The notes under the pieces are model-generated. The model had not been told where the DNA came from and did no database searches. It saw nothing but the letters and a program-made list of their open reading frames with translations. Shown here one piece after another: positions 1-64,000 of a DNA stretch of 64,000 nucleotides (within the stretch, counting starts at the first letter, position 1; every line of letters starts with the position of its first letter). Position numbers and translations under genes: made by a program. The stretch spans positions 2,903 through 66,902 of the IMG/VR virus record IMGVR_UViG_3300022413_000352, one strand, 5' to 3'. The DNA comes from a virus.

Positions 1-195
1 CCGGGTCAGCACCAGCTCGGCTCGTTCGGTTAGACTGTCCACATCTGGCCCCACAAAGACGCGATACTTCACCACTTCATCTGGCGGGATGGGCCGTCCG
101 TCTATCAACGTGGTAGACGGATTCCATGTCAGTGTTTGGGCTGCAACAGTACTGGCTACAAGCCCCGCGATAAGTAGCAGTATAATCGATTTCAA
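1..195 (-). CDS. Small secreted protein (FN3-like), truncated by window start
   Basis: TTG at 195 just after the stop of the 197-616 gene; reads MKSIILLLIAGLVASTVAAQTLTWNPSTTLIDG..YRVFVG (signal peptide plus FN3-like LTW/Y pattern); open to base 1. Confidence 0.6.
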   Translation of the reverse strand, partial: MKSIILLLIAGLVASTVAAQTLTWNPSTTLIDGRPIPPDEVVKYRVFVGPDVDSLTERAELVLTR

Positions 196-196
196 A

Positions 197-616
197 TTAC
201 GCATTCCCGTCAATGAGAATAAACGTGGTAATCGTAAACGCTTGAGCTGCTGTAAATTCTGTGGAATCCACTTCGATATCGCCACCACCAGACGTAGCTG
301 TTACATCCCCGCGCATATGGCATACTGTATCAGCACTGTTATGAATTTCAAAGTGAGCAACCGTTCCGGTAGCATCTGCGCTGGTGTCTTCCCATGTACC
401 CAACTTACCTTTTTGACCCGCTGTGGTTGCCCCGGCTGCTTCCAGCCAATCAGAAGGCAATGTCAAAGTGGCTAAGACAGTTCCAGATGATGCAGTGGCA
501 CAATCAGCCGGTTGTGCCCCTGTCCGCATCCGCAAAATAGGCGCAGTACCAATCGCCGTTTCAATCGCATCTAAACGGGCTTCACGTGTGGCAACGCCGA
601 GTTGTAAATTTGCCAT
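197..616 (-). CDS. Putative phage virion structural protein
   Basis: 139 aa, Ala/Thr/Gly-rich; GAQPADC..SGTVLATLTLP pattern typical of phage structural operons; co-oriented with tail genes. Confidence 0.55.
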   Translation of the reverse strand: MANLQLGVATREARLDAIETAIGTAPILRMRTGAQPADCATASSGTVLATLTLPSDWLEAAGATTAGQKGKLGTWEDTSADATGTVAHFEIHNSADTVCHMRGDVTATSGGGDIEVDSTEFTAAQAFTITTFILIDGNA

Positions 617-628
617 ATCAATCTCCAG

Positions 629-3600
629 TTAGTGTAAAATCACAGGGTTAATCCGACGCCGAGTGCCCGTAAACGCGCTAACATCTATATCAACCGTCGA
701 TCCAAGAGTGACCTGCGTCGTAGCCACTGGGTCACATGCAGATATTTCCCCAATAGTAACCCCTGGTGCATCCACTTGATCAATGGTGCCAACCACCAAC
801 CCAGCCGCTTCAATTGCCGCCTCACCTGCGGCTTGAGTGAGCCCGATACAGGTGGGAACTGCCACCGTCGCCGCTGCACTGATATTCAAATCGACAGCCG
901 ATCCGAGCACCACCACTGTCGTCGCCACCGGGCTCTGACTTGCCACTTCACCGACTGTGGTACCGGGCGCATCCACATCCGTTACAACACCCACAACCAA
1001 CCCGGCGGCTTCAATTGTGGAAGTCGCAGCCGCCTCAGTTGTGTCCACCACATCGGGAACTGCAACGGTTGAGACCTCATCAGGTGCCGTGCACTCGCTT
1101 CCAAGTGTACCATTCCAAAGGTTATTGGTGCACGTAGTGGCAGTAGGGGTGACGCCGTTCCCTTCTTCGATGATAATCACCGAATCAATATCAATCGAGC
1201 TTGTCAGATCGTTACCCTCGATCAATGTTCTCGTCACACGCCCCGTTACACGTACTGGCACGCTCCCCGTGATGACGTTATTGCGTATCACATTATCATT
1301 GACTGTGCTGGCTCCCAGGCTTTCTAGTGTCACCACATTATTACCCGTTCCAGTAATCGTTAACCCGGCCAATATTCCCCAGTCTTCCATTACGATGGTA
1401 AACCCGGAATTGATTGAGATCGTAACCGCTTCGCAATTATACGGCTTAACCGTAATTGGATTTGATGAGCTAGCGAACCCAAACTCGGCATCTGCTGTCA
1501 GTGTGTGCGTGCCAGCCCGTAATAAAAACACATCCCCACCGCTGGATGCGTCAAGTATGGTGGTCAGATTGTCACTTGTTTCAACTTGAGTGCCAGTCGT
1601 TTCACAACTCTCGTTATCCACCACACTTCCAGATGGACCCGTACTAATTTCAAATGTGACAATTGCCGGGGTAAATGCCAATGTGCCGCCTGCGGGATTT
1701 TGACTAATCACGAGACCTACAGCGACGCTTTCGCTACTAGCCTGAGTGACTGTACCGGTACTGAGTCCACTTACTGCGTTAATTGCCGAGGTAGCAGCAG
1801 CCTGAGTCAAGCCCACAACATCTGGAACTTCCGCAGTCATTCCGCCTGCCGTTGACGTATCATATGCCCCTTTATCGGGACCATCACCCAACCAAGGGCG
1901 ATGTACCCCTTTACCCGTCGAAAATGTAATAGTTGGAGTCACAGTGATCGTGGTAGCCGAAAGGCCCGTCACTCTTACCGTACTTGGAGTTGCATCTTCA
2001 ACTTGAATCGTATCGCCGACATGTAAATAAAATTGATCGTCATAGGTGAAATATTGCCGGGGATTACAGTCAACTGTAATCGTTGACGTATCTGTTCCAC
2101 CGCCGTCTGTAAGCATATAGAAATCACCGCTATCAATCGCGCCCGAACCAGATGCGAGACTAAAATCGTCCGTTGAGACGCCCGCAAACAGAGGATCACC
2201 AGTAGCACTCGTGGTGCCTTCACTTGTAGATGTCGTAAATGCAGCCAAATCAAGTGATGCAATGTCGGGATCACTACAAAACACCCCATCGGCAATCCCG
2301 TCTTCGTCCCATAAGTACAACGGGCGATCCCCGCTCACTGAATACAGATGATTACTTTTCAGCGTGACACTTCCCGGATCATCCATGTCCCATTGAGAAA
2401 TAGCACCCGGTGAATCCAATGTACCAACGAATATGTTGTTTCGGATATCAATATCAGACAACTCAAAGCTATTACCTGTGGGGAAACACTGACCTTTTAG
2501 CCACAACGGGCGGAAGGTGTTATATGCCACGTTACCAAAGTATACCAAGTCATGCGCCCCTTGAGACGCTTCAAAACCCGACCCTGAAGCCGACGATCCC
2601 AGTAGACCGGATGCCACATTGTGTAAGAATGAAATATGGTGGTTTCCCAACGGGCTATTCCCGCTTCCGCCACTAACCGCAAACGCCCGATCTGTTGTAC
2701 AGCCGTTCGCGCTTCCCGCATCTTGAACGGTATTACTTCTAATGATTACCAAATCCGTCAAAGTAGTGGAATCCCCGCCCACGTCAATCCCATCACATCC
2801 ACATTCAATTAGATTTCCCTCAACAAGCACGTTTTGTGAATTCTGGATTGCGATGGAATCAAGGTTTCCGGTTGAGGTATCGTGAGTAAACCGATTGTTG
2901 AGGATTTTAATGTCCTCAGCTTCCTGTACAAAAATACAAAAATCGCCGCCCGTATTTTGGAATACCGAGTTTTGGACAGTAATGTTATTGACTGAGTGGT
3001 CAGACAGTACCACGCAGGAATTCTTAGTGCCGTTGATGACAAGATTATCAAATAAAATGTGGTGAGATGAGTTGTAAGCCCCCACACCCTCGGTCCCTAT
3101 CGCATCAGAAACGGCAGCTCCCACGATCGATATGTCTTGTACATGTACATAGCTTGTGTTGCTCACATATATCACGGGCCAAAACGCATTTGGGTGGCTG
3201 AGTCCCGTCACATTAATAGTGACCGTGCCAGGTGTTTGGGCACGTAAAATAAACGGATCACCCGAAACCCCAGCTTGAGGCTCTGTAATATAAAGAAACT
3301 CAGGATAGGAGCCTGGACCCACGATCACTTGACCTGGTCCATTATGGCAATTAATACCGCGTTGTATCGTCTGAGCGGGTGTATTCTGACTCTCAATCAC
3401 CAAACAACTGCGAGTGTCATCCCCAGTCTCCTTTGATACCCAATGAGTGGTACCTGCGGGCTCTTCGGCTGGTGTTCCGACTGCTGTAAATTCCGCCAAC
3501 GCCGCAAACTCCCGACCGTTCACAGCATTAATTGCCTTAAACATGACATACCGACCGATTGTATCAGCAGGTAACGTCGTGACAAGAGATGTGGCGGTAT

Positions 3601-5443
3601 CCGATCCCGTATTCGTCGCATCAGGCGTTGGAGGAAACCCACTACCGGAGCTACTCACATAAATTTCAAAGTCAGCTACAACACCATTAAGATGCCCGCG
3701 CCTTGATACCGTGCCAATTTGTGTGAGTTCATACGTTGCGCCCAAATCGAAGACAACAAAATGCGGATACGGAATCGCACTCGGTGTATACCCTGAATGC
3801 CAATGAGTTAGGATATCCCCATCAAGGGCATTAGAGGCAGGTGCGGTTTCGCTCACCTCCTCTTGGCTACTTACCGAGAAAATAGACATACCACTCTGTG
3901 CAATAGTGTTAGGAATAACAACCACACCTGGATAAGCGCCCATATCAGTCCCTAAACTGTCGGCGTCAATTGCAGGTGATCCCGGATTAAGATTGAAGTC
4001 AGCCGGTTTATCCACAAATAATGGATCGGAATTGACATTCCCCGTACTTCCTGACAAGGAATTAAACGAAGTGAACGTTTGAATAACACCCGAAACATAA
4101 GGGCCATCACTCAAGCATAACCGCTCACGCAGCGTTCCTTCGTCAGTATTTAAAGGACAATCCCATACCCCAACATCAGTTGTGCCGTCTTTAAACATCA
4201 GATTGTTAAAAAACGTATTTCCACCAAGACTTAGCCGACCTCCCTCAACCCCTCCCATAATCGTGCCAGGGATTGATTCCGACCCAACCACCAATTGACC
4301 AAAGACATTGTTATATAATATATTATCGCGGAATTCGTTAAGCTCTGAACGGAAAAATGCAGCGCCCCATTGAGAGTTCAGATACATAACATTATGATGA
4401 ATAATATGATTATGTGTTGTAAATACATAAGTTGTGGCAGTTTGAAGACCTAATTGATTTTGGTATAACTGATTCTCTGTCACCTCCCATGCGTGACAAC
4501 GGCCATCGAGATAAACCCCCCGTGAGTGCCCGCTTACTATATTGCCTTTTACAAGACTATTATGCCCCGCTTCATTACACCAAATACCGTTAGCATCTCC
4601 CGTGTTCACAACAGCTACAGCTGCTGCTGTAATCGTGTTATTCTCGATTGTATGATACCCGTTGCGCCGCTGTGTACCGCCTGGGAATACCTCAACACCA
4701 CCGCTCTCAGCTACTTGAATCCCCACCATAATCGGGCGGGTAGGCGCAAAGTTGACAAACGATCCCCGTCCACCTGTGATCGTGTTGCCTCGTATAATAT
4801 TTCTGTAACTAGACAAGTTGTAAATATGATAGCCATATGTATCAATAAAGATATTATCGAGAATTTCAATATCCCGGACATTTTTCATAAGAACGGGAGC
4901 CATAAAGTTCTGAAAGTTGTTCCCCACATTCTGAAACGTATTCCCCACAATTTGAATATGATGAACGGTTGTGTCCATTGAATTCGCTGGTGCCCCCGTC
5001 TCACCAGGCGTGAAAAAGTTTACATCACCTTGATTCGATTCTGTATGCTCAATTTGAACCGCGTAGTTAGCAGGGGAATCTTTAAACGTAATACCCTCTA
5101 ACCTTACCCAGCTTGTGCCGTTCATAAACCGCCAAGCGCCTAGATATTGGCCCGCGTTGTCATTTTTGAAAAAGACGGTTCCAGTCTGGGGTTTTGGTTT
5201 AAATGTAATATAATTACCGGATGTTCCGCTTCGACTAACCGTTACCGACTCGGTATACGATCCGCCTACGATCTCAATTATATCACCCGCATTCGACGCA
5301 TCAGACGCTTGTTGAACGGTGCAAAACGGATCACCAATAGTTCCAACACCTGGACACGTATTCGCTTTATCCGCGTATAAGGTCGCAGCAAACCCGTAAC
5401 TCGGCAACACCAAAAGCGATAATATTACTAGCAGTACCGCCAT
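629..5443 (-). CDS. Large secreted multidomain protein: parallel beta-helix domains, F5/8 type C (discoidin) domain, three PASTA-like repeats
   Basis: Signal peptide (MAVLLVILSLLVLPSYGFA); Asn/Ile ladders of beta-helices; ASNALDGD..THWHS..VVFDLG discoidin motif; VPDVVGLTQAAA..V..Q.P.G PASTA-like repeats. Confidence 0.75.
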   Translation of the reverse strand: MAVLLVILSLLVLPSYGFAATLYADKANTCPGVGTIGDPFCTVQQASDASNAGDIIEIVGGSYTESVTVSRSGTSGNYITFKPKPQTGTVFFKNDNAGQYLGAWRFMNGTSWVRLEGITFKDSPANYAVQIEHTESNQGDVNFFTPGETGAPANSMDTTVHHIQIVGNTFQNVGNNFQNFMAPVLMKNVRDIEILDNIFIDTYGYHIYNLSSYRNIIRGNTITGGRGSFVNFAPTRPIMVGIQVAESGGVEVFPGGTQRRNGYHTIENNTITAAAVAVVNTGDANGIWCNEAGHNSLVKGNIVSGHSRGVYLDGRCHAWEVTENQLYQNQLGLQTATTYVFTTHNHIIHHNVMYLNSQWGAAFFRSELNEFRDNILYNNVFGQLVVGSESIPGTIMGGVEGGRLSLGGNTFFNNLMFKDGTTDVGVWDCPLNTDEGTLRERLCLSDGPYVSGVIQTFTSFNSLSGSTGNVNSDPLFVDKPADFNLNPGSPAIDADSLGTDMGAYPGVVVIPNTIAQSGMSIFSVSSQEEVSETAPASNALDGDILTHWHSGYTPSAIPYPHFVVFDLGATYELTQIGTVSRRGHLNGVVADFEIYVSSSGSGFPPTPDATNTGSDTATSLVTTLPADTIGRYVMFKAINAVNGREFAALAEFTAVGTPAEEPAGTTHWVSKETGDDTRSCLVIESQNTPAQTIQRGINCHNGPGQVIVGPGSYPEFLYITEPQAGVSGDPFILRAQTPGTVTINVTGLSHPNAFWPVIYVSNTSYVHVQDISIVGAAVSDAIGTEGVGAYNSSHHILFDNLVINGTKNSCVVLSDHSVNNITVQNSVFQNTGGDFCIFVQEAEDIKILNNRFTHDTSTGNLDSIAIQNSQNVLVEGNLIECGCDGIDVGGDSTTLTDLVIIRSNTVQDAGSANGCTTDRAFAVSGGSGNSPLGNHHISFLHNVASGLLGSSASGSGFEASQGAHDLVYFGNVAYNTFRPLWLKGQCFPTGNSFELSDIDIRNNIFVGTLDSPGAISQWDMDDPGSVTLKSNHLYSVSGDRPLYLWDEDGIADGVFCSDPDIASLDLAAFTTSTSEGTTSATGDPLFAGVSTDDFSLASGSGAIDSGDFYMLTDGGGTDTSTITVDCNPRQYFTYDDQFYLHVGDTIQVEDATPSTVRVTGLSATTITVTPTITFSTGKGVHRPWLGDGPDKGAYDTSTAGGMTAEVPDVVGLTQAAATSAINAVSGLSTGTVTQASSESVAVGLVISQNPAGGTLAFTPAIVTFEISTGPSGSVVDNESCETTGTQVETSDNLTTILDASSGGDVFLLRAGTHTLTADAEFGFASSSNPITVKPYNCEAVTISINSGFTIVMEDWGILAGLTITGTGNNVVTLESLGASTVNDNVIRNNVITGSVPVRVTGRVTRTLIEGNDLTSSIDIDSVIIIEEGNGVTPTATTCTNNLWNGTLGSECTAPDEVSTVAVPDVVDTTEAAATSTIEAAGLVVGVVTDVDAPGTTVGEVASQSPVATTVVVLGSAVDLNISAAATVAVPTCIGLTQAAGEAAIEAAGLVVGTIDQVDAPGVTIGEISACDPVATTQVTLGSTVDIDVSAFTGTRRRINPVILH

Positions 5444-5446
5444 ATC

Positions 5447-6271
5447 TTAAAACCCCAGTGATGTATATGTAGCTAACACCTGAATCACATACGCATCCGA
5501 TAGCGTTGTGTCAGATTCGCCAGCACCTGCAAGCATTTTTAGCTGAATCGTGAGCCTTGAATAGGCACCACATGTGCCCCCTGGGACAAGCGTCAAAGCT
5601 GTCCCCGCGTTTGACATCACCCATCTGTCTTTTGGCACACTGTCGAATTCAATTGTTGCTTTTTGAGCCGCGCCAAAGTTAATCGTGGCGAGATCAGATG
5701 CCGCATCTTCGCATTTTGCCCAGATATTAAAGTCTAAACTACCCGCTGGGGTTGTCCCATGGTTGATACCTTGTACCCATACATCGATATTAGTGCTCGC
5801 CTTCACATCTGCGCCAAGACCAACGCTTGAGGTTATTTTTCCGCTTGTACTTTTAGTAACGCAACTCACCACACGATGATCTGCAATCTCAGCATTTTGT
5901 GTGGTAATTGCTAATATTTCAGGTACTTCGCAAATCGTTCCATCCACCTCAAAAGACGCTGCTGAAAACGCAACGGGAACCTGTCGCTCATTTGTGATTC
6001 CGGCATCGATTGCCACCTCAAACCACTTCAGACCCGCACCCCGATCATCACAGACATATAACTCACTAGGGAGCACACCCGTTTTATCGAGTATCACAGT
6101 TGTACCGGATATACAAGGCTCAGCTGGTAGTGACGCCAAGTCAGCCGGAACTTTTGTGGACCCATCTGTATGGAAAATATTGCCTCGGATCATGAGCTGA
6201 GAGGGTGGCTGAGCAAACGCCAGAGACGCCAACAGAAGGCTAAGGCACGATATAATTACGGCTAGTTTCAC
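5447..6271 (-). CDS. Hypothetical secreted protein
   Basis: Likely GTG start at 6271 giving MKLAVIISCLSLLLASLAFAQ signal peptide; ORF track extends to 6355. Confidence 0.6.
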   Translation of the reverse strand: MKLAVIISCLSLLLASLAFAQPPSQLMIRGNIFHTDGSTKVPADLASLPAEPCISGTTVILDKTGVLPSELYVCDDRGAGLKWFEVAIDAGITNERQVPVAFSAASFEVDGTICEVPEILAITTQNAEIADHRVVSCVTKSTSGKITSSVGLGADVKASTNIDVWVQGINHGTTPAGSLDFNIWAKCEDAASDLATINFGAAQKATIEFDSVPKDRWVMSNAGTALTLVPGGTCGAYSRLTIQLKMLAGAGESDTTLSDAYVIQVLATYTSLGF

Positions 6272-6680
6272 ACCATTTACCCCCTGAAAAAGTGAATGAC
6301 GCATTGCTGTAGGGTCCGACAATGTCGATCTGAGCGTATGCGGCTGAATTGCCAATTTTAAAATTCCCAGTATCGTGCATAATATGGATTGTGTCGCCAG
6401 ATGCCGCCCAAATCGTAATGCGATTACCGTCGGTTGCCGCTGGGGTAGTAGTGATCGTGTCTAGGTTGTCCTCCACACCGCTCTCAGGGGCAATCACTAA
6501 GTCGTAAGCCCACAGCGAGCGCACTGTATCATCCCACCGCGCTTTGTCCACAAAGTTACCAGACCCGAGAGCGGATGGCGCGATCCCGTCAACCGTTGCG
6601 TTGGCGGTTGTCACTTCGGGACTTGCAAACGTTGCAGCACCTGTCGCGATTGTGAGACTTTTAGGAGTAAACCCAGCCAT
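6240..6680 (-). CDS. Putative tail-associated structural protein
   Basis: 146 aa; EDNLDTIT..G..I.I...D.G.N pattern; C-terminal WCETSR; lies in tail operon. Confidence 0.5.
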   Translation of the reverse strand: MAGFTPKSLTIATGAATFASPEVTTANATVDGIAPSALGSGNFVDKARWDDTVRSLWAYDLVIAPESGVEDNLDTITTTPAATDGNRITIWAASGDTIHIMHDTGNFKIGNSAAYAQIDIVGPYSNASFTFSGGKWCETSRNYIVP

Positions 6681-6683
6681 TCG

Positions 6684-6944
6684 TTATGCCTCCAGAGCAT
6701 CTAGCCGTGCTTCGATCGCCTCTAACCGCGCTTGCACGCTCGCATGTATCCCTGCCGGATCGTTGCCTAATTCCGCTGTAATCGATAAAGCATAAGCCCC
6801 TAGATCGTTCACCACTTCAGCATCAATCCGGTAAACACTGTCCGCGTCGGGATTGGCGGAATTCAGGAAAGTCTCTCGGGTATCGACACCGCCCGGCCAG
6901 GCTTGAGTACCGCCTGCAATCACACCGTCGCCTATTTTAGCCAC
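6684..6944 (-). CDS. Hypothetical tail-associated protein
   Basis: 86 aa; ITAELGNDPAG..SVQARL motif and C-terminal coiled coil. Confidence 0.5.
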   Translation of the reverse strand: MAKIGDGVIAGGTQAWPGGVDTRETFLNSANPDADSVYRIDAEVVNDLGAYALSITAELGNDPAGIHASVQARLEAIEARLDALEA

Positions 6945-7344
6945 TTGATTCTCCCACTACAATCATGAGTTCATCCGCATAAAAACCAGGGTTCTCTGGC
7001 ATCTGAACCAGTATCATACCTACCGATGGGGCTGTAAAATAAACACCGTCAACCCGAATGTCTAAGGGTAGAGGCACGTCATCCTGTATGACAAGAGGGG
7101 CAATATCAGGAAATGGATCGATTTGTATCATTGATTCCGCATTCGCCACGACCGGGTTGGGTGACGTCATGACACACTGGGTCTTCTCTGTCAACACCCC
7201 ATCCTTAACCGACCACCTGTTGACTTGTCGCATTGAGGGGTGAGCATCAGGAACACCGACTAGACAATCCATTTCCATACCGCCGGATACCCTAAAGATT
7301 TGGACAATTTTACCGCTTAACTTTTCGTATGCGATTATAGCCAT
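6937..7344 (-). CDS. Hypothetical protein
   Basis: 135-aa ORF tightly coupled downstream of the tail tip gene. Confidence 0.5.
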   Translation of the reverse strand: MAIIAYEKLSGKIVQIFRVSGGMEMDCLVGVPDAHPSMRQVNRWSVKDGVLTEKTQCVMTSPNPVVANAESMIQIDPFPDIAPLVIQDDVPLPLDIRVDGVYFTAPSVGMILVQMPENPGFYADELMIVVGESSG

Positions 7345-7350
7345 AACACC

Positions 7351-10300
7351 CTACTTTTTAGTAACAACGACCCGCATTTGAGCGGTTTGTAGCAATAGAT
7401 GAGTGGATGTACCGCCCCCAAATGCCAACGCTGTCACTTTCCACGTTTCTGACCCTCTACCCACTCCAACCACCTCGTTATACATCAGCGTGCATTCGGA
7501 CTCGATCCAGTCGTGAGTACCGACCACTCTCGTATCCTGAATACCCGTTTCGTCTCGAATATGAAACTGTAAAAATGTCGTAGAACCCGACTCAGTGGAC
7601 ACGCGGCAGCTTACCACTGCGGTGATTTGTAGGTGTTCACCCGCTGAAATGGCAGGGACTACAATGCTCACCACAGGGTCAAATAAGGGGCCAACCGGAA
7701 CAGATGTCGCAGTGTGTACGGTTTCTGCCCCAACGAATCCCGTGATGGCCCCGTTTGCAATTTTAATCGTGTCAACCGTTAAATCTTTGATATGAGAGGT
7801 TTCAACAATCTCATCATCAATCTGAGCAACATCTGTAATGATCAAAACACCGGACTGTATGTGATCCGCTGTAATCGTATCTGTTTCAATATGGCTGGCA
7901 TTCACGACACCCGTTTGTATTCCGGCTGCACTAACGCCACCCGCTATTGTGTCAAATTGTAAGACTCCATTTTCATCCCAAACCCGAAGCCCCCATGCAG
8001 TATTTCCAACCCCTAAATTACCCATTGCGACACGTAAGACTGGGGGGTCTTGTGCATCAAACGCACCAATTCGCTCTAGAGAGCCGCTTATCTTAAGAAA
8101 AGTCCCGACGCCTAAGGTGAGATCGGCTGTGATATTACCGGCTGTTAATTTGGCGGCAGTTAAGTCGGTGATATGGGCATCAACAATGGTTGCGTCTGCA
8201 ATTTGTGCGCTTGTTGTAATCAATTCACTCGTCGATAACCAACCCGAAGTAATACCACCCGCCGTGATATGGATTGCATCAATTTGTCCGGCTGCAATAT
8301 GATCTGCGAGTATTTCACCCGTTACGATGTTTTCGCCTTTAATCCCCTCGTTCTCAGCTAACGCGATCTTGATACCCGTCACTGTCCGATCAACAATATC
8401 GCTTCCTGTAATTGGGTCAAGACCCGGATCGCTCGTGGTACCTGAAACACCAGCCGTTGCGCCTGTTGGGAAAAATCCACCCAAATTACCAGACGTATCA
8501 ACCGGGCGAACCCAGAAAAACCACTCTTCATTGTTGTTAAGTGTTGAATTACCAGCATCGACATTGAAATTATAAAATGAGGTATTAGCAGCAGCCCTCC
8601 CGGATAGAAACGAATTGCTTCGATCGTTGGTTAAGGAAGCATGCACCTCAACATGGCTCAGATCAGCGTCAGACGGTGGAATAAAGTTTAAGATAATAGT
8701 ACGTAAATAGCCGTTGGCACTAAGAGAAGTCACATCCCCCGGCGGGGTAGCATCCCCTGCGGTCTGTATAATCACCTCGGCGCTAAAATCGGAGACATTC
8801 CGAATCCGATCAGATGCCGCAATCGATACACCCACTTCGGTAAGCCCCGGAACTGGCGATATCCGATACGATGTACCCTCAACCGATCCAATCGTATAAA
8901 GCCGCTCAGTAGGTACCGCACCAAACCGATAGTTAACCTGATAATGGACGTCCGACCCCTCAGGATCAGTTGACGCATCCCAGTTGATATCCACAAATGA
9001 TATCTGCGCCCCGTCTGCCTGTATTTCTGCCCCTGCGGTAAGCGTCACACCAGTCGGCACTGACGGTGGTAGGGCATCCAATTGCCCAGCACCCAGCCCA
9101 TTAGGCATAAAGGATACGGTTGGCGTCCATAGCGCCACTGGGGACAGCCCGAATGGGTCATACGCCCGCATCCGTACAAAATAAGTCAAGGCAGAATCAA
9201 GATCCGTAAGTTCAGTCTTCGTCGCCTTACCGTCAATCGTCTTGTAGACGGTATTGGGCGGAGACGTGGTTTCAAGTAAAATATCATATCGATCAATGTC
9301 GGTCGGTGGGTTGAATGCCGACCAATCAAGTTGTGCCGCTGACAATAACGGTCTGACCACTGGGGTATGGCTACTCATGTCAACCGCTTGGTTGAGGATC
9401 GCCAGCTGAGCGTAAGTTGAGGATTCAACATCCACATTACTGATCGCCCACACCCGAAACACAATGGCTCGGTGTGGATACGTAAACCCGATACGGATCG
9501 AATCGTCCAGGTTCAAAGATTTGGGGTAGTTGAAAGATTTCGAGGTGACAATGTCTTCATGTAGTAAAGCAGAGCCAGTACCCGTCCAGACCTGGACACG
9601 GTAACGGTTAACGAATAGTACCGCTTGACCTTCCTCAAATCCGGCTGGCGCACCCCAGCGGAATTGGACGTCCTCACCGATATACTCAACACTACCGGTA
9701 TCAAACAGCCCATCATCGGCTAGCCCTGCCTCAACAAAAGTGCCCGCCTCATTTTTGACAAACAGTTGGACATTCTGGGGCGGACCAGGCGCAAACTCAG
9801 TAGCAGCGCCACCGTGTACATGCAGGATAATATTATAATAACCGACGTTGTTCGGAGTATTGATCCCTGAGACGGGTATGATCCGATATTCATACGTTAA
9901 CCCCGGAATAACGGTCGAGTCGCTATAGTTAAACCCTTGAGTAAAACCAATCCGAGAGTACCCACCTGTCAACTCATCGAGCGGATTCATGTCCTCTGCA
10001 AATGTCGCGATCGCCGTCTGGATATTCCCCGCAAGTCCACCCTGTAAAATCTCTCGACGCAGGATGATCGCCCCACCGTATGGGGCATAGCGTCCCTGTG
10101 CGCCAATATCCCATGATAAGAGCACAACGCTTTGTCTAGCACCTGTGCCTAGGCTTTGTAGATTCTCGACCGCTGTAGCACTTACAATCGGCGGAGGTGG
10201 CCCCTGAAGTCGCGGCAAGTTACTGGTAGGCAGAACGGGCCCGGGTGGCTCATTACCGTAAACAAACGAGTTGTGATGCACGCCGGACAACCGCACCCAT

Positions 10301-13167
10301 CCATCTTTAAGCAGTACCACATCCTCAACCCGACCCAATTTGATCGCCGTATTGACTGGTGAATTCTCACCCAGCACCCAGCGTGTATCTTCATCGGTGG
10401 GGACTTGAGAGAACGGGGATGCTACATTTACTACGATATTGTCGTGTGTTCCTACAGCCGTATCGAGAAATTTAACTTCGTATGACCCATCCGGGAACAT
10501 CACGTAAACATGGTAGGATTTACCCCCGTCAATCGTAATATCTTGATCAACTTTAAATGACGTGGTTGAGTTGCCCGCATCCGGCATCACACGCCCAGCA
10601 ACACCCCATCCCATCACATCGTGAGAAATCCCGATGACCATATGCTTTTGGACTAAGATCGCTTCCGGTGGGGCTTCAAACGAAAATGAGAAGGCGGGGA
10701 GTTGGAACAGCCCGAGGGAAATCTTACTAAAAGCCGCGACTTCTACCGGATTGGTGACGCCCCGTAACTCGATTGACTCCGCAAACACTTCAGCTGATTG
10801 AGCGACAGCTTCGGGATACTCGTAAACTTCTTCTTCGAAGTTATTATCTTCGTTGAGGAACTGCGTCTGTATCACGTTGATGGTGTTGGGATCGCGAATC
10901 ATTGAGAGATCGAAATTGCGGACATTAGACCACGAAAAGACGTAGCTGGCGGGATCGTTCCGGGTCACGCGCGGTGCCCACTTGCCATACAGATAGATCA
11001 ACTCGGTACGGCTCGATTGAAGCATGACCTCAAACACACGCTGCTGAGATACCCGTGTGTCCAATTCCAACGCCATCACATGACGAGGTCTGCCGCTCAC
11101 ATCCTCATCACAGTAATCCGCAAACGTTTGGAATGCCGGTAGATCAATCCCAGCGTCAGGGATGCCCATGCCGTAGCGCGTATTGGTCATGTAGTCCATT
11201 AGACACCAAGCGGGATTAGCTGAATACGCGGGAGTCGCACCAAACGATCCAATTCGGACCTTAACCCCCTTCTTAACCACCGTAATATTGGGAAAGGAGC
11301 CCTGGACTTGTGGATTAAACTGGAATGACCCACCCAACAGTGCCCAGTTGGGGTAAGCCTGAACATTATCAGTTATGTGAGTCACCCCAGAGAGGTGCGG
11401 AATCCATTGGTCGCCCGGATTGTTCCAACGTGGATCGGATACCACAATGTTGATGTCGTAAGTATCTAGAGCTAAGCCCGTTTGCTCAATACCCATACGA
11501 ACGGTACCTGTTTTGGATCCTCGTGCCTGAAATGGCACAGCAGTTGACCATGCCCCCTGCGGATTATTAACTCGATACTTGTAAGTCACTGTAACAACAT
11601 TGCCTACAATTGAGCCGCCGCCGCCTACGTGGTACAGTCCACCGCGCCATTCGAGGTTAAGACCAAACCCAGTTACGGCTGATTGAGTGGTATAGTCATG
11701 ACCTTCCGCTTGTTCAATTAACTCAAGACCTGACGCAATCGTATTCCGAACATCCCCAAACCCTGTTAAAGGGGTTTGCCCAGCCGTTCCGAGCTTCGTA
11801 ATATCTGTGTTAATATCGGGGAAATTCCCGAGCGGTTGCCCATTAATTTCAAGAGTATCAATCTCAATTTCTTCAATCTCACCCTGCCCGAGCGATCCCA
11901 AAAAGTGAAATTTACTTGTATCGTCAGTCAGTTCAATAACACGTAACTCTTGACCGATATCGACTGTCCCAGTATTGGCAGTATAGACGTCGCTGCCTTT
12001 GAGCCCATTAGAAAAAAGCAACTCAAATGTATCAGTCGTAACGGTAGTAATAATCCACTTCTTATTCAGAACACTTCTCAGATTTCCCGTGCCTTCAATC
12101 CCGGATATTAATACTTTTTGAGAGTGTTGAAACCCATGGGGAGCAGTCGTTTGAATCGTAACAGCGACGCCATCATCGTCATCATTTCCCCGCGTGCCAC
12201 CTGTTACATCCAGTATAGAAAACGTGGTTAAACCCGTACCGTCGTCAACAAACGTATTCCGGTTACTGGTAAACCGTTGTAAATAATGAAGTCCCACACG
12301 ACGGCGACCATATCCAACAGGGATTGGCTGACCTGGACCCCGTGTGGACTGAATCCCATCGGCTGAAAAGGATGGATCAGCAGATCGTATGTTGGCGTCA
12401 GGTGGGGCAAACAGGTAAGAAACAGCAAGCGATACTGCAATAGCAACCACGATCTCAATAATGATAGCGGTGACAGTAGCTGCCTCACCCCACTGTGGGA
12501 TCAGAACCCAGTCTTCACCTTCCTGTGGGATCATATCGTCCCACACCTCAACCGGTACCCGTATCGAGTTACGCAGCACCTCTGCCACAACCACACCCGG
12601 CTCAAAGTAATCACGTAAAGGCTTACCTGGATCAAACCCGATTCGCTTGAACCGCAGACTACCATCGATCGCAGTCACCGGGCTCACCAGCATCCGCACC
12701 CCAAACGCATCTGGCTTCGAGAAGTCAGTGCGATCGGCTATCGGATTTCGAGGAATATCGGCAAAGTCAGTTAGCGTTTCATGCCGACACACCTGCAAGA
12801 TACGCGACTGCCACAACCGTAACAGATCGATCGCTGCCCCACGGTTGGCTCTCGTGTGAATGATCTCAGTACGTGACGCGATCATTCCGACATGCTGTAC
12901 CGTTCGGGATGGCACTTTGTAAATAATGACATCCCAAGGTTGTAGGATATCCTCGATTGGTGCCGCACCCGCTTCATCGAACCACACCTCGACAAACTGT
13001 GGCGCAGCTCGGATGTGCGACTCTGGCAGATCAATCCCCAGACCATCCCGGTACAAGTCACGGACCAAATTCCAACACCCATCTGGCTCATACGGACGAT
13101 CGATATAGCCACCGTCTGTTGCCAGTTGTGCAGGACTTGCTATGTACTCAGGCGTAATCGTTGCCAT
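7351..13167 (-). CDS. Tail tip / central fibre (lambda gpJ-like) with N-terminal NlpC/P60 (gpK-like) and gpI-like segments
   Basis: N-terminal DGCWNLVR..HVGM..IIHT NlpC/P60 motif; GQPIPVGYGRRRVG; YSANPAWCLMDYMTNTRYGMG..FADYCDE gpJ signature; FN3 domains; ITAGxI repeats. Confidence 0.85.
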   Translation of the reverse strand: MATITPEYIASPAQLATDGGYIDRPYEPDGCWNLVRDLYRDGLGIDLPESHIRAAPQFVEVWFDEAGAAPIEDILQPWDVIIYKVPSRTVQHVGMIASRTEIIHTRANRGAAIDLLRLWQSRILQVCRHETLTDFADIPRNPIADRTDFSKPDAFGVRMLVSPVTAIDGSLRFKRIGFDPGKPLRDYFEPGVVVAEVLRNSIRVPVEVWDDMIPQEGEDWVLIPQWGEAATVTAIIIEIVVAIAVSLAVSYLFAPPDANIRSADPSFSADGIQSTRGPGQPIPVGYGRRRVGLHYLQRFTSNRNTFVDDGTGLTTFSILDVTGGTRGNDDDDGVAVTIQTTAPHGFQHSQKVLISGIEGTGNLRSVLNKKWIITTVTTDTFELLFSNGLKGSDVYTANTGTVDIGQELRVIELTDDTSKFHFLGSLGQGEIEEIEIDTLEINGQPLGNFPDINTDITKLGTAGQTPLTGFGDVRNTIASGLELIEQAEGHDYTTQSAVTGFGLNLEWRGGLYHVGGGGSIVGNVVTVTYKYRVNNPQGAWSTAVPFQARGSKTGTVRMGIEQTGLALDTYDINIVVSDPRWNNPGDQWIPHLSGVTHITDNVQAYPNWALLGGSFQFNPQVQGSFPNITVVKKGVKVRIGSFGATPAYSANPAWCLMDYMTNTRYGMGIPDAGIDLPAFQTFADYCDEDVSGRPRHVMALELDTRVSQQRVFEVMLQSSRTELIYLYGKWAPRVTRNDPASYVFSWSNVRNFDLSMIRDPNTINVIQTQFLNEDNNFEEEVYEYPEAVAQSAEVFAESIELRGVTNPVEVAAFSKISLGLFQLPAFSFSFEAPPEAILVQKHMVIGISHDVMGWGVAGRVMPDAGNSTTSFKVDQDITIDGGKSYHVYVMFPDGSYEVKFLDTAVGTHDNIVVNVASPFSQVPTDEDTRWVLGENSPVNTAIKLGRVEDVVLLKDGWVRLSGVHHNSFVYGNEPPGPVLPTSNLPRLQGPPPPIVSATAVENLQSLGTGARQSVVLLSWDIGAQGRYAPYGGAIILRREILQGGLAGNIQTAIATFAEDMNPLDELTGGYSRIGFTQGFNYSDSTVIPGLTYEYRIIPVSGINTPNNVGYYNIILHVHGGAATEFAPGPPQNVQLFVKNEAGTFVEAGLADDGLFDTGSVEYIGEDVQFRWGAPAGFEEGQAVLFVNRYRVQVWTGTGSALLHEDIVTSKSFNYPKSLNLDDSIRIGFTYPHRAIVFRVWAISNVDVESSTYAQLAILNQAVDMSSHTPVVRPLLSAAQLDWSAFNPPTDIDRYDILLETTSPPNTVYKTIDGKATKTELTDLDSALTYFVRMRAYDPFGLSPVALWTPTVSFMPNGLGAGQLDALPPSVPTGVTLTAGAEIQADGAQISFVDINWDASTDPEGSDVHYQVNYRFGAVPTERLYTIGSVEGTSYRISPVPGLTEVGVSIAASDRIRNVSDFSAEVIIQTAGDATPPGDVTSLSANGYLRTIILNFIPPSDADLSHVEVHASLTNDRSNSFLSGRAAANTSFYNFNVDAGNSTLNNNEEWFFWVRPVDTSGNLGGFFPTGATAGVSGTTSDPGLDPITGSDIVDRTVTGIKIALAENEGIKGENIVTGEILADHIAAGQIDAIHITAGGITSGWLSTSELITTSAQIADATIVDAHITDLTAAKLTAGNITADLTLGVGTFLKISGSLERIGAFDAQDPPVLRVAMGNLGVGNTAWGLRVWDENGVLQFDTIAGGVSAAGIQTGVVNASHIETDTITADHIQSGVLIITDVAQIDDEIVETSHIKDLTVDTIKIANGAITGFVGAETVHTATSVPVGPLFDPVVSIVVPAISAGEHLQITAVVSCRVSTESGSTTFLQFHIRDETGIQDTRVVGTHDWIESECTLMYNEVVGVGRGSETWKVTALAFGGGTSTHLLLQTAQMRVVVTKK

Positions 13168-13174
13168 ATATCGC

Positions 13175-14752
13175 CTATAAAAATGGGGCTTTATCGCGTG
13201 TGTAAATCTCTTTTGGTGACAGTCGATCTTGAGCCATATATCTAGGTTTTAGCTTAAACGTGGATGATGGCAATCCGATTGACGTCACCGCCTCTACTTC
13301 AAATTCCATGGCAGATGCTATTGGGGTATCATTGGGAGCGTTTGGATTGACTAGCCATACCTCAAGCGTCCACAGCGGTGCTATATTTCCCGATTCGAGA
13401 TATGCCATATGGTACAGATCAAAAATGCTTGATACCCGCCGATCCACATTCAACACCGTCACAGATACTGATGCAGGGCGAGCGATTGACCCCTCTGACA
13501 GTCCGGGGACTTGGATAAAAATCGCCTCATATGTTTCCGTTATATATGTTATGTCTTCGTCGTTATTCGTGTATCGGAACTCAACGACCGGATCCTCATG
13601 AATTGTCAGCTTGTACAACTCTCGTAATTGACTGCCATAAAGAGAGTTAATATTAGTAATGAACCCAGTCGAATATAACCCTGTCTGCTTAGGGAATGGG
13701 GCGCTAAAAGTGACAAACGTTCCAGGAGACGATTGGTTGTTGTACTCTGCTGCTATCCAATCGGCTGAACGGGCAACGACAGAAACACGAACCTCATCCA
13801 TCACCCCATTCAATGCCCGAGTCGTTGTTCCGGGGCGTCCTGATATTCTAAAATCAGAAGCGGATGTGATATCTAAACCTGAAAGATTATCATCTGTGGT
13901 AAGAGTAAAGTCAGAAGTAACATCAGAGCCGTTTTTATAAATAAGAAGAGTGTCTGCGCTGTTATCAAACGTCGCAGTGAAATAAAAGAACCCCTCGGCT
14001 ACGGTATAAAATCCAGCGTCTCTATAATCTTTGAGAGCCCCTGTCGTTGCTTCCAACACAACCGTTAGGTATCCCCCAGTTGTTAGCCCACCTGTGCCGA
14101 TAAAAAACCCAGGGAATGAACCCAGAGCGCCTAGAGGTCTATCAGCTACCCAACAGTCCCCGCCGTTATTAATCGGCATATCAACCCAAAATGAGATGGT
14201 ATAGTCACCTGTCCCCGGCTTTAGGGCTGAACCGCAATCAATCGCATCGTCTACCCCGTCAAACTGAATCGCATTATCTATCTGCCCACCGCTAATTAAA
14301 TCCCCTGATGTCATGGTTCCCGAACTGGTGCCGTCATTATTGTTCGACGTGCTATCAAGCATCTGTGGCGCACCGCCGCTAGGGTCTTGATTAAGATGCT
14401 GGACCATGGCAAAACTTGAATCCCAAGTACCTGTAATGTTTTCTTGGTTTGCTGCACCGGAATTCCCAAAATACATATATAGTTGTGTATCGGAACTACT
14501 TGAAATAGAGGGAACTTTAACCCATGCCCACAACTCACCCGTACCGGATGTGAATGATTCTATTTCATGATTGAGTTTCATGTTATCTGATGATGTAAAC
14601 AGAATATCTTGCCCAGCAGATTGGGCTTCTGTAATCAATAATGATTCTGTGACATGAACCAACAATGGAAAATTCACCAGATTGCTGGGCACCTGAGCAC
14701 TATCAATTGTCAATAAGGACGCATAGTCCCAATCATCGCTATACCAAGGCAT
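13175..14752 (-). CDS. Minor tail/hub protein (gpL-like C-terminus) fused to DUF2341 and LamG/ConA-like domains
   Basis: NFPLLV..DILFT..LNHEIE..WAWVKVP..YMYFGN (DUF2341-like); FDGVDD..DEVRVS..RSADWI (LamG-like); C-terminal RELYKL..RYTNNDEDITY; position between Dit and tail tip. Confidence 0.65.
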   Translation of the reverse strand: MPWYSDDWDYASLLTIDSAQVPSNLVNFPLLVHVTESLLITEAQSAGQDILFTSSDNMKLNHEIESFTSGTGELWAWVKVPSISSSSDTQLYMYFGNSGAANQENITGTWDSSFAMVQHLNQDPSGGAPQMLDSTSNNNDGTSSGTMTSGDLISGGQIDNAIQFDGVDDAIDCGSALKPGTGDYTISFWVDMPINNGGDCWVADRPLGALGSFPGFFIGTGGLTTGGYLTVVLEATTGALKDYRDAGFYTVAEGFFYFTATFDNSADTLLIYKNGSDVTSDFTLTTDDNLSGLDITSASDFRISGRPGTTTRALNGVMDEVRVSVVARSADWIAAEYNNQSSPGTFVTFSAPFPKQTGLYSTGFITNINSLYGSQLRELYKLTIHEDPVVEFRYTNNDEDITYITETYEAIFIQVPGLSEGSIARPASVSVTVLNVDRRVSSIFDLYHMAYLESGNIAPLWTLEVWLVNPNAPNDTPIASAMEFEVEAVTSIGLPSSTFKLKPRYMAQDRLSPKEIYTRDKAPFL

Positions 14753-15327
14753 TAGCTATCTACCCCCTGGATCGCAATGGACCAATTCCATAGACCATAA
14801 TTGTCAGCAATCGGACCCATTAACTTGTCGTACCCTGGGATGCGCCCTTGCTCTAATACGATAAGCGCGTTGGGTAAATGGGGTCTGATCAACCCGGTTG
14901 ATTCCGTATCTGAGAGCCCAGTCAAAACGAGCGACGTGTTGTTAGCCGTGCTTGCCACCCGGTAATTTCCATCCGCTGAAACAGTATGCGAAACAGTCAC
15001 CCACTGACCTTTTGTAAAATAATGCGGGCTGGAAGTCGTCACAGTGGCAGTCGTTATGTCACTGATTGTCATAGCGTTACGTAGCGGCATCGTCCAATCA
15101 AAAACGGTTGCACCAAAGTTAATTTCGTTGCTGATGAAATGTCTCAAGATGTTTCGGTTGTTTCCGCTGAGATTACCATACGTCAACACAAAACCAGATC
15201 GAATCGTACTACCTGGACGTCTACGAATCTCATACCCAGGTTGATCCGGTGTGAATGTCGCGATCGGCACATTCGGCATGACATCATCAACGGACTGTGG
15301 GACTGGAGTGGTCGGCCAAGTTGGCAT
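14752..15327 (-). CDS. Distal tail protein (gpM/Dit-like)
   Basis: Immediately after tape measure; MPTWP..GYEIRR..FGATVFDWT pattern. Confidence 0.6.
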   Translation of the reverse strand: MPTWPTTPVPQSVDDVMPNVPIATFTPDQPGYEIRRRPGSTIRSGFVLTYGNLSGNNRNILRHFISNEINFGATVFDWTMPLRNAMTISDITTATVTTSSPHYFTKGQWVTVSHTVSADGNYRVASTANNTSLVLTGLSDTESTGLIRPHLPNALIVLEQGRIPGYDKLMGPIADNYGLWNWSIAIQGVDS

Positions 15328-15329
15328 GG

Positions 15330-17675
15330 TTAACGCCCCGCTCTCTCAAAGCGCCGCTTGACAGCAGACCCGCGACCCTTGTCGATATCGTCTAGAACGA
15401 CGGTCATTACACGTCGATCGATCATCTGTATCTCTTTCTCACGTCTCGCTGCTGTGTCCCTGTCGTCCACCAGAATCAAGTTTAACCCTGAATCCATACC
15501 ACCAGCCATACTACCGCCAGACATGCCACCTGTGGCAAAGCTAGGCGTGTCTAAGGGGCGTCCGGCTTGGATAGAGCGAGCTAGGAATCGCTGCATCGGT
15601 TCACTGAGCACTTGGGAGGGTACGACAAACTCTCGACCGCCGGGATTGTCACCGATGACTGAGAGTTGCTCGCCGTTCGTGACGGTGCCACGGGCTTGAC
15701 TGGTAATACCGCCAACCAATGCACGGGCAGCGGTGCCAGACAGAGATCCACCACCGCCTAAACTACTGCTCAACAACCGAGTAATATTACTAATAGCCGC
15801 CTGAAGCGCCGCATTGGCAAGTGATAGCAGTATGTTACGACCCAGTTGCTTAAATGCCTGCCCCACCGATTGAGTGCCCTGAATGATCCCTTGTAGGCTT
15901 GTCTGGAAGGTCTGACCAATCGATTGAAACACCGACTCAAGCGCCTGAACTGCTGGCAACGTCTTAGCGAACTCATCACGCAGCTTTGCAAGCGCTCGAC
16001 CCTCAGTTTCCCCACCCAGACCTAGCGATCTAATCTCACTTGATGACCGATCAAAACGCTCACGGGGTGTTTCCACACTGAGCTTGACCGCATCAATTGC
16101 TTGCTGGCGTTCCTTGGCAATCTGAACCCGGAACTGCTCAATTTTAAGTGCTGCCTGCTGCCCTTGACGGTTTCGCTCTTGTTCTTCACCTAGGGTTTTC
16201 TCTAAGTCAATCCGGGTTTGTAGCCCATCCAAAAGCTTAGTTAACGCATCGATGCGGTCTTGGTTCCGTAATTTGCCAGGCGCATCAAACGCTTTTTCTA
16301 GCTCGCTACTTACAAGCCCCACTTTCGCTTGTAACAATGATAGGAAATTATCCGACTCTTCACGGGCACGTCTAAACCCATCACCTAGGCCTTGCGTCGT
16401 TTTAAATAATTCATCCAACGTCGCAAGTGACCGCTCTAAACCAGGGGGTAAAATAGGCGGAGGGGGTGTACTGGGTCGCTTTCCGGTAACCGTTATTTTA
16501 TCTAGAACCGTAGCCCCCGACGTGATATCACTACCACGCGGCTGATTATTTATGGCATCAAGCGCCGCTTTTTGCGCTCTCGTTGCAAATCCCAACGCCG
16601 CCTTAACATCGTCAATCAACTCGCTGGCTACTTCTTTTATTTTTCCAGTAACCCGAGCATCAAAATCTCTAAATATTTGAATAGTCGCGAATACCCTACC
16701 GAACGTCGCCAGTTCTTCATTTAAACTTTTAAAGACAAAGACAATCGACTTGCCAAATGCCGAAGTGGCGACAGTAGTGCCCGCTAAGACGCCCCGCATT
16801 TCGTTAAATATGTCAGTTAGAAACCCAATGCTCTCATTCAAAAAGTCGCTGTCTTTTAAAACCTTACCCGTCTCAGCACTCAGTAAGAAAAAGCTCGTTT
16901 TCAGCTTATTCACTCGTCCGGCAAACGTATCGAACGTCTTTACGTCACCAGCAAGTTTGTTAATTTCTTCCAACATGGGAATTAGGAACTGAGAGGATAC
17001 CGCAGCACCCGACTGCACCAGTTTATCGACTTCCTGAACACTGACGCCCATCGCGTTGGCTAGAGCTAAGAATGCGGGCAATCCGGCATCGGCAATACTT
17101 GCCAACTCATTCGTTTGAATCAATCCGCGTGTGGCACTCTGCCCCACCTGAACAAGTACCCGTTCTAATTCCGCAGTATTCACCCCGATTTTGTTACTGG
17201 CTTCAGCAATCTGAGTAAATATTTGTTGGGTTTGACCGGATAGCGATGAACCAGCGGTTGCGGCTGTCAACCGCTTGAATGCGCTTCCCGCTTCTTCAAA
17301 ACTCAACCCTAACCGGTTGGATTCAGAGACGACAAAGCGAATCGACTCGGCGCTTTTTGCGCTTGATCCCTGTAGCGCTGTAAACGCCCGCTCCATGCCC
17401 TCTATGGTGACAGATGCCTGTATCGAACTTTGAGCAAACCCAGTGAGTTCACGGATCCCAAAGGCTGCAATAATCGTCCCACCCAACCGTTTTAGGGTTG
17501 TGTTGAACTTGCCGACCTCACGTTCTGCGTTCTTGATCCCGCGTTTAAACTTATCGCTCGACTTTTGACCCTCATTACCCAAGGATTTCGTTTCCTTGGC
17601 GGCATCCTTGATGCCCTTGGTAAAGGGTCTGCTGTCGATCGTCAGTCTAGATTTTACGTCGCCTACTGATGGCAT
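15330..17675 (-). CDS. Tail tape measure protein
   Basis: 781 aa, helical, Ala-rich; tape-measure-like segment (ERAFTALQGS..LGLSF..QVGQSATRGLIQTNEL); C-terminal ARG..GREFVVP and FATGG; canonical position. Confidence 0.85.
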   Translation of the reverse strand: MPSVGDVKSRLTIDSRPFTKGIKDAAKETKSLGNEGQKSSDKFKRGIKNAEREVGKFNTTLKRLGGTIIAAFGIRELTGFAQSSIQASVTIEGMERAFTALQGSSAKSAESIRFVVSESNRLGLSFEEAGSAFKRLTAATAGSSLSGQTQQIFTQIAEASNKIGVNTAELERVLVQVGQSATRGLIQTNELASIADAGLPAFLALANAMGVSVQEVDKLVQSGAAVSSQFLIPMLEEINKLAGDVKTFDTFAGRVNKLKTSFFLLSAETGKVLKDSDFLNESIGFLTDIFNEMRGVLAGTTVATSAFGKSIVFVFKSLNEELATFGRVFATIQIFRDFDARVTGKIKEVASELIDDVKAALGFATRAQKAALDAINNQPRGSDITSGATVLDKITVTGKRPSTPPPPILPPGLERSLATLDELFKTTQGLGDGFRRAREESDNFLSLLQAKVGLVSSELEKAFDAPGKLRNQDRIDALTKLLDGLQTRIDLEKTLGEEQERNRQGQQAALKIEQFRVQIAKERQQAIDAVKLSVETPRERFDRSSSEIRSLGLGGETEGRALAKLRDEFAKTLPAVQALESVFQSIGQTFQTSLQGIIQGTQSVGQAFKQLGRNILLSLANAALQAAISNITRLLSSSLGGGGSLSGTAARALVGGITSQARGTVTNGEQLSVIGDNPGGREFVVPSQVLSEPMQRFLARSIQAGRPLDTPSFATGGMSGGSMAGGMDSGLNLILVDDRDTAARREKEIQMIDRRVMTVVLDDIDKGRGSAVKRRFERAGR

Positions 17676-17678
17676 TCG

Positions 17679-18035
17679 CTATCCATTCGCAGCCAATCGG
17701 TGGATAAAATCAACCGCTTCCTGTGTCGGTGCCGTAAGCTCGCCCGGTTCAAACTGTTCAGTGGCTTCATACTCCCGGTTCACCATCAAGAAATCTTGCA
17801 ACTTCAAAGCTGGCTGTCCCTTTGGTGCGCTGGCGTGCACTAGAACAGACCGCGCCCATCTCACATCCTCAACTTCATGTGGGTAGCCGCCACACTGAGC
17901 ATAGAACCGCTGCCAGTCCAGAAATTCACGGTAGCTCATCTCCCGCAACATGTGGGCTACGGTACGATAGCCACGGGCGGCGGCGATACTGTGGAGGGCA
18001 TAACGCCGTTCTCCAAGTCCACCGCTTCCTCGTTT
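17679..18035 (-). CDS. Tail assembly chaperone gpT (C-terminal part of gpGT frameshift product)
   Basis: The -1 frame from slippery heptamer CCCAAAC is open into 17679-17951: ERRYALHSIAAARGYRTVAHMLREMSYREFLDWQRFY. Confidence 0.75.
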   Translation of the reverse strand, partial: KRGSGGLGERRYALHSIAAARGYRTVAHMLREMSYREFLDWQRFYAQCGGYPHEVEDVRWARSVLVHASAPKGQPALKLQDFLMVNREYEATEQFEPGELTAPTQEAVDFIHRLAANG

Positions 18036-18427
18036 GGGTCCTGCTCATCTACCTCGTAAATGAAAGCAAATGCCGCTTGACCCACTGCTGTGATCGTATC
18101 CATTGACTTGCGCTTCAGAATCATTCGCCCTTGCTCGTAATTATTAAACAATGGCGTACCATCCTCGTTACACGCACAACGGACAATCACCTCATACCAC
18201 AGAGACAACGCGCGACGCACCTGGATATTAGTCAGAGTCGTCACTTCGTCGCCCGTATTAAGCACACCATCTTCGATCAACTCTTGGACAAGGTCGTTGA
18301 TATCAAGCCCGTCTTCTATACCTGGACGACGTACCCAGATCGACCCATCACCCCAGCCCGGAGCCGGAATGGATGTAATGTCCAGATCATCATACGAGAG
18401 CATGTCATCCAGCGTTACCCCAGCCAT
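17957..18427 (-). CDS. Tail assembly chaperone gpG
   Basis: Between tail tube and tape measure; PGWGDGSIWVR..IVRCACNEDGTPLF pattern. Confidence 0.75.
   Translation of the reverse strand: MAGVTLDDMLSYDDLDITSIPAPGWGDGSIWVRRPGIEDGLDINDLVQELIEDGVLNTGDEVTTLTNIQVRRALSLWYEVIVRCACNEDGTPLFNNYEQGRMILKRKSMDTITAVGQAAFAFIYEVDEQDPNEEAVDLENGVMPSTVSPPPVAIVP
18032..18038 (-). other. Programmed -1 frameshift slippery site C CCA AAC
   Basis: X XXY YYZ heptamer in the gpG zero frame (GAC CCA AAC); the -1 frame is in phase with the gpT ORF. Confidence 0.75.
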
Positions 18428-18430
18428 CTT

Positions 18431-19093
18431 TTACTCCGATCGCATAATAACCGTATTGAGATCGAGACCCAGCGTCAATTGCTGATGCGTGCCTGACTCA
18501 AAACTACGTGCATAATTATTGATAATGGCCATAAAGCCTTCATAAGTAGGCGTCGTCTCACTGTAAGCGTTGTTTTGTGCCCGAATCCAAACAGTACCCC
18601 GACCGTCTGCCAGTTTGGATAAACCTGATACCATGCCTTGAGTTGTGTCAGCAGGCAACCAATTAAGCACAATACTTCCAGATCCACTTACTGTGGTCGC
18701 AACCTTCTCTATGATACCCGTGCAATCGTCCAAAGATGGCGCTTCAGAGACGTTATAGGTTTGATCAAAGTTTAGCGTGGCCACTTCAGAAATTGTCGTC
18801 CAAGTGGTATTCATCCGCTGCACAGTGCCCGGCGTTACTAATGTGCCCGTAATGTTCCCGTTCACAATCGTGAGCGTATTGGCGTCTGCCGCTGTGCTCA
18901 CGATATGGTACGAGTTAAAATTAACCAGCCCCGTGCTACCCACCACTTGCACAATGTCACCAGGCGATGCCCCGATTGCAGTCGCCGCGATCGTCACAAT
19001 ACCCGCCGATGGCGTAGCAGTCGTAATCGCCACCGCTGTTTCACTCGTATCATCACCCAATTGAACCGCCACACATCCTGATCTGTACGCCAT
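18431..19093 (-). CDS. Major tail tube protein
   Basis: ATG at 19093 with GGAGG RBS; WTTISEVATL..SGSGSIVLNWLPADTTQ tail-tube pattern; position before chaperones. Confidence 0.75.
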   Translation of the reverse strand: MAYRSGCVAVQLGDDTSETAVAITTATPSAGIVTIAATAIGASPGDIVQVVGSTGLVNFNSYHIVSTAADANTLTIVNGNITGTLVTPGTVQRMNTTWTTISEVATLNFDQTYNVSEAPSLDDCTGIIEKVATTVSGSGSIVLNWLPADTTQGMVSGLSKLADGRGTVWIRAQNNAYSETTPTYEGFMAIINNYARSFESGTHQQLTLGLDLNTVIMRSE

Positions 19094-19501
19094 AATAACC
19101 TCCGGTGGACTGCCTGCTTTAGCTGGCAGGGGATAGGAGTTTGGAGCGAAGCTCCAATCTCGACTCAATCAAGCGTAAAAGTAATTGCCTCAACCACTTA
19201 TTTTCTGTATAATGCCCAACAATACGACAGCGTTAGACTCGGAGGTTGAAAGTACCACTTGTCGCTATACGCTGTGCGGCTCTTTCTAAAATAACTAGTG
19301 GGTTCCACGGCGTAGGGTCGTGGGTAAAAGTTATTCCGAAAAGTAGAGAAAACATCCTAAATGCTCCAGTGTGTGCTGCGCTTCGGCCTGGCCGCTGGTC
19401 CGATTTAGGGGCTCGGATCGAGCCTTGCGGAGCTAACGTAGCCTGATGTAAGGGCATGCCTTTCCGCAGAAGCCGCCTCATTTATGGGGTGGAGTGATCA
19501 C
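19094..19501 (+). mobile_element. Non-autonomous IS200/IS605-family element (no tnpA/tnpB) retaining both hairpin ends and an omegaRNA-like right end
   Basis: Left hairpin CTGCCTGC-TTTA-GCTGGCAG (19110-19129); right end GAAG + CCGCCTCAT-TT-ATGGGGTGG + TCAC; precise removal restores AGGAGATAAC-TGATG (RBS plus overlapping stop/start) on the minus strand. Confidence 0.75.
19185..19213 (+). promoter_or_regulatory. sigma70-type promoter inside the IS remnant, antisense to tail genes
   Basis: TTGCCT-17 bp-TATAAT. Confidence 0.6.
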
Positions 19502-19719
19502 CAGTTATCTCCTAAGTGTTCCGCGTCTACCTCACCAGGGTTGTCTTCTGCCACGATCACATCCACTTCAGCCCCAAACGGATCCAATATGCCAGTTCTC
19601 CGAGTTGGGTGACTGGCTTCATGTATCTTCATCACGCTCAAATGAGGCGATACGAACCGACAATGGCCACACGCATAGGAAATGTGCCCCCACATGCTAG
19701 TAACCGATGTAAAACTCAT
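19498..19719 (-). CDS. Small C2H2-like zinc-finger protein
   Basis: CGHC..HEASH; its stop codon is supplied by the IS right end. Confidence 0.55.
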   Translation of the reverse strand: MSFTSVTSMWGHISYACGHCRFVSPHLSVMKIHEASHPTRRTGILDPFGAEVDVIVAEDNPGEVDAEHLGDNW

Positions 19720-20156
19720 GTCCGCTCCCTATGGTAAATGGCGTTAAACGAAAACAGCCACCGATCTTTCTCATCGGCAAGCGATAGTGGGGCAGGCGGT
19801 TGTAAGATTTCCGCATACTCATAGATCACACCCGTCAGTGTCCGGCGCTTCACCATGATTAAATCAACCGCTTCATACACGAGCCACAACGTCGCCCATG
19901 CATCCTGATACGCGCTTGCCACGTTTCCAGCATGCCCCACCGGACGACTACGCATGAGGTGTTGAATGGCGATCGGATCTACGATTGACCCGACAGTATC
20001 ATCCAACGTACGGACAGGAGGCAAGCCGCCAGTTGGACGCAGCGCAAGCTGAAAGTCTGGAGCCCCATCGCCATCTTCTAAGTCTGGCTTATAAATGGAC
20101 AATGTTTCAAGTCCAGCCTGGGCGTTGATGTATGTATGAAGCTCGTCAAGTATCAT
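19716..20156 (-). CDS. Tail terminator / tail completion protein
   Basis: PTGGLPP..IQHLMRS..LQPPAPL..DEKDRWLFSFN pattern; position after neck gene; likely start MILDEL. Confidence 0.65.
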   Translation of the reverse strand: MILDELHTYINAQAGLETLSIYKPDLEDGDGAPDFQLALRPTGGLPPVRTLDDTVGSIVDPIAIQHLMRSRPVGHAGNVASAYQDAWATLWLVYEAVDLIMVKRRTLTGVIYEYAEILQPPAPLSLADEKDRWLFSFNAIYHRERT

Positions 20157-20169
20157 GGTGCGCTCGCAT

Positions 20170-20215
20170 AAAAAAAGGCCGGGATAGAGAAGGGGCAGCA
20201 ACTCTATCCCAGCCC
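20170..20215 (-). terminator. Intrinsic terminator-like hairpin
   Basis: Minus strand GGGCTGGGATAGAG..CTCTATCCCGGCC followed by a T7 run. Confidence 0.55.
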
Positions 20216-20268
20216 TATTTAGGTACCAACCACCCGACAGAGGTCAGCCCTATAGATACCGGATACCG

Positions 20269-20505
20269 TTATTTAATTCTTTTGACTTCGTGCCCGGACA
20301 GTGACCCGATTTGTAGTACACCGTCCTCAATGGCGATTTCTAAAACCAGTTTACCATAAAAATCTCTCTGACAACAATCACTGGTTAGGCGAGTCAATAA
20401 TTCAAGGATATGATCAATCGCCTCAACATTGGCTTGATGCGACACACGAGAATCTGGCGATCGGGGTCTTGAGTAATTACTTCGAGACGAGATCGGGCGA
20501 GTCAT
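20269..20505 (-). CDS. Small hypothetical protein
   Basis: 78 aa coupled to the upstream gene; FYGKLVLEIAIEDG pattern. Confidence 0.5.
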   Translation of the reverse strand: MTRPISSRSNYSRPRSPDSRVSHQANVEAIDHILELLTRLTSDCCQRDFYGKLVLEIAIEDGVLQIGSLSGHEVKRIK

Positions 20506-20936
20506 TACACAGAGAACGCGACGTGAACCGCGAAATCCTGCGCGAACGTCGCCCGCATGAGTAACGTCGGCTGCTCTAGGAATTTGAAGGAACCATCGCG
20601 AGCATAGTAACTGTATTTAGCGCCACTCGGTGAAAAACCGCCAGTACGGCCTGATCTCGGATTCTCATGCACATCAAAAGCATAATCAGCCGTATACGAG
20701 ATAGCGCCCGTGTACACCTGCCCTGGTTTAGCGTACTCAATCACCATCGTATCTTTGAGGTGGGGTTCAGTGGGCTCTTTGAGGTCTTCGGGCAAGCCGT
20801 ACGGTACAAGCGCCTGCGAATTCTTAGCGAGTTCGTCAAGCTGACCATCGATAAATTTAGTAATAACCCCAGGTAACTTGTTCCCAAGGGTTTTGATGTC
20901 ATCGTCAAATTGTTTCAGATCGAGTATCAATTCCAT
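20505..20936 (-). CDS. Neck protein, HK97 gp10-like
   Basis: SQALVP..L..T..ISYTADYAFDVHE..KFLEQP gp10-like motifs. Confidence 0.7.
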   Translation of the reverse strand: MELILDLKQFDDDIKTLGNKLPGVITKFIDGQLDELAKNSQALVPYGLPEDLKEPTEPHLKDTMVIEYAKPGQVYTGAISYTADYAFDVHENPRSGRTGGFSPSGAKYSYYARDGSFKFLEQPTLLMRATFAQDFAVHVAFSV

Positions 20937-21288
20937 CAGTGCCCCCGATCACAGTGCCAGGCATGTCAAATCCATACGCTTCCTCAGTATTCTTCACCCC
21001 TAACCACTCAGGTGGGCGGAATCCATGAGGGACCACCTCAAACCGTTCACGTATGAACATCCCCCAGATATCCGACGTTGCTTTAATCACCACTGTCACA
21101 AAATCAGGATGCGGATTCTCTTCTAGCCTAAAGTATTCAATGGCTTCATCACTGTCAATATCGGATAGATAGACATCATACCCCTCTTTGACAGGTGTGA
21201 CAATATAGCGACTATCCATATAGCGGCGATCTTCAACCTGTATGGAAGGACGGGACTCACGTCTGCCAGTGGTGCTAAACCGTGCCAT
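20905..21288 (-). CDS. Hypothetical protein
   Basis: 127 aa with AAAGGG RBS, first gene of the neck/tail cluster. Confidence 0.5.
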   Translation of the reverse strand: MARFSTTGRRESRPSIQVEDRRYMDSRYIVTPVKEGYDVYLSDIDSDEAIEYFRLEENPHPDFVTVVIKATSDIWGMFIRERFEVVPHGFRPPEWLGVKNTEEAYGFDMPGTVIGGTDGIDTRSETI

Positions 21289-21337
21289 ACTTACCCTTTC
21301 TACAAGCTGTGTATACTTAACTCAGGGAGAAAAATAA

Positions 21338-21823
21338 ATGATCACTCACGTCTCACCTATTATTAAACCATTAGAGCCCACACCACTGTTTTCCCGCCGT
21401 AGGTGGCTCATCGTCCAGGATTGGCGACATCAGCTACCCGATCACACGATCTGCCTCATTCCCAAAGGCACTGTGATTGACGGTGCTAGTGTCCCTCGAC
21501 CATTCAACGCGCTAGTGTCCCCAACAGGGAGTCTATTCATACCGAGCATCATTCACGATTTCGGATACCAATGTGATTACCTGCTTGTGGATGAGGACAG
21601 CGTCATTGAAAAGCGACATGAAAACGCCGGACGTAAACACTGGGATGATTTATTCTTCACAGTCGCCGAGCAACACGGACAACGATCAACCGCCTATCAT
21701 CGTATGATATGGGCAACAATCCGCATGTTTGGTGGCATTGCATGGTCCCATTGTCGTAAGCCACGAGATGAGTCGTTTTACCAACATCAAGATAGTCCCG
21801 AGGAACCAGATGGCGATGCTTGA
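21338..21823 (+). CDS. DUF1353-family protein
   Basis: IPKGTVIDGASVPR..SIIHDFGY..WDDLF..IRMFG motifs. Confidence 0.75.
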   Translation: MITHVSPIIKPLEPTPLFSRRRWLIVQDWRHQLPDHTICLIPKGTVIDGASVPRPFNALVSPTGSLFIPSIIHDFGYQCDYLLVDEDSVIEKRHENAGRKHWDDLFFTVAEQHGQRSTAYHRMIWATIRMFGGIAWSHCRKPRDESFYQHQDSPEEPDGDA

Positions 21824-22131
21824 TTTTGTAACGTGTGGATCACTTCATCGATGTCGGATGGACGCCACAGGAAAACCTCAGGCGGTTGGGTGACTTCTCG
21901 GAACGCATCGAGCCAACCGGTTTGATACGGCGACACACGACCCTTTTCGGTCTTGAGCTCGGCGACGATTTGACGACCATGCCCTAACATGACAAGATCG
22001 GGGAAGCCTGGCGCTGATTTACGACTATCATGGGTGTGATATACCGTCCAATTTAACATGCACGCAGTACGAATTAATTGGCTCTGAAACTGCTTTTCAG
22101 TAATATGTTTATACAGTTCAGGATGCTTCAA
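21787..22131 (-). CDS. VRR-NUC domain nuclease (putative resolvase)
   Basis: TEKQFQ..GFPDLV..AELKTEKGRVSPYQ..W..WRPSD. Confidence 0.85.
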   Translation of the reverse strand: MKHPELYKHITEKQFQSQLIRTACMLNWTVYHTHDSRKSAPGFPDLVMLGHGRQIVAELKTEKGRVSPYQTGWLDAFREVTQPPEVFLWRPSDIDEVIHTLQNQASPSGSSGLS

Positions 22132-22772
22132 AATGGCAACTCCACCTGATTATCAACCGTTATCTCTCGCAACCGATCAATCGTCGCCATACAATCGCCC
22201 AACGCCCGATGCCCACCATTGAGTGGTTGAAATTTGAAGTCGTCGTAGTAAGAATTCCAATCGTTCACCCATGTGGCGTATATTTTCATGGCACAGAACC
22301 AATTTGTCGGGATATCTGGGCGTCCGATCACAGTGGGGCATCTCGTTGAAAACGGCGTCAAGCCATACAACTCAGAGCCCCTAAGAAGCATTTCAGTATC
22401 GAACGACTTGTTGTAGACCAGCACCATAGACGCCGAGTTAAATATGTCCACAATTTCTTCATACACATCCCCAAATGTTGGCTTATCCGCCACATCCCTG
22501 TTGCTAATGCCGTGAATTTTGGTCGCGTAGTGTGGAATCGGTAATTTGGGCTTAATCAGGGAATCAAAGAGGACAGTGCCGTATAAACTCACAATCGCGA
22601 TCTCTACGATTTCCGCTTCTTTATTCGACAGTAACCCGGTGGTTTCGGTATCCATCACGACGACACCCGGATCCTCAAACATGCGCGTTGTCCACTCAAC
22701 CGCTTTGATCTTCCGCTCGTGTCGCCACTCTATTGAGCCCTTTTTCACTTCGTTCATCCTGATCTCGCGCAC
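22128..22772 (-). CDS. DEDDh 3'-5' exonuclease (DnaQ-like)
   Basis: MDTETTGL, IHGI, YNKSFD, HRALGDC motifs. Confidence 0.88.
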   Translation of the reverse strand: MREIRMNEVKKGSIEWRHERKIKAVEWTTRMFEDPGVVVMDTETTGLLSNKEAEIVEIAIVSLYGTVLFDSLIKPKLPIPHYATKIHGISNRDVADKPTFGDVYEEIVDIFNSASMVLVYNKSFDTEMLLRGSELYGLTPFSTRCPTVIGRPDIPTNWFCAMKIYATWVNDWNSYYDDFKFQPLNGGHRALGDCMATIDRLREITVDNQVELPF

Positions 22773-24439
22773 CCAGAGCTAGGAGGTCTGATTACCAATG
22801 TTCTCCCAATATCTGGTGCTAGTCCGTTAAATGGGTAGTTGACTGTGTTCCCAAGCTCTACCATTACCGTGCGATCTAGTGTGATTGTGTTTGAAGCGGA
22901 GTTTCGTGCCACCACAGTCGCGATGTTTCCTTGATCTAATCCAATCTGGACAGTATCCCCAGTTACCCGTCCATGTCCTGGACTAAAACAACTCTCGTCA
23001 CTTAGGGTGAGAATATTGCCGTTAATAGCCGATACCGTTGCGAGACTTACCCCATCGTCAATACCGGGTGAACCGGCAGCTAATTCGTATGAACTCACAC
23101 CCTCAACAAACGGAAATGGGCTTGTCTCAAAAATAGGAGTACCTACAAGTGAGTTAGCATCTTGCCCAGTTCCCGACCGCCATAAAGCTAACGTGGCGAA
23201 AAATGTGGTGGTCTCCGCTTCCTCCCAAAATACATCGGCTTCTCGACTAAACAAGTTACCATCTGAACGCCAGGTGAACGGACCGTCTTTCGTCTCGATG
23301 TTTCGTATATCTGCGAAATCAGTCGTCACACTTGGAGCCACGAGCGCCATATTATTCAGCAACGCCCCTTCTCCCGACAATCGGGAGTATAGCGTCCGAA
23401 ATTGGGCGAGGTTGGTTTCAAGAACAGATACATTGTGAGCCACGCAGGTATCAAGTGTCGCTGGAGCAGTAATGGCAGTCCCACCGACGATGATCGCTCG
23501 GCCATTCTGATCAACCGAGATATTCCGACGAATGATAACGCCACGTGTTTGTATTCCAGCTTGCTCCGCACTCGCGACTATACACACGCCGATATTGTCG
23601 AGACAGACATTATCTTCCATCGTAACGTTCGTCGCGCCATCTACATAGAGCGCAGTATGCTCGCTGGCAGTGCCTGAGTTTTTTACCACGTTATTGGCGA
23701 TAAGTCCGTTAGTGGGGATCCCCTCATTTAACCGACCAATCACATCAATCCCGATCATTGACACATTATCAAGGATGTTTCCCGTAATCGTAAACCCGTC
23801 AATTGCCCTCGAAAGCGTAAGAGCTTCGTCATATGCTCCAGCCTCTCCTGTCACTAGATTTGTCAGCTCATTATCTGTGATCTCAATGTCACATATCTGA
23901 CCAAACTTCGTTTGATTCTCACTGCCGTCAAGCCAGATGCCATGCCCATCAACTCCAACGGCATCGATCTGATCATGGATGGCTAAATTCTTAATAACCA
24001 CGCTATTTACTCGGCATGCACCTGTTTCAAACCCATTTGTGCCTACAAAAACACCCGCACCAGTGTGGTCGCGTATCGTAAATCCGTCTAAAACAATCCC
24101 ACCTGATGATGCTGTAATCCTAATTTGCTGCCCGCTTCCCGTCAAAGTTCCATCGATGATCGCAGTGCGTGGCCCCTTTAGCGTAATCGGGTTCTCTTTA
24201 GTACAGTTCCAGCCTGTAATGGTTACAAGCCCAGCATACGACCCTGCCACCATATTGATCGTGTCACCACACCCAGCAGGGCCGTCAAATGTAACCGCTC
24301 TGGCCAAGGTTAGCCACGCATTACCCTCGCTTAGCCCGTCCGCAGAATCATTACCAGTTGTACTAACAAAGTAATCAGTCGCGAGCGCATGAGAAAAAGA
24401 TAGACAGATGATCAGAAAGGCCAGAATATGTGCCATCAA
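22754..24439 (-). CDS. Secreted parallel beta-helix (pectin-lyase-like) protein
   Basis: Signal peptide ..SHALA/TDYFVSTTGNDSADG..W.TL; GDTI..AGSY; Asn ladder; SPGIDDG and APDIG C-terminal motifs. Confidence 0.75.
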   Translation of the reverse strand: MMAHILAFLIICLSFSHALATDYFVSTTGNDSADGLSEGNAWLTLARAVTFDGPAGCGDTINMVAGSYAGLVTITGWNCTKENPITLKGPRTAIIDGTLTGSGQQIRITASSGGIVLDGFTIRDHTGAGVFVGTNGFETGACRVNSVVIKNLAIHDQIDAVGVDGHGIWLDGSENQTKFGQICDIEITDNELTNLVTGEAGAYDEALTLSRAIDGFTITGNILDNVSMIGIDVIGRLNEGIPTNGLIANNVVKNSGTASEHTALYVDGATNVTMEDNVCLDNIGVCIVASAEQAGIQTRGVIIRRNISVDQNGRAIIVGGTAITAPATLDTCVAHNVSVLETNLAQFRTLYSRLSGEGALLNNMALVAPSVTTDFADIRNIETKDGPFTWRSDGNLFSREADVFWEEAETTTFFATLALWRSGTGQDANSLVGTPIFETSPFPFVEGVSSYELAAGSPGIDDGVSLATVSAINGNILTLSDESCFSPGHGRVTGDTVQIGLDQGNIATVVARNSASNTITLDRTVMVELGNTVNYPFNGLAPDIGRTLVIRPPSSGCARSG

Positions 24440-24566
24440 AACCTCCGAACCCCTATGCTCGGGGTAGGGTTATCATTTCCCACCAAATAGTCTGTAGAGA
24501 ATTCTACAACCTACGCTCCTTTATGCCGCCCCCATCGTCTGCCCCTTTTGGCTGTACCGTATCCTC

Positions 24567-24992
24567 TTACGGCATCTGTTGAACTGTCGAGGGTGTACAC
24601 ATCGGCTCGCCCCACATTTGCCCATTTCCGTCTTTCATATACACACACTGGAATATTGCCGTTACTTGTTCGATCATCACGTTAAGTGGCTGATTTTTTG
24701 GTCCCTGACGCCCATCTATCGACGCTGTAATCGTGAACCAATCACCATGCTTGAGACCTAGCGACTCGCATGTCGCCTCTGCTTTGTTATCGTCTCCTGA
24801 TACCTGATACGTATCAATCTCTACCGCGTTTATTTGCGGCATGGTCATCACCGCTTCAGAACTATCCGCTTTGTAGATGTGATATCCAACCGTCCGCTCT
24901 GATGCAGGACGTTCCCACGATACATAACAAGCCTGAGCCGATACGATCGTGGGCAGTAGTAATACGACTAAACCGACCAATAATCGCTTCAT
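24567..24992 (-). CDS. Small secreted protein (FN3-like)
   Basis: MKRLLVGLVVLLLPTIVSA signal peptide; VSWERP..GYHIY..WFTITA. Confidence 0.6.
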   Translation of the reverse strand: MKRLLVGLVVLLLPTIVSAQACYVSWERPASERTVGYHIYKADSSEAVMTMPQINAVEIDTYQVSGDDNKAEATCESLGLKHGDWFTITASIDGRQGPKNQPLNVMIEQVTAIFQCVYMKDGNGQMWGEPMCTPSTVQQMP

Positions 24993-24999
24993 GATGCTC

Positions 25000-25392
25000 C
25001 TAACGATAGTTTACTGTAATGTTCTTTACAGCAGGGGGAATGCAAATCTCGTTACTGAATTCACTTGCAATCGGGGCTTTCGTTTCAATGACTTCGCCCA
25101 TGGTAAGCATGGAAAAACAAAGCGGTTGGTCACGGGTAAAGACAAAGCTAAAACGTCTCACATCAATCGGTACGTATATCATATCCTCGTAGGGTTGCGG
25201 CATGTCGGCTAGATCGCATACGAGAACATCACCCCTAGACGATTCACCCCATGCAAGATAGAAACTTTTAGCGATTACACCCGCGTTTTCGGCGTCATCA
25301 TAATCCCACGCCATCGTGATTTTTGGCACGAAGTCTTGGGCGTAACTAATCGACGCTGCCAACAGAATAATCAACAGAGTCAATGCTTTCAT
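25000..25392 (-). CDS. Small secreted protein (FN3-like)
   Basis: MKALTLLIILLAASISYA signal peptide; ITMAWD..FYLAWG..SEFSNE. Confidence 0.6.
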   Translation of the reverse strand: MKALTLLIILLAASISYAQDFVPKITMAWDYDDAENAGVIAKSFYLAWGESSRGDVLVCDLADMPQPYEDMIYVPIDVRRFSFVFTRDQPLCFSMLTMGEVIETKAPIASEFSNEICIPPAVKNITVNYR

Positions 25393-25600
25393 GGTTACCT
25401 CGTTTGTACTCGACTAGGGCAAGTAAAGCCGATTGGTGCTCAAGTAATGTCTTAGCGTGCCAGGACTTGAATAACGGATTGAGACCCACGATCGATAGCC
25501 GACCATCACGGACGCGGAAGGTGCCGCCCGCTTTTATGATCGAATCGTAGACTTCCGTTGTCGTGATATCTCGCCTCATAGTAGTCACTCCAGCACACAA
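25346..25600 (-). CDS. Hypothetical protein
   Basis: Short ORF coupled within the operon. Confidence 0.4.
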   Translation of the reverse strand: MCAGVTTMRRDITTTEVYDSIIKAGGTFRVRDGRLSIVGLNPLFKSWHAKTLLEHQSALLALVEYKRGNHESIDSVDYSVGSVD

Positions 25601-25787
25601 ATAGCCTGATTATTCCACCCAATGCAAATATGGCACACAACACCCATACGCCAATATACCAGTAAATAAAAAAGGACATACACCCCTTTGCCACAAGGCG
25701 CGACTACCTGCCACCTACGGTACATAGTCGCGCCTTGCTGGAGTACCCCACTACGACCGAGGCAGGTCAGTGGTAGCAGGGGTTTCG

Positions 25788-26099
25788 TTATTTCATACCT
25801 CGCCATGCAATTGAGTAATGATTCCCATCTTCAAACCGACCGCCCCAGCTCCCACCGATGCTTTCCCAGTATTCACCAAGTGGCTCGTGTGACTTTGTTG
25901 ATCTGAGATAGCGACCGTTTTTGAACAAGTTAAGATCAACCGCTAAGCGCTTACAATGCAGGCTTTTATCGTGCCCATGCGTAACCTCAGGCGAGCGGTA
26001 AGTGTCCCCGAAAGTAACCTCATACCCAAGTATCTCAGCATGTAGTATGAGCCTGGCTACCATGCCCGCGAATTTGGATTGCGTCTCTCGTAATGTCAT
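25788..26099 (-). CDS. M15-family peptidase (probable endolysin)
   Basis: GDTYRS..SLHCKRLAVDLNL..WGGRF.DGNHYS; likely start MTLRE at 26099. Confidence 0.85.
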   Translation of the reverse strand: MTLRETQSKFAGMVARLILHAEILGYEVTFGDTYRSPEVTHGHDKSLHCKRLAVDLNLFKNGRYLRSTKSHEPLGEYWESIGGSWGGRFEDGNHYSIAWRGMK

Positions 26100-26185
26100 C
26101 GGAAGCTCTGGTAGGCGCAATATAGTGGCGTACCTAAAACAAGTAATACAATCAATATTTTAAGGGCAATGTTGGCGGATGTCAT
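26096..26185 (-). CDS. 29-aa single-TM peptide upstream of the endolysin (holin-like candidate)
   Basis: AAGGA RBS; MTSANIALKILIVLLVLGTPLYCAYQSFR; ATGA overlap with the endolysin start. Confidence 0.45.
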   Translation of the reverse strand: MTSANIALKILIVLLVLGTPLYCAYQSFR

Positions 26186-26197
26186 AACATTCCTTTA

Positions 26198-26411
26198 ACG
26201 GGGAGTGACGCACTTTCACACTCCCCGTCAGTCACTCAGACATGCGCGCCGGGCGGTACGATCCCGAGCCTGAGTGCTTTAATTTGGGAACGCAGCGAGA
26301 GCACCTTATACTCACTGCGCCCACCACTCAGATCCAAACCGTGGAGAGGGTTCACGGCATCTGAGCGTTACTGAAACGGTGAGAGAGGGCGACTGTATAT
26401 CCTCTCTCACC
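26198..26411. other. Array of five adjacent stem-loops
   Basis: Inverted repeats at about 26198-26228, 26233-26276, 26285-26323, 26325-26367 and 26378-26411. Confidence 0.6.
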
Positions 26412-26503
26412 TAGTCGCCTGATAACCCAGCCCCCAGAAATGAATTCTCAGGCGTTTTATACTCAATGAATACCAGTACAAGTGTTCACACTATAAAATG
26501 CCT

Positions 26504-26920
26504 TTAAAGGGTATTCTCGTGCGTTACAGGCGGTAATTCGAGCCAGCAGTTGACGCCTTGGATCATACGGCGCGACAGATTCACGTCTGAGAGGTTCCAG
26601 GGTTGCCCACGTTGCCCATCCATAATTTCCTTGACCAATTGCTCGCATTCAACACGAATTGGGATATTTGACACGTTCTCGGCTGTTAGACGCCCTAATA
26701 GGAAGTTGAGGGCATAATGTTCAACATGGTGCTTACGGCATCCGTTCCGAATAACGGCGTTAGAGTACAACGTAACGCCATGCTCATCGCTATATCCAAA
26801 CATCCCAACGAAATTATTCTTGCCACTCTTAAGCTCGTTCACTTCAACGTATCCATGTGCTTCAGACATTATCTTCCTCCGCAGCAACCGCACACTCATA
26901 GCAGAGCGGATCCTCGGCAC
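26504..26920 (-). CDS. Hypothetical protein
   Basis: GGAGG RBS before internal MSEAHG; co-oriented with neighbours. Confidence 0.45.
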   Translation of the reverse strand: MPRIRSAMSVRLLRRKIMSEAHGYVEVNELKSGKNNFVGMFGYSDEHGVTLYSNAVIRNGCRKHHVEHYALNFLLGRLTAENVSNIPIRVECEQLVKEIMDGQRGQPWNLSDVNLSRRMIQGVNCWLELPPVTHENTL

Positions 26921-26980
26921 GGTATGGGTAATGGGTTGGAAGTCGTTCGCCGCATGAGATGCAAAACGTGTAGGTTGGCA

Positions 26981-27184
26981 CTATTCATACCCCTTTGTAA
27001 TACTCTTAGACGCTTCGATATCTCTCATCAACTTATTGCTCCGCGACCACGACACCAAATCTTCAGCCACCAAGATCAGCATCTTGATTTCACGGTACGA
27101 TAAATCATCCATTTTGCCCCTGGCAATGATGCAGTCCTCATTCACCGCTGCCATGAATATATCAACGTAAGTTTGTTCATTCAT
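26981..27184 (-). CDS. Hypothetical protein
   Basis: 67 aa, coupled to the upstream ORF. Confidence 0.45.
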   Translation of the reverse strand: MNEQTYVDIFMAAVNEDCIIARGKMDDLSYREIKMLILVAEDLVSWSRSNKLMRDIEASKSITKGYE

Positions 27185-27393
27185 CAGTCGCCCCTTTCGT
27201 CTACCAAATCAAGCAACGACTCAAGCGCAGCCCCATGGCTCGGAAATAGACTTGAATAATCCATGAATCGTTGCTTAACGCCACTGTAACAGCGAATGCC
27301 TAACATCGATGATCGGCTGCGCTCATGCCATTTTTCTTGAGGCGTGTCCCGCCAATCTTTTCGCTTGTCCACAGTGCCACCTTCATCAGGCAT
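27184..27393 (-). CDS. Hypothetical protein
   Basis: 69 aa, coupled ORF. Confidence 0.45.
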   Translation of the reverse strand: MPDEGGTVDKRKDWRDTPQEKWHERSRSSMLGIRCYSGVKQRFMDYSSLFPSHGAALESLLDLVDERGD

Positions 27394-27607
27394 TAAACTT
27401 TTCCTCTAACTCGATTACCTCACACGCTTCACACAGCACCTCGGATTCCAACTGCCCGGTGTTGATTTTCAGATCATCACCACATATCGGGCAGAATGAG
27501 AATAGGACTTCTTGGAATATGTCATCGGGTGGTAGATCGTCTTCGTAGCGATGGAAATACTCGGTGATTTTCATGGTTTGCCCCTTTGTGCTGGAGCAAG
27601 TTATCAT
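27386..27607 (-). CDS. Small zinc-ribbon protein
   Basis: CPIC..CEAC. Confidence 0.5.
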   Translation of the reverse strand: MITCSSTKGQTMKITEYFHRYEDDLPPDDIFQEVLFSFCPICGDDLKINTGQLESEVLCEACEVIELEEKFNA

Positions 27608-27824
27608 TTTGATAACTTGCTTTTGCCTTACCCCTCACTCAATCTCTAACTATATGATAGCCTAGTACGAAACATAATGCAAGGGAAAAGCGACGTAAAA
27701 TGTGGAAATCGAGGGCAGTGAAAAATAGTTTGAAAAACCGTTAATTCTGGCACGATTTTTTGCATCGCGCGTATCGCGTTATATAGGATACGAAAATGGA
27801 CATCGAAAAAAGTGCCCGATGCCT

Positions 27825-28110
27825 GTCTATTCCGGATACTCCGAATCGGTGATTTTACTTGACGATTTCCATCAAGTAAAAAACCCGGTATTAAAGTTGA
27901 CATTTCATTCTTGTAAAAATACTTGACACTGTAAGTCCTTTATTATCTATGCGAATTCGGAGTTTCCGGAGTTATCGGTGTTTCGCAGTATCTTCGGTAT
28001 TCTTCGTAGTTACTGTTTCAGAGTTTTCGTGGTAAACCGACCCTTGTTTTTTTGTTCGGAGTAACAAATATCTGTAAAAAATGATTTTTTATTATTATTA
28101 TTATTATTTA
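27825..28110. other. Candidate replication origin
   Basis: Non-coding region downstream of the primase-helicase; multiple degenerate TTCG(G/T/C)AGT-like octamers; T runs and a (TTA)n AT-rich tract. Confidence 0.4.
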
Positions 28111-28200
28111 CACCCTATATTAGTCAGATAGCTATATACCTATACTGATGGTAAAATATCAGGAGGACAAGCAATCTGTCCCCCTGATATCAGTCAAGCA

Positions 28201-30180
28201 CTATTGATTTTCCGGCCACATATCCTTAGGTAACTGTAAGAAATCCCCTTGCGTGTCCGTTGTATTACCCCTAGCCACCTTAACGACTTCTAGCCCTAGC
28301 CGATGCCTAACCTCATGCAAAGTCGTTCGCTTGAAGTCTTGCTGCTCTGCTAGCGTGGTGATTTCAACCCGATTCCATTTACAATCCGGGGCGTTGTATA
28401 GCAGTTCATACAGCCACACAAAACACCGATTCCGCTCAATCGGTGCGGGTCCACGTCCACTTGGATTAAGGTCTTCGCCAGTGAATGGTGAAACCCCACC
28501 CCATGAGAATTCACCCTCAACCCTAGAAAAGCGCATTGATTTTGGAATACGCCCATGGTTGAGTTTTACCACTGAGAGGATGGCGTAGTTGTTATCCTGT
28601 GGATCGCCGTTCACAGTCAGGACGGCTCTAGGCACGCTGCTAAACTCATGACTACCCGCGATCCCATAAGCCGCGCTAGTCTGTGCCGCTTTCGGTGGAT
28701 GTGCGATAAGCACAATCGCGAGCTTGTATTGTTCAGCGAGCCGAGAGAGCCCCAGCATAATCGGACGGACATGCTCACCCTTGTTCATGTCCTTACCTGG
28801 CGGAAAGAACGACTGGAACGGGTCAAATATCACCATTCTGGGTCGGTACTTCTCAAAGGTCCGAGCCAGTAACGTCAATTGATCCAGATAAACGGGATAG
28901 ATCGTTTCCTTTTCTTGCCCGTATGGCACGAGTTCCGAGCTTTGGGTACCGGGTATGATTTTAACATTACTGGGGTCATACCCAGCCGCTTGTAATCTTG
29001 GGATGATACTAGCGGAAGGTGAATCTTCACCTGGATAAATAAGCACTGTCCCTGGTTCCACTTTACAGGTTGGCTTACCGTATTTGTCCGGTAGAAATCC
29101 TCCGATAGTAACAGTGGCACCAATACCATAGACAGCGGTGGACTTCCCTGAACCACCCTTGCCCGCAATGATGGATAGATCGCCAGTAGGAATGTAATTT
29201 TCCCATAACCACGTATGCTCAACTGGCTTGAATTCATCCGGGCGCTTAACGATAAGTGATCGGGTCGGCATAAATAACCTCGATGTTTCCGCTTTGGTTT
29301 TAGGCTTTACATAGTCCTCGGTTAGTGATGCTAATTCCACCAACTCATTGATTGTGTGCCCATCTTCTAACCAATCATAGACATCATCCTTCTCACTCAA
29401 CCCCTCAAACGTGAGAATTTGGCAGCGCTGGCGGACTTTCCATAGACTACTAGCAATATCAAGGGCGTATAACTTTCCAGCATCGTCATTATCTGGTATA
29501 ATGACAATGTTGGAGGCACCCATAAGCGAGGTCGCATAACCCGTCGCATGTGGTTGTGTCCAGCCTTTAGAGCCGCCTGCTGAAGTGGTCGCGCAAAGGT
29601 TTTCTTGCAACAACCTGTCGGCACACTTCTCGCCCTCGACGATGTAAATAGTGTCTCCGTGTTCTATGGCGTCGATCACTGCCGGTAGCTGGTACAGGTA
29701 GCGTTCGACGCCGTTCATATTCCATTGTGTTTGCCCCTGCCAATCCGTATGACACTGACGGAATGTTTTCTTTCCGTTTGCATCCTCATACCGATGAACC
29801 TGATACGCCTCAGTCCCCTCACCATCGTAATAGGACCACGTATTTACTAGCTCTTTAGGCACTGGCGGCTTAGGTGGTGCCTTTTCAATCGGTGCACGGG
29901 GTACGGATTGAATATAATTGGGTCGGCGTTGTCCAAAGCGGATATCGTGCCCCGTTGTCTGCTCTATGGCGTCACAGATATCCCTCCATCTACATCCGCT
30001 GAAACAATTTACCTCGATACCTCTAGGGCTATCCTTTAGCGATAGAGACGGGTTAGTGTCATTGTGAGCGGGACAGTTGGTCATCCATCCATCAGGGACA
30101 CGCGCGGCTTTATCTGTTCGGGATAACAACAGTGCGAGTTCTTGTGCTGTAATATCGGAACGGTCGGGATTTATCGGCAT
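28201..30180 (-). CDS. Primase-helicase (Zn-binding, TOPRIM, RecA-like AAA_25 helicase)
   Basis: CPAHNDTNPSLS..CFSGC; IVEGEKCAD; IIPDNDDAG; DVYDWL; Walker A GKGGSGKS; IFDP; LIAH. Confidence 0.88.
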   Translation of the reverse strand: MPINPDRSDITAQELALLLSRTDKAARVPDGWMTNCPAHNDTNPSLSLKDSPRGIEVNCFSGCRWRDICDAIEQTTGHDIRFGQRRPNYIQSVPRAPIEKAPPKPPVPKELVNTWSYYDGEGTEAYQVHRYEDANGKKTFRQCHTDWQGQTQWNMNGVERYLYQLPAVIDAIEHGDTIYIVEGEKCADRLLQENLCATTSAGGSKGWTQPHATGYATSLMGASNIVIIPDNDDAGKLYALDIASSLWKVRQRCQILTFEGLSEKDDVYDWLEDGHTINELVELASLTEDYVKPKTKAETSRLFMPTRSLIVKRPDEFKPVEHTWLWENYIPTGDLSIIAGKGGSGKSTAVYGIGATVTIGGFLPDKYGKPTCKVEPGTVLIYPGEDSPSASIIPRLQAAGYDPSNVKIIPGTQSSELVPYGQEKETIYPVYLDQLTLLARTFEKYRPRMVIFDPFQSFFPPGKDMNKGEHVRPIMLGLSRLAEQYKLAIVLIAHPPKAAQTSAAYGIAGSHEFSSVPRAVLTVNGDPQDNNYAILSVVKLNHGRIPKSMRFSRVEGEFSWGGVSPFTGEDLNPSGRGPAPIERNRCFVWLYELLYNAPDCKWNRVEITTLAEQQDFKRTTLHEVRHRLGLEVVKVARGNTTDTQGDFLQLPKDMWPENQ

Positions 30181-30182
30181 GA

Positions 30183-30395
30183 TCAATATCTTTCCTTGGC
30201 AATGTAGCAATAGTCTCGAACGTACCCGAGTTTAGCAGCCATCTTAGCAGTTACTTCACGGCGACGTGTCAGCATCTCGCTCAATTGGCTGGGTGAGATA
30301 TCCAACTCAATCGCAGCTTCCCGTTGGCTGCTGTAAGTGCCAATGAATTCCACCAGTGCGTCATACATTTGGTCAGTAGTTAATAGGGTCGGCAT
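30183..30395 (-). CDS. XRE/Cro-like HTH regulator
   Basis: SQREAAIELDISPSQLSEMLTRRR. Confidence 0.75.
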   Translation of the reverse strand: MPTLLTTDQMYDALVEFIGTYSSQREAAIELDISPSQLSEMLTRRREVTAKMAAKLGYVRDYCYIAKERY

Positions 30396-30443
30396 GCCAT
30401 AATCCTCCTGTTTTGTATTTTGCGAATCACTAAAACTATGTAT

Positions 30444-30472
30444 ACTATAGTACCCAACGCCTACCTTGTCAA
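30444..30472 (-). promoter_or_regulatory. Leftward sigma70 promoter (Cro/primase operon)
   Basis: TTGACA-17 bp-TATAGT on the minus strand. Confidence 0.65.
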
Positions 30473-30497
30473 GCCATAAAATAATACCCGATTTATG

Positions 30498-30525
30498 TTG
30501 ACAACATGCTAAAACATTGTATATT
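30498..30525 (+). promoter_or_regulatory. Rightward sigma70 promoter (early operon)
   Basis: TTGACA-16 bp-TATATT, divergent from the leftward promoter. Confidence 0.55.
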
Positions 30526-30568
30526 TGTAGTAGGTAGTCAGTTAAAACAAATTGTAAAGGGGTATGAC

Positions 30569-30763
30569 ATGGTTAAGTACAATAAAGTGGTCGCGATTCA
30601 GTATGCCGAACGCCAAGTGGAATTGCTGGAGATTATTTGCGAGCACACGAACAGAAAACGGGGCGAGCACCTACGGGAAGCGCTGGATAAGCATATCGAG
30701 AAAGTGGGTGAAGAGCTGAGTAAAAAGGGGATTCATATTTGGGCGGAACCGGCGGTGAAGTGA
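30569..30763 (+). CDS. Ribbon-helix-helix DNA-binding protein
   Basis: Beta strand VVAIQY followed by QVELLEIICEHTNRKRGEHLREALD helices. Confidence 0.6.
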   Translation: MVKYNKVVAIQYAERQVELLEIICEHTNRKRGEHLREALDKHIEKVGEELSKKGIHIWAEPAVK

Positions 30764-31146
30764 TACCGACAATAGCATTAAAAGAATTAATGGAAAGGGT
30801 TAAAATGCCAATAATAGACGATGAAAAACCACGTGGGAGTGACGCTGCGTTTAGAGCGGAATGGGTTCACCAGATAATCGGTGGGATTTCTGTAGAAATA
30901 GAAAAATTACATAATAGGATTACAAGTGAACAATATGACTATGATGGTTTTCATAGTCTAGGTCCGTTTAAAGACGACGATGAGAACTATAAAGTGAATC
31001 TGAATGCATTAGACCTGTACCTTAGTGATATAGAGGACTTGTTCCGCGAAACTCGCAAAACAAGGCAACGTATAAATTATCGCCTAAACAAGTTGGGGTG
31101 TGAAACATGGAAACAATTCAGCATGAAACAGCACAAGGAATACTAG
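30739..31146 (+). CDS. Hypothetical protein
   Basis: Helical ORF in the early operon. Confidence 0.5.
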   Translation: MGGTGGEVIPTIALKELMERVKMPIIDDEKPRGSDAAFRAEWVHQIIGGISVEIEKLHNRITSEQYDYDGFHSLGPFKDDDENYKVNLNALDLYLSDIEDLFRETRKTRQRINYRLNKLGCETWKQFSMKQHKEY

Positions 31147-31148
31147 CA

Positions 31149-32369
31149 ATGCCAGAGTTGACCCAAGAAGTGATGGCGTTTCAAGAGCCTGACACTACGC
31201 CTACTTCCGAGCCAGGGCGTAGCCTCGCAGCCACTAAAGAAGAGAGGTTAGCGGTATATAGTGATCAGTGCTATCAAAGCCGAGATAAGGCTTTAGATGC
31301 ATTCTTACAGCTTGGTACGGCGCTACATTATGCCCGTGAAGAGTTCCCATCTAATAATTTGTTTGGAGAATGGCTAAAGACTGAGGTGCCGTGGTTGGGG
31401 GCAAGGGAGGCTTATCGGCTTCGGATTGCAGCCGAACGATATGTGATATCCGTTCGGCAAAATTTGCCGAACGGCTTACTGGACTCAAAATTATCTTGGG
31501 GGGCTATAACTGAAATCGTCGAATCCAACGCCCCCGAGGAAATCAAAACAGCCATTGACGAAATCGTCATAGGCGACGGCATTAAACTAACCGCCGCTCA
31601 AATCCGAGAGCTGATGGCAAAAGCCCAAGAGCAAGAGGATGCCTTGAAACAACGGTCTGTAGACGAAGTGCTTACCGACGCTCAAATAGCCGAGATTCGC
31701 GCTAATGCCATACGCGATCTAAGGGAACAGATGAACCAAGAGCACACCGAGCGCATCGAAGCTTTAAAAGCCGAAAAGGAGAAAGAAAAAAATCAGGCGA
31801 TATTCGACTCCCATGCTAATCTAATCAAAGAGATAGGAGACCTTCAGGCAAAGATTGATGAGTTTGACAATCAAGATGATCTCCAAGGGCGCATCGATGA
31901 GTTAATATTAGAGCTGAATAAAAAAACAGAAACCATTGAAACGATGGAGGTTTCAGAACTAAATGAAGTCCAGAGGTTAAAAGGCGAGTTATTAGATGCG
32001 GAGACCGGGTTGAAGGAGCGCAATGATTTACTCATTGAGGTTAATAAGCTCAAGGCTCGATTAAAAGAAGCTCGCACACCGATTATAATCGATGGTGAAC
32101 ATAAGTCCCCGGATCAGATAAGGGACTGTTTTGTAGGTATATGGGGATCATTTGAGCCGTTATTAGTATGTATAAAACGGTTGGCATTGCTAATGTCGGG
32201 AGATGAGGAATCCCAAGAAATTGTTATTGATTACGCTCGACCCGAGTTCAATGCAATGATCACGCACTTATGTCAGGCATTGGATGAATTACCCCCAATT
32301 GTAAAGGAGGCGTTGAGCACGGCAAAACTTGATAGCGGAACTATTATTGACGTTACACCAGGGAGGTAG
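31149..32369 (+). CDS. Coiled-coil protein with DUF3102-like N-terminus
   Basis: FLQLGTALHYAR..FGEWLK..REAYRLRIAAE; long heptad repeats. Confidence 0.55.
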   Translation: MPELTQEVMAFQEPDTTPTSEPGRSLAATKEERLAVYSDQCYQSRDKALDAFLQLGTALHYAREEFPSNNLFGEWLKTEVPWLGAREAYRLRIAAERYVISVRQNLPNGLLDSKLSWGAITEIVESNAPEEIKTAIDEIVIGDGIKLTAAQIRELMAKAQEQEDALKQRSVDEVLTDAQIAEIRANAIRDLREQMNQEHTERIEALKAEKEKEKNQAIFDSHANLIKEIGDLQAKIDEFDNQDDLQGRIDELILELNKKTETIETMEVSELNEVQRLKGELLDAETGLKERNDLLIEVNKLKARLKEARTPIIIDGEHKSPDQIRDCFVGIWGSFEPLLVCIKRLALLMSGDEESQEIVIDYARPEFNAMITHLCQALDELPPIVKEALSTAKLDSGTIIDVTPGR

Positions 32370-32373
32370 GGTA

Positions 32374-33144
32374 GTGGAAAATCTAAATTTAGCTAAACAG
32401 CCTGAGCCTATTGGACCTATTATTAATGAACACCTGTATCGGATATTAGACGGTCCTGCTATTGCATTGGTTGAGTTGGTTGCAGCGAGTAAACACGGGA
32501 AAAAATTTACTAAGGAGGAATTACAACAATCCATTGGGTGGCATCGACAAGTACAGCCATCATTACATGATTCAAAAGGTGCCCCTCTTGCCGATGATGA
32601 CAAAAGGAAATCTGAAAAAGCTGCCACTATAGCAGAAAGGAATAGATGGACAGAAACACTTTCAAAGTTTAGAGACTTTCATGCCCAGTATATCCGATGT
32701 GACCACAGGGGATTGATAGAGGAAATGGTTCGTGTCAATAAGAAATCACCAAGGTCAAAAGTTGAAACAGATATGGGCATGAGGGTGAATTCCTATCATA
32801 AGTATAGGATTGTAAAGGGTCCAGAATCAATCGTAGTTGCATTGCGTTTCAACAGAGTTCAGCGCAGAAAAACATCCAGGGTATCTCCAAAGTTCCAATG
32901 GTTACGAGAGTACTCAAGGGGCATTGTATCTGAGAGAGTTCTCGGCATTATCATTAAACGGGAGGAGTTAAATAGAAAAGCCGAGTTGGCAGTTGCTGAG
33001 TACCGAGCGAGTGAAGATGAGTTAATGTACGAGCTTCTCAGTATTTCAGGGGCTATTCAACTGGGCTTGTTTGACGAAATAGACGATCCACTTGATATGC
33101 TCCCACCAGGTCGCAACGACATTGAGGAAGAAGTAGACGAATAA
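32374..33144 (+). CDS. Hypothetical protein with C-terminal QLGLF clamp-binding-like motif
   Basis: GGAGG RBS and GTG start; QLGLF followed by an acidic tail. Confidence 0.55.
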   Translation: MENLNLAKQPEPIGPIINEHLYRILDGPAIALVELVAASKHGKKFTKEELQQSIGWHRQVQPSLHDSKGAPLADDDKRKSEKAATIAERNRWTETLSKFRDFHAQYIRCDHRGLIEEMVRVNKKSPRSKVETDMGMRVNSYHKYRIVKGPESIVVALRFNRVQRRKTSRVSPKFQWLREYSRGIVSERVLGIIIKREELNRKAELAVAEYRASEDELMYELLSISGAIQLGLFDEIDDPLDMLPPGRNDIEEEVDE

Positions 33145-33160
33145 ATCTCAAGCCATTAAA

Positions 33161-33194
33161 TCCTTCGATGGCCTCACGTGAGGCCATCGAAGGA
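33161..33194. repeat. Perfect 34-bp palindrome
   Basis: TCCTTCGATGGCCTCAC|GTGAGGCCATCGAAGGA. Confidence 0.9.
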
Positions 33195-33238
33195 AAGAAC
33201 TAATCAATTAAAGCATTTTAGCGCTAAAGGGGCAAAGC

Positions 33239-33439
33239 ATGAATAAGAACGTCATCGACTTTGAAGCCGCCAAACGCCACGAGGAAATCCGAGACATTGC
33301 TTTAGACATTTACGTCACCTCTGTGGCTGAGAACATGGACCTAAGCGTATCCGATCTTGACTTCAACCTAACCGCCGCATGGGAAGCCGCCGCACAGTTC
33401 GTGGACTTTGCGGAAAACAAAAAACGTGAGCTGAGGTAA
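33239..33439 (+). CDS. Hypothetical protein
   Basis: 66 aa with AAGGGG RBS. Confidence 0.5.
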   Translation: MNKNVIDFEAAKRHEEIRDIALDIYVTSVAENMDLSVSDLDFNLTAAWEAAAQFVDFAENKKRELR

Positions 33440-33978
33440 TGCCTATGGATATGATAGTCAAAGTCCCACAGTCCCATCTATCCCTTAAGTGGAAAAAGAT
33501 TTTCTTTAGGGGTAATGACTTGGGATTATCGAAAGGGCAAATATGGGGCTGTGAGAGCGTGACAGAGCTACAGGCATTAGTTGATGTGGCTTACAAAGAA
33601 ATTGTCAACCGACACCATCCAGACCGACTGCTTACATCCGACTCTAAGCACGTACCGTGGGAAAAGGGGATGCCGCGACCGGTACAATATGAGTACGAAC
33701 TAGGCGTCTGGCTATCGATCCCAGAGGCATCCCGTCAGTTTGGGATACATCCGGCGACATTGGTTAGGCGACTAAAACGGGGGCATACGCTATATGAATC
33801 TGTTCATAAAACGCCAGGGAAGGTTATGTTTCGGACTCAACAGAGTCCATCCTTACTGAGGAAGGCGCACATTGCACGACGGTTCTTCAATCAACTTGTA
33901 GTGTTACCGGCAAGATCGACAGAGGTGACCGGGTTTGTGGTTTCCGATAGCTTACCCTTGGGTATGGAAAGGTGGTAA
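33439..33978 (+). CDS. Hypothetical protein with J-domain-like HPD segment and HTH
   Basis: AYKEIVNRHHPDR; SIPEASRQFGIHPATLVRRLKRG. Confidence 0.45.
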   Translation: MPMDMIVKVPQSHLSLKWKKIFFRGNDLGLSKGQIWGCESVTELQALVDVAYKEIVNRHHPDRLLTSDSKHVPWEKGMPRPVQYEYELGVWLSIPEASRQFGIHPATLVRRLKRGHTLYESVHKTPGKVMFRTQQSPSLLRKAHIARRFFNQLVVLPARSTEVTGFVVSDSLPLGMERW

Positions 33979-33980
33979 CA

Positions 33981-34361
33981 ATGAAAACAGCCTTGATCGC
34001 ATTTACCACACTGATTTTACTCATGGCATGTGGTGCTGGGAGTGGAGATACGCGCGACGACTTCATAATTGATGATCTCGTGATCAGCGTCGATGATCAC
34101 GAAGCCGGGGCGCTTCGATTAGTCATGAGTCAACTCACCATTTTTGATCAGGGTCAAGAGATCTTTTGTGGCGGTGCAACCCAAGAAACCCAGATTGATG
34201 ATGGCATGGGGGGGCATGTAACCTGTATCTATACGTGTCAGGGGTCAGTGATCGGAATGGATGAGAGATTCTACACCGTTCAGATGGAGTGGCGACGGAC
34301 AGACAACAATCAACTATACGCCGATGCTGTTGAGATCGAGCAAGATTTGTTATGTGAATGA
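33981..34361 (+). CDS. Lipoprotein (paralogue of 52689-53084)
   Basis: MKTALIAFTTLILLMAC lipobox; TC..TC..RFY..WRR. Confidence 0.65.
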   Translation: MKTALIAFTTLILLMACGAGSGDTRDDFIIDDLVISVDDHEAGALRLVMSQLTIFDQGQEIFCGGATQETQIDDGMGGHVTCIYTCQGSVIGMDERFYTVQMEWRRTDNNQLYADAVEIEQDLLCE

Positions 34362-34368
34362 AACTAAC

Positions 34369-34416
34369 TGGTGAAATGTGGGTTTGTGGGTTTGTGGGTT
34401 TGTGGAAATGTGGGTG
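34369..34416 (+). repeat. Tandem 8-bp repeats TGTGG(GTT/AAA)
   Basis: TGTGGGTT x3, TGTGGAAA and TGTGGGTG in phase. Confidence 0.8.
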
Positions 34417-34447
34417 TGCCTCTAGAAATAATTAGATGCGCTACTTT

Positions 34448-34480
34448 AAAAACCGCTGAGAGAGATCGGCGGTTTTTTTT
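34448..34480 (+). terminator. Intrinsic terminator (possibly bidirectional)
   Basis: AAAAACCGCTGA..TCGGCGGTTTTTTTT. Confidence 0.75.
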
Positions 34481-34572
34481 GTGTTTAAGTGCATTTTAGT
34501 GGTTGCCATACATGGACAATATATGCTAAGATTATAGACAGTTAATCAAGTCAAATAGAAAGGGGCTTATTT

Positions 34573-34767
34573 TTGGAACCACTACTAATCAGCGCTGATA
34601 AAGCATTCGAGTTGATCGGTGTTAAACGAGCTAAGGGCTACCAGATGATCAAGTCTGGCGAGTTACCCACGGTCAAAATTGGGAATCTTCACAAGGTATC
34701 CGTCGCACAGTTGAAGCAATGGGTACTTGATAGAACCGAAGCAATGGAAGGGGCACAACATGACTGA
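34573..34767 (+). CDS. Excisionase-like HTH DNA-binding protein
   Basis: LLISADKAFELIGVKRAKGYQMIKSGELPTVKIG..V...L.QW. Confidence 0.8.
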   Translation: MEPLLISADKAFELIGVKRAKGYQMIKSGELPTVKIGNLHKVSVAQLKQWVLDRTEAMEGAQHD

Positions 34768-35803
34768 GACAGCAGTAGCCACACGTGACAATGCAGTAAG
34801 CCAAATACCCGACCGAGTTCAGTCTGAGATATTACCGGCATTGATGAACGCCAAAGCGCTCAACCCGGCATTTGATGATCGAATGGTGACCTCATTCCAG
34901 GCGCACCTTGAGATGGCGTTTGCACAAGAGCCAAGACTTCGGGAATGCACGCCGATATCGATCTTTAAGGCGGTATCGAGCTGTATCATAAACGGGTTGC
35001 TGCCGACCCGAGACGCCCATCTGGTACCATTCGGTAAAGATGTTACCCTACTACCCGAAGCCAAGGGACTAGTTAAAGCATTGAAGCGTCACCCGGACAT
35101 CGTCGATTTCCAGACGGGCTTGGTTCACTCAGGTGATGAGTTCAGTGATGGGGCGATGTTTGAGGAACCGTATCATCGGAAAAGCCGCGATCCAAATCCT
35201 GGGAAGTTCCAAGGCTCTTACTGTGTCGTCTTGTTTAAAGATCGCCATAAAAAGTGTGAGTTCGTTTCAGCGATGCGACTCGACCAATTACGTAAGATGA
35301 GCCGTAGCGCGGACGGGCCAGCATGGAAAGGCAGTCCTGGTGAGATGCAGCGAGCCAAAGCAATCCAGGCATGGGTCTCACGATACGGGCATGAGTATCT
35401 ATCTCCCGACTTGATCCAACCGCTGATGGATGTGGAATCAGCACCGATCCAGCTTGAAGCGGTAACAGACGAGGAAGAGGCTGCGATGATCGAGAACTTG
35501 TTCGGGTCAAGCGACAAGGATGGATACCAGCATCCGGCAATGGCGCAAATCCAAAATATCCCGACACCATCATGGCCTGTGGAAGAGCCGGAGCCGGAGA
35601 GACTAGAAGCCGACATATCAGAGGCGGAGCACCAAGCCGCAATCGATCAGATCGAATGCCTCAGAACACTTTACAAGTTCGAGACACGGCGCATGACCGC
35701 AGCTATCAAATTGTATGGGAAGGACACGGTTGATGAGCTGACGTATGCTGAGAAATTGAAACTAATTAAATCGATGTCTCAAGCTGGAGATACCCCACAA
35801 TAA
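34760..35803 (+). CDS. recT: RecT-family ssDNA annealing protein
   Basis: PRLRECTPISIF..GLLP..AHLVPFG..VHSGDEF..GPAW..EMQRAKAI. Confidence 0.8.
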   Translation: MTETAVATRDNAVSQIPDRVQSEILPALMNAKALNPAFDDRMVTSFQAHLEMAFAQEPRLRECTPISIFKAVSSCIINGLLPTRDAHLVPFGKDVTLLPEAKGLVKALKRHPDIVDFQTGLVHSGDEFSDGAMFEEPYHRKSRDPNPGKFQGSYCVVLFKDRHKKCEFVSAMRLDQLRKMSRSADGPAWKGSPGEMQRAKAIQAWVSRYGHEYLSPDLIQPLMDVESAPIQLEAVTDEEEAAMIENLFGSSDKDGYQHPAMAQIQNIPTPSWPVEEPEPERLEADISEAEHQAAIDQIECLRTLYKFETRRMTAAIKLYGKDTVDELTYAEKLKLIKSMSQAGDTPQ

Positions 35804-35890
35804 ACGAAGCATTCACTCGTAGTGAGTGCTTGGCGATAGGTGAAACAATGCCCGTTGCGTAGCTTATCGCCACCTCAAAGGGAGACGAAA

Positions 35891-36370
35891 ATGCCTGTAA
35901 AATTAACGATCGAGCAAGCCAAGAAACGATTCAAACATAACAGTGAGCTAACTGAGACCGGTTGCAGGGAATGGAAGAAGACGATCACTCTTCGGGGCTA
36001 TGCGAGTTGGCCGACCGGAATTCCGTATTTTAAGACGAACCTGGGACATCGAATCGCCTGGATACTTGAGAATGGTGAGATTCCCAAAGGCGCAAAGATC
36101 ATCCACACCTGCAAAAATAAGACCTGCATAAATATTGACCACCTAAGAATTTTACATACCGACACCTCAATCAAAAATAAGGTAATGATTCAGCGACAAG
36201 ATGATGATGGGAAGTGGATTGATATGATGGCATTCCCTTCCGACTCAAACGGAAACGCAGACGACTCTGACGCATTTCGAATGGCATTACATAGGGCGAG
36301 GATGTACACCGATGCGCCAGTAAGAAAATCATTTCGGCGAGTCACAAAAAACAAGAAAGCCAAGGGGTAA
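35891..36370 (+). CDS. HNH endonuclease
   Basis: GCREW..GY..HRIAW..GEIPKG..IIHTCKNKTCINIDHL. Confidence 0.8.
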   Translation: MPVKLTIEQAKKRFKHNSELTETGCREWKKTITLRGYASWPTGIPYFKTNLGHRIAWILENGEIPKGAKIIHTCKNKTCINIDHLRILHTDTSIKNKVMIQRQDDDGKWIDMMAFPSDSNGNADDSDAFRMALHRARMYTDAPVRKSFRRVTKNKKAKG

Positions 36371-36373
36371 GGC

Positions 36374-36625
36374 GTGGAAAAGATCTCAATTGACCAAGCA
36401 TGGGAAGCATACTCGATCGAAGTCCTAAAGGCGTCTGATGTATTCGCTGGCAGTGCCCAATACAACCGGATACGTCGAGCATTTTACTGTGGGGCAATGG
36501 TGTATTTTGAGTTCACTCAGTTGATCTGCCAGGAACCCGACCCAGAGGTTGGACTTGAGAGTATTAACGGGATCGCTGTTGAACTCGACTCATTTGCCAC
36601 AGGGATGCAAGAGGGGCGCTGGTGA
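36374..36625 (+). CDS. Hypothetical phage protein
   Basis: Q...RRAFYCGA motif; last gene of the early operon. Confidence 0.55.
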   Translation: MEKISIDQAWEAYSIEVLKASDVFAGSAQYNRIRRAFYCGAMVYFEFTQLICQEPDPEVGLESINGIAVELDSFATGMQEGRW

Positions 36626-37276
36626 TCGTAAGCGCTTCCCACCATCTTTGGGAGAGAGCTAATCCTTCGGGCTCTCTCCGTCGATGGTGACGCTTGACCC
36701 TAGTCCGGCACCTACCTTAAAGCAAGAATCAAAATTGCTCAGTGAGTATCCTATTGCACCGATTTTGACATCGGGCATTCGCCATGTTTGGCGACAAAGG
36801 AAGCCTTGCTTTTCCATATCTCTCTCCTAAAAAGATTGTGGGTTGGTCGCTGTGTGAGCGTACCATTCCAGAGTTAGGCAGCTGTTGCCACCATACGATA
36901 AAAGGGGTGCTCTATTTTGTGCCAACCGTCTTATGGTTTTTGACCAACAGTTAGCGAATGAACACACCATCAAAGCACGAGGGCTCTCTTTTATCGTTTG
37001 CTATATCCTCACTCACATTGGGCACACTTTATAAGTGTGAGCATATGCTTTTACACGAGAGCTGTATGTGAGGCTAGGGTTCGCAAAACCCATAGAAGCG
37101 ACCCAACAGCACAAGGGATGTTGACGCGCTACTAGCACCTAAAAAGGTGGCTAACTAATGAGTAAATGTTACGGTAAATTTGGTGGGAAATCAAGCGAAT
37201 CATTCACTTGGCATTAACGAAACAACCCTTTTCCCCAAAGGTAATATTTGCGCGTCATTACCAAGTGCCGGGTATA

Positions 37277-39061
37277 TTATCCACCGCTACAATTAGACAC
37301 TGTTGGGTATGGATTTATGTTTTCCATCTGTCCAAATTGAAATAAAATCCCGGGCATGTGGCACCAAGCCGCTTCATATCCTGTCCCGCAGCCACCCGAT
37401 GAGTTAGGGTTTGACAGATACCCCGGCCCACCCCCCGTGTGCTTATATCCGTTCAGTAGGGTTGTATCTTGATAGTAGCGGTTACCGACGGCTGAGATAA
37501 TGTCGTTCACATGTTTAGTGTTTGTTGCGCCTTGTACGCCCGTACTCGTAAAGTCGCTGCAATCCCCATCAATTCGGTAGCGTGCGTCTGTCGCCTTTCC
37601 CGCGTCATCAGTCCCGTAAATGACAACAGTTCCATCCACTAATTTGTGCAGATACTGAAGGGCAAGTTTTAGGCTTTTTGGTCCGCCAAGATTGTGGGGG
37701 TAGCCGTCAGTAGTTGAGTAATCATATAAAGAAGTGTCACCAGTACGGGCGAAGGCTTCGGCTATATAGCTTGCTGGGCCTAGCACATTGGCGGGGTAGT
37801 AAAAACCCTTACACGGGTTTACGTTCAGTCCGTCTTCAAACCTGTCATTCCAACGGTAGGTGTCCCCTATCGCACCTGAAGGGTACATCCCATATCGTAC
37901 CATCTCGAAGAACCAACGCTTACCCAACTCTTTTAGATATGTATTGTCTAGTAAGATGCCAACAAGGGCAAAGTGTACGGTACCGCCCGCAGACTGGTTA
38001 GCCCATGATCCTTGTCCCCATGACCAAAAATTTCCCCCAAAATATAAATTATAGGCTGGGTCTTGGGGGGTGCCATCTTCGTCATAATTGTCAGCATTAC
38101 GATTTGGAAATCGTTTTTCTGCCCGAGAGATGCGCTCATGTCGCTCAAATCGTAAGCCACCCTTCAGAAACCACGCATCAATCGTGTTTCGATCAGGTGT
38201 GGGAATATAGTTGCGAATATAGCTATATCCGATCACCAATTTAGTCAGCCACGCATGGATACGTAAATAGGGATGAGTTCCATATTTTGGTGTTTCTTCC
38301 AGAATAGCAAGGCATGTGGCCCCACTCCATAAACTCGTGCTAGCCCAGTCTGTTCCGGTTGTTCCCGCTTGGGTAAGTAATTGATCTTTTACGGCATCTC
38401 TGTATGTGGTATTGCCCGTGACGGCAAAATAGAATGCGGCGTCTTTTAACTCTTTACCCGTACCAAATCCGAGCCCTGAAGTCTCGGTTGTATCGTAGCA
38501 TGTGCCTGTCGTATTACCAGCCCAACCTGAGGCGCTTGGTGTTGCCAGGAAATCTGAAGCCCTAGACACAATCCGATCCCAGTCACCAGGGCTGTTTGTA
38601 CTCACATCACCTGCTGTTTTGTAAGGTCCAGACGTTGATCGTGATAACCATTCTGTCACCTCTGCCTCTGTATGAAACATCCCTAAATAGGCAGGGTCGA
38701 GCGTTTTGGCATATTGTATGGTAGCACATGCCGATTCATTGTCGGCTGCATCCTTAGCGGTCACACAGTATGAATACGTGGTGTTATTAGGGCGTCCTGT
38801 GTCGCTGTATGCTGTTGTTGGGTGACTGACGGATGTCGCCTCGGTGGTAGGTGTGCAAATTCCTTGACATCTTTTTACTGAGTAACTCGTGACCCCTACA
38901 GCGTCTGTCGAGGCATCCCAATCTAAGTCAAGTTGAGTCTTGGATATCGGGGTAACAACAAAATTTCCAGGCACCGTTGGCGCAGTAACGTCTTGACCGA
39001 AAGCGCTCAGTGGGAAAAGAACAAGCGCAGCGATGAATAGCCGAGTGATGATCATATGCAC
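37277..39061 (-). CDS. Secreted FN3 plus alpha/alpha-toroid (alginate-lyase-like) protein
   Basis: Signal peptide ..LSAFG/QDVTAPTVP; LDWDASTDAVGVTSY FN3; helical domain with NQ..ALVGILLDN..D..R..YY pattern. Confidence 0.6.
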   Translation of the reverse strand: MHMIITRLFIAALVLFPLSAFGQDVTAPTVPGNFVVTPISKTQLDLDWDASTDAVGVTSYSVKRCQGICTPTTEATSVSHPTTAYSDTGRPNNTTYSYCVTAKDAADNESACATIQYAKTLDPAYLGMFHTEAEVTEWLSRSTSGPYKTAGDVSTNSPGDWDRIVSRASDFLATPSASGWAGNTTGTCYDTTETSGLGFGTGKELKDAAFYFAVTGNTTYRDAVKDQLLTQAGTTGTDWASTSLWSGATCLAILEETPKYGTHPYLRIHAWLTKLVIGYSYIRNYIPTPDRNTIDAWFLKGGLRFERHERISRAEKRFPNRNADNYDEDGTPQDPAYNLYFGGNFWSWGQGSWANQSAGGTVHFALVGILLDNTYLKELGKRWFFEMVRYGMYPSGAIGDTYRWNDRFEDGLNVNPCKGFYYPANVLGPASYIAEAFARTGDTSLYDYSTTDGYPHNLGGPKSLKLALQYLHKLVDGTVVIYGTDDAGKATDARYRIDGDCSDFTSTGVQGATNTKHVNDIISAVGNRYYQDTTLLNGYKHTGGGPGYLSNPNSSGGCGTGYEAAWCHMPGILFQFGQMENINPYPTVSNCSGG

Positions 39062-39206
39062 GCCATCCTTTTGAAATTACAGTGTGACTTACTACTATAT
39101 TTTATATGGCTAATACAAAAGGATGCAAACATTTACTACTCAATATTTTAGTTGTTTACCTACGCTTTTTGTGGTACCATTTTATACATTAGAGAAAGGT
39201 TTTCCT

Positions 39207-39419
39207 ATGACATTGGGTGAACGTCTACGGTTGTTACGTATGAGCCATGGATTGACACAAAATGACCTTGCACGTTTAGCTGGTGTAACACGTCCGTTGA
39301 TAAGTCGTCTAGAGCGGAACCAACGGGCTGGGATAAACCTTAAAACCGCAAGGTTATTGGCTCAAGCAATGAACATATCCATTGACGAGCTAGTGGGTGA
39401 TTCTCAAATAGTAGATTAA
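39207..39419 (+). CDS. XRE-family HTH regulator preceding the tra operon
   Basis: MTLGERLRLLR..LTQNDLA..ISRLE..LAQAMNISIDEL. Confidence 0.85.
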   Translation: MTLGERLRLLRMSHGLTQNDLARLAGVTRPLISRLERNQRAGINLKTARLLAQAMNISIDELVGDSQIVD

Positions 39420-39512
39420 TACTGCTGACCAGGAGCTACATGCCTGCAAAACCCGATCAGCAGCAAAGTAGAGTCTAAAGACTCATCTCATGATATCACA
39501 AGGAGTTACTCA

Positions 39513-39950
39513 ATGCACCAGTCTCGTAGCATCACATCTATCAACACCCTAATAGTGATCGCATCAATCATTCTAGTTGATACCGCCCTCGCATCCACAG
39601 GTGTGACGCCATCTCCGGGGCAAACCCCAGCTGCTGCTCAAACTGTGTTCTCAAGCTGGGATAGTATCGTGTCTTCAAATGTGATTCCATTGGGTGCATT
39701 AGCTGTCGGTATTGCTGCCATTTTTGCTGGCATTCGAGCTGGCAGTGGTGGACTTATTGGTGGTGGAATCATTGGGTTATTGGCTGCCATTCTTATGACA
39801 GCGCTACCTGCAATTGTTCAGGAAGGCGCAGCTGGTGCCTCATGGGGATTAGCCGCATCGGCACAGAGTAACATCCTCACAACCCTGCTGCCGTTCACTC
39901 TCGCGGTTCACGCCGTCGTGCGATACACCCGCCAGCGCTTGTTGGTATAG
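39513..39950 (+). CDS. Conjugative pilin-like protein (TraA/VirB2-like)
   Basis: Leader ending ALA, two Gly/Ala-rich hydrophobic helices; first gene of the tra cluster. Confidence 0.6.
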   Translation: MHQSRSITSINTLIVIASIILVDTALASTGVTPSPGQTPAAAQTVFSSWDSIVSSNVIPLGALAVGIAAIFAGIRAGSGGLIGGGIIGLLAAILMTALPAIVQEGAAGASWGLAASAQSNILTTLLPFTLAVHAVVRYTRQRLLV

Positions 39951-39952
39951 CT

Positions 39953-40273
39953 ATGGCATCTGCACTATGGAACAGCGCCCCAACACAGCAAGACGAGCCG
40001 TTGACGATCTTTGGTGGTTTGCGTGCAGTTGACGCTGCGCTCACGTTCTTTACGTTCTTCAGTTCATACATGTTACTACAGGCATTTACCACCTTGAGAT
40101 ACCTACTCGTGTTTGGGTCCGCCATCGGACTCAGTATCGCGTTCTATCTCGCGCTGTTAGGTGTCAGGCAGATTGGCCCCGACGGGTTTCATTGGTCGTT
40201 TCTGCACTGGTTTGGCGTTATACCGATTCGTGGCGCAGTACCAGCCAAAGGTGTAAAGCATGAACCTTTTTAA
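39953..40273 (+). CDS. TraL-like membrane protein
   Basis: DEPLTIFGG, two TM segments, PDGF..FLHWFG; position after pilin. Confidence 0.6.
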   Translation: MASALWNSAPTQQDEPLTIFGGLRAVDAALTFFTFFSSYMLLQAFTTLRYLLVFGSAIGLSIAFYLALLGVRQIGPDGFHWSFLHWFGVIPIRGAVPAKGVKHEPF

Positions 40274-40457
40274 TACTATCGATTTGGGATATGCGATTGT
40301 TGTTGCGGGTGCTATTAGCCTTGGGATGTCTATTGCGTTAACGGCATTTGCCGCAGTGTCTATCGTGTTCAGATTAGGCATCGGGATTATCATGGGGCTG
40401 ATCGTTTTGCGCCTCTTAGAAGCGATTGCAGCGGGAGACGTCCATGGACTTATTTGA
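40260..40457 (+). CDS. Small membrane protein
   Basis: 65 aa, two hydrophobic helices, overlaps both neighbours. Confidence 0.5.
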   Translation: MNLFNTIDLGYAIVVAGAISLGMSIALTAFAAVSIVFRLGIGIIMGLIVLRLLEAIAAGDVHGLI

Positions 40458-41109
40458 CACGTCTGCACCCCGTGAACATGCTAGAGCAATAGTGCTTATA
40501 TTTGCGCTAGTGCTCAGTATTGCAGGTAACGTCGTATCAGTCTTCTGGTACGGCGGTAAGACGATTCACTATATCCCGGTGACGTCAACGGGTGAAGTGG
40601 GCGCGATGCAAACCAGTCGTCCAGGTGAATTCCCGGTATCCATTCAACGCAACGTGGCAGAGCTAGTCGTCCTTACACTGGGCAACACGACGTCAGATAG
40701 CCTGATGGCGTCAATCCAAACGGTGCGCCCTTACCTTAGTCCTGCAACTTACACCGCGTTACATGCTCAAGGGACATCCGAAGTAAGCCCTATGCAAACC
40801 GCTGATATCTCAATCATGACGACTGATCTCAAGCTAGAAAACGTCGCTCCGGTTGGCTTGCTTAGGCGGTTTCGGTTTAGCGCCATGCGTCGTATGTATA
40901 GCTACGGTATGGCGCTCGATCCTCACCCAGTAACGGTTGTTGTTGACGTTATGCCGCCGCAGGTGGGCACAGGGCTCGCAAGCTCATTGCAGGTATCTCA
41001 TATCGCGTGGCCAGAACTGAAAATCAAGGATGGCAGCTTTCAAGATTTCAGTTTTACCGAACAATTAATCAATGCACATGTGCCATTTAGACGCGGAGTA
41101 ACAAAGTGA
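40444..41109 (+). CDS. TraE-like T4SS protein
   Basis: N-terminal TM, IHYIP, LTLGNTT..YLSP; L-E-K-B-V-C synteny. Confidence 0.65.
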   Translation: MDLFDTSAPREHARAIVLIFALVLSIAGNVVSVFWYGGKTIHYIPVTSTGEVGAMQTSRPGEFPVSIQRNVAELVVLTLGNTTSDSLMASIQTVRPYLSPATYTALHAQGTSEVSPMQTADISIMTTDLKLENVAPVGLLRRFRFSAMRRMYSYGMALDPHPVTVVVDVMPPQVGTGLASSLQVSHIAWPELKIKDGSFQDFSFTEQLINAHVPFRRGVTK

Positions 41110-41846
41110 TAAAACGCGGAGGGTTAGCAGCTCTTTTTCTGTGCATACTCACTACGACTCTATCCGCTCATGAAATCGAAGTGATGTATGATCGCCAAGA
41201 CGCCGTTAAAGTTGCCGTTCACTATAAGAAAATGACAACGATCGCCTTTTGGGATGTGGTCGCCAACGTGAGCACTACGATACCAGCAACGACGTTAGAT
41301 ATTCGCAAAGACGAGTTGTTCCCACATACGATTACCCTGTCCAATCTGAAAAAAAAGACGACTGGCACGGTATACGTAACGCTCGCTAGCGGGGTTGTGG
41401 TTCATATCGACATCCGGTACTGGGGTAGGATCACTCAGAAAGTTATTGTCAAAGACGCCCGTACAGAAGCTCAGAAGGCTGTACAACAAGCCAAAGCCAA
41501 AACCGGCATGACGATAGACGAGCGCACTCTTCGGACACTGTGGGCTGTCCAGTGGGGCCTGAAGACGGATACGAGCGTACAAGTCACCAAACAAAGCCAA
41601 CTACTCAACCGTAACGATCACCGTGAGGTCGTTTTGACCACAAGATACCAGACGGTGGGGTTTACTGGTTTTACTCAGTCTATCCACAACCGATCGTCTG
41701 AGCCAATCCAGATACACCCGGCAACCGTTACAACCGATTGTGATCTATTCAGTGTGAGCGTCGAAGGCGCGTATACGGTGCAGCCAGGACAACGGGCTGT
41801 GGTTCACATCGTATGCAAGGGAGCCACTCATGCCACGTTTCGCTGA
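41106..41846 (+). CDS. TraK-like outer-membrane core protein
   Basis: Signal peptide, beta-rich; C-terminal IHNRSSEPIQI..VQPGQRAVVHIV; synteny. Confidence 0.6.
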   Translation: MIKRGGLAALFLCILTTTLSAHEIEVMYDRQDAVKVAVHYKKMTTIAFWDVVANVSTTIPATTLDIRKDELFPHTITLSNLKKKTTGTVYVTLASGVVVHIDIRYWGRITQKVIVKDARTEAQKAVQQAKAKTGMTIDERTLRTLWAVQWGLKTDTSVQVTKQSQLLNRNDHREVVLTTRYQTVGFTGFTQSIHNRSSEPIQIHPATVTTDCDLFSVSVEGAYTVQPGQRAVVHIVCKGATHATFR

Positions 41847-42969
41847 GGCTTTCCTAAGGCTACTTTCTCACTGGATCACAGTTGTTGTCGGTATCGTGGT
41901 GATTACAGCAGCCGTGTTTGTCTATAACCGATCTGCTCAGAGCCAGGATACAACACCCTTAGCAACCTATCACACCGGTGGGTTGGCACCCAGTGAAGAC
42001 GCCGGTATTTTGGGCGGGATAGCGGCTCAACAACAAAAAACGGACGTGCTGACACGGCAACTACACGACATGAAAGCGAAGCTAGAGCAACTTGAGCGCA
42101 AACCCGATCCCCCATCGAACACTAAAGCGAATCAGTTGTTGCGGGAACAACTCAGAGCACTACAAGCCCAAGTCGCGCAAAACAACGCGCTTCGCAATAG
42201 GTCTACCCCGGCGCAGCTACCCCCTCAACCTCCGCCTGTTTCTGTGAGGGTTATTCAGGGTTCCCGCGCAGGCGTCACAGTGTCTAACCGGATTCAAGTA
42301 GCTGGAAATCGCGCTGCATCACCCACAGCACCTGCACCGTACTTACCCCCACAATCGTTTGCTAGGGGGCGCGTTAAGGATGGCTATACTGGACTCGCCA
42401 GTATCGAAACTTTCCCGGTGACGATTGAGGTAACATCCGCATTTAATGCGCCAAACGGGCACACTGTCCCACTCACGGGCTGCCGGTTTGGCGCGACTTC
42501 GACGCCTGAAGAACTGACGGCACGCGGGCGCTTAGCCCTAACCCGGATCACCTGCGTCAATGCCAACGGGATCACCATTGAACGTCCGATTTCAGGCTAT
42601 GTGACAGCCGCTGACAATATCAACGGACAGATTGCGCAAGTCTTTTGGCACGAGAGAGAAGTGGTGGCGGCATTCGCTAAGAGTGCGGTTCCGGCTGCTC
42701 TGGTCTCTCTCTTTAAAGAAACCCGCCGAGTGGTGGATGTTGCGACGCTTACTGGCGTTCTGGTGCAGTCGAGCAACACCGTAGCTCAAGAAGTGGCGGG
42801 GCGGATGGCGGATATCTACTTAGATAAGGCTGAGAAACTGGCGTCACCCATTATCTGGGTAGCGCCTGACACACCCATTTACATTTACATCACGCAAGGG
42901 GCACGGCTTGATGGGCTTCAAACAATCGAACCCACACGTGAGCCACTAGCCCGGAGGATTTTGAAATGA
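41830..42969 (+). CDS. traB: TraB/VirB10-like T4SS core protein
   Basis: TM, coiled coil, Pro-rich linker; YLPPQSFARG..PNG..LTGC..RITCV..ISGYV..DNINGQ. Confidence 0.8.
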   Translation: MPRFAEAFLRLLSHWITVVVGIVVITAAVFVYNRSAQSQDTTPLATYHTGGLAPSEDAGILGGIAAQQQKTDVLTRQLHDMKAKLEQLERKPDPPSNTKANQLLREQLRALQAQVAQNNALRNRSTPAQLPPQPPPVSVRVIQGSRAGVTVSNRIQVAGNRAASPTAPAPYLPPQSFARGRVKDGYTGLASIETFPVTIEVTSAFNAPNGHTVPLTGCRFGATSTPEELTARGRLALTRITCVNANGITIERPISGYVTAADNINGQIAQVFWHEREVVAAFAKSAVPAALVSLFKETRRVVDVATLTGVLVQSSNTVAQEVAGRMADIYLDKAEKLASPIIWVAPDTPIYIYITQGARLDGLQTIEPTREPLARRILK

Positions 42970-43427
42970 TACGGTATCTGATTCTCATTCTAGGCGTACT
43001 CGCTTTAATGCCAGCTTGTGCCAAGTACAATACTCATCTTGGGCGGGTGAATCACGACAACAGCCCATTCACGTCGTCACAACAGGGCGCTGCAAGCGTG
43101 TCGTACGGCGGTGCGCCTATCAATATCGTGCCCCAATTGGTTTTGCCCATTACTCGTACTGTTTGGATCAAAGGGCATCGACGCCCGAATGGCGATTACG
43201 TAGGTGATTACCCCCTGACAATCGTATTTACACAGGGGCAATTTGAGCACGTACAGAAACAGAACCCAGTCATTCCGCAATCTATTTCACTAGCTGATGG
43301 TTACCACGAACCAGGCAAGGCAATAACGGATCGCCTACCGACTATGACGTTACCTACAGGTGCCCAGTTACAGGGTGTCATTGAAGCCACCAAATCGCGA
43401 TTAGGGGCTGCCAATGATACCAAGTAA
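42966..43427 (+). CDS. TraV-like lipoprotein
   Basis: LMPAC lipobox; TVWIKGHRRPNGDYV resembles the TraV RVWI..GD motif. Confidence 0.65.
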   Translation: MIRYLILILGVLALMPACAKYNTHLGRVNHDNSPFTSSQQGAASVSYGGAPINIVPQLVLPITRTVWIKGHRRPNGDYVGDYPLTIVFTQGQFEHVQKQNPVIPQSISLADGYHEPGKAITDRLPTMTLPTGAQLQGVIEATKSRLGAANDTK

Positions 43428-45840
43428 TATGTTGCTACCCTATGGCACGATGCTGGACGACAAAGGTATTGTGTTGCTTCACAGACCTGCTAAGTTTGGA
43501 CCGCTTAGCCGATTTGCCTTAGGTTGTGTGTTTGAGGTAACGCCCCTGGATATCGATCTACTTTCAGAAAGCGAAGTGGAACGAGCAGCGGCAGACGTCA
43601 AAGCGCTTATCTTAAACTTGAAGCCGTCGGCAATCCTAGACGTACGGTTGGATATGCGCCCCATTACGAACGTTCCGGCATGGGACAAGGCTCACGAAAC
43701 GCAGCATGATCCCGATACACAGCTTGTGCGTGAGCACATTGCCAATGGGATGCCCCACACGCCAGGCGCTAGCCCGATGCGGCTTACTGAGTGTAAAGTG
43801 ACGATTGGCTACCGCTACCCTCTTAAAGGCAATACCCGGCAGATACGCCAAATCTTAGACGTCCTAGCTCAGATTAAACCGTGGGGTAATGCGGCAGCGG
43901 CAACGGTATTGAAAGAGCGCCTAGAAGCCGAGTTTAACGAACAGCTTGTGGCGTTTGAATCCACAGTTACCGGTATCGAGAGATCCTTGCGCCTATTGGA
44001 TCTTACCCCGGTTCGACTGGATGGTACTGGGCTTATCAGTGCACTCAACCGGGCGGCGGGGCCAGATGCGACAGCGCCCACTGTGTACGACCCGGATATG
44101 AGTATTGGTGAGCAAATACATGTACCGTACGATCTGGGTGATACAACTATAAAAACGGTCAATCATACCGCTACCGTCTACACGTTAGAGCGCAGTGCAG
44201 CCGATGCGTTTGCTGGCATTCTGGGCGCATGTCGCACGCCTGAGGTAAATGTACACGGGTTGCCACTCGGTGAATTGGGTACACCGCTCTCCATTGCAGT
44301 GACAATCATGGTTAAGGATCAAGCCAGGAAGCGTACCACGTTATCGCTCAAGCACAGTCTAGCAAACTTGCTCAAGGTGGGTGGGCTGGGTGAAGAACGG
44401 AAAGACGCTGAACAGCAAGTAGACGCTCTCGGTGAACTCATTGCAGCCATGGCAGACGGTAGTGAGCAAGTACACGACGCGATGGTAAGTGCAGTGCTGT
44501 GGACCCGAAATGGTGAGACCCTCACTGATAGTCTATTTCAGAAAATGTCGTTGGACATGGCGATACACTGGTATAAAGAGCCGTTTATCGCCAGCACGTT
44601 ATTCTTACGTGGTTTACCGATTGGGTGTGATCCCGGCTTTCCAAATGAAAACTTCGTGCGTCGCTCACGTCAGATTGCGACTCGTACACTTGCCCGCTTA
44701 GTGCCGCTGTGGGGCGCATTCCAGGGAAGCCGAACCCCAACCGCGCTTTATGTGAACCGTCGCGGCGAGCCTGTGTTCTTTGATTTGTTCGATCGCACGG
44801 GTACCCCTCATATGACGATTGTGGGCAAGTCCCGGCGGGGAAAGTCAGCTTTTCTCAATACCTATATTAATCAGATTAGCCCGGACGACTACCTCGTCTA
44901 TATTCTTGATCGATATGGCTCATACGACGAAATGGCACGCCGTCGAAAGGGTAAGCTGGTTAAGTTTAACGCCACAACTCCAATTTGTATTGGTCCTATG
45001 GAAGGCGCTTTAGACGCACGCCACTGTCAGCATATGGCAATGATTATTGAAGAAATGGCAATGGCAGGCTTTCAGGATCAACACGTAAGCCCGGACGAAC
45101 GAACGCTGATTGGTAATTACATTCAAGACTGGGCGCTCAAGGGGCCGACAGCTCAAACCATGTCTGACTTTGTGGCGTACTTAGGCAGCAATGGTGATAC
45201 ATTTGCCAGACAGCTACAACTACTACTAGGTCCGTATATCAAGGATGGACGGTATGCCCCGTTTATCGACGGACCCAATCAATTGGGCATTGCCGACAGC
45301 TCGTTTTGGGTAGCGGATATCGCCGGATTAGAGGACTTTCCCGAACTACAGTCGATCATTATCGCATCTCTATTTACCTCACTTGAGCGGCATATCACAA
45401 ACTCGGATCTAATGAATATCCGTAAAATTCTCGCAGCCGATGAGGTGTCTTTCCTGATACGCAACCCACAGGCGGCAGAGTTCTTGCGCAAGTTGGCTGT
45501 TGCTCTGGCGCGGTTTTTTGCGTCGTTTGTCCTGATCTCACAATCGATGAGTGATTTTTTAACCGATCTGGGATCAGCCGCTGTAAAGATGAGTGATACC
45601 CATATCTTTTTTAACCTTGGACGACAAGAGCTTCATGAAATATCCGAAGTTTTTAAGCTGTCGGAGCACACGGCTGACTCAATTGTAAGCCTGCGTAAAT
45701 ATGAGGATTGTTCAGAGTGTGTCATCCGCTTTGAAGAAGGTGAAGGCGGTGCGGGAATCATTCGCGTGGTACCGCCACCCGAGTTTATCCAAGCCATAGG
45801 GCAATCTGAAGCCCATAGAGCGGCCAGAGGAGTTGTCTGA
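43414..45840 (+). CDS. traC: VirB4/TraC conjugative ATPase
   Basis: NRRGEPVFFDLF; Walker A GKSRRGKS; ILDRYGSY; Walker B ILAADE; ISQSMSDF. Confidence 0.9.
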   Translation: MIPSNMLLPYGTMLDDKGIVLLHRPAKFGPLSRFALGCVFEVTPLDIDLLSESEVERAAADVKALILNLKPSAILDVRLDMRPITNVPAWDKAHETQHDPDTQLVREHIANGMPHTPGASPMRLTECKVTIGYRYPLKGNTRQIRQILDVLAQIKPWGNAAAATVLKERLEAEFNEQLVAFESTVTGIERSLRLLDLTPVRLDGTGLISALNRAAGPDATAPTVYDPDMSIGEQIHVPYDLGDTTIKTVNHTATVYTLERSAADAFAGILGACRTPEVNVHGLPLGELGTPLSIAVTIMVKDQARKRTTLSLKHSLANLLKVGGLGEERKDAEQQVDALGELIAAMADGSEQVHDAMVSAVLWTRNGETLTDSLFQKMSLDMAIHWYKEPFIASTLFLRGLPIGCDPGFPNENFVRRSRQIATRTLARLVPLWGAFQGSRTPTALYVNRRGEPVFFDLFDRTGTPHMTIVGKSRRGKSAFLNTYINQISPDDYLVYILDRYGSYDEMARRRKGKLVKFNATTPICIGPMEGALDARHCQHMAMIIEEMAMAGFQDQHVSPDERTLIGNYIQDWALKGPTAQTMSDFVAYLGSNGDTFARQLQLLLGPYIKDGRYAPFIDGPNQLGIADSSFWVADIAGLEDFPELQSIIIASLFTSLERHITNSDLMNIRKILAADEVSFLIRNPQAAEFLRKLAVALARFFASFVLISQSMSDFLTDLGSAAVKMSDTHIFFNLGRQELHEISEVFKLSEHTADSIVSLRKYEDCSECVIRFEEGEGGAGIIRVVPPPEFIQAIGQSEAHRAARGVV

Positions 45841-47090
45841 TGCACCGCACTGTTATTGCGCTCATTCTGTTAGCTCTCAGCGCTCATGCCGTGGTTGCTC
45901 AAACCATATTCGAGGAAGGGCTTAACGCCAACCTATCAGGCATAAGCGTGACACACAATCCCAATTACTTCAGGGGATCGCTAAACTTCGACCCGATCCT
46001 ACCCCCAAACCGCACCACATTATTTCGCGGGCGGGCAGAGTCCGGTGATTTTTGTAACTTCGATTTAGTGGCGACGATGTTCCAAGAATTCGCTGAGCTG
46101 CCCGGTTTGCTGATTGAGCTGTTGCCGCTGATTATTGCGGGGATCGGCATCCACTTTCTATGCGCCACGTTCCCAGAGCAGTGCTCGTTGATGAAGGATA
46201 TTAAGAACTACGCCAATCTCGTTTTACGGTTTCAACGGGCTAGTTGTAATGAAGTAGTCGAGTCTGCGATGTATGGCGGAGTTGAGGCGAGTAACAGTGC
46301 CCTGGGCGAATGTTTCCGTGACGCCGCCCCAGGCGAATCAAGTCAAGCGGTATGGCGTCGCTGTCGTGAAGATCGCGGCGGCTTTATCCCACTACCAAAT
46401 GGCGGTAGAGGAACGGAAGTTGACGTGATTGCCATAATTCTAGAAACGGCTGGCGTTCCCCCTGAAGATGCAGCTCGAATCCAAGGGTATACGGGATCAT
46501 TTACGATCTTCTCCCAGGGTAACGTTTTCTCAACCGCGAAGACTGCCCCAACAGAGTCGGCAATCACTTACTATGCTGCTCGAAAAGAGGAATTTGCCGA
46601 GACGGTGGCTGAATTGGTGTCGGATGCCGTAGGTGGCAATCAACCGTCTGCTGAGCAACTCGCGGGGGTATCCGTTCCTGGTACGCCGTTACCTGTGGCA
46701 GCAATCGACTCTATAGCGGGTGAGCGCAACGCCACGATGCGAGCCTATAAATCTCAGGCATTAGCAGCACAACTGGCACTGGCTAGGTCCAAGTGGGACT
46801 TGACTGAGGACTTGCACAAGCTTGAGAAAGCGATACAGGCTTCTGAGATCACGCCGGATCAAGCCAAAGTAGCGCACTTGGCACTCGCCAACTTTAAGCA
46901 TGAGATTAACCGGTTAGAAGAGCTAAAAAAGATCGTCGATGAGCACTACCGCCCGGCTGTCGAAGGCTTGCTAGAAGCACGGGCGAATCAATTGCTAGAG
47001 GCGACGATCGCATCTGCACAGGTTCAGCCAACGCAGAATTCCGCCAGCCGTTATCCGGATGGTCAAACCTCATTCGGTTACTCACAATAG
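45840..47090 (+). CDS. Secreted conjugation protein (TraH-like / ICE periplasmic family)
   Basis: Signal peptide; CNFD..P..C..L..ASC Cys pattern; position between TraC and TraG-like. Confidence 0.5.
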   Translation: MHRTVIALILLALSAHAVVAQTIFEEGLNANLSGISVTHNPNYFRGSLNFDPILPPNRTTLFRGRAESGDFCNFDLVATMFQEFAELPGLLIELLPLIIAGIGIHFLCATFPEQCSLMKDIKNYANLVLRFQRASCNEVVESAMYGGVEASNSALGECFRDAAPGESSQAVWRRCREDRGGFIPLPNGGRGTEVDVIAIILETAGVPPEDAARIQGYTGSFTIFSQGNVFSTAKTAPTESAITYYAARKEEFAETVAELVSDAVGGNQPSAEQLAGVSVPGTPLPVAAIDSIAGERNATMRAYKSQALAAQLALARSKWDLTEDLHKLEKAIQASEITPDQAKVAHLALANFKHEINRLEELKKIVDEHYRPAVEGLLEARANQLLEATIASAQVQPTQNSASRYPDGQTSFGYSQ

Positions 47091-47099
47091 GTTAACACT

Positions 47100-47540
47100 A
47101 TGTTTATATTCCCGTTAACCCTATCAGAGGCAAGCGGCACCTTCGTTGGGCTGGAAGCCCAGGCACTGATTCGTTCAGCCCTTGGACCTGCACCGGCCCT
47201 AGTAATCTTATCGGGTGCGGCATTTATCGGGCTTGGAATGATACGGGGGCACCGTCGGCTAGTTGATCTTGCGTTTTATCTGTTCGCCAGTTTACTCACG
47301 CTCTCTTTGATATGGCCCGCATCGTCTTCCGTTTCCCCCTCAGATGTGCAATCACAAGCAGCGTCAGGGCAAGCCATTCAAGACGCATCGGGTTTGCTAC
47401 CAGGGCGAGCGGGGTTACAAATTCCAAGGGTAGAGGTGGAATTGCTGCGGGCCATATCGGGTATGTGGGTAAACGTTGCCAGAGCAATTAACAGCGACGG
47501 GGATCGCCCCTTCAGTGAAGTTGCCCGATCTCGTGGTTGA
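47100..47540 (+). CDS. TraG_N-like protein, N-terminal part (possibly frameshifted)
   Basis: Two TM helices; overlaps the next ORF in the -1 frame. Confidence 0.5.
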   Translation: MFIFPLTLSEASGTFVGLEAQALIRSALGPAPALVILSGAAFIGLGMIRGHRRLVDLAFYLFASLLTLSLIWPASSSVSPSDVQSQAASGQAIQDASGLLPGRAGLQIPRVEVELLRAISGMWVNVARAINSDGDRPFSEVARSRG

Positions 47541-48493
47541 TGCGTCAAGGCTTGTCTGGGGAGGCAACGGCACTTATTCGGGAATGGACATCAGCGTGCG
47601 TGATGCCAGCTCGCAAACGACTCTTAGACAGAGGCGGCGGTGCCAACTCAGAAGAGTTGCTGCCGTTCCCTGGTAGCGCCTTGCATGGCGTCATGGGCGA
47701 TATCACCGTGCAAATGGGCAATGACTTTATCCTGTGTGGTCCCCAATCGGATGTGATCATGACGGTGGCGAGAACTGAAGTCGAAGGATTCTTGTCACCC
47801 GGCGGAAACAGTATGAGCCAGATATGGTCATCAGAGCTTAGTATTGCCCCGGCTGAAGTGGTGAAGTTTCTCATCATGCGGGAGGTAAGAAGAGCCAGTG
47901 GGCCAGAAATACAACCCGTATCATTAACGGGGCTCTATGCGACCATGCGTGTCATCACATCGATGAGCGGCGGGATCAAGGATGCAGCGATCGGCACATT
48001 AAATTTACAAGGCGGCGATGTCTTAGCTGGATTAGGTAGCGCGTTGACAGGTGGGGTATCGAGTGCCGTATCTGATCTCGCGGTTTCAGTCCAGGCTCTA
48101 GTTGGAAAAGCACTATTTGTCACTAAGTTTAGCAGTGACATTGTGGGCGTTTTGCAGGCGGTGATCTTGGCTGTTTTCCCATTTGTGGCGCTAGTGGCTC
48201 TAACCCCCGGCAAGCATATCCTTACACTGGTTTCCTACGTTTATTTGCTTGTGGCGATTTACTCAATGCCGTTTGCATGGGCACTTGTAGATCTGCTCTC
48301 TGATATCGCGCTGTCGCAAGCTGGTAGCCTTACCCTTGTTACGAACCCAGTAGTAACCCTTGAAGCAATGGCATCCGCGTTAATCATTGTTACGATAGGG
48401 ACTTGGGTTGCCCTGTTCGGTTTAGCGTTTGCGATTCTACTGCCTATTGCTGGCGGGGCTTCTATGGTAATTCGTGGTGCAAGAGGAGTGTAA
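47537..48493 (+). CDS. TraG_N/VirB6-like polytopic protein, C-terminal part
   Basis: IREWTSACVMPAR; LQAVILAVFPFV..WALVD; several TM helices. Confidence 0.65.
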   Translation: MMRQGLSGEATALIREWTSACVMPARKRLLDRGGGANSEELLPFPGSALHGVMGDITVQMGNDFILCGPQSDVIMTVARTEVEGFLSPGGNSMSQIWSSELSIAPAEVVKFLIMREVRRASGPEIQPVSLTGLYATMRVITSMSGGIKDAAIGTLNLQGGDVLAGLGSALTGGVSSAVSDLAVSVQALVGKALFVTKFSSDIVGVLQAVILAVFPFVALVALTPGKHILTLVSYVYLLVAIYSMPFAWALVDLLSDIALSQAGSLTLVTNPVVTLEAMASALIIVTIGTWVALFGLAFAILLPIAGGASMVIRGARGV

Positions 48494-48495
48494 AA

Positions 48496-48891
48496 ATGTT
48501 GGAACAAAAAACATTCTACGATAAGAATCACACGGCATGGTTGAACCGCCCCGGACCCGCTAGAGGATTCCCATTATGGTGGTTATTTATCTATGCGTTC
48601 ATTCCCGGACAAGTGATCCGCCTGCTACTCAGTCAACCGTTCTGGGTTGGATTGGCGATTTCATCTGTTGTAGCGCTCGCCCTGCTGGTGGTTTGCGCGT
48701 ATGTCAGTTTCGCGTGGCGTGTCAACCAAACGTGCCCCGAATGCCAAACTACGAAAACGAGAGGATATACACGATGTTCAGGTTGTGGTTACCCGTCTTC
48801 ATGGTCGTCGGATTCGTCACAGCCGCAGACGCGCAAGAGTCCTGTGTATTCGCTGGACACGCGATCCCGTGCACGGTTGAAACGAGTGTAA
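48496..48891 (+). CDS. Membrane protein with zinc ribbon
   Basis: GAGGAG RBS; two TM segments; CPEC..CSGC. Confidence 0.55.
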   Translation: MLEQKTFYDKNHTAWLNRPGPARGFPLWWLFIYAFIPGQVIRLLLSQPFWVGLAISSVVALALLVVCAYVSFAWRVNQTCPECQTTKTRGYTRCSGCGYPSSWSSDSSQPQTRKSPVYSLDTRSRARLKRV

Positions 48892-49262
48892 CCACAGGCG
48901 AATCGATTACCCTTGAGCCGATCACTAAAACGGATTGGCAATTCCTTGAGCGTGATATGGCTCGCGACGCCACAGCCTTACACGCTGAACTTTTGAACAA
49001 CACAACGTTAGAGAATGCCAAACGCTATGCGCTATCTGAGATTTACCGACAATACAGGGGCATGCAAGCCATGAAGCTAGCCACCTACGTCCGGGCTCAG
49101 ATCATGGCGCAAATGCGGGCTAAGTACGGCGATCTCGATGAGCTTGGGTTGATTGAAGCGGCAGTAATTGAGTCCGGAATGCCCGTTATCAGTGTCCCCG
49201 ATTTGGTAAAGACGCTGAAGCCTGGTGATCTCATGCGCGCAGGAGTGCCCAATGGTCAGTAG
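48774..49262 (+). CDS. TraF N-terminal-like secreted protein
   Basis: GAGGA RBS; signal peptide; LLNNTTLENAKRY resembles TraF NPT.ENV..Y. Confidence 0.45.
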   Translation: MFRLWLPVFMVVGFVTAADAQESCVFAGHAIPCTVETSVTTGESITLEPITKTDWQFLERDMARDATALHAELLNNTTLENAKRYALSEIYRQYRGMQAMKLATYVRAQIMAQMRAKYGDLDELGLIEAAVIESGMPVISVPDLVKTLKPGDLMRAGVPNGQ

Positions 49263-49692
49263 CTATGTGATAGCCGCGCTCTTAGCTAGCACGTGTCCAA
49301 CCGTACCGCATGAACTTGTCCACGCCATTGTAGCAGTTGAATCCTCAGGCGATCCCTACGTGCTGAATGTTGGCGTTGGGAGTACCTGGAAAGCGTATCG
49401 CTTCGATGACATTGACGATGCAAAGGTGTTTTTACAGGCGGCGTTGCAAGTTACTCAAAACGTCGATATCGGGTTGATGCAAGTGAATTGGAAGTGGTGG
49501 GGTAAACATATTGGAGTTACGGCTAGCGAGTTACTCGACGTACCCACGAACCTGCGGGTGGGGTGCGATATCCTCAGTCGGGAATTAGCGGGTAAGGGTC
49601 CATTGTGGCAAAGGATTGGGCGTTACCATAGCCGTACGCCATGGCGGAATGAACAGTATGCGTTAAAGGTGATTCATGAGACGATCCGCTAG
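49252..49692 (+). CDS. Lytic transglycosylase (VirB1-like SLT)
   Basis: AIVAVESSG; DIGLMQVN; NLRVGCDIL; IGRYHS. Confidence 0.9.
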   Translation: MVSSYVIAALLASTCPTVPHELVHAIVAVESSGDPYVLNVGVGSTWKAYRFDDIDDAKVFLQAALQVTQNVDIGLMQVNWKWWGKHIGVTASELLDVPTNLRVGCDILSRELAGKGPLWQRIGRYHSRTPWRNEQYALKVIHETIR

Positions 49693-50656
49693 TCTGTTAA
49701 CCCTGATACTGTGCCTATCCAGTAACGCATATGCTCAGTTGGACTTCACCACGCTGATTAATCCCGCGTGTGCTGACTTCAAAGTGTTGGGCAGTTGCTC
49801 TTGTACCAATGTCCTACAGTTTGACCAGGTTTGCACCCGTGTGTCTTACCATCAGCCAAAACTACTTATTGAGACGGTTCCAATCCCCGGTGATACCTAT
49901 TTAGGCGGCATCCTTTCGCCCGCATTGCTTGTCGGACTTGTGACAGCTGGCGAAGCTCTGGCGTTTGCCGGTGGATCGGGTGCTGCACCGCTTGACTCTG
50001 GGCACAACCAACTGAGCTTTAGAGAAGCCCATGTATTCACAATCCCGCCAATCTTCCCGTATGGGTGTAACGCTTGTGATGAACAAGGTGAGCCAGAGCC
50101 GACTACCGTCACCTTAAACTACGCATCCGAATTGGACTTTCCAAACTGGCGTTATTTACCTGACGGAATCGCTCAACCACTGCCAATCGCTGGCTTATCT
50201 CTCGCCGGTGTTTGGGGTAGTTTGTACCCACGGACGGGTAAATCAGCCCACGATAGTCCCCCGGTTGCTGCTGCATTAATGGCATGGCGAGCTGCAACAA
50301 TCGCCTACAACCCAGCGCCAGGACCAGGAGGTATTGTACCTCATACAGTCCTCCAACCCGCTATTGGCATTCCCCCTGTCTGCTTTCAGTGCGCTAAGCC
50401 AACGCTTTCCAAGTGTGGATTGGTAGGAATGAACCCGTTGCACTGGCAGCTTGAGAAAGTTGAACCACGGGGGCGCAACGTTTTCATTCTATGGGAAAGG
50501 CGCATTTGCTGTGTCGATCCATCCACGGCAGCATGCGGGCTTGCAGGGCTTGCGGTAACTGGTGGGGGTGCTGATAATTTTTGTGACATTCCATATGACC
50601 CCGTATTCGGTATTGTCCCCGGTATGCCCATAGATATCCCATTCGATGGGCACTAA
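49676..50656 (+). CDS. traU: TraU-like protein
   Basis: Signal peptide; Cys-rich; VSYHQP..IETV; YASELD..WR; WGSLYPRTG; ILWER..CC. Confidence 0.75.
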   Translation: MRRSASLLTLILCLSSNAYAQLDFTTLINPACADFKVLGSCSCTNVLQFDQVCTRVSYHQPKLLIETVPIPGDTYLGGILSPALLVGLVTAGEALAFAGGSGAAPLDSGHNQLSFREAHVFTIPPIFPYGCNACDEQGEPEPTTVTLNYASELDFPNWRYLPDGIAQPLPIAGLSLAGVWGSLYPRTGKSAHDSPPVAAALMAWRAATIAYNPAPGPGGIVPHTVLQPAIGIPPVCFQCAKPTLSKCGLVGMNPLHWQLEKVEPRGRNVFILWERRICCVDPSTAACGLAGLAVTGGGADNFCDIPYDPVFGIVPGMPIDIPFDGH

Positions 50657-50999
50657 TGTGAACCCAATACAAGCCATATTCACAGAGAAATACAGCCACC
50701 TAGTAGCTCTCTCAGGCGCACGACTCACGCTGCTTATCCCTTACCTGTGGTTCTTGTTACTTGTGGTTATCGTCGGTGGATACGAGGGCAATGACTGGCG
50801 CAGACAACGACTTTATGCGGGCTACTACCGCTTGATCTTAGCCACTGCCACCATACTCTTTGTGGGTATGCTAGTCGCACTCGGAGCATGGTTAATTATG
50901 CCCAGTCTGATGCAGCCACACATAACAGCCATTGGCTTAGCTGTAATCGGGTTTGCACTCGGTTGGACAGCAATGGCTGGGCGTCCGGTAATGAGGTAA
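50646..50999 (+). CDS. Conjugation-associated membrane protein (DUF4400-like)
   Basis: Three TM segments; GGYEG..RR; directly upstream of traD. Confidence 0.45.
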   Translation: MGTNVNPIQAIFTEKYSHLVALSGARLTLLIPYLWFLLLVVIVGGYEGNDWRRQRLYAGYYRLILATATILFVGMLVALGAWLIMPSLMQPHITAIGLAVIGFALGWTAMAGRPVMR

Positions 51000-51001
51000 A
51001 A

Positions 51002-52789
51002 ATGTCCATTACAATCCCGTTTCCCAATCGTCAACTGTTAATCGAGTTTGGCTTTATCATTGCAGTGTGTGCGATCGCATTCATAGTTGTACTGCCGATG
51101 CTCGATGTCTTTCCTTACGGACATGCATTCTTCATTGCTTGGCTATTCTGGAGAGCACACTGGGTCGCTAAACAACTACTGATGCGCGGTAGCTGGATGA
51201 ACCCGCAATCAGCCAAACCGTTACCCGTTAAACCCAACCCAAATGGCATTGTACTCGGCGATGGTTTTACTTGGACAGGTGACCACGTGGACGCTATTCA
51301 GCGCTATGTGCATGTCGCCAAATCGCTACCACAAGATGATGGTAAGCGCGGTGGATCGCCTGCGATTCACGGCTGCGGTTCTCACCGCGATCGCTCAGTC
51401 ATTTTGCCCTATGAACGGCTGCGTAGTCACGTGGCTATTGAGGGCTCAACCCAGAGCGGAAAGACGGTGCTACTCGCCAACATGATTAGCCAAGCCATTG
51501 CGATTAACCAGGGTGCGGTAGTTATCATGGATCCAAAAGGTAGCGATCAGCTCTACTACACGGCAAAGGCAATGGCTGAACGCTGTGGGCGCAAGTTCGC
51601 GTTAATTCGCCCGCGAACACCCTTGCTTAGTTCTCGGTTTAACGTGTTATCGTCATGCGAGGAAGCTGTTGATATGCCGGGGCGGTTGCGCCCGATCTTC
51701 CCTGAAGGCCGTGAAGCGTATTTCAAGGAAGAACCGTTATCCATTTGGCTGAGAGTCGCTGCTATGCACAAGGCGCTGGGGATCACATGGGATATTCGCG
51801 ATATCCATAACGCCGTGATGGATTTAGACACGCTACGCTGGACACTGGCGCAGTATATGGCGCTCAAAGGCATTGGCTTTAGAGGATTACGCCGTACAGA
51901 TATGCCCGACGTTGATATGCTGAAAAATAAGTATGTCGAGATGGGAAAAGACGATCCGTTAATTCCCGGTATTCTGCGGCCGCTAACCCGTAAACAAGAA
52001 ACTCATCAAGAGCGCTGCGGCAACTTAGACGTCGCGCTTAGTGGTGTGGTGGACATCGAGCACGCTGAAATATTTGGAGCACAAGACGCACTCACTTGGC
52101 GGGACATTGACGAGGGCAACATGGTTGTAATCTTTCGCACCGATTCACTCGTCACCCAACAGATCGGGCGCAACATCGCGTCTCTGTTCTTCCAGGATTT
52201 CATGGGCTATATGGGGCTGCGGTACCTCACGAGCGGAACCAGTCGTATTCCAATTACAATGTTCGTTGATGAAGTTGGCGAGATCGTTTATCCCGACTTT
52301 CGGCAAGCAATCAATAAGGTGGGTGAGGCCGGTGGGCGTCTTATCCTCACATGGCAAACTAAATCCGATCTGGATGCCACGCTTGGGAAGTTCCAGGCGG
52401 ATGTGATCCGGGCGAATTGTCAATCGCGGATCACCATGCGGATTGCGGATGATGAGACCGCCGATATTCTATCGAGACAATCACCTAAAGTTCGAGTAAC
52501 TCGGCTTACAGGTAACCGATCCATGTTGATGGGATCAAACTCTGGTAAGGGTATATCTGTCGAGCACGAGGATGTGCCTCTACTCGAAGCAAACATTTTA
52601 CAAGGGCAACAGGTAGGGCAAGGATTCTTCAGATTAGATGGATCGCTATTCCATTTTAATATTCCATTTTCTGAAAGTGAGGTACCCAATGACTCAACGC
52701 CTACTAATAGTTTTAGTTACTCTATTTGTACTCAGTGCTTGCAGTGGCTCAGGTGGTTTGGACGATCAAGACTTTCCTCAAACTCGTGA
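51002..52789 (+). CDS. traD: Type IV coupling protein (TraD)
   Basis: N-terminal TMs; LGDGFTW..GSPAIHG; Walker A GSTQSGKT; IMDPKG; FVDEVGE..INKVGEAG..WQTKSDL. Confidence 0.88.
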   Translation: MSITIPFPNRQLLIEFGFIIAVCAIAFIVVLPMLDVFPYGHAFFIAWLFWRAHWVAKQLLMRGSWMNPQSAKPLPVKPNPNGIVLGDGFTWTGDHVDAIQRYVHVAKSLPQDDGKRGGSPAIHGCGSHRDRSVILPYERLRSHVAIEGSTQSGKTVLLANMISQAIAINQGAVVIMDPKGSDQLYYTAKAMAERCGRKFALIRPRTPLLSSRFNVLSSCEEAVDMPGRLRPIFPEGREAYFKEEPLSIWLRVAAMHKALGITWDIRDIHNAVMDLDTLRWTLAQYMALKGIGFRGLRRTDMPDVDMLKNKYVEMGKDDPLIPGILRPLTRKQETHQERCGNLDVALSGVVDIEHAEIFGAQDALTWRDIDEGNMVVIFRTDSLVTQQIGRNIASLFFQDFMGYMGLRYLTSGTSRIPITMFVDEVGEIVYPDFRQAINKVGEAGGRLILTWQTKSDLDATLGKFQADVIRANCQSRITMRIADDETADILSRQSPKVRVTRLTGNRSMLMGSNSGKGISVEHEDVPLLEANILQGQQVGQGFFRLDGSLFHFNIPFSESEVPNDSTPTNSFSYSICTQCLQWLRWFGRSRLSSNS

Positions 52790-53084
52790 GCAAGAGTTTG
52801 CTGAGGAAGCGCTGTTTCGTGCGCTGGATCGGGTTGAAGTAAGTTGCGAAGTTGTAAGCTGTCACGGTGATGGAATTCATACAGAAGTGGTTGATCTTGT
52901 TTTCAACAATATCAATGCGACGTGCCAGCAACGCTGCATGCGAGTCGAAGTCGCCGGAGAAGAGCCGCGACACTATTATGCATGGTTGGTGTGGCGGCGG
53001 ATTCCAAATACCTGCTACCACGCTGAAAAGTATGAGGTTCTGTTGATGAAAGAAGTACCTGTAATCTGTGTCGAAACACACTGA
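52689..53084 (+). CDS. Lipoprotein at the end of the tra operon (entry-exclusion candidate)
   Basis: GAGG RBS; LFVLSAC lipobox; TC..RC..RHY..WRR. Confidence 0.65.
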   Translation: MTQRLLIVLVTLFVLSACSGSGGLDDQDFPQTREQEFAEEALFRALDRVEVSCEVVSCHGDGIHTEVVDLVFNNINATCQQRCMRVEVAGEEPRHYYAWLVWRRIPNTCYHAEKYEVLLMKEVPVICVETH

Positions 53085-53092
53085 GATGGTAT

Positions 53093-53581
53093 TTATCTAT
53101 GATAATGATCATAATGCGGGGGATCAATATAGTCGGGTTCTTTTACTTTTGGGTTTGGGTACAGAGGATGGATTATAGTATCTTTAGTAGTTTTTTGATT
53201 AGCAGGCTTTACATTGATTTTTGGTAACTTATAATACGGATCGTATTCCTCAATACGAAAGGGTCTATTTATTATTCTCGGTTTATAAGTCTCAAGGTGG
53301 AACTCTTTCTGCTTAACTTGTATTTCAGTTACAGCTTTTAACACATCATATTGGAATTCATCCACTTTATCAGCCAACCGGTTGACTTGATGATTCAGCC
53401 TTGCGATAGCATTACGAAGTTCAACGATCTCATGCGTTCGCACTGCCCCAGCGTGTGGCTGTAAATTGTGATTTTGCAGTAGTATCCAAGTAGCGGTGAG
53501 GGGTAACCCTAAGATTGGAAGAAGCCAGCCGACAAGTGATTTCCAACTAACCGGGGAATTCCCGCCGCCGGTAGCAACCAT
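53093..53581 (-). CDS. Membrane-anchored coiled-coil protein
   Basis: N-terminal TM then heptads; GGAGG RBS; last gene of the head operon. Confidence 0.5.
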   Translation of the reverse strand: MVATGGGNSPVSWKSLVGWLLPILGLPLTATWILLQNHNLQPHAGAVRTHEIVELRNAIARLNHQVNRLADKVDEFQYDVLKAVTEIQVKQKEFHLETYKPRIINRPFRIEEYDPYYKLPKINVKPANQKTTKDTIIHPLYPNPKVKEPDYIDPPHYDHYHR

Positions 53582-53599
53582 ACGGCTACCTCCAACTGT

Positions 53600-53884
53600 T
53601 TAAGATGTATCTTGAACGCTGAAAACGACCCAACCCCCTTGTTCATAGAGGGGTACATCATGTTCGGGAATCAATACAAAGCCGCGCCCTTGCCCGACGC
53701 GCTCACGATATGCCGCGAGTGACTTGGTATCGGTGTAGCTGATTAGAGTTTTACTGTCCATGTCCCCATAGTAAGCGGGATCAGCACTTTCAGACTTTGG
53801 GCACCAAATAGACGCGATTTGCTCTTCTAGGCTGAGTTTCGCTGGCTCCATAAGACATATCTCCCGCTCGCGTTGTCCTTCCAC
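53600..53884 (-). CDS. Hypothetical protein
   Basis: Coupled ORF after the capsid gene. Confidence 0.45.
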   Translation of the reverse strand: MEGQREREICLMEPAKLSLEEQIASIWCPKSESADPAYYGDMDSKTLISYTDTKSLAAYRERVGQGRGFVLIPEHDVPLYEQGGWVVFSVQDTS

Positions 53885-54165
53885 TCTCGCGCAGTTATTT
53901 CGATCATGACGCGCCTACCCCGACGGTTTGAATCGTAGACCTCAACCCGTCCATTACGATTTAGAGGCACTTCAGGCTCGACAGACGCCTGATACGCCTC
54001 AACAATCGTTTCAGTTGGTGGCTCGACGTGAACCACCGGCTCTGAAGTATCCTTATCTTCCCACCGGGTATGTACCTTGGAATTAAAGTCGGTCAGATTA
54101 ATTGAAACCCGACCGACAGATGAATCCCAAGGGCATACCACAGCGATAGTTTCAAGCTGTGGCAT
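53827..54165 (-). CDS. Hypothetical capsid-associated protein
   Basis: Directly downstream of the major capsid gene; INLTDF..H pattern. Confidence 0.5.
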   Translation of the reverse strand: MPQLETIAVVCPWDSSVGRVSINLTDFNSKVHTRWEDKDTSEPVVHVEPPTETIVEAYQASVEPEVPLNRNGRVEVYDSNRRGRRVMIEITAREWKDNASGRYVLWSQRNSA

Positions 54166-54174
54166 TTAACTTCC

Positions 54175-55335
54175 TTAGCTAGTCGGATAAACCCTCACGG
54201 CCATTTTCTCGTTGAGGACTTTCACGCCGTAGAAAACATCGAGGACCATAACCTCACGACTGAGAGCGCCGTCCAGGTATCGCCACGCTCTTACCGACAT
54301 GCCTGACTGAGGATCTACAGCGGTAAAACTATTTGCCGCTACAGACGGTCCTGGAAGGTTAGCGAAAGCGATCGCCATACTATGTTCGTGGAACATGAGC
54401 GAGTTCAGACGACCGGCTGTATCCACGTAGTCCGTAAACGTAACAACCGGATCGCCAGTCGTAGCCACTGCCAGAGGTGGACTGAACGTAATAGTAAGGG
54501 AAGTGGTTGCAACGGTGGCGTCAGCCGTTAGCACGTAGCGCGTTGTATCACCTGCGATTGCGAAGTTGTCACCCTTTTTAAACGCTTGGGTATCCGTCAT
54601 GGCAGCCACAACCATAGTGGTCGCTCCTGCCGCCGTGTCCGGTGCTGTTCCAGCCACATCACCGCCACCGCTACCAGTCCCGGGGGTAAATGTCGGTACT
54701 TGTTGGCTACTGAAAACCTCAGTATTGAAACGAGTGCCCAGAGTACCACGCATCAACGGACCTGTTGCAGCCGCACCCGCGTTGTTCTGGCTTGACCAAA
54801 ACGGCGCTTTGAGCATGGAAGCTTCCATTTGGGAATCGATCATGTAATGGAAACGACCGGGCTCGTCGATATCCACCGCGTTATCGCGAAGGATTTTACG
54901 GGGCAGTAGAATCTCATCTTCATCGATATTCGCTGAGGCGTAACCGTGAACGTAGGGAATATCAAGATAGAGATCGCGTAGTGAGGTATCGATTGCCAAA
55001 CCCAACGCATAAGCCGCAGGAGCGATATGATCTTGAATCACTGACTCGCCCGTGATCGCTAATTCGTTATGAGGCACGGCAAACCGCACTTCTTTAAACT
55101 GATCGATTACAATATTGATCGAACTCGGCGTGAGATCAACCACGCTGCCAGGGGCGGATTGCGCTGTGAACGTTCCGGGCTTGCGAATCTGGATCGTATC
55201 GCCAAGATTGACCGCACGACGTTCGAGGTCATAACCACGATGCACACGCGCTGCCATGCCTAAAACATTACGTAAATGTCTTAGAGATTCCATGGCGTAG
55301 AATATAGGATTATAGGGCGAAATTGTATTTGCCAT
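54175..55335 (-). CDS. Major capsid protein (P22 coat-like)
   Basis: MAN..LRNVLGMA..V.R.Y..GDTIQIRKP; IAPAAYAL..ID; FHEHSMAIA; DVFYGVK. Confidence 0.88.
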   Translation of the reverse strand: MANTISPYNPIFYAMESLRHLRNVLGMAARVHRGYDLERRAVNLGDTIQIRKPGTFTAQSAPGSVVDLTPSSINIVIDQFKEVRFAVPHNELAITGESVIQDHIAPAAYALGLAIDTSLRDLYLDIPYVHGYASANIDEDEILLPRKILRDNAVDIDEPGRFHYMIDSQMEASMLKAPFWSSQNNAGAAATGPLMRGTLGTRFNTEVFSSQQVPTFTPGTGSGGGDVAGTAPDTAAGATTMVVAAMTDTQAFKKGDNFAIAGDTTRYVLTADATVATTSLTITFSPPLAVATTGDPVVTFTDYVDTAGRLNSLMFHEHSMAIAFANLPGPSVAANSFTAVDPQSGMSVRAWRYLDGALSREVMVLDVFYGVKVLNEKMAVRVYPTS

Positions 55336-55370
55336 GAGGGCACCTATGCGGTTTAGTGATTGAATATAAC

Positions 55371-55484
55371 CAGCTTACGGACACCGCGCTGATAGTGTCT
55401 GAAAATCGGCCTATCCACGGACACCGCGATAGGTGTGGACTGAACGGACGGTGGAACAACTGGGGTCACGGACACCGCAACCCC
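55371..55484 (-). promoter_or_regulatory. Three hairpins with invariant GCGGTGTCCGT core in the capsid mRNA leader
   Basis: ACGGACACCGC at 55377, 55417 and 55468, each closed by a different complementary stem. Confidence 0.7.
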
Positions 55485-55541
55485 AATCGTTGAAAATCCC
55501 ACCTTAACTATATTTTACTCAAACGTTGTAATTATATCAAC

Positions 55542-56393
55542 TTAGCCGTTTGGCATGGCGATATTCACTTCGCCAGACATGACCCGATCCCGGACTTGCT
55601 CGTAGTCTGCAAGATTGCCAACCTGCTCACCTGGAATCGTCCAGGTGCCAGATGAGTCAAGGTGACCATTCTGGACGCTGCCTGAACCAACCGATTCCTT
55701 CAGTGACCAGGGCGACGATGAAACAAAGTTGGCGACGTATTCCTCCATACTGATCCGCTCTTGGTCTTTGCCATATAAGGGCATCTCACCCTCGTATGCG
55801 TTTGGCTTCATATCGTCGCCCTCGATACGCCAGGGCTTAGCCAGAGAGCCAACCAGATGATCCACCAACTCATCACGCACATGTTGTTTGTGTAACTCGT
55901 TCGCCAGCCGCTCATTGATACTCAACTCGGCATGTTTACTCATAAGCGACTCATAGCGAGAGTCCTTCTGCTGACTTGCTTGGTTTGCGGCTTCAAGTCG
56001 GTGCTCAAGATCGGCGATCGCGTTCCGGTATTTCATCTCAGCGGCTTCGGCGTGTTTGCCTTCGGATAAAAGCCGCTCTTGCTCAAGCTGATCTTTCTGA
56101 GCCCGCAGAGCCTCAAGCTCGCCCATCGCTTCCCGTGCTTTATCGGGATCGATACCGTCAAACCCAGCCATCTTGTCTTGATACCCCTTCAGCTCACCCT
56201 GCATCTGATCAATACGCCGCTGCCGGGCGGCACGTTCCGCTTTTTCGTTACTCAATACGTTATTCAGTTTGTCGATGTCGGTATACTGATCACTGAGCCG
56301 GACTACCCCAGACGTACCGTTAACAAACTCATACATCTCACGAAAGGGCTCAGGGACTTGGTCAAGGCTATCGAATTGTTCTGGTAGTGCCAT
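55542..56393 (-). CDS. Capsid scaffolding protein
   Basis: SLDQVPEPFREMY; coiled coil; FDGIDPDKAR; GSGS; position before the capsid gene. Confidence 0.75.
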   Translation of the reverse strand: MALPEQFDSLDQVPEPFREMYEFVNGTSGVVRLSDQYTDIDKLNNVLSNEKAERAARQRRIDQMQGELKGYQDKMAGFDGIDPDKAREAMGELEALRAQKDQLEQERLLSEGKHAEAAEMKYRNAIADLEHRLEAANQASQQKDSRYESLMSKHAELSINERLANELHKQHVRDELVDHLVGSLAKPWRIEGDDMKPNAYEGEMPLYGKDQERISMEEYVANFVSSSPWSLKESVGSGSVQNGHLDSSGTWTIPGEQVGNLADYEQVRDRVMSGEVNIAMPNG

Positions 56394-56396
56394 ACT

Positions 56397-57596
56397 TTAC
56401 CTCAAATTAGATGCTGTGGTCTCGCCATATCGTTCAGTCAACTCGGTCACGCTAAGTTGCCGCCCTGTGGTAGACCGGATCAAGTCTCGTAACGTTAATT
56501 TACCATCACGCCATAAATTGTACGTACCCGTTCCAAGGATTTCACGTTGTTCGGTTGCGGTTTGCCTCCTTAAAAATGCGTCAAATGTGGTATTGTCGGG
56601 AATCTTCCCATCTAACGCTTGCCGCTGTGACTGATTCAATTCTTTAACTCGCGCCTTGGTATAAGCCCGATCGCTCTTTTCAATATCGCTTACACGTCGA
56701 AGCTCGGGCGTGTAAAAGTTCCGTTCACCCACATGGTAGGGCATCCCACCTAGATAGGCATGGCTTTGACGCCCATCGAGACGCCGCAACGGCTCAAGGC
56801 TCGGTATCCGGTAGCGGTTGCCGTGCCGAGCAATACTAATCGCTACCGTTCGAGTATCAAATGTGGCGACGTCCCGGATGGATCGGATAAAATCATCGTT
56901 ATTTTTATACATCGTGATCCGGGCTTGGTTGTGCACAGCGCTCTGCCAAGTCCGGTAAAACGCTTGCGACTGAGCCGAAGTGACACTTGCCACACTACGC
57001 GGTCCCAACCGTCCAGCAGTAGACCCTCTCAACCCAACGAGTAAATCGTTTAAAGTCGGACCTTCCGTCAATGATCCCAGCCACGCACTACGCAACCGTC
57101 GGGTGAAATTATCCCGGATATTCTCTAACCATACCGTAGCTTCGCCTCGGAACACATTGGGCGTACCTGGTCCTGCCGGGCTGGGAAACACCGTTGTATC
57201 GATAGTCTGCTCAATTTGGGCGGGGGTAATGGTGTTACGCATGAGGGGCGCGCCTGTGGCACGATTGATGAGATCGGCGTGTAGATTTAACTCAGATGCA
57301 ACGGTGTCCCCTAATGTCTCTTTAAGGGCGTCATATAGACTATCTTTACCCAACAAAGCGGTATCAACTAGCGGTAGAATTTCGTCCATCAGACGATCCA
57401 ACCGAGCCCGCTGCGCTGCCAGACGCACCACGTTTGTTGGATCGCGACTTGTGCGCCGAGTCAACGTCTCGATGGCATCTATCAGATGCAGTAATCGCCT
57501 ATTGATCAGTCTGCGCTGATTCGCTGCGAGTCTCTCGATCCGTATCTGCTGATTCATCGTCGCGTTCAGTATTTTGTCGTTCGCCGATTCCGCCAT
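56397..57596 (-). CDS. Minor head protein (SPP1 gp7 / Mu gpF-like)
   Basis: ATFDTRT; P.H..ER; GKIPDNTTFDAFLRRQ..ILG..L.R.G.L; follows the portal. Confidence 0.75.
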   Translation of the reverse strand: MAESANDKILNATMNQQIRIERLAANQRRLINRRLLHLIDAIETLTRRTSRDPTNVVRLAAQRARLDRLMDEILPLVDTALLGKDSLYDALKETLGDTVASELNLHADLINRATGAPLMRNTITPAQIEQTIDTTVFPSPAGPGTPNVFRGEATVWLENIRDNFTRRLRSAWLGSLTEGPTLNDLLVGLRGSTAGRLGPRSVASVTSAQSQAFYRTWQSAVHNQARITMYKNNDDFIRSIRDVATFDTRTVAISIARHGNRYRIPSLEPLRRLDGRQSHAYLGGMPYHVGERNFYTPELRRVSDIEKSDRAYTKARVKELNQSQRQALDGKIPDNTTFDAFLRRQTATEQREILGTGTYNLWRDGKLTLRDLIRSTTGRQLSVTELTERYGETTASNLR

Positions 57597-59124
57597 TTGT
57601 GAACTCGTTGGTTAAAAGTTCATCCGCTTCAAGTTCCCGCCTAGCTTGCCAGGTTTCAAAGTCCCCGATATGTTCCGGTGCCAGCATCTCACCCTGTGAC
57701 AACTGATGATGGACGTCTTGTGCCGTCATCGTGCCGCTTTGTAAACTAGTGACTAGCGACATCAGCATCTGTGGGGTGAGTCCAACCGGTAGAAAGTCGG
57801 TATTGATCTGGACGGATACCCGCTCATCATCCGGGTCTTCTGTCAATCCCATCCAGTAACAATGCTTACGTAGCGCTTTCGTGACGCCCATCGACACCAT
57901 GTTGACACGGCTTTGTAGGATCGACTGTTCACCCATGTGACGCCATGCCACCGTCTCAGCAGCTTCGACACCACGTGCCGCTTGCTGATTCGATAGTAAC
58001 CGCGATCCCAGTACAGCCATCTCAGCTTTGACTGCTTCAAGTTGCTCACGTAAGGCGTCAGACTGTGCGCCACCGGGTTCAACTAGAATGACTTGGGTGT
58101 TTTCACGGGTGGCGATATTCTGGACAGCCGTACCACCCAACCGAATCGGGTCAGTTCCCAAATCGGGTCCAACCACAAATAGCGTCTTGAGCATTGTCCA
58201 GTGCAGGGACCATTTCAACGCGGCTGACGTTTGATAGTATGAGATACACTTTTCAGCCAGTGCCAATAAGTCCGGTTTAGGCGGGGTAACGTCCAAATCA
58301 TTCGCGTTGATCATGACAAATGGAATAAAGGACAGCGGCGCTTCAAAACGAGTCGGAACAACCCGGGATTCTAGGACAAATTCCTCTGCACCGTTCTCGC
58401 TTTGATTCTTTGTCCAGGTTACAACCGCATATCTTGGGGCTGTCACCGATTGATTACCCACATTTACGACCGGCATCTCTGTAATGACTAACTCTTGCCA
58501 GATGGTACTGACTTCCTTTTCGTAGGGGTCATCCTTCTTAGGCATGATCCGCTCTTCTTCCAAGATCACGCGAGTGAGGATCGGAAGTCCCAACCGGTCG
58601 GTACGATCCCAATTAATGATAGATTCAGCCGGTACGCTTTTCCAATGTGGTCGGCGCTGATCAGCTGGCGTTCGACTATCCGGTTGATCCACCATGATAC
58701 CGACGCGGGAAGTCGTGAGCATCTGTTTCATAACTTCGGCGCAAAACGCATCGAGAGGCAATCCAGTGTTAGTAATATCTGACAAGTGAGGATCAACCCG
58801 TGCCCGCCACTCTTCCGGCATTTCGATCTCTACCGGCTTACGAAAAATCAACCCTAGAAAGCCCTCAACCGTCCGTTCAGCCGCGCCAAACCAGTCGGCA
58901 AAGTCGAGATACGTGTCATAGTCGTTTTCTGCTATGTTACTGTAAACAGATGGCGTAGAGTCGGTATACTGAAGAGTACCCGCGTAATAGTCCGGCATAC
59001 CTGACGGCGCACGCAAATAGGTGGTGCGCTTCTCTTTGATTGCAGTTTGACCATTGACGCTATCGCGGCATTTTATCCACTGTTGGTAGCGTTTGGTGTA
59101 GTCAGGATGCCGACTGTTTTGCAT
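57499..59124 (-). CDS. Portal protein (DUF4055-type)
   Basis: HPDY..W..RD..G..IK..YL; GLIFRKP; IINW; IPFV; LAE..YYQTSA; INTDF. Confidence 0.85.
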   Translation of the reverse strand: MQNSRHPDYTKRYQQWIKCRDSVNGQTAIKEKRTTYLRAPSGMPDYYAGTLQYTDSTPSVYSNIAENDYDTYLDFADWFGAAERTVEGFLGLIFRKPVEIEMPEEWRARVDPHLSDITNTGLPLDAFCAEVMKQMLTTSRVGIMVDQPDSRTPADQRRPHWKSVPAESIINWDRTDRLGLPILTRVILEEERIMPKKDDPYEKEVSTIWQELVITEMPVVNVGNQSVTAPRYAVVTWTKNQSENGAEEFVLESRVVPTRFEAPLSFIPFVMINANDLDVTPPKPDLLALAEKCISYYQTSAALKWSLHWTMLKTLFVVGPDLGTDPIRLGGTAVQNIATRENTQVILVEPGGAQSDALREQLEAVKAEMAVLGSRLLSNQQAARGVEAAETVAWRHMGEQSILQSRVNMVSMGVTKALRKHCYWMGLTEDPDDERVSVQINTDFLPVGLTPQMLMSLVTSLQSGTMTAQDVHHQLSQGEMLAPEHIGDFETWQARRELEADELLTNEFTNGGIGERQNTERDDESADTDRETRSESAQTDQ

Positions 59125-59127
59125 GTT

Positions 59128-60549
59128 TTAGAATCCTAATGCTCTAACCTTGGCTACGGTTGGCGGTTCGTACCCACTAATAGCGTACCGGGTTTCATCG
59201 TAAATATGATCCTCTGAATCGGTATCCACGTCCATGTTGTTCTTTTCGTTCAACGGCAACACCGGTATCGTCCGCACAAACTGCCGACACGTATCGAATA
59301 CATACAGCCCCGGACCCTCATTCGGTGAATGTAACGCATTGTAAAACCGCGATCGCATATTGACCAATCCGGTTGCTCGACTTCCTGGACCTTTACTCGA
59401 TCGTTCCCAGCGCATACCTAAGCCGTCCTCTATCGTGGATCCGTTGGTTACATCAAATATTTGGTTATCAGCCGGGCCCGGTTTCATCTGAGCAATCCCG
59501 TACAGATTACACACCTGCTCTTCAGCATCCCGGATCATGCGCCCCATCTCATTGTATGATAAGCGCAGCCCCTCATTAGATTTGCCATTCCAGCCATACA
59601 ACTCGCCGATTCGGATCATGGTATGCGGTGGAAAGTAGCGCCCGTCGCTCGTTTCTTCACCATTACTTACCGCCCAAAATCCCACAGAGAACGGGGCAGA
59701 GCTGCCGTAGTCAAATGACCGGAAGAACGCCCAACTAGACGGTGGTACGAACGGCGTTAGAATATGCGTCTGAGGATCCCACACATCCGCAAATGCCGCA
59801 CCCTCTGCAATGTCCCAGTCGCCGTAACGCCAAGCCCTTAGTAATGATTCATTGCCAGCAGCCGATGCCACGATCCGCTCCCAATACAGAGGATCGTTTG
59901 CCATCAGGATTAGATTCTGATCCAACGTCGAGGGGATGTAAACCCGTTCCACCTTAATCTCAATATTACCAATGGTATCGACTGAGGTAAATGGCGTAAA
60001 CGGTGGGGCAGGGTCGATATACCGGGCTTTGACCCACTGATGCCCAACACCCCCAGGGTTTGCTGTGGCTCTGAAATAGGTGGGAATACCGGCAGACGAT
60101 CTCAAAGTAGCACGCAGCATATCGATCGCGCGGGAATCCGGCCACTGAGTGAGTTCATCGACAGCCACGAGTGAGTAACTAAACCCTTGCTGTAGTGAGG
60201 CATCTTTAACCGACTGCAAATGCCGCATCCGAAAGATAGCGCCATTTTGCCAGCGCCATGTCTTTTCAGTGTGGTTAAAATGCCCGCCCGATGCCACGTA
60301 TGGGAAGATGGCACGAGAGCGCTCGATCAGTTCTTCTAGTTCAGGGTATGATCGCCGAACCAGTAAACATCTTGCAGAGTCTGGATAAGCCGCGATATGA
60401 GCCGCGATATCACCAAGCAAAGCATCCGACTTGCCCCCACCACGAGCGCCACCAAATAACGCATCTGGACCGGGATACGAGACAAACGAGTGTTGACGTG
60501 GCATGGGAGTCCATACAACTTTTGTGGTTGGCTCCATTACGGTACTCAA
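59128..60549 (-). CDS. terL: Terminase large subunit
   Basis: FGGARGGGKS; VAVDELTQW; ATANPGGVGHQWVK; RSFDYG; EDHIYDETRYA. Confidence 0.92.
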   Translation of the reverse strand: MSTVMEPTTKVVWTPMPRQHSFVSYPGPDALFGGARGGGKSDALLGDIAAHIAAYPDSARCLLVRRSYPELEELIERSRAIFPYVASGGHFNHTEKTWRWQNGAIFRMRHLQSVKDASLQQGFSYSLVAVDELTQWPDSRAIDMLRATLRSSAGIPTYFRATANPGGVGHQWVKARYIDPAPPFTPFTSVDTIGNIEIKVERVYIPSTLDQNLILMANDPLYWERIVASAAGNESLLRAWRYGDWDIAEGAAFADVWDPQTHILTPFVPPSSWAFFRSFDYGSSAPFSVGFWAVSNGEETSDGRYFPPHTMIRIGELYGWNGKSNEGLRLSYNEMGRMIRDAEEQVCNLYGIAQMKPGPADNQIFDVTNGSTIEDGLGMRWERSSKGPGSRATGLVNMRSRFYNALHSPNEGPGLYVFDTCRQFVRTIPVLPLNEKNNMDVDTDSEDHIYDETRYAISGYEPPTVAKVRALGF

Positions 60550-61139
60550 TCCACTATCTCCCGTGATTCAGTCTCAATCGAATTCGCTGCTGACCATTCA
60601 GCGACACTAGACGCCTTAGCTGGTAACTCAGTCGTGTAGTTTACCTCTAATGTATGGACATTATCCTTTTCGTACATCCCCAGATGACGTGCCGCCATGT
60701 CCAACGCCTTCAACTTATCCCATGTCCGAACCGATACCGTCCGCGTTCCACTTGGCTTGTCCGTAATGACCACACTCGCGATCGCCGCCACTGCGTCATC
60801 ACTCATCTCTCGTGCCGGTCGAAACTGAAGTGCGCCTTTTTCCCAATCCAAAATCTCGCGCATGTCCGCAAACGCGATTCGGGCAATTTCTTTTAATACC
60901 CGTGGTACTGTTAGCTCACCGCTGTTTCCGTTGTGTCCGTGCCAGGAAGCGGCAAGGGCTTCGCGTATCTTATCTTGTTGTAGTAGATTATTCGCGATCT
61001 GTTGGGCACGCTTTTCACTGACTTCCGTATAACCCGCTTCATTGTAAGCCTTTACAGGATCAAAGCCACATAATGGGAGTTGACGGACAAATTCTGCTTG
61101 CTTCTCAGATAAGCTCAAACTAGAGTGTTGGTAACCCAC
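60546..61139 (-). CDS. terS: Terminase small subunit
   Basis: LSEKQAEFV..AY..AGY; RVLKEIARIAFAD; DKLKALDMAARHLGM. Confidence 0.85.
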   Translation of the reverse strand: MGYQHSSLSLSEKQAEFVRQLPLCGFDPVKAYNEAGYTEVSEKRAQQIANNLLQQDKIREALAASWHGHNGNSGELTVPRVLKEIARIAFADMREILDWEKGALQFRPAREMSDDAVAAIASVVITDKPSGTRTVSVRTWDKLKALDMAARHLGMYEKDNVHTLEVNYTTELPAKASSVAEWSAANSIETESREIVD

Positions 61140-61145
61140 GTTTTA

Positions 61146-61787
61146 TTACCCTACGACAACATTCATCTGATTGACCTTGGTAAAGAGTCGATCAATATGC
61201 TTTTGGTAAACCATGCCTAACCGCTCCGAGGTTTCGCGCCATTTTGCCGCTGGGGATTCGCCTTGTCCCACGTTGTTGGTTGCTGGTATCGGAGGAATAT
61301 CATTGTAAAAACTGGCGATTGCTTCAGCCACCATAGACGCAGTAAGCACCCGAACCACTGGCACATAAACATCTGACAACGTGCATGGATCGGACACCCA
61401 GGTATGGACGCCCGTATAGGTCACATTCATACTAGCGGCGGGCACTAGAGTTTGATCAAAATCAAGTATGTCTACGGTTGCACTAGGGTAAACCCGATAC
61501 GTCTTAGGATGAACAAACACAAGTGGGCGGTTGCCAGTGGGGTATTCAATCCGGCATATCGTTGAGAACCCTTGAACCCACCCAGATGGTACTGGTGCGG
61601 TGTTGGCATCCGTAATCGAAACTGCTTCAAATAAGGTGGCAGGGAATTCAAGCGAGAATGCGTTAACTGCACGTTGTGCATGTTCTGATAGCCAGGTACT
61701 CGTATTACCAATATTGCTATGAATGACAATAAACTGCGTCCAACCCTCAGAAATCAAATCAACCACGCTGTCAGGATCAAACGCCAT
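61146..61787 (-). CDS. Putative head-tail adaptor
   Basis: VPSGWVQGFS..IEYPTG..VTYT..H; C-terminal helical KWRE..Y segment. Confidence 0.45.
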   Translation of the reverse strand: MAFDPDSVVDLISEGWTQFIVIHSNIGNTSTWLSEHAQRAVNAFSLEFPATLFEAVSITDANTAPVPSGWVQGFSTICRIEYPTGNRPLVFVHPKTYRVYPSATVDILDFDQTLVPAASMNVTYTGVHTWVSDPCTLSDVYVPVVRVLTASMVAEAIASFYNDIPPIPATNNVGQGESPAAKWRETSERLGMVYQKHIDRLFTKVNQMNVVVG

Positions 61788-61795
61788 AACGCCTC

Positions 61796-64000
61796 CTAGA
61801 AGAAAACCTTTTGTAAAATCAAACTATTACGAGGATTGTATAACACATCAATTTTAATCGGCAACACAACAGTCCCATTTGATAATGTTAAACGATCCCC
61901 AGCTTCCACTACCGTATCATGTGACATAATGGCATGCCCTGATGATCTCACTGTTCGACCACTACTATCATGCACATCTAAATGGGTAGGGAAAATAAAG
62001 GCATTCACAGTTACAGAGTCATCATAAGTCGGTTCACCATATGTTGATACTGCTGATCGATTCTCAATTCGTATGGTTTGAGTTATCCCTGTCCGTTGAT
62101 ACCATGAAAAGGTTGCGTCAAGCCGGGTTTCCCAAGAAAACGGTGGGGTACCGGTATTGATTGTTATTCCATCAAGTGTAATGGTAGCAACGCCCGCGAT
62201 TCGTAGCGCACCAACTGCCGAAGTACTCAGGGCACCAAGAGTGACCGTAGAATCAGCTGTAATCGGGAGTGCACCAGTTGCTGAAGTTGTTAGGGCACCT
62301 AGAGTTATAGTACTTGTGCCAACAATCGGTAATGTACCGGTTGCTGAAGTACTTAATGCACCAAGGGTAATTTGGGCATTACCTGTCCGCGCAAGCTGTT
62401 CACTACCCACTGTTAGGAATGCGCCGGGGTCAGACTGAGAATTGTAGTCGGTAATGTTCCAGTCTGCGCTACGAACAACGTTGCTGATGCGGACTTCATC
62501 GAACACGCCATTTGTACATCGAGTCGTTGTGCCAGGGCGTGAACCAATTCTTAAATCAGTCGTAGCGGTAAGGTCTAAACCAACTAAACTTGTGTCGGTT
62601 ATTTTCGTATAGTCTGCTGTGGTGTTAGTGCCATTTTTATAAATAACAAGAGCGTCTGCGCTATTGTCCCATGTAAAACTGTATAAGAAATACCCCTCTT
62701 CAACCGTGTATGCAAGAGATGGGTCTTGATACTGCTTTAGGGCACCAGTCGTGGCCTCTAGCACAATCTCCATTTTACCGGTCGAGCCAGTCCCTCCAGT
62801 CCCAATAAAGAAACCGGGGACTGCGCCAAGTGCGCCGAGTGCTCTATCTGCAAGCCAACAATCTTGCCCAGTGGCCGTTGCCATATCTACCCAAAAAGAG
62901 GCTGTAAAGTCTCCTGTGCCAATGGTTACAGCACCGCAATCAATAACGTCATCTGTTCCGTCAAAGGCAATTCCACTACCGATTTGGCTGCTTAAAAGGT
63001 CTTCAGTCAACATGGTTCCAGAACTCGTGCCGTCATTGGAATTTGACGTCGAGTCCAACATTTGCGGCGCACCACCAGATGGATCCTGATTCATGTGCTG
63101 AACCATCACAAAATCAGTCGTCCACACACCTTCACTATTAGCCTGTGAGCCGATCGTTGCATCGCCATAGTACATCCGAATAACTTTATCAACTGACGAT
63201 GTCAGAGATGGTATCTTAACCCATGCGACAAGTGTGCCTGTCCCGCTATCATACGACTCTATTTCATGAGAAAGCTTTGTGATCCCATCTGTTTCAAAAA
63301 AAGCAATATCATTACCGCTTGACTGTGCACTACTACCCACATCTGTATCCACAATAGAGACAAGCATGGGATAATCTGTCTGTGTTGACGGTACAAGTGT
63401 ATTATCAACTGTTATAGTTTTATAGTATAACCAGTTTGGGGGTAGGGCAGCTTCACTTGCATTAAGTGTTAGTGCCCCAAGGGTAATCGTAGAGTCAGCC
63501 GTAATCGGTAGCGTGCCAGTTGCTGAAGTTGTCAGTGCACCAAGAGTGACCGTAGAGTCAGCCGTAATTGGCAATATACCCGTGGCTGAAGTTGTCAATG
63601 CGCCGAGAGTTATTGACGCAGTACCGAGAATCGGGACATCTCCAATCACACCAGTAGACGATAGCGTCAATGCGCCAAGGGTAATGGTAGAATCAGCCGT
63701 AATTGGCAATGTACCCGTAGCTGAAGTCGTTAGAGCGCCGAGGGTGACCGTAGAATCAGCCGTAATCGGTAGTGCACCAGTTGCTGAAGTCGTTAGAGCG
63801 CCGAGGGTGACCGTAGAATCAGCCGTAATCGGTAACGTGCCAGTGGCTGAAGTCGTCAGAGTGCCAAGGGTGATCGTAGAATCAGCCGTAATCGGTAACG
63901 TGCCAGTGGCTGAAGTCGTCAGAGTGCCAAGGGTGATCGTAGAATCAGCCGTAATCGGTAACGTGCCAGTGGCTGAAGTCGTCAGAGTGCCAAGGGTGAT
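61796..64000 (-). CDS. Head-closure-like protein fused to 21-aa repeats and DUF2341/LamG domains (5' end beyond window)
   Basis: Frame appears open past 63709 through the repeats to the window end; C-terminal STYGEPTY..DSSGRTVRS..GDRLTL stopper-like domain. Confidence 0.6.
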   Translation of the reverse strand: MTLGTLTTSATGTLPITADSTITLGTLTTSATGTLPITADSTITLGTLTTSATGTLPITADSTVTLGALTTSATGALPITADSTVTLGALTTSATGTLPITADSTITLGALTLSSTGVIGDVPILGTASITLGALTTSATGILPITADSTVTLGALTTSATGTLPITADSTITLGALTLNASEAALPPNWLYYKTITVDNTLVPSTQTDYPMLVSIVDTDVGSSAQSSGNDIAFFETDGITKLSHEIESYDSGTGTLVAWVKIPSLTSSVDKVIRMYYGDATIGSQANSEGVWTTDFVMVQHMNQDPSGGAPQMLDSTSNSNDGTSSGTMLTEDLLSSQIGSGIAFDGTDDVIDCGAVTIGTGDFTASFWVDMATATGQDCWLADRALGALGAVPGFFIGTGGTGSTGKMEIVLEATTGALKQYQDPSLAYTVEEGYFLYSFTWDNSADALVIYKNGTNTTADYTKITDTSLVGLDLTATTDLRIGSRPGTTTRCTNGVFDEVRISNVVRSADWNITDYNSQSDPGAFLTVGSEQLARTGNAQITLGALSTSATGTLPIVGTSTITLGALTTSATGALPITADSTVTLGALSTSAVGALRIAGVATITLDGITINTGTPPFSWETRLDATFSWYQRTGITQTIRIENRSAVSTYGEPTYDDSVTVNAFIFPTHLDVHDSSGRTVRSSGHAIMSHDTVVEAGDRLTLSNGTVVLPIKIDVLYNPRNSLILQKVFF
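63470..64000 (-). repeat. 63-bp tandem coding repeats (LPITADSTxTLGxLTTSATGx)
   Basis: Period 63 bp; last units identical; related copies at about 62170-62380. Confidence 0.85.

What the first reader, a model, noticed from the sequence alone, without database searches (positions are those of the whole stretch)
19094..19501. Protein-less IS200/IS605 (TnpB-type) element inserted exactly at the tail-tube start codon, keeping a promoter and omegaRNA-like end
Seen: deleting 19094-19501 joins CAC TTA GGA GAT AAC TG to ATG GCG, giving an AGGAG RBS and a TGATG stop/start overlap. The element supplies a replacement GGAGG RBS to the tail tube gene and a replacement stop to the upstream gene. It has subterminal hairpins at both ends, GAAG at the foot of the right hairpin, a TCAC terminus, a TTGCCT-17-TATAAT promoter, further internal stems (including a CTTCGG-loop hairpin), and a peptide remnant NIL..ARIEPCGANV that resembles TnpB C-termini as I recall them. 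Known: TnpB omegaRNA comes from the right end and its guide from the flank. Inference: the RNA would carry guide CAGTTATCTCCTAAG with TAM CCAT, directing a trans-acting TnpB against element-free relatives of this phage, or would act as an antisense RNA.
Basis: partly seen in the sequence, partly recalled or inferred. Interest (0 to 1): 0.72.

Follow-up and report, generated by a model that had tools for sequence, protein, structure and literature searches.

The report
Gene-less IS605 mini-transposon at tail-tube start
A 408-base, protein-less jumping element of the IS200/IS605 family, carrying its own promoter and a folded guide-RNA-like gene, sits exactly in front of a phage tail-tube gene's start codon; this kind of element is already known, and this one is a new member with an extra RNA domain.

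Summary
Window 19094-19501 is a discrete insertion between a 73-aa gene and the tail-tube gene. Its two ends are homologous to those of complete IS200/IS605 elements found elsewhere, one of which carries a Y1 transposase (TnpA) and TnpB. The left end abuts CCAT, which is the reverse complement of the tail-tube ATGG. CCAT stands in that place in 20 of 23 distinct left ends of this type. The right end finishes in ...GGAGTnnTCAC in all 14 right ends first compared, followed by unrelated DNA.

The last ~95 nt match the 3' end of tnpB-bearing copies and share a covarying fold with them. Upstream of that lie a conserved promoter and a 147-nt structured RNA domain (my model R1) with strong covariation. 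R1 occurs only in gene-less copies. I found it in 24 copies, in three bacterial genomes and nine viral records.

About half of the copies examined sit at start codons of long ORFs. In each, the reverse complement of the left end supplies a Shine-Dalgarno-like motif.

Use of the RNA by a TnpB in trans is untested. Protein-less IS605 derivatives that encode omegaRNAs are already in print, so this is a new member of a known kind.

The parts
19090..19093 (+). CCAT target motif (TAM) next to the left end. Its reverse complement, ATGG, holds the tail-tube start codon.
   Evidence: CCAT lies 14-17 nt 5' of the left hairpin in 20 of 23 distinct left ends of this hairpin type. The flanks upstream of it are unrelated.
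19094..19501 (+). The whole protein-less IS200/IS605-family element (408 bp).
   Evidence: It is a single copy in its own record. Homologous copies lie at other sites in genomes G001, G008, G009 and G011 and in IMG/VR records. The left boundary is known to within about 2 nt.
19094..19161 (+). Left end. It has an outer stem (CCTCC 19099-19103 with GGAG 19138-19141), a subterminal hairpin (19108-19129) and a second hairpin (19137-19161). On the - strand it reads GGAGGTTATT|ATG, giving the tail-tube gene a Shine-Dalgarno motif.
   Evidence: Searches show the stems. They covary between copies, for example CCTCC..GGAG against CTTTCG..CGAAAG. The left and right hairpins resemble each other.
19185..19213 (+). 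Sigma-70-like promoter TTGCCT-17-TATAAT, pointing towards the right end.
   Evidence: A -10-like hexamer lies 5-10 nt before the RNA domain in 22 of 24 copies.
19221..19362 (+). R1, a 147-position structured RNA domain found only in gene-less copies.
   Evidence: The covariance model scores 147.8 bits here, but this window sequence was one of the three seeds. On 15 copies, 91.7% of cells pair and 25 of 33 pairs change on both sides. 0 of 500 shuffles reach this, and slid controls pair 30-53%.
19363..19408 (+). Variable hairpin region, which includes the CTTCGG loop.
   Evidence: Folds are. Length and sequence differ between copies.
19409..19501 (+). 3' RNA core and right end, shared with tnpB-bearing elements. 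It contains hairpin GGCTC..GAGCC, a long-range stem, GAAG (19469-19472), the right hairpin (~19472-19493) and the terminal TCAC (19498-19501).
   Evidence: The alignment with three tnpB-bearing copies has 80% mean column identity. 15 of 27 predicted pairs show compensatory change across 10 copies, 6 of them tnpB-bearing.
19403..19441 (+). Decayed last codons of tnpB, reading I*GLGSSLAELT*.
   Evidence: compared with IQGLGRSLVGLT* in L044.
19502..19517 (+). Flank that would be the guide part of a read-through RNA (CAGTTATCTCCTAAGT).
   Evidence: The position follows the TnpB omegaRNA rule (established knowledge; Meers et al., PMC10055086). It occurs once in the window at up to 3 mismatches.
18431..19093 (-). 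Tail tube gene (220 aa).
19498..19719 (-). 73-aa ORF (weak C2H2-like match). Its last codon is completed, and its stop codon supplied, by the right end of the element.
   Evidence: Pfam E 0.0074, below the cut-off.

Best explanation
Window 19094-19501 is a non-autonomous, protein-less derivative of an IS200/IS605-family insertion sequence (a PATE-like mini-element).

Shown:
- It has this family's two similar subterminal hairpins on one strand.
- It has no terminal inverted repeats and no target duplication.
- A fixed motif (CCAT) lies beside the left end, and the right end has a fixed terminus (TCAC).
- Its ends are homologous to those of complete tnpA+tnpB and tnpB-only elements.
- It landed 3' of a CCAT that is the complement of the tail-tube ATGG. 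It therefore separates the gene from its old AGGAG ribosome site and puts a GGAGG from its own left end at the right distance.
- It carries a conserved outward promoter. Downstream of that come a covarying 147-nt RNA domain (R1), a variable hairpin, and a ~95-nt 3' core shared with the tnpB 3' ends of full elements.

Inferred:
- It was mobilised in trans as single-stranded DNA by a Y1 TnpA from a full element in the host or in another phage.
- The promoter makes an RNA of about 300 nt that runs through the right end into the flank.
- That RNA can load a TnpB supplied in trans as an omegaRNA with guide CAGTTATCTCCTAAG.... It would direct cutting of element-free CCAT|CAGTTATC sites, whether excised donor joints or co-infecting relatives. 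Recombination would then restore or spread the element.
For: Family membership:
- L014 from a MAG matches both ends (82% and 74%). It keeps an 87-aa TnpB zinc-ribbon remnant in the same orientation (PF07282, E 5e-14).
- G011 holds CCAT|LE-promoter-tnpA-tnpB-RE, with Y1_Tnp at E 1e-41 and a TnpB with three Pfam domains.
- The right hairpin of G011 differs from the window's at one base.
- All 14 right ends end in TCAC followed by unrelated flanks.
- CCAT is present at 20 of 23 left ends.
- Left and right hairpins resemble each other.

RNA:
- 3' core: 15 of 27 pairs compensatory across 10 copies, 6 of them tnpB-bearing.
- R1: 25 of 33 pairs change on both sides, and 0 of 500 shuffles reach the observed values.
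- Conserved U-G pairs put the fold on the window's + strand, which is the promoter's strand.
- 22 of 24 copies have a -10-like hexamer just upstream of R1.
- The single-sequence fold of 19221-19501 reproduces these helices.

Start-codon placement:
- 10 of 19 copies I could score have an ORF of at least 100 aa starting at the ATG opposite the CAT. The figure for all CCAT sites in the same loci is 184 of 849.
- A gene at one such copy (L104) has 40%-identical relatives that start at the same codon with no element.

Source of proteins in trans:
- A right-end pattern scan found 35 viral records. 16 hold a TnpB match and 9 a TnpA match.

Published model:
- PATEs often encode omegaRNAs that would be used in trans by TnpB (Meers et al., PMC10055086; passages read).
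Against: - No empty-site allele of this phage was seen. No relatives were found through the tail tube protein, no contig joins across the element in two runs, and the predicted empty-site 19-mer is absent from viral contigs.
- The window and its 66.9-kb record hold no tnpA or tnpB, so every protein must come in trans from an unknown host.
- R1 was found next to no tnpB. There were 0 hits in 6 family elements, even with filters off, 0 in 28 other TnpB loci, and 0 in 33 viral loci, 16 of which hold a TnpB match. A TnpB of this family therefore does not need R1, and R1's role is unexplained.
- There are no expression data.
- No Rfam family matches.
- The right-end tail in the window is GTGATCAC, against the commoner GTCGTCAC. 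One viral copy shares the window's form.
- The excess of start-codon placements is modest. It could arise from selection on where CCAT insertions are tolerated, not from targeting.
Confidence: 0.8

Rival explanations
1. The element is a real IS200/IS605 mini-transposon, but its RNA is not a TnpB guide. R1 would be a cargo or self-serving RNA with another role, for example stabilising the transcript, acting antisense on the upstream gene, or regulating transposase. Alternatively, this copy is simply an inert passenger in the phage.
For: - R1 is absent from all 50 TnpB-linked loci searched.
- The transcript would run antisense into the 73-aa gene.
- No tnpB lies in the record.
Against: - The 3' ~95 nt keep the fold shared with tnpB-bearing copies.
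- The promoter points through the right end in all copies. That is the omegaRNA arrangement.
- R1 is conserved across sub-families with different ends and different neighbours, so it does not serve one neighbouring gene.
Confidence: 0.3
2. The 408 bp are a cis-acting leader (riboswitch-like 5' UTR) of the tail-tube gene and of the other genes that follow it on the - strand.
For: In about half of the copies the element lies directly upstream of a start codon and contains the ribosome-binding motif. That motif can pair with an upstream CUCC.
Against: - Conserved U-G pairs place the fold on the opposite strand.
- The downstream genes are unrelated (tail tube, dehydrogenases and others), and 9 of 19 copies have no long ORF there.
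- The ends are those of elements that carry tnpA and tnpB.
Confidence: 0.03
3. The stretch is ordinary phage intergenic DNA, or the remnant of a decayed phage gene such as a homing endonuclease, with chance hairpins.
For: - Whole-insert folding energies are not unusual (z -1.5 and -1.3).
- One promoter-like site is what chance gives.
Against: - Homologous copies with the same two ends lie at unrelated sites in four bacterial genomes and in viral records.
- The covariation is strong.
- No ORF in it matches any family.
Confidence: 0.02

Closest known systems
PATEs (palindrome-associated transposable elements): protein-less IS200/IS605 derivatives of Haloquadratum (PMC3119063, passages read) and the PATE-like, omegaRNA-encoding mini-elements of Geobacillus stearothermophilus (Meers et al., PMC10055086, passages read)
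   Same: - Too short to encode a transposase.
- Near-terminal palindromes that resemble those of IS605-type elements.
- No inverted terminal repeats and no target duplication.
- A fixed terminal oligonucleotide.
- It retains the RNA-coding right end, which would have to be used in trans.
   Different: - It sits in a phage, in a tightly packed late operon.
- It carries a 147-nt covarying RNA domain (R1) that I could not find in any tnpB-bearing relative.
- The reverse complement of its left end supplies a ribosome-binding motif to the gene whose ATG is part of the target motif.
IS608 / ISDra2-type IS200/IS605 elements with Y1 TnpA and TnpB-omegaRNA (established knowledge, as described in PMC10055086)
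   Same: - Single-strand-type ends.
- Insertion 3' of a short motif (TTAC or TTGAT in those elements, CCAT here).
- A conserved right-end terminus.
- The omegaRNA region overlaps the tnpB 3' end and the right end.
- The full relatives found here encode both proteins.
   Different: - The window copy encodes neither protein.
- The motifs are CCAT and TCAC.
- No biochemical data exist for this sub-family.
IStrons (group I intron + IS200/IS605; bioRxiv 10.1101/2023.11.20.567912, abstract seen in search listing only)
   Same: It is a member of the same transposon family that lowers the cost of landing in or next to a gene.
   Different: IStrons splice themselves out of the mRNA. This element stays in the mRNA in antisense orientation and instead replaces the ribosome-binding site. 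No intron-like RNA was detected.

Membership tests
IS200/IS605 family (non-autonomous derivative, PATE) | Subterminal imperfect palindromes at both ends, on the same strand and similar to each other | tested here: met
   The left hairpin is 19108-19129 and the right hairpin is ~19472-19493. The two share a 16-nt core in relatives. Stems covary between sub-families.
IS200/IS605 family (non-autonomous derivative, PATE) | No terminal inverted repeats and no target-site duplication | tested here: met
   The ends are AATAACC... and ...GATCAC, and the flanks are ...GCCAT and CAGTTAT.... No duplicated flank is seen in the copies listed.
IS200/IS605 family (non-autonomous derivative, PATE) | Insertion 3' of a fixed short motif at the left end, and a fixed right-end terminus | tested here: met
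   CCAT is present at 20 of 23 left ends. TCAC ends 14 of 14 right ends. The left boundary is known only to about 2 nt.
IS200/IS605 family (non-autonomous derivative, PATE) | Ends homologous to those of elements encoding a Y1 (HUH) TnpA and/or TnpB | tested here: met
   L044 holds tnpA (Y1_Tnp, E 1e-41) and tnpB. L025 and L029 are tnpB-only. End similarity is shown.
IS200/IS605 family (non-autonomous derivative, PATE) | Too short to encode a transposase | tested here: met
   The element is 408 bp. Its ORFs of 66 and 82 aa have no family match. tblastn with TnpA and TnpB finds nothing significant in the window (best E 0.14 for TnpA, 3.8 for TnpB).
IS200/IS605 family (non-autonomous derivative, PATE) | Mobility: the same element at different sites, and an empty site | tested here: inconclusive
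   Copies lie at many unrelated sites. No empty-site allele of this phage was found. The only support is indirect, from 40%-identical relatives of another copy's neighbour gene.
IS200/IS605 family (non-autonomous derivative, PATE) | DNA-guide pairing between the bases 5' of each hairpin and the cleavage motifs | not tested
   GAAG 5' of the right hairpin is conserved. I did not work out its pairing with TCAC.
TnpB omegaRNA (right-end RNA) | Encoded at the right end, transcribed towards it, with the guide taken from the flank | tested here: met
   The promoter's orientation and position are conserved. Transcription itself was not tested.
TnpB omegaRNA (right-end RNA) | Scaffold homologous to the RNA region of tnpB-bearing relatives | tested here: inconclusive
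   This is met for the last ~95 nt. It is not met for the 147-nt R1 domain, which gave 0 hits in 50 TnpB-linked loci.
TnpB omegaRNA (right-end RNA) | Binds TnpB and directs motif-dependent DNA cleavage | not testable with these tools
   This needs biochemistry or a plasmid-interference assay.
Rfam RNA families | Match to a curated covariance model | tested here: not met
   There were 0 matches at gathering score over the whole window, and 0 at E up to 10 over 18900-19700.

The most novel reading that the evidence does not exclude
The R1-bearing mini-elements may be a distinct, RNA-only lineage of IS200/IS605 parasites that lives largely in phages and their hosts in one sparsely sampled bacterial phylum. 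The lineage would combine three things:

- A left end that works as a portable translation-initiation region. The element could then land on ATGG start codons inside packed operons without silencing the gene.
- Its own promoter.
- A guide RNA whose 5' domain (R1) evolved after loss of tnpB. R1 would stabilise the RNA or help it compete for TnpB made by other elements.

A phage carrying such an element would turn a resident TnpB against element-free competitor phages.
Probability: 0.2. Interest if true: 0.65.

Novelty: new member of a known kind. Interest (0 to 1): 0.42.

Why it matters
The finding shows a concrete, well-bounded example of a guide-RNA-only transposon inside a phage structural operon. 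It also comes with the full family around it: autonomous tnpA+tnpB copies, tnpB-only copies and several kinds of gene-less copies.

Two features could be tested directly.

- The left end supplies a ribosome-binding site to a gene whose start codon is part of the target motif. This would explain how such elements persist in gene-dense phage genomes.
- A strongly covarying RNA domain occurs only in the gene-less copies.

If the RNA is used by a TnpB in trans, phage-borne copies would act as homing or competition devices without encoding any protein. The idea exists in reviews (PMC13565253, Table 1, lists homing against co-infecting phages). I saw no experimental test of it for gene-less elements in the two literature searches I ran.

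Tried and rejected
RNA and protein family searches:
- Rfam gave no match at gathering score over the window, and none at E up to 10 over 18900-19700.
- No tRNA or tmRNA was found.
- Pfam and PHROGs on the two ORFs inside the element gave no family.
- PF07282 in the window's own record gave no match at E up to 1.

Relatives of the phage:
- The GenBank phage collection gave no DNA match to the element and no protein match to the tail tube.
- No related viral loci were found through the tail tube protein.
- A 24-nt and a 19-specified-base pattern gave no match in viral contigs.
- The predicted empty-site 19-mer has no exact match in viral contigs.

Pattern scans:
- The metagenome scan gave 10 stretches. 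By blastn, all matched only the ~22-25 nt pattern region, so they are probably chance matches.
- The genome scan gave 3 stretches, of which one (L014) is real.

Sequencing runs:
- No RNA holder was listed.
- The two DNA runs are held as contigs only. No contig joins across the element, and coverage has holes. Run X2 did hold two short contigs from other copies of the family, and that gave the lead to relatives.

R1 and TnpB:
- R1 next to tnpB gave 0 hits.
- I considered whether R1 derives from the TnpB zinc-ribbon codons. I rejected this because the spacing of the shared short motifs does not fit. That judgement was made by eye, not by a test.

Other points:
- Whole-insert folding z-scores are unremarkable.
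- Earlier notes of this scan, searched by place and by sequence, gave nothing.
The phylum of G001 holds only 17 genomes in the held set.

Full report
**What is there**

The window is part of a 66.9-kb IMG/VR virus record. On the - strand it carries a siphovirus-type tail module:
- a 161-aa ORF;
- a 73-aa ORF (19498-19719);
- a 408-bp gap;
- a 220-aa ORF (18431-19093);
- a tail assembly chaperone (phrog_344);
- a 781-aa tape-measure-size ORF.

The 220-aa protein is a tail tube protein, judged by position and by structure look-alikes (TM 0.56-0.74 over residues 3-219/220).

The tail-tube ATG is at 19093-19091, preceded by GGAGGTTATT from the insert. The 73-aa ORF ends AAC TGG TGA, with the last four bases coming from the insert. 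Without 19094-19501 the two genes would overlap as TGATG, with AGGAG 7 nt upstream.

**Finding relatives**

Rfam, the GenBank phage collection and a search for related viral loci gave nothing.

Two sediment runs hold the phage with the insert. Contigs cross the left junction in X2 and start inside the right end in X1. No contig joins the flanks.

Run X2 also held two short contigs that match parts of the insert in other surroundings. One has a compensatory variant of the second left hairpin. A pattern taken from that variant found L014, an 841-bp MAG contig that matches both ends of the insert. L014 holds an 87-aa remnant of the TnpB zinc-ribbon domain in the same orientation (PF07282, E 5e-14).

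Searching that MAG and its relatives gave further copies in 5 of 61 genomes.

**The family**

- Genome G011 has a complete element: CCAT, left end, promoter, tnpA (133 aa; Y1_Tnp, E 1e-41), tnpB (364 aa; OrfB_IS605, TNB and HTH domains) and a right end.
- G008 and G009 have tnpB-only copies.
- Gene-less copies of about 240 to 455 bp occur in G001 and G009.
- All 14 right ends first collected finish ...GGAGTnnTCAC and are followed by unrelated DNA.
- Among 23 distinct left ends with the GACTGCC-type hairpin, 20 have CCAT 14-17 nt upstream. The three exceptions have CAAT, TTAT and no clear motif.
- Left and right hairpins resemble each other. The outer stem of the left end covaries, for example CCTCC..GGAG against CTTTCG..CGAAAG.
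- A right-end pattern found 35 viral records. 16 hold a TnpB match and 9 a TnpA match by tblastn. Phages therefore often carry full members of this family.
- The window itself has neither gene.

These are the defining features of IS200/IS605 and of its protein-less PATE derivatives (PMC3119063, passages read).

**The RNA**

*The 3' core.* The last ~95 nt of the insert align with the 3' ends of tnpB-bearing copies at 80% mean column identity. They include the decayed last tnpB codons, I*GLGSSLAELT* against IQGLGRSLVGLT*. Across 10 copies, 6 of them tnpB-bearing, the predicted fold of this region has 15 of 27 pairs with compensatory change.

*The R1 domain.* Upstream, the gene-less copies of the window's type share a segment that does not align with tnpB. 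I modelled it as R1 (147 positions, 33 pairs) from three copies, including the window.
- R1 found 14 matches in 3 of the 17 genomes of G001's phylum.
- It found no match in any further genome among 151 relatives.
- It found 10 matches in 8 viral records that a motif scan had brought in. Two of those records (L099 and L105) are identical in this region, so I count 24 copies in nine viral records including the window's.
- On 15 copies, 91.7% of cells pair and 25 of 33 pairs change on both sides. 0 of 500 shuffles reach the observed values, and slid controls pair only 30-53%. That alignment was fitted to the model, which favours the structure; the size of the effect is nonetheless large.
- Conserved U-G pairs put the fold on the window's + strand.
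- A -10-like TAnAcT lies 5-10 nt before R1 in 22 of 24 copies. In the window it is part of TTGCCT-17-TATAAT.
- R1 was not found beside any tnpB. There were 0 hits in 6 family elements, also with filters off, 0 in 28 other TnpB loci of G009 and G001, and 0 in 33 viral loci.
- Indels between copies are not multiples of three, so R1 is not coding.

**Start codons**

I could place the left boundary by eye and had enough flank in 19 copies. I left out copies of other sub-families, degenerate copies, and copies with too little flank (L049, L050, L057, L059, L060, L062-L066, L068, L103 and the second copy in L102).

Of those 19, 10 have an ORF of at least 100 aa that starts at the ATG opposite the CAT. 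Of all CCAT sites in the same loci, 184 of 849 do. The genes are unrelated: tail tube, a short-chain dehydrogenase, an alcohol dehydrogenase and large phage proteins.

For one of them (L104), two 40%-identical relatives start at the same codon, about 10 nt after the previous gene's stop, with no element. This supports the ATG being native and the element having landed just in front of it.

In all 19 copies the reverse complement of the left end reads as a purine-rich Shine-Dalgarno-like motif (GGAGG, AAAGGGG, AAGGGA and similar) a few bases before the ATG. These are a few sub-family variants of one conserved sequence, not 19 independent events.

The excess at start codons is what one would expect if CCAT insertions inside genes are lost and those at ATGG are tolerated because the left end replaces the ribosome site. 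It does not show active targeting of gene starts. In the window's mRNA the GGAG can pair with an upstream CUCC in the minimum-energy fold but not in the centroid, so how well the tail-tube gene is translated is open.

**How it most likely works**

Shown: the element's identity, its boundaries (the left one to about 2 nt), the family motifs, a conserved promoter-like site, and two covarying RNA domains.

Inferred from the established mechanism of the family (as summarised in PMC10055086):
- A Y1 TnpA supplied in trans excises and inserts the element as single-stranded DNA 3' of CCAT.
- The promoter makes an RNA that ends in the flank.
- A TnpB supplied in trans uses that RNA to cut CCAT-flanked copies of the flank sequence. 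These are the empty sites left by excision or present in element-free relatives.
- Recombination then restores or spreads the element.

Meers et al. state that PATEs often encode omegaRNAs that must be used in trans. A 2026 review lists transposon homing against co-infecting phages or plasmids as a category (PMC13565253). The guide 16-mer occurs only once in the window, so the phage would not target itself elsewhere.

**What is unexplained**

Why do the gene-less copies carry R1, a domain that no tnpB-bearing relative has? Possible answers are an RNA-stabilising or TnpB-competing 5' domain that evolved after loss of tnpB, or a cargo RNA with its own role.

**Earlier notes of this scan**

Notes from other genomes describe the same kind of element in front of start codons in other phages and archaea. 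One attributes the placement to a CATG-like target motif. These are unchecked leads from other genomes. They agree with my reading and lower the novelty.

**Verdict**

The finding is a new member of a known kind, with two testable twists: the ribosome site supplied by the left end, and the R1 domain.

Noticed in passing
window 43414-45840 and 50888-52789 (+): A virus record that encodes a TraG/VirB4-like P-loop ATPase (PF19044, E 9e-17) and a VirD4/TraD-type coupling protein (PF12696, PF10412, PF02534). The same record has a P22-type coat protein (54175-55335) and RecT (34727-35803). Conjugation-type genes in a tailed-phage record may indicate a phage-plasmid or a hybrid element.
   Followed up: no
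whole window: GCGATCGC occurs 7 times, against 1.1 expected from shuffles, and 0 of 100 shuffles reach 7. Its meaning for the host is unclear. The element's relatives lie in a phylum with only 17 genomes in the held set.
   Followed up: partly
genome handle G009 (6.0 Mb): At least 150 matches to the TnpB TNB domain (PF07282) in one 6-Mb genome, plus 11 R1 mini-elements. This is an extreme load of TnpB elements.
   Followed up: no
L016 about 1545-1600; also G001 contigs C569, C352, C35, C4, C317, C122, C253 and C145: The copy in G001:C166 has an insertion of about 42 nt inside its second left-end hairpin. A 24-29-nt part of that insertion recurs at nine other places on eight contigs of G001. 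This recalls the small repeats that target PATE palindromes in Haloquadratum (PMC3119063). The left hairpin of the G011 element also carries an insertion.
   Followed up: no
L104 9400-10502 (-) and 2799-3084 (-): One viral record holds both an R1 mini-element and a distant TnpB (26% identity to the family TnpB). That TnpB's right hairpin has the same loop (AGACCGTAGGTT) as the mini-element's but a different stem and a different terminus (GTCAA against GTCAC).
   Followed up: partly
L098 3144-3291 and 4607-4751: Two R1 mini-elements with different end hairpins lie 1.3 kb apart in one 6.7-kb viral record.
   Followed up: no
L062, L065, L066, L067 (G009): A sister sub-family of R1 mini-elements has different end hairpins and TTAC directly before a CAC/CAT at the left boundary. 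This suggests a TTAC-type target motif like that of IS608.
   Followed up: no
window 19498-19719 (-): A 73-aa ORF with a CxxC...HxxxxH pattern and a weak C2H2 zinc-finger match (E 0.0074, below the Pfam cut-off) sits between the tail-completion-like genes and the tail tube gene.
   Followed up: no

What the first reader, a model, noticed from the sequence alone, without database searches (positions are those of the whole stretch)
39207..53084. Tailed phage genome carrying a near-complete conjugative T4SS operon: candidate conjugative phage
Seen: a tightly coupled plus-strand operon (XRE, pilin-like, TraL/E/K/B/V-like, VirB4/TraC, TraH-like, TraG-like, TraF-like, SLT, TraU-like, DUF4400-like, TraD). 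It ends 8 bp from the last head-operon gene and is flanked by apparently intact head, tail, lysis and replication modules. I see no ICE integrase or att-like repeats at its edges. Known: this gene set and order resembles MPF_F/MPF_G systems of F-like plasmids and ICEs, which are not normal phage cargo. Inference: one replicon may spread both as a virion and by cell contact, or may use a T4SS for another purpose such as effector delivery or adhesion.
Basis: partly seen in the sequence, partly recalled or inferred. Interest (0 to 1): 0.92.

Follow-up and report, generated by a model that had tools for sequence, protein, structure and literature searches.

The report
Tailed phage carrying F-like secretion operon
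An uncultured tailed virus from sediment carries, inside an otherwise complete virus genome, an intact-looking set of bacterial mating-machine genes but no recognisable DNA-nicking enzyme, so it may spread by cell contact as well as by particles, which has not been reported.

Summary
Window 39123-53084 is a tightly coupled plus-strand operon. It encodes an XRE regulator, TraK/VirB9, TraB/VirB10, TraC/VirB4, a TraG_N-like protein, SLT/VirB1, TraU and a TraD-type coupling protein. The labels TraL, TraE, TraV, TraH, TraF and DUF4400 could not be verified.

The operon sits in a 66.9-kb virus record with terminase, portal, capsid, tape measure, J-like tail tip, endolysin and primase-helicase. The contig ends split one repeat-bearing gene, so the map most likely closes on itself.

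The block has the phage's composition: GC3 is 0.51, against 0.77 in its nearest retrievable relative. That relative sits beside an integrase fragment, not phage genes. Both junctions fall between intact genes.

No relaxase, integrase, ParA/ParB, Rep3 or S24 repressor was found, so "conjugative" is not shown. No relative among 80 TerL-related viral loci has the block.

Chimeric assembly is disfavoured but not excluded, because read support is thin at depth 1-4. This scan noted phage-plus-T4SS cases before on other DNA. A 2025 review states that none is known.

The parts
39123..39419 (+). XRE-family HTH regulator at the head of the operon. It is transcribed divergently from the secreted fn3 protein gene.
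   Evidence: Pfam HTH_3, 54 bits against a cut-off of 23. A promoter-like site lies at 39071-39098. It has no homologue in L001.
39513..39950 (+). Pilin-like small membrane protein with a leader and two hydrophobic helices (inferred).
   Evidence: No family hit. Hydrophobic segments at residues 4-22, 51-69 and 76-94. The L001 counterpart shares only a short conserved stretch.
39953..41109 (+). Three small membrane proteins (106, 65 and 227 aa) in the positions of TraL/VirB3 and TraE/VirB8. Their identities are not verified.
   Evidence: No family hits. One, three and one hydrophobic segments respectively. The 106-aa and 227-aa proteins are 61% and 62% identical to L001 orthologues.
41106..41846 (+). 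TraK/VirB9-type outer-membrane core-complex protein with a signal peptide.
   Evidence: AF2 model pLDDT 82.8. Foldseek hits 7spb_C1 at E 5.8e-13 and 7oko_3 at E 2.6e-11, then R388 TrwF/VirB9-containing entries. Only 8 relatives among 1.84 billion representative proteins.
41830..42969 (+). TraB/VirB10.
   Evidence: Pfam TrbI, E 4.1e-8, 33.7 bits against a cut-off of 35. NCBIfam F-type TraB, E 5.5e-10.
42966..43427 (+). Small envelope protein with a hydrophobic N-terminus followed by Cys (TraV-like lipoprotein, inferred).
   Evidence: Topology only. 46% identical to its L001 orthologue.
43414..45840 (+). TraC/VirB4 ATPase.
   Evidence: PF19044, 61 bits. TIGR02746 TraC-F-type 184 bits, ahead of VirB4_CagE at 91 and traC_PFL_4706 at 64. 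Walker A and B residues are invariant across 7 homologues. PDB VirB4 4ag5, E 5.5e-6.
45840..47090 (+). Secreted 416-aa protein of unknown family, in the position of TraH.
   Evidence: No Pfam or NCBIfam hit. None of its 9 homologues carries a Pfam domain. The AF2 model was poor at pLDDT 48.8.
47100..48493 (+). TraG_N/VirB6-like polytopic membrane protein, split in this assembly into ORFs of 146 and 318 aa by a one-base frame change near 47524.
   Evidence: TraG_N, E 0.0033. The L001 orthologue is a single 466-aa ORF. A contig from run X1 reads one more C at 47524 than the record does.
48576..49262 (+).
   Evidence: No family hit. 54% identical to its L001 orthologue.
49225..49692 (+). Lytic transglycosylase (VirB1-type).
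   Evidence: Pfam SLT, 29.4 bits against a cut-off of 21.3. NCBIfam VirB1, E 2.2e-9.
49676..50656 (+). TraU, with a signal peptide.
   Evidence: Pfam TraU, 58.8 bits against a cut-off of 26.5. TIGR03756, E 1.7e-7.
50646..50999 (+).
   Evidence: No family hit. Hydrophobic segments.
50888..52789 (+). Type IV coupling protein of the TraD type. The true start is probably near 51002.
   Evidence: TraG-D_C 53.4 bits, TrwB_AAD_bind 47.8 and T4SS-DNA_transf 41.2, all over their cut-offs. SXT_TraD 186 bits. Its best plasmid relatives are annotated TraD at 22.6-24.3% identity.
52638..53084 (+). Terminal lipoprotein of the operon (lipobox LSAC). A candidate exclusion protein by position only.
   Evidence: Lipobox. 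40-46% identical to its L001 orthologue. A distant paralogue lies at 33972-34361 (25% identity, E 7e-7).
53093..61139 (-). Phage head and packaging module: terS, terL, portal, head morphogenesis protein, a 283-aa protein in the position where phage R5C has its scaffolding protein, major capsid protein and three small downstream genes.
   Evidence: PHROGs hits: terS 2.1e-16, terL 1.4e-30, portal 2e-87, head morphogenesis 3.1e-40, MCP 3.8e-55. The MCP is 36-39% identical to those of Dinoroseobacter phages R5C and R26L and Pseudanabaena phage Pan1.
629..21823 (-). Phage tail module: tail chaperones, tape measure protein, J-like central fibre and a large beta-helix protein.
   Evidence: PHROGs hits: tape measure 9.3e-31, chaperone 1.3e-6, J-like fibre 1.3e-78, and chaperone-like protein at 21338-21823 on the plus strand, 3.1e-15.
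22128..36625 (.). Phage DNA-metabolism, lysis and early genes: RNase_T exonuclease, M15 endolysin, primase-helicase, DUF3102-like protein, RecT and HNH.

Best explanation
This is a real, essentially complete siphovirus genome of about 66.8 kb with a circular map. It acquired the mating-pair-formation plus coupling-protein module of a rare, deeply divergent F-like T4SS lineage, and has kept it long enough for its composition to match the phage's. That lineage otherwise sits in ICE-like or large bacterial replicons.

The module is a 17-gene operon with its own XRE regulator. It is transcribed convergently to the head genes, so it is probably controlled apart from the lytic late operon.

Proposed mechanism (inferred): in an infected or carrier-state diderm host, the operon builds an envelope-spanning channel and pilus from TraK/TraB with a putative TraV in the outer-membrane core, TraC as ATPase, a TraG_N-like protein, TraU and SLT. 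The TraD coupling protein feeds a substrate into it.

The most likely substrate is DNA. It would be processed by a relaxase that is either supplied in trans by another element in the host or is one of the roughly 25 unassigned phage ORFs.

Shown: the gene content, the intactness, the purifying selection and the compositional fit. Inferred: expression, assembly, substrate and benefit.

My odds: the block is truly part of the phage genome, about 0.8. It is functional, about 0.6. It moves the phage genome itself, about 0.2.
For: One replicon.
- The contig start encodes the N-terminus and the contig end the C-terminus of one protein with 21-aa repeats, across near-identical 63-bp repeats (144 of 145 nt). 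The map therefore closes with no host flanks.
- Both junctions fall between intact genes. The right one is an 8-bp gap, and the left one is a promoter-like AT-rich spacer.

Composition.
- The T4SS block correlates with the phage segments in tetranucleotide usage at r 0.61-0.77. Phage segments correlate with each other at 0.62-0.80.
- It correlates at only 0.50 with its homologous L001 block. Against 38 unrelated loci the best value is 0.58 and the median 0.39.
- GC3 of TraC, TraD and TraB is 0.51-0.52, against 0.48-0.55 for phage genes and 0.77 for L001 TraC.

Intactness and constraint.
- Sixteen of 17 ORFs have collinear L001 orthologues at 46-74% identity.
- pN is 0.19-0.45 while pS is 0.66-0.90, which is saturated. 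dN/dS is 0.12-0.27 for the 3 genes where it could be computed.
- The single frameshift is contradicted by a contig from run X1.

Reads.
- All 51 laid contigs of X1 and all 17 of X2 are >=99% identical to the record.
- They cover T4SS and phage pieces at similar word depth. In X1 the listed T4SS contigs are at 2.85-3.8 and the phage contigs at 2.7-4.5.
- None runs on into unlike sequence.

Origin of the module.
- Homologues of TraC (7) and of the 416-aa protein (9) lie on contigs of up to 133 kb and 209 kb.
- L001 carries the block beside an integrase N-terminal domain and no phage gene.
Against: - No relaxase was found. Seven of 7 Pfam relaxase families gave no match at E<=1, and no 3-His or HUH motif was seen.
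- No integrase, resolvase, ParB, ParA, Rep3 or S24 repressor was found. Neither a donor state nor DNA processing is evident.
- The combination is a singleton. None of 80 IMG/VR loci with related TerL (37-50% identity) has any T4SS gene. None of the 40 whole records I searched has a VirB4.
- Read support is thin, at depth 1-4, and no bridging contig was listed.
- IMG/VR classes the record as linear and CheckV rates it 79% complete. If that is right, genes may be missing.
- TraG_N is split in the record as deposited.
- All T4SS family scores lie below NCBIfam's curated cut-offs.
Confidence: 0.6

Rival explanations
1. Chimeric metagenome assembly. A phage and an ICE or plasmid of the same host, or of hosts with similar composition, were joined by the assembler, so no single molecule carries both.
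For: - Coverage is low, at word depth 1-4 in both runs.
- No contig is shown bridging either junction. The bin 38953-39603 is only partly covered.
- The record is a singleton: its proteins occur on 1 contig only.
- The block's relatives occur without phage genes.
- No phage relative carries it.
Against: - Two separate joins would be needed inside one closed map. No repeat shared between junctions was found.
- Both joins fall exactly between intact genes and truncate no ORF.
- Composition and GC3 match the phage rather than the known relatives.
- Depth is similar for both parts in two runs from two studies.
- None of the 68 laid contigs runs on into unlike sequence.
- A distant paralogue of the operon's last gene lies in the phage early region.
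Confidence: 0.13
2. The T4SS is functional but does not transfer DNA. It makes a pilus or adhesin, delivers phage or host proteins to neighbouring cells, or provides exclusion. This would help the phage by cell aggregation, by manipulating neighbours or by blocking rivals.
For: - No relaxase or oriT is recognisable in the phage or in the 22.4 kb of L001 examined.
- The conserved unit shared by both elements is the mating-pair-formation genes plus T4CP only.
- The operon ends with a lipoprotein. A secreted fn3 protein is transcribed divergently from the same control region.
Against: - The coupling protein's nearest named relatives are TraD proteins of conjugative plasmids. Of 1209 matched plasmid records, 1068 are predicted to be conjugative.
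- From recalled knowledge, F-like systems are known mainly for DNA transfer or DNA release.
- No effector-like gene is identified.
Confidence: 0.17
3. Inert cargo. The block was captured by illegitimate recombination and is on its way to decay, with no role for the phage.
For: - The TraG_N-like gene is split in the deposited sequence.
- There is no relaxase.
- 14 kb is a heavy load for a capsid-limited genome.
- No relative carries it.
Against: - Seventeen of 18 ORFs are intact and their tight start-stop coupling is preserved.
- The one frameshift differs in an independent contig.
- GC3 has shifted by about 0.25 from that of its relatives to the phage's value without loss of the reading frames. 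That implies long residence under selection.
- Phages with related capsid proteins have genomes of 72-80 kb, so capacity is not exceeded.
Confidence: 0.1

Closest known systems
F-type (MPF_F) conjugative T4SS of F, pED208 and SXT/R391-type elements
   Same: The gene order runs pilin-like, small membrane proteins, TraK, TraB, small lipoprotein-like protein, TraC. TraU, a TraG_N-like protein, SLT and a TraD-type T4CP are present. The best NCBIfam models are TraC-F-type, F-type TraB and SXT_TraD. The TraK fold matches the F-plasmid core complex entries 7spb and 7oko. No VirB11 was seen among the 18 ORFs scanned.
   Different: All scores are far below the curated cut-offs (184 against 567, 186 against 366). 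TraH, TraF, TraN and TraW are not recognisable. There is no relaxase or oriT. The T4CP is at most about 24% identical to plasmid TraD. The lineage is very rare: 7 TraC homologues among 5.8 billion clustered proteins in a word-limited search that scored 8000 candidates, and 8 TraK relatives among 1.84 billion representatives read in full. It also sits in a phage.
The ICE-like element on metagenome contig L001, which carries the nearest retrievable relative of the block
   Same: Sixteen of 17 operon ORFs are collinear at 46-74% amino-acid identity. An HTH_3 regulator lies upstream in both, although the two regulators are not homologous.
   Different: L001 has 59% GC and GC3 of 0.77. Its flanks hold a Trans_reg_C regulator, proteins of unknown family and an integrase N-terminal domain, and no phage gene. 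None of its flanking proteins has a homologue in the window.
Phage-plasmids (P1, N15, SSU5 and others)
   Same: They are hybrids of phage and plasmid-type functions on one replicon.
   Different: Phage-plasmids are defined by plasmid replication and partition genes, which were sought here and not found. [quoted passage not shown]
Phage-ICE tandems and conjugative megaplasmids that carry prophages (PMC13651849 and PMC12934698; search listings and abstract starts only)
   Same: Phage and conjugation genes travel together.
   Different: Those are accretions of separate, separately delimited elements, or prophages riding on plasmids larger than 300 kb. Here the T4SS has no integrase, att sites or relaxase of its own and lies within a 66.8-kb phage map.
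Dinoroseobacter phage vB_DshS-R5C (Nanhaivirus) and Pseudanabaena phage Pan1
   Same: These are the closest cultured phages by major capsid protein, at 36-39% identity over 99-100% of its length. Both are siphovirus-type.
   Different: In R5C the capsid, adaptor, tail tube and tape measure genes are contiguous. Here 32 kb, which includes the T4SS, separates the capsid cluster from the tail cluster. TraC matched neither phage: only two unannotated 'Bacteriophage sp.' records matched it.

Membership tests
Conjugative system (MPF + T4CP + relaxase, CONJscan logic as I recall it) | VirB4/TraC ATPase | tested here: met
   PF19044, 61.2 bits against a cut-off of 25.8. TIGR02746, E 3.4e-54.
Conjugative system (MPF + T4CP + relaxase, CONJscan logic as I recall it) | Type IV coupling protein | tested here: met
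   PF12696, PF10412 and PF02534 are all over their cut-offs. SXT_TraD, E 1.3e-54.
Conjugative system (MPF + T4CP + relaxase, CONJscan logic as I recall it) | Relaxase | tested here: not met
   PF03432, PF08751, PF07514, PF01076, PF03389, PF02486 and PF13814 gave 0 matches at E<=1 in six frames of the whole record. No 3-His or HUH motif was found in 247 open frames. A novel relaxase is not excluded.
Conjugative system (MPF + T4CP + relaxase, CONJscan logic as I recall it) | oriT | not testable with these tools
   No oriT library was at hand. Inverted repeats in the intergenic regions are not above chance.
MPF_F (F-like) type | F-type accessory proteins TraU, TraK, TraB and TraV | tested here: met
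   TraU, 58.8 bits. TraK by fold. TraB, E 5.5e-10. TraV is inferred from a lipoprotein-like N-terminus only.
MPF_F (F-like) type | TraH, TraF, TraN and TraW | tested here: inconclusive
   No family hit for any ORF. The model of the 416-aa candidate was too poor to search with.
Tailed phage (Caudoviricetes, siphovirus type) | Terminase, portal, major capsid protein, tape measure, tail tip and endolysin | tested here: met
Phage-plasmid | Plasmid replication initiator or partition genes | tested here: not met
   PF02195 and PF01051 gave 0 matches. PF01656 gave only a 9.9-bit P-loop fragment in the primase-helicase. Only these three families were tried.
ICE inserted in a phage | Integrase or recombinase and flanking att repeats that delimit the block | tested here: not met
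   PF00589 and PF00239 gave 0 matches. No edge repeats beyond short, chance-level ones of 14-27 nt.

The most novel reading that the evidence does not exclude
A tailed phage that also passes its own genome to neighbouring cells by contact. It would use a self-encoded F-like secretion machine and a DNA-processing enzyme unlike any known relaxase, or a phage replication or packaging protein recruited by the coupling protein. That would make it a true conjugative phage, able to reach cells that lack its receptor.
Probability: 0.18. Interest if true: 0.95.

Novelty: new variant of a known kind. Interest (0 to 1): 0.78.

Why it matters
Virion transfer and conjugation are treated as alternative routes of gene mobility. 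[quoted passage not shown]

A complete phage genome with an intact, long-resident mating-pair-formation and coupling-protein operon would show that the two machineries can coexist within one capsid-limited genome. It would also give a concrete object for testing contact-dependent phage spread, host-range escape from receptor dependence, and relaxase-independent or trans-relaxase use of a T4SS.

Separately, it documents a very rare and deeply divergent F-like T4SS lineage. This lineage is missed by curated family cut-offs, so current conjugation detectors would probably overlook it.

Tried and rejected
I could not see the contigs that encode the closest TraC homologues (P0002 and P0005, the latter on a 133-kb contig) or the closest TerL (P0010, 66% identity, on a 23.8-kb contig).

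Single-protein scans of viral contigs with TraC, MCP and T4CP found nothing. The TraC alignment found nothing there either.

Megablast of the block against phages and against plasmids gave no match.

The genome-contig scan gave only distant VirB4 proteins at 22-24% identity, in Sutterella, Duodenibacillus and Solirubrobacterales assemblies. This gives no clue to the host.

Candidate relaxases:
- The 420-aa early protein looks DUF3102-like (atlas score 0.95, a lead only).
- The 271-aa protein gave only unreliable leads at 0.76-0.81, among them Rep3 and RepC.
- Neither protein has a PDB relative, nor does the 517-aa protein of L001.

Structures and folds:
- The model of the 416-aa 'TraH-like' protein was too poor to search with.
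- Profiles A3 and A4 found nothing meaningful in PDB sequences.
- TraB found nothing in PDB sequences. The T4CP found only IcmO/DotL at E 0.0098.
- The TraK model found no convincing match among viral predicted structures (best E 4.5e-4, TM <=0.22).

Sequence features:
- No iterons or clear origin repeats in five intergenic regions.
- No tRNA genes and no Rfam family.
- Promoter-like and terminator-like sites are not above the shuffled expectation.

Reads. Parts of the stretch had no cover in run X2, and only partial cover in one X1 bin. I draw nothing from those gaps.

Rejected reading. I considered that the contig is an 84-kb genome missing 21%, as CheckV's 79% would imply. I judged it less likely than closure, because the two ends complete one gene.

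Papers. Supplementary Table 3 of preprint 10.64898/2025.12.20.690322 lists potential phage-plasmids, and the text mentions 'conjugative phage-plasmids'. It may bear on the novelty claim and I have not seen it. The claim that a phage-borne T4SS is not in print rests on searches, and on passages of PMC12282955 and PMC7969092.

Full report
WHAT IS THERE

The window is bases 2903-66902 of a one-contig virus record of 66,902 bases. IMG/VR classes the record as linear, and CheckV rates it 79% complete.

Between 39123 and 53084 lie 18 plus-strand ORFs. Most neighbours overlap by 1-38 nt or lie 2-9 nt apart. Three gaps are 82-93 nt. The two largest overlaps, of 112 and 152 nt, come from upstream start calls.

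Family searches confirm the following:
- an XRE regulator (HTH_3, 54 bits);
- TraB/VirB10 (TrbI 33.7 bits, cut-off 35; F-type TraB E 5.5e-10);
- TraC/VirB4 (PF19044 61 bits; TIGR02746 184 bits, cut-off 567);
- a weak TraG_N match (E 0.0033);
- SLT/VirB1 (29.4 bits);
- TraU (58.8 bits);
- a coupling protein (three Pfam T4CP domains over their cut-offs; SXT_TraD 186 bits, cut-off 366).

The 246-aa protein upstream of TraB gave no family hit. It has only 8 relatives among 1.84 billion representative proteins. A model built from 7 sequences reached pLDDT 82.8. Its best structural matches are F-plasmid outer-membrane core-complex chains, 7spb_C1 at E 5.8e-13 and 7oko_3 at E 2.6e-11. Legionella, Xanthomonas and R388 core-complex chains follow, and the R388 entries are described as TrwF/VirB9. 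I read this protein as TraK/VirB9. The tool does not name the matched chains, so that label is an inference.

Pilin-, TraL-, TraE- and TraV-like identities rest only on size, order and hydrophobic segments. The TraH, TraF and DUF4400 labels are unverified.

THE SURROUNDINGS ARE A PHAGE

On the minus strand, 61139-53093 encodes terS, terL, portal, head morphogenesis protein and major capsid protein, followed by three small genes. The tail module at 21288-629 encodes a tail chaperone, tape measure protein and a J-like central fibre of 1938 aa.

Between these two modules lie:
- an RNase_T exonuclease;
- an M15 peptidase endolysin, over its cut-off;
- a primase-helicase;
- a plus-strand early operon with a DUF3102-like protein (a lead only), RecT and HNH.

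The capsid protein is 36-39% identical to those of Dinoroseobacter phages R5C and R26L and of Pseudanabaena phage Pan1. Their genomes are 72-80 kb, so 66.8 kb is within the capacity of related capsids.

In R5C the capsid, adaptor, tube and tape measure genes are contiguous. Here they are 32 kb apart.

IS THE MAP CLOSED?

The first 145 nt of the contig equal its last 145 nt at 144 positions, within an array of 63-bp repeats.

On the minus strand, the contig start encodes a start codon directly after the previous gene's stop, then a short N-terminus, then 21-aa repeats that run off the contig. The contig end begins in the same repeats and continues into DUF2341 and LamG domains. One gene is therefore cut by the contig break, and the genome most likely closes at about 66.8 kb.

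This matters because it leaves no room for host flanks, or for missing genes beyond repeat units. CheckV's 79% speaks against closure. I give closure about 0.85.

IS THE BLOCK PART OF THE PHAGE?

Four lines say yes.

(a) Junctions. On the right, TGA at 53082-53084 is followed by 8 bases and then the stop of the convergent gene. On the left, a promoter-like AT-rich spacer lies between the divergent fn3 gene and the XRE gene. No ORF is truncated at either side. The last operon gene aligns to the end of its L001 orthologue.

(b) Composition. Tetranucleotide usage of the block correlates with the four phage segments at 0.61-0.77. The phage segments correlate with each other at 0.62-0.80. The block correlates at only 0.50 with its homologous block in L001. 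Against 38 unrelated loci the best value is 0.58 and the median 0.39.

GC3 of TraC, TraD and TraB is 0.51-0.52. Phage genes are at 0.48-0.55, and L001 TraC is at 0.77. L001 and L002 have 59-60% GC, and the block has 51%.

(c) Reads. Logan contigs of two runs from two studies were laid on 37000-56500. All 51 contigs of X1 and all 17 of X2 were >=99% alike. They covered T4SS and phage pieces at similar word depth, and none ran on into unlike sequence.

(d) Paralogue. The last operon gene has a distant paralogue in the early operon, at 25% identity and E 7e-7.

Three things speak against. Depth is only 1-4. The table of contig pieces was cut, so no bridging contig is shown. X1 may be the source sample. 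A phage and a plasmid of the same host would also share composition, so line (b) does not exclude a chimera by itself.

WHERE THE BLOCK COMES FROM

TraC has 7 homologues at 52-72% identity among 5.8 billion clustered proteins, in a word-limited search that scored 8000 candidates. The 416-aa protein has 9. Some lie on contigs of 133, 159 and 209 kb.

The one long relative I could fetch, L001, comes from a 27.9-kb metagenome contig. It holds the operon collinear from the TraL-like gene to the terminal lipoprotein. Sixteen of 17 ORFs have orthologues at 46-74% identity. Its flanks carry a Trans_reg_C regulator, an HTH_3 protein, proteins of unknown family and an integrase N-terminal domain. They carry no phage gene and nothing homologous to the rest of the window.

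Synonymous sites between the two copies are saturated (pS 0.66-0.90), while pN is 0.19-0.45. dN/dS is 0.12-0.27 for the 3 genes where it could be computed. The genes have therefore been under purifying selection since the split. The data cannot assign that constraint to the phage branch.

THE ONE DEFECT

The TraG_N-like gene is two ORFs here, of 146 and 318 aa, and one 466-aa ORF in L001. A contig from run X1 reads one more C in the C run at 47524 than the record does. The split may therefore be an assembly error or a population variant.

WHAT IS MISSING

Six-frame searches of the whole record found no match at E<=1 for seven relaxase families: PF03432, PF08751, PF07514, PF01076, PF03389, PF02486 and PF13814. 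They also found none for tyrosine or serine recombinases, ParB, Rep3_N or the S24 peptidase. CbiA/ParA matched only a 9.9-bit P-loop fragment in the primase-helicase.

The method itself finds what is present. The TraC profile recovers the TraC gene in the same record, and the control genomes matched.

A scan of 247 open frames found no 3-His or HUH motif.

By the usual definition the element is therefore not shown to be conjugative. It is also not a phage-plasmid, not an ICE, and not evidently temperate.

RELATIVES AND PRECEDENT

- None of 80 IMG/VR loci with related TerL (37-50% identity, up to 10 kb of flank) has a match to any of the 18 block proteins. Eighty had TerL, 20 had portal and 5 had MCP.
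- None of the 40 whole records I searched has a VirB4. These were the loci from the longer contigs among the 80, and 8 of them are at least 90% complete.
- Among 50,697 phage records, TraC matched two unannotated 'Bacteriophage sp.' fragments, at 27% identity over 38% of its length and 33% over 12%.
- The T4CP matches 1209 plasmid records, all below 60% identity. The 15 listed rows are at 22.6-24.3%. Of the 1209, 1068 are predicted to be conjugative.

[quoted passage not shown] The 2021 phage-plasmid survey searched phages with CONJscan, but the passages I saw report no conjugative phage (PMC7969092). A search for the phrase 'phage-encoded type IV secretion' found no paper, and 'conjugative phage' found 5 with passing mentions.

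Earlier notes of this scan describe phage-plus-T4SS cases on other DNA. One note calls its case monoderm-type and another compares its case to FATA-type ICEs. I did not test them.

READING

The best-supported account is a genuine siphovirus that captured the mating-pair-formation and coupling-protein module of a rare F-like T4SS lineage, and has kept it under selection long enough for its composition to match the phage's.

The operon has its own XRE regulator and runs opposite to the late genes. Control apart from lysis is therefore plausible, though this is inferred.

The operon most likely builds a working channel and pilus and exports a substrate chosen by TraD. Because TraD's relatives serve DNA transfer, DNA is the most likely substrate, with a relaxase supplied in trans or not yet recognised.

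Whether the phage genome itself is the cargo is open. I give that about 0.2.

The rivals are a chimeric assembly, a use other than DNA transfer, and inert cargo.

Noticed in passing
window 63400-64000 and G000:C1:1-320 (outside the window): An array of 63-bp (21-aa) tandem repeats lies in a DUF2341/LamG fibre-like protein. The contig breaks inside this array. That probably explains why the record is classed as linear and 79% complete although the two ends complete one gene.
   Followed up: yes
window 47520-47530: The TraG_N-like gene is split by a one-base frame change in a run of C. A contig from run X1 reads one more C than the record, and the L001 orthologue is a single 466-aa ORF.
   Followed up: partly
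window 21288-53093: The capsid cluster and the tail cluster are 32 kb apart, separated by replication, lysis and early genes and the T4SS. In the distant relative R5C they are contiguous.
   Followed up: partly
window 37277-39061 (-): A 594-aa protein with a Sec-type signal peptide and an fn3 domain is transcribed divergently from the XRE gene of the T4SS operon. It is absent from L001, and its role is unknown.
   Followed up: partly
window 33972-34361 and 52638-53084: Two distantly related lipoproteins (25% identity, E 7e-7). One lies in the early operon and the other ends the T4SS operon.
   Followed up: partly
G000:C1:1105-1500 and 1921-2310 (outside the window): An internal duplication of about 397 nt at 88% identity, in the region of the minus-strand genes just upstream of the window.
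   Followed up: no
phage records MT835823.1 and MT835634.1: Two unannotated 'Bacteriophage sp.' fragments from faecal samples encode VirB4-like stretches (27% and 33% identity to parts of TraC). I did not check whether they are phages.
   Followed up: no
window 31107-32369 (+): A 420-aa early protein resembles DUF3102 proteins of phages and plasmids by language-model features (score 0.95, 26 of 30 hits). It has no Pfam or PHROG hit.
   Followed up: partly

Follow-up and report, generated by a model that had tools for sequence, protein, structure and literature searches.

Mobile elements are classed by the way in which they travel, either in virus particles or by conjugation. Among conjugation systems, SXT/R391 and IncA/C combine an MPF_F apparatus with a MOB_H relaxase, while effector systems such as VirB/VirD4 or Dot/Icm, which are MPF_T or MPF_I, chromosomal and equipped with known effectors, have a T4SS and a coupling protein (T4CP) without a relaxase, as is the case here. 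Conjugative phage-plasmid hybrids, exemplified by p1002-1 of E. coli, carry phage-particle genes and a conjugation apparatus in one replicon and are described as having arisen when a phage-plasmid and a conjugative plasmid, both of known kinds, fused recently (10.1101/2025.03.14.643293). The term "conjugative phage-plasmid" also appears in a second source (10.64898/2025.12.20.690322). In Streptococcus, phage-ICE tandems link a prophage to a T4SS element, so that phage DNA can travel by conjugation; the two integrative elements stay separate there, with an integrase in each and a MOB_P1 relaxase in the ICE (PMC13651849). What the literature searched describes are phage-ICE tandems, "conjugative prophages" of streptococci and conjugative phage-plasmids of the fusion type. 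Tailed phages in which an F-like T4SS lacks a relaxase were not found there; supplementary tables that list phages with conjugation genes (Pfeifer et al. 2021) may hold such cases.

The window analysed here, 64,000 nucleotides in length, corresponds to positions 2903-66902 of a virus record of 66,902 bases, a single contig that holds one tailed-phage genome of about 67 kb from a sediment metagenome. Both record ends lie in an identical 63-nt repeat, in matching frame and within a single fibre gene, and the contig start encodes the N-terminus of the fibre repeat protein in the same frame as at the contig end. By this shared repeat the contig closes on itself, and the genome is a circularly closing, siphovirus-like one, in a record rated 79% complete by CheckV and assigned to the linear topology class in IMG/VR. 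The earlier note had placed both window ends in virion genes, and virion or fibre genes were indeed confirmed at each of them. It had also considered a relaxase just beyond the window, for which the closed contig leaves no room, since the remaining 2,902 bases contain fibre-like genes exclusively.

The siphovirus-like gene set includes terminase, portal, P22-type coat, tape measure and endolysin. By family matches, the genome has genes for terminase (Terminase_2, Terminase_6N), portal (DUF4055), major capsid (P22-type coat), tape measure (TMP_3), tail tip (GpJ FNIII domain) and lysis (Peptidase_M15_4). The phage modules around the T4SS operon include the following:

28201..30210, minus strand: primase-helicase with a Zn finger, a Toprim region and AAA_25 (Pfam AAA_25 2.1e-24; PHROG DNA primase/helicase 2.9e-30; NCBIfam PRK07078 5.4e-24)
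53093..61139, minus strand: module of head and packaging genes, transcribed convergently to the T4SS operon (P22-type coat 3e-17, portal DUF4055 4.9e-21, large terminase 1.2e-4, small terminase 5.7e-19, head morphogenesis PHROG match 3.1e-40)
61796..64000, minus strand: fibre-like DUF2341/LamG gene, with 21-aa (63-nt) repeats that cross the contig junction

Family searches of the genome returned no tyrosine or serine recombinase or integrase, a lack that is compatible with an extrachromosomal state and no proof of one. ParB_N gave no match, recognisable plasmid replication or partition genes were not found, and for a replication initiator the Atlas offered no more than weak, Rep-like leads (0.81 at best) on the ORF 32374-33144. 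Searches for Rfam families and tRNAs were likewise negative. The early region holds a perfect 34-bp palindrome (33161-33194) and an 8-nt repeat in 3.6 copies (34377-34405). In IMG/VR, the coat protein has no relatives, the primase-helicase has one distant locus (29% identity), and T4SS genes are absent from all 46 loci to which the large terminase links this phage.

This phage genome carries an F/SXT-like mating-pair-formation operon of 14 kb (39123-53084), with TraD near its end. In comparison with the p1002-1-type hybrids, it holds a single T4SS block in an unrelated 67-kb phage and lacks a relaxase; in comparison with the phage-ICE tandems, it is one closed genome with neither integrase nor relaxase. 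A megablast search with the T4SS block found no match in phage or plasmid collections, and the genome has no close relative there. The nearest T4SS (40-74% amino acid identity) lies on a 27.9-kb, ICE/plasmid-like metagenomic contig, referred to here as L003, of which 19.5 kb, starting inside TraK, were compared. The genes of the operon are listed below.

39123..39419, plus strand: XRE-family HTH regulator at the operon head (Pfam HTH_3 1.7e-14)
39513..39950, plus strand: pilin-like small hydrophobic protein, named from its operon position as that of TraA/VirB2 (signal-like N-terminus, Gly/Ala-rich hydrophobic segments; no family match above cut-off)
39953..40273, plus strand: membrane protein in the TraL/VirB3 position, assigned by gene order only (no family match)
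40426..41109, plus strand: protein in the TraE position with one N-terminal membrane segment, assigned by gene order only (no family match)
41106..41846, plus strand: secreted protein in the TraK position (translation with a signal peptide; 48% identity with the first L003 ORF; no family match)
41830..42969, plus strand: TraB/VirB10-like protein (Pfam TrbI 4.1e-08, 33.7 bits, just below the cut-off of 35; NCBIfam F-type TraB 5.5e-10; 64% identical to L003)
42966..43427, plus strand: lipoprotein in the TraV position (lipobox-like N-terminus; 46% identical to L003; no family match)
43414..45840, plus strand: TraC/VirB4 ATPase (NCBIfam TraC-F-type 3.4e-54, 184 bits against a cut-off of 567; Pfam P-loop_TraG 9e-17; 74% identical to L003)
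45840..47090, plus strand: secreted 416-aa protein of the T4SS operon (signal peptide; 66% identical to L003; no Pfam, NCBIfam or PHROG match)
47100..48493, plus strand: TraG_N/VirB6-like polytopic membrane protein (weak Pfam TraG_N match, 0.0033), in two frames split at 47524-47526
48576..49262, plus strand: secreted protein of the T4SS operon (internal signal-like segment; 59% identical to L003; no family match)
49225..49692, plus strand: VirB1-like lytic transglycosylase (Pfam SLT 6.2e-07; NCBIfam VirB1 2.2e-09)
49676..50656, plus strand: TraU-like protein (Pfam TraU 7.4e-16, above cut-off; NCBIfam TIGR03756 ICE protein 1.7e-07)
50646..50999, plus strand: 117-aa membrane protein adjoining TraD upstream (hydrophobic segments; 42% identical to L003; no family match)
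51002..52789, plus strand: TraD/VirD4-type coupling ATPase (T4CP Pfam domains above cut-off, Walker motifs, homologues)
52638..53084, plus strand: lipoprotein-like ORF after TraD, the final gene common to the block and L003 (lipobox-like N-terminus; 40% identical to L003 over 137 aa; the sole NCBIfam match, cytochrome c551 at E 0.0043 and 17 bits against 118, is not credible)

The operon, which has its own XRE regulator, differs in orientation from the early and late phage genes. A 10-nt inverted repeat (39064-39073 and 39116-39125) flanks a promoter-like site that is not above chance, and promoter and terminator scans around both operon ends gave nothing above shuffles. The MPF_F core, consisting of VirB4/TraC, TraB, TraU and a TraG_N-type protein, is found within this one operon, with TraU alone above its curated cut-off; no operon ORF had a Pfam or NCBIfam match for TraN, TraH, TraF, TraW or TrbC. 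Downstream of the regulator (39513-53084, 13.6 kb), 13 of 14 genes have full frames. The gene that does not, TraG_N/VirB6-like, is an unbroken 466-aa ORF in L003, and a run of three C in the window corresponds to four C there; the four-C form is also present on a contig from a public run (X1). Neutral decay of the tra operon, which the earlier note had named as a finding that would speak against its reading, is consequently unsupported, one frameshift by C-run length notwithstanding.

The resemblance to SXT/R391 and IncA/C is seen in the best NCBIfam matches of the two ATPases, SXT_TraD (1.3e-54) and F-type TraC (3.4e-54), and in the presence of TraB, TraU, a VirB1-like transglycosylase and a TraG_N-like protein, in a gene order that we take to be the pilin-L-E-K-B-V-C type of SXT/F modules. 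The differences are considerable: both ATPases score under the curated cut-offs (185.8 against 366 and 184 against 567), TraD stands at the operon end, the carrier is a phage genome, TraN, TraH, TraF and TraW are unmatched, and the MOB_H TraI is missing (TraI_2, 0 matches). TraC/VirB4 matches 725 plasmid records, all of them below 60% identity and the best 25 at 21-25%. When searched by tblastn against phages, TraD and TraC each returned two distant records, in which only part of the query aligned and identities were no higher than 33%; neither has a relative in IMG/VR. Among one genome per GTDB species, TraD has none and TraC a single distant partial match, in a Clostridium MAG (27% over 190 residues).

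The relationship to L003 is much closer. All 12 operon genes within the compared stretch match along their length, and synteny extends from TraK through the ORF after TraD, including the small ORFs around TraD; the homology starts inside TraK, at the edge of the compared stretch, and ends after the post-TraD ORF. L003 differs in what follows, namely an integrase, Ros/MucR, OmpA, SSB and a PIF1-type helicase, with no phage genes in the 19.5 kb, and in its TraG_N-like gene, which is one frame where the phage copy is split. Window ORFs outside the T4SS block have no counterpart in these 19.5 kb. Composition also separates the two, as the T4SS of L003 has a GC of 0.61 and a GC3 of 0.69-0.77, very unlike the phage block, so that its host is probably a different one. 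The phage block, with a GC of 0.51 and a GC3 of about 0.5, equals the head and tail genes, and its tetranucleotide frequencies correlate with theirs at r = 0.69-0.75; it is not a foreign-GC chimera.

The coupling protein itself was described in the earlier note as an intact TraD with Walker A and B motifs, a description that holds. Three T4CP domains of Pfam are above cut-off, TraG-D_C (3.2e-14, 53.4 bits against 22), TrwB_AAD_bind (1.3e-12, 47.8 bits against 20.5) and T4SS-DNA_transf (1.3e-10, 41.2 bits against 20.1). The residues G148, G153, K154 and T155 of Walker A and D423 and E424 of Walker B are invariant in nine of nine aligned sequences. The earliest ATG of the frame is at 50888, and the start at 51002 is backed by this nine-sequence alignment (A2) and by 10 metagenomic homologues with 60-70% identity, which span 65-90% of the longer frame. 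Two hydrophobic stretches, which may form a membrane anchor, can be read by eye in the first ~90 residues of the translation. At the level of sequence, intactness and T4CP family membership are confirmed. The best NCBIfam model is SXT_TraD (TIGR03743; 1.3e-54, 185.8 bits against a cut-off of 366), by which TraD is, as judged from these scores, a divergent relative of the SXT-type subfamily and not a member of it. In a sequence-only comparison, the profile of alignment A2 gave no match at E<=0.001 to PDB sequences.

The enzyme that would normally accompany such a protein has no gene here. Seven relaxase-type Pfam families (TraI_2, TrwC, Relaxase, MobA_MobL, Mob_Pre, Rep_trans and Replic_Relax) gave no six-frame match at E<=10 across the whole 66,902-base contig, while TraG-D_C, used as a positive control, was recovered by the same method at 5.9e-17. 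ORF scans with Pfam and NCBIfam were negative for relaxases as well. The HUH-type motif (H-hydrophobic-H) occurs in three ORFs of at least 150 aa, two of them tail proteins and the third an unassigned 162-aa membrane ORF adjoining the head genes, where it occupies residues 159-161 at the extreme C-terminus; non-virion ORFs of at least 150 aa have none. As for oriT, no conserved non-coding DNA is common to the phage and L003. The phage genome encodes no relaxase of any described family. The earlier note's overall reading stands as regards a coupling protein and a full T4SS without a recognisable relaxase; the two ORFs that it had put forward as unrecognised DNA-processing proteins both fare poorly:

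31149..32369, plus strand: the first candidate, with a DUF3102-like DNA-binding N-terminal domain and a long coiled coil (assigned with the Atlas)
32374..33144, plus strand: the second candidate, an orphan ORF (256 aa) that finds itself alone in searches

The first has an Atlas feature score of 0.95 with 210 shared features, and DUF3102 accounts for 10 of its 10 best named matches; it lacks any Pfam, NCBIfam or PHROG match and any H-hydrophobic-H motif. It was rejected as a DNA-processing relaxase, being DUF3102-like and not relaxase-like. The second matched nothing besides itself in 5.8 billion clusters (word-indexed) and 1.84 billion representatives (full HMMER), its single-sequence AlphaFold2 model is unusable (mean pLDDT 35.6), and its leads in the Atlas, some of them replication-initiator-like, score 0.76-0.81, which by the figures given for that tool is no better than chance; its GC3 is 0.37 against about 0.5 elsewhere. 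A relaxase of this T4SS lineage should have relatives wherever TraD does, and the orphan, with no homologue while TraD has 10 and with no HUH motif, was set aside as the cognate relaxase. Further downstream, the ORF 33439-33978 has, by eye, the look of an HPD-motif and HTH protein, with weak HTH matches.

From the observed gene content, closure, lack of known relaxases, block homology to L003 and composition matching that of the phage, we infer an active machine, its regulation and a trans-acting relaxase along the following lines. The reading that we favour, with a probability of roughly 0.4, is that the MPF machine and TraD were captured as one block without the relaxase and that the relaxosome is supplied in trans. 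The operon at ~39.1-53.1 kb would have been taken up into the closed ~67-kb siphovirus-like genome from an ICE or plasmid lineage known only from metagenomes, here represented by L003, whose relaxase and oriT module would have been left behind at capture. While the element is in a carrier state, a promoter of the operon's own, under XRE control, could drive its expression apart from that of the lytic genes, and a functional pilus and channel would be built. TraD would then feed DNA to this channel only when a relaxosome comes from elsewhere. Its source would be another element in the cell (an ICE, a plasmid or a mobilisable element) that belongs to the same T4SS lineage, and its target either the oriT of that element or a site in the phage DNA that resembles an oriT. 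Several points stand against this. No trans-acting partner is known, and the nearest relative, L003, is probably in a different host. Most helpers that could contribute a relaxase would come with a T4SS and a coupling protein as well, which would make the phage copy redundant, and relaxases and T4CPs mostly work as cognate pairs. As assembled, the TraG_N/VirB6-like gene carries a frameshift, the evidence comes from a single contig without close relatives, and several small early ORFs without assignment leave space for a novel nickase in cis.

With no gene for the nicking enzyme that is normally needed, the machine may or may not move DNA. A closed phage genome with a full conjugation machine and a coupling ATPase blurs the division between viruses and conjugation. 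An active machine could give the phage access to cells without its surface receptor or, alternatively, could power the transfer of other elements that share the cell. The locus also offers a test case for whether coupling proteins work with unrelated or still-undescribed DNA-processing enzymes and for how conjugation modules part from their relaxases. Such hybrids have possibly been missed, as plasmid and ICE detection uses relaxase typing and virus classifiers say simply virus.

A rather unlikely alternative to supply in trans is that the block is stranded cargo, captured recently by illegitimate recombination, functionless, intact merely because it is recent and heading for decay. Such an origin would agree with the lack of both a relaxase and a recognisable oriT, with the frameshift in the VirB6/TraG_N-like gene of the assembled contig and with the occurrence of a T4SS in 0 of the 46 related phage loci, which shows that the phage lineage does not conserve the module; the like composition could merely mean that the donor shared the host. 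It fits less well with full frames in 13 of 14 genes over 13.6 kb and with retained catalytic motifs, the sole frameshift being a homopolymer length difference that has its four-C version in run X1. Moreover, a capsid-limited phage would be expected to shed a useless 14 kb (21% of the genome) fast. Were the block stranded after all, it would still record a rarely seen passage of genes from conjugative elements to phages.

It is also possible, and in our view unlikely, that the operon serves a purpose other than DNA transfer, as a case of lysogenic conversion in which it provides a pilus for adhesion, biofilm formation or cell contact, or delivers proteins through the T4CP. A relaxase would not be needed for either, and in effector-translocating systems a coupling protein without a relaxase is the rule; the operon's own XRE regulator and its lack of co-orientation with early or late genes would suit such a role. 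Unlike the effector T4SSs, however, the phage system is F/SXT-like and phage-borne, and no effector candidate was found. To our knowledge, F/SXT-like MPF systems are known for DNA transfer and not for protein delivery. The ATPase motifs of TraD are kept, though a pilus-only role would not need TraD, and the post-TraD lipoprotein is placed where conjugative exclusion-type genes often sit, which may also argue for conjugation.

The early region bears on a decidedly unlikely explanation, that a relaxase of an undescribed kind, encoded in cis, nicks the phage DNA and docks on TraD to give a self-transmissible conjugative phage. The candidates would be the orphan 32374-33144, the ORFs 30739-31146 and 33439-33978, an HNH endonuclease (35840-36370) or a replication or packaging protein. 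Early ORFs without assignment do exist, new relaxase families are still turning up, and the T4SS itself is so far from known systems (VirB4 at 21-25% identity in the best 25 of 725 records) that a cognate relaxase could be equally distant; the palindrome at 33161-33194 and the repeat at 34377-34405 may also count in its favour. Yet the sole sizeable unassigned cytoplasmic ORF, the 256-aa orphan, has no homologue in 1.84 billion representatives where TraD has 10, the H-hydrophobic-H motif is absent from non-virion ORFs of at least 150 aa, no window ORF outside the T4SS block was matched in the compared stretch of L003, and the ORFs 31149-32369 and 33439-33978 look DUF3102-like and like an HPD-motif and HTH protein, respectively. 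In its complete form, this explanation describes a phage with a contact-dependent second route of spread, which in a carrier state would make its own conjugative pilus, and in which TraD would pump the phage genome into neighbouring cells once a phage-encoded enzyme outside all described relaxase families had processed the DNA. Such a phage is very unlikely; if it existed, relaxase-based (MOB) typing would be blind to it.

A last explanation is an assembly artefact, a metagenomic chimera in which a phage was joined to a conjugative element with a like composition, and this is most improbable: the single contig, its linear class in IMG/VR and CheckV completeness of 79%, and a public-run coverage of ~1-4x in short contigs, none shown to bridge the module junctions, would allow it, but two false joins (at ~36.6-39.1 kb and 53.09 kb) would be required in a contig that closes in frame, the composition of the block agrees with that of the phage, contigs at least 99% identical to T4SS, early and head parts occur together in two sediment runs from two studies, and a recorded contig that carries the orphan early protein has 66,836 bases, near-equal in length to the 66,902 bases of this one.

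Near the end of a run of co-oriented genes, the coupling ATPase TraD stands as closing member of a T4SS operon, the order of which is listed here (A2 being a nine-sequence alignment of TraD and its homologues).

Genes of the T4SS operon in their order, 39123-53084, plus strand throughout
First gene, +, XRE regulator (HTH_3, 1.7e-14)
After XRE, +, pilin-like protein, then three small envelope proteins (TraL/E/K positions)
After the TraK position, +, TraB/VirB10 (TrbI, 4.1e-08; F-type TraB, 5.5e-10)
Between TraB and TraC, +, lipoprotein in the TraV position
After the TraV position, +, TraC/VirB4 (TraC-F-type, 3.4e-54; P-loop_TraG, 9e-17)
After TraC, +, secreted 416-aa protein
After the 416-aa protein, +, TraG_N/VirB6-like membrane protein
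After the TraG_N/VirB6-like gene, +, second secreted protein
Before TraU, +, VirB1-like transglycosylase
After the transglycosylase, +, TraU (7.4e-16)
Between TraU and TraD, +, 117-aa membrane protein
50888-52789 (open frame), +, TraD, start set at 51002 from homologues and A2
After TraD, last operon gene, +, lipoprotein-like ORF

The start at 51002 is the one that the earlier note had given, and its description of TraD as intact, with Walker A and B motifs, is borne out: three Pfam domains score above cut-off (TraG-D_C, 3.2e-14; TrwB_AAD_bind, 1.3e-12; T4SS-DNA_transf, 1.3e-10), and the Walker A and Walker B residues are invariant in 9/9 sequences of A2. The top NCBIfam model, SXT_TraD (1.3e-54), is reached with 185.8 bits, far below its curated cut-off of 366, so that TraD is a divergent relative outside this subfamily. 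Ten relatives at 60-70% identity were found in a metagenomic protein database, and the A2 profile had no match among PDB sequences at E<=0.001. The pilin-like and TraL/E/K products were named from order, size and hydrophobic segments, having no family match. By eye, a signal peptide or membrane segments can be seen in every product downstream of XRE except TraC and TraD, so that the operon itself has no place for a hidden cytoplasmic relaxase. In searches of the plasmid collection, TraC matched 725 records, all below 60% identity (the 25 listed at 21-25%), and in the phage collection only two unannotated records, with partial matches; the block had no megablast match in either collection. Judged from these comparisons, the T4SS is remote from everything in the reference collections.

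The lack of a recognisable relaxase, as first claimed, is correct and now rests on firmer ground. ORF-wise scans with Pfam, NCBIfam and PHROG detected none, and a six-frame profile search of the whole contig at E<=10 gave no candidate for any of seven families, namely TraI_2 (MOB_H), TrwC (MOB_F), Relaxase (MOB_P/Q), MobA_MobL (MOB_Q), Mob_Pre (MOB_V), Rep_trans (MOB_T) and Replic_Relax, while the same procedure re-detected TraG-D_C of TraD at 5.9e-17 as a positive control. Among window ORFs of at least 150 aa, H-hydrophobic-H was confined in a crude motif scan to three: two tail proteins and a 162-aa membrane ORF beside head genes, which has it at its very C-terminus. Neither tyrosine recombinases nor serine recombinases (which covers the TcpM-like option), nor ParB, tRNA or Rfam families were matched on the whole contig.

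The carrier is a phage and encodes small and large terminase, portal, head-morphogenesis protein and P22-type coat, together with tape measure, GpJ-like tail-tip protein and large beta-helix/PASTA and LamG fibre proteins. An M15 peptidase, a VRR-NUC nuclease, RecT, an HNH endonuclease, a DnaQ-type exonuclease and a primase-helicase are also encoded in the window. The record, of which the window is bases 2903-66902, has 66,902 bases and is classed by IMG/VR as linear, with a CheckV completeness of 79%. A relaxase just outside the window had been considered earlier; the only further 2,902 bases hold a 571-aa Tectonin/Rax2-domain protein and small ORFs, and no relaxase. The record opens with 200 bases (L002:1-200) of the 63-nt tandem repeat that also fills the final 350 bases of the window, its array (63477-64000) lying inside a DUF2341/LamG fibre-like gene. 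A minus-strand ORF starting at contig base 316 leaves the contig start within a 21-aa repeat, and the ORF entering from the contig end has the identical repeat and frame. The simplest reading is that one fibre gene spans the point at which a circular, or circularly permuted, genome closes, the assembly having broken at the repeat array. With both contig ends in one fibre gene, nothing would lie "just outside the window", which disposes of the main refuting condition named in the earlier note.

The block itself recurs in L003, a metagenomic contig and the closest T4SS relative, reaching from TraK through the ORF that follows TraD, with 40-74% amino acid identity; beyond it, nothing coding or non-coding is common to the window and the 19.5 of 27.9 kb examined. 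Past the block, L003 encodes an integrase (Phage_int_SAM_2/Integrase_1 type), a Ros/MucR regulator, OmpA, SSB and a PIF1/RecD-type helicase (12030-19532), and the contig finishes in a weak GemA-like ORF; the 7.4 kb after the block contain no relaxase, and the setting reads as ICE- or plasmid-like. Relatives of the large terminase were found in 46 IMG/VR loci (24-47% identity), and with all window ORFs as queries none of the 46 has T4SS genes. That the block is common to L003 and absent from these phage loci argues that the T4SS was acquired by the phage from a conjugative-element lineage, as a block without relaxase.

The element can be likened to two known kinds, the phage-conjugative hybrid and the relaxase-less T4SS. 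In published accounts, conjugative phage-plasmids arise by fusion between a conjugative plasmid and a phage-plasmid (10.1101/2025.03.14.643293); they are also mentioned in 10.64898/2025.12.20.690322. Lineages of P1-like phage-plasmids gained oriTs or relaxases after phage-gene loss (PMC10879196, PMC12282955), and streptococcal phage-ICE tandems retain separate integrases and a MOB_P1 relaxase (PMC13651849). Phages have been screened with CONJscan (Pfeifer et al., 2021; PMC7969092). Phrase searches of the literature, the supplementary tables of that screen aside, turned up no tailed phage described as carrying a relaxase-less F-like T4SS.

What the sequence holds is an intact coupling ATPase and a channel/pilus gene set in a seemingly closed phage genome with no known relaxase, integrase or ParB. 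Having its own XRE regulator and being convergent with the late head genes, the operon would be expressed on its own. TraD would then be an orphaned receptor and, to move DNA, would depend for its relaxosome on another element of this T4SS lineage resident in the cell, a tentative reading to which a probability of roughly 40% is given. Its main weakness is that a relaxase-bearing helper normally brings its own T4SS and coupling protein, and a single metagenomic contig without close relatives limits confidence.

That the operon is stranded cargo without function is doubtful. Of the 14 genes that follow the XRE regulator in the operon, 13 have full frames, and the 12 comparable with L003 all match it along their length. 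The exception is the TraG_N/VirB6-like gene, a single 466-aa ORF in L003 and split into two frames here because a C run has three letters at 47524-47526, where L003 has four; a contig of sediment run X1, starting eight letters before 47524, reads four. The frameshift may reflect a polymorphism, or else an error of assembly or sequencing; phase variation is also listed as a possible cause. The neutral decay considered in the earlier note finds no echo in this pattern, which over 13.6 kb of one genome appears to differ from that of decay. A non-DNA use of the channel/pilus genes, for example as a pilus or in protein delivery, is unlikely.

An undescribed nickase encoded in cis, making this a self-transmissible conjugative phage, is quite unlikely, and neither early ORF proposed as an unrecognised DNA-processing protein lends itself to that role. 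The product of 31149-32369 resembles phage and plasmid DUF3102 proteins (score 0.95 in Atlas, a feature-based similarity search; 10/10 best named matches), its remainder being a coiled coil, and it is a DNA-binding protein and no nuclease. The product of 32374-33144 found only itself in a word-indexed search and a full HMMER search over 1.84 billion representatives; its single-sequence structure model is unusable (pLDDT 35.6), and with a GC3 of 0.37 it stands apart from the remaining genome. Since TraD has ten relatives at 60-70%, a cognate relaxase should have relatives too, which makes this orphan a poor candidate.

An assembly chimera is very improbable: the block resembles the phage head and tail genes in composition (GC 0.51, GC3 about 0.5, tetranucleotide r = 0.69-0.75), which argues against a chimera of organisms of different GC and would fit long residence or a same-host donor, and differs from the homologous block of L003 (GC 0.61, GC3 0.69-0.77). 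When contigs from two sediment runs of two studies were aligned to 36000-55999, those at least 99% identical covered, in each of the two runs, parts of the early, T4SS and head regions, with only two single-base differences over 20 kb, these contigs being short, at 1-4x depth, and none shown to bridge module junctions.

Several minor features were also recorded. Between early genes and T4SS operon, alone on its strand and next to a non-coding stretch of about 650 nt (36626-37276), 37277-39061 (-) encodes a secreted protein of 594 aa whose N-terminal part is a fibronectin type III domain, possibly a depolymerase or cargo that marks where the captured block begins on the left. Two paralogous fibre-like proteins, both combining DUF2341 with Laminin_G_3, are encoded at 13175-14752 (-) in the tail module and at 61796-64000 (-) beside the terminase genes. 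A 1604-aa tail-spike-like protein (629-5443, -) combines a right-handed beta-helix, F5/8 type C and three PASTA domains, the last unusual in a phage whose T4SS genes suggest an outer-membrane host. Three signal-peptide ORFs (22754-24439, 24567-24992 and 25000-25392, -), one encoding a 561-aa beta-helix protein, are unusually many secreted proteins for the part of a phage genome between replication and lysis genes. The early protein of 33439-33978 (+) shows, by eye, an HPD tripeptide in a J-domain-like context, followed by weak HTH matches. Directly 3' of the orphan ORF 32374-33144, a perfect 34-bp palindrome with 17-nt arms and no spacer (33161-33194) is a potential protein-binding site or origin-like element. 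An 8-nt unit occurs in 3.6 tandem copies at 34377-34405, where 33972-34361 and the HTH_17 gene leave a gap, and a terminator-like hairpin follows at 34448-34477.
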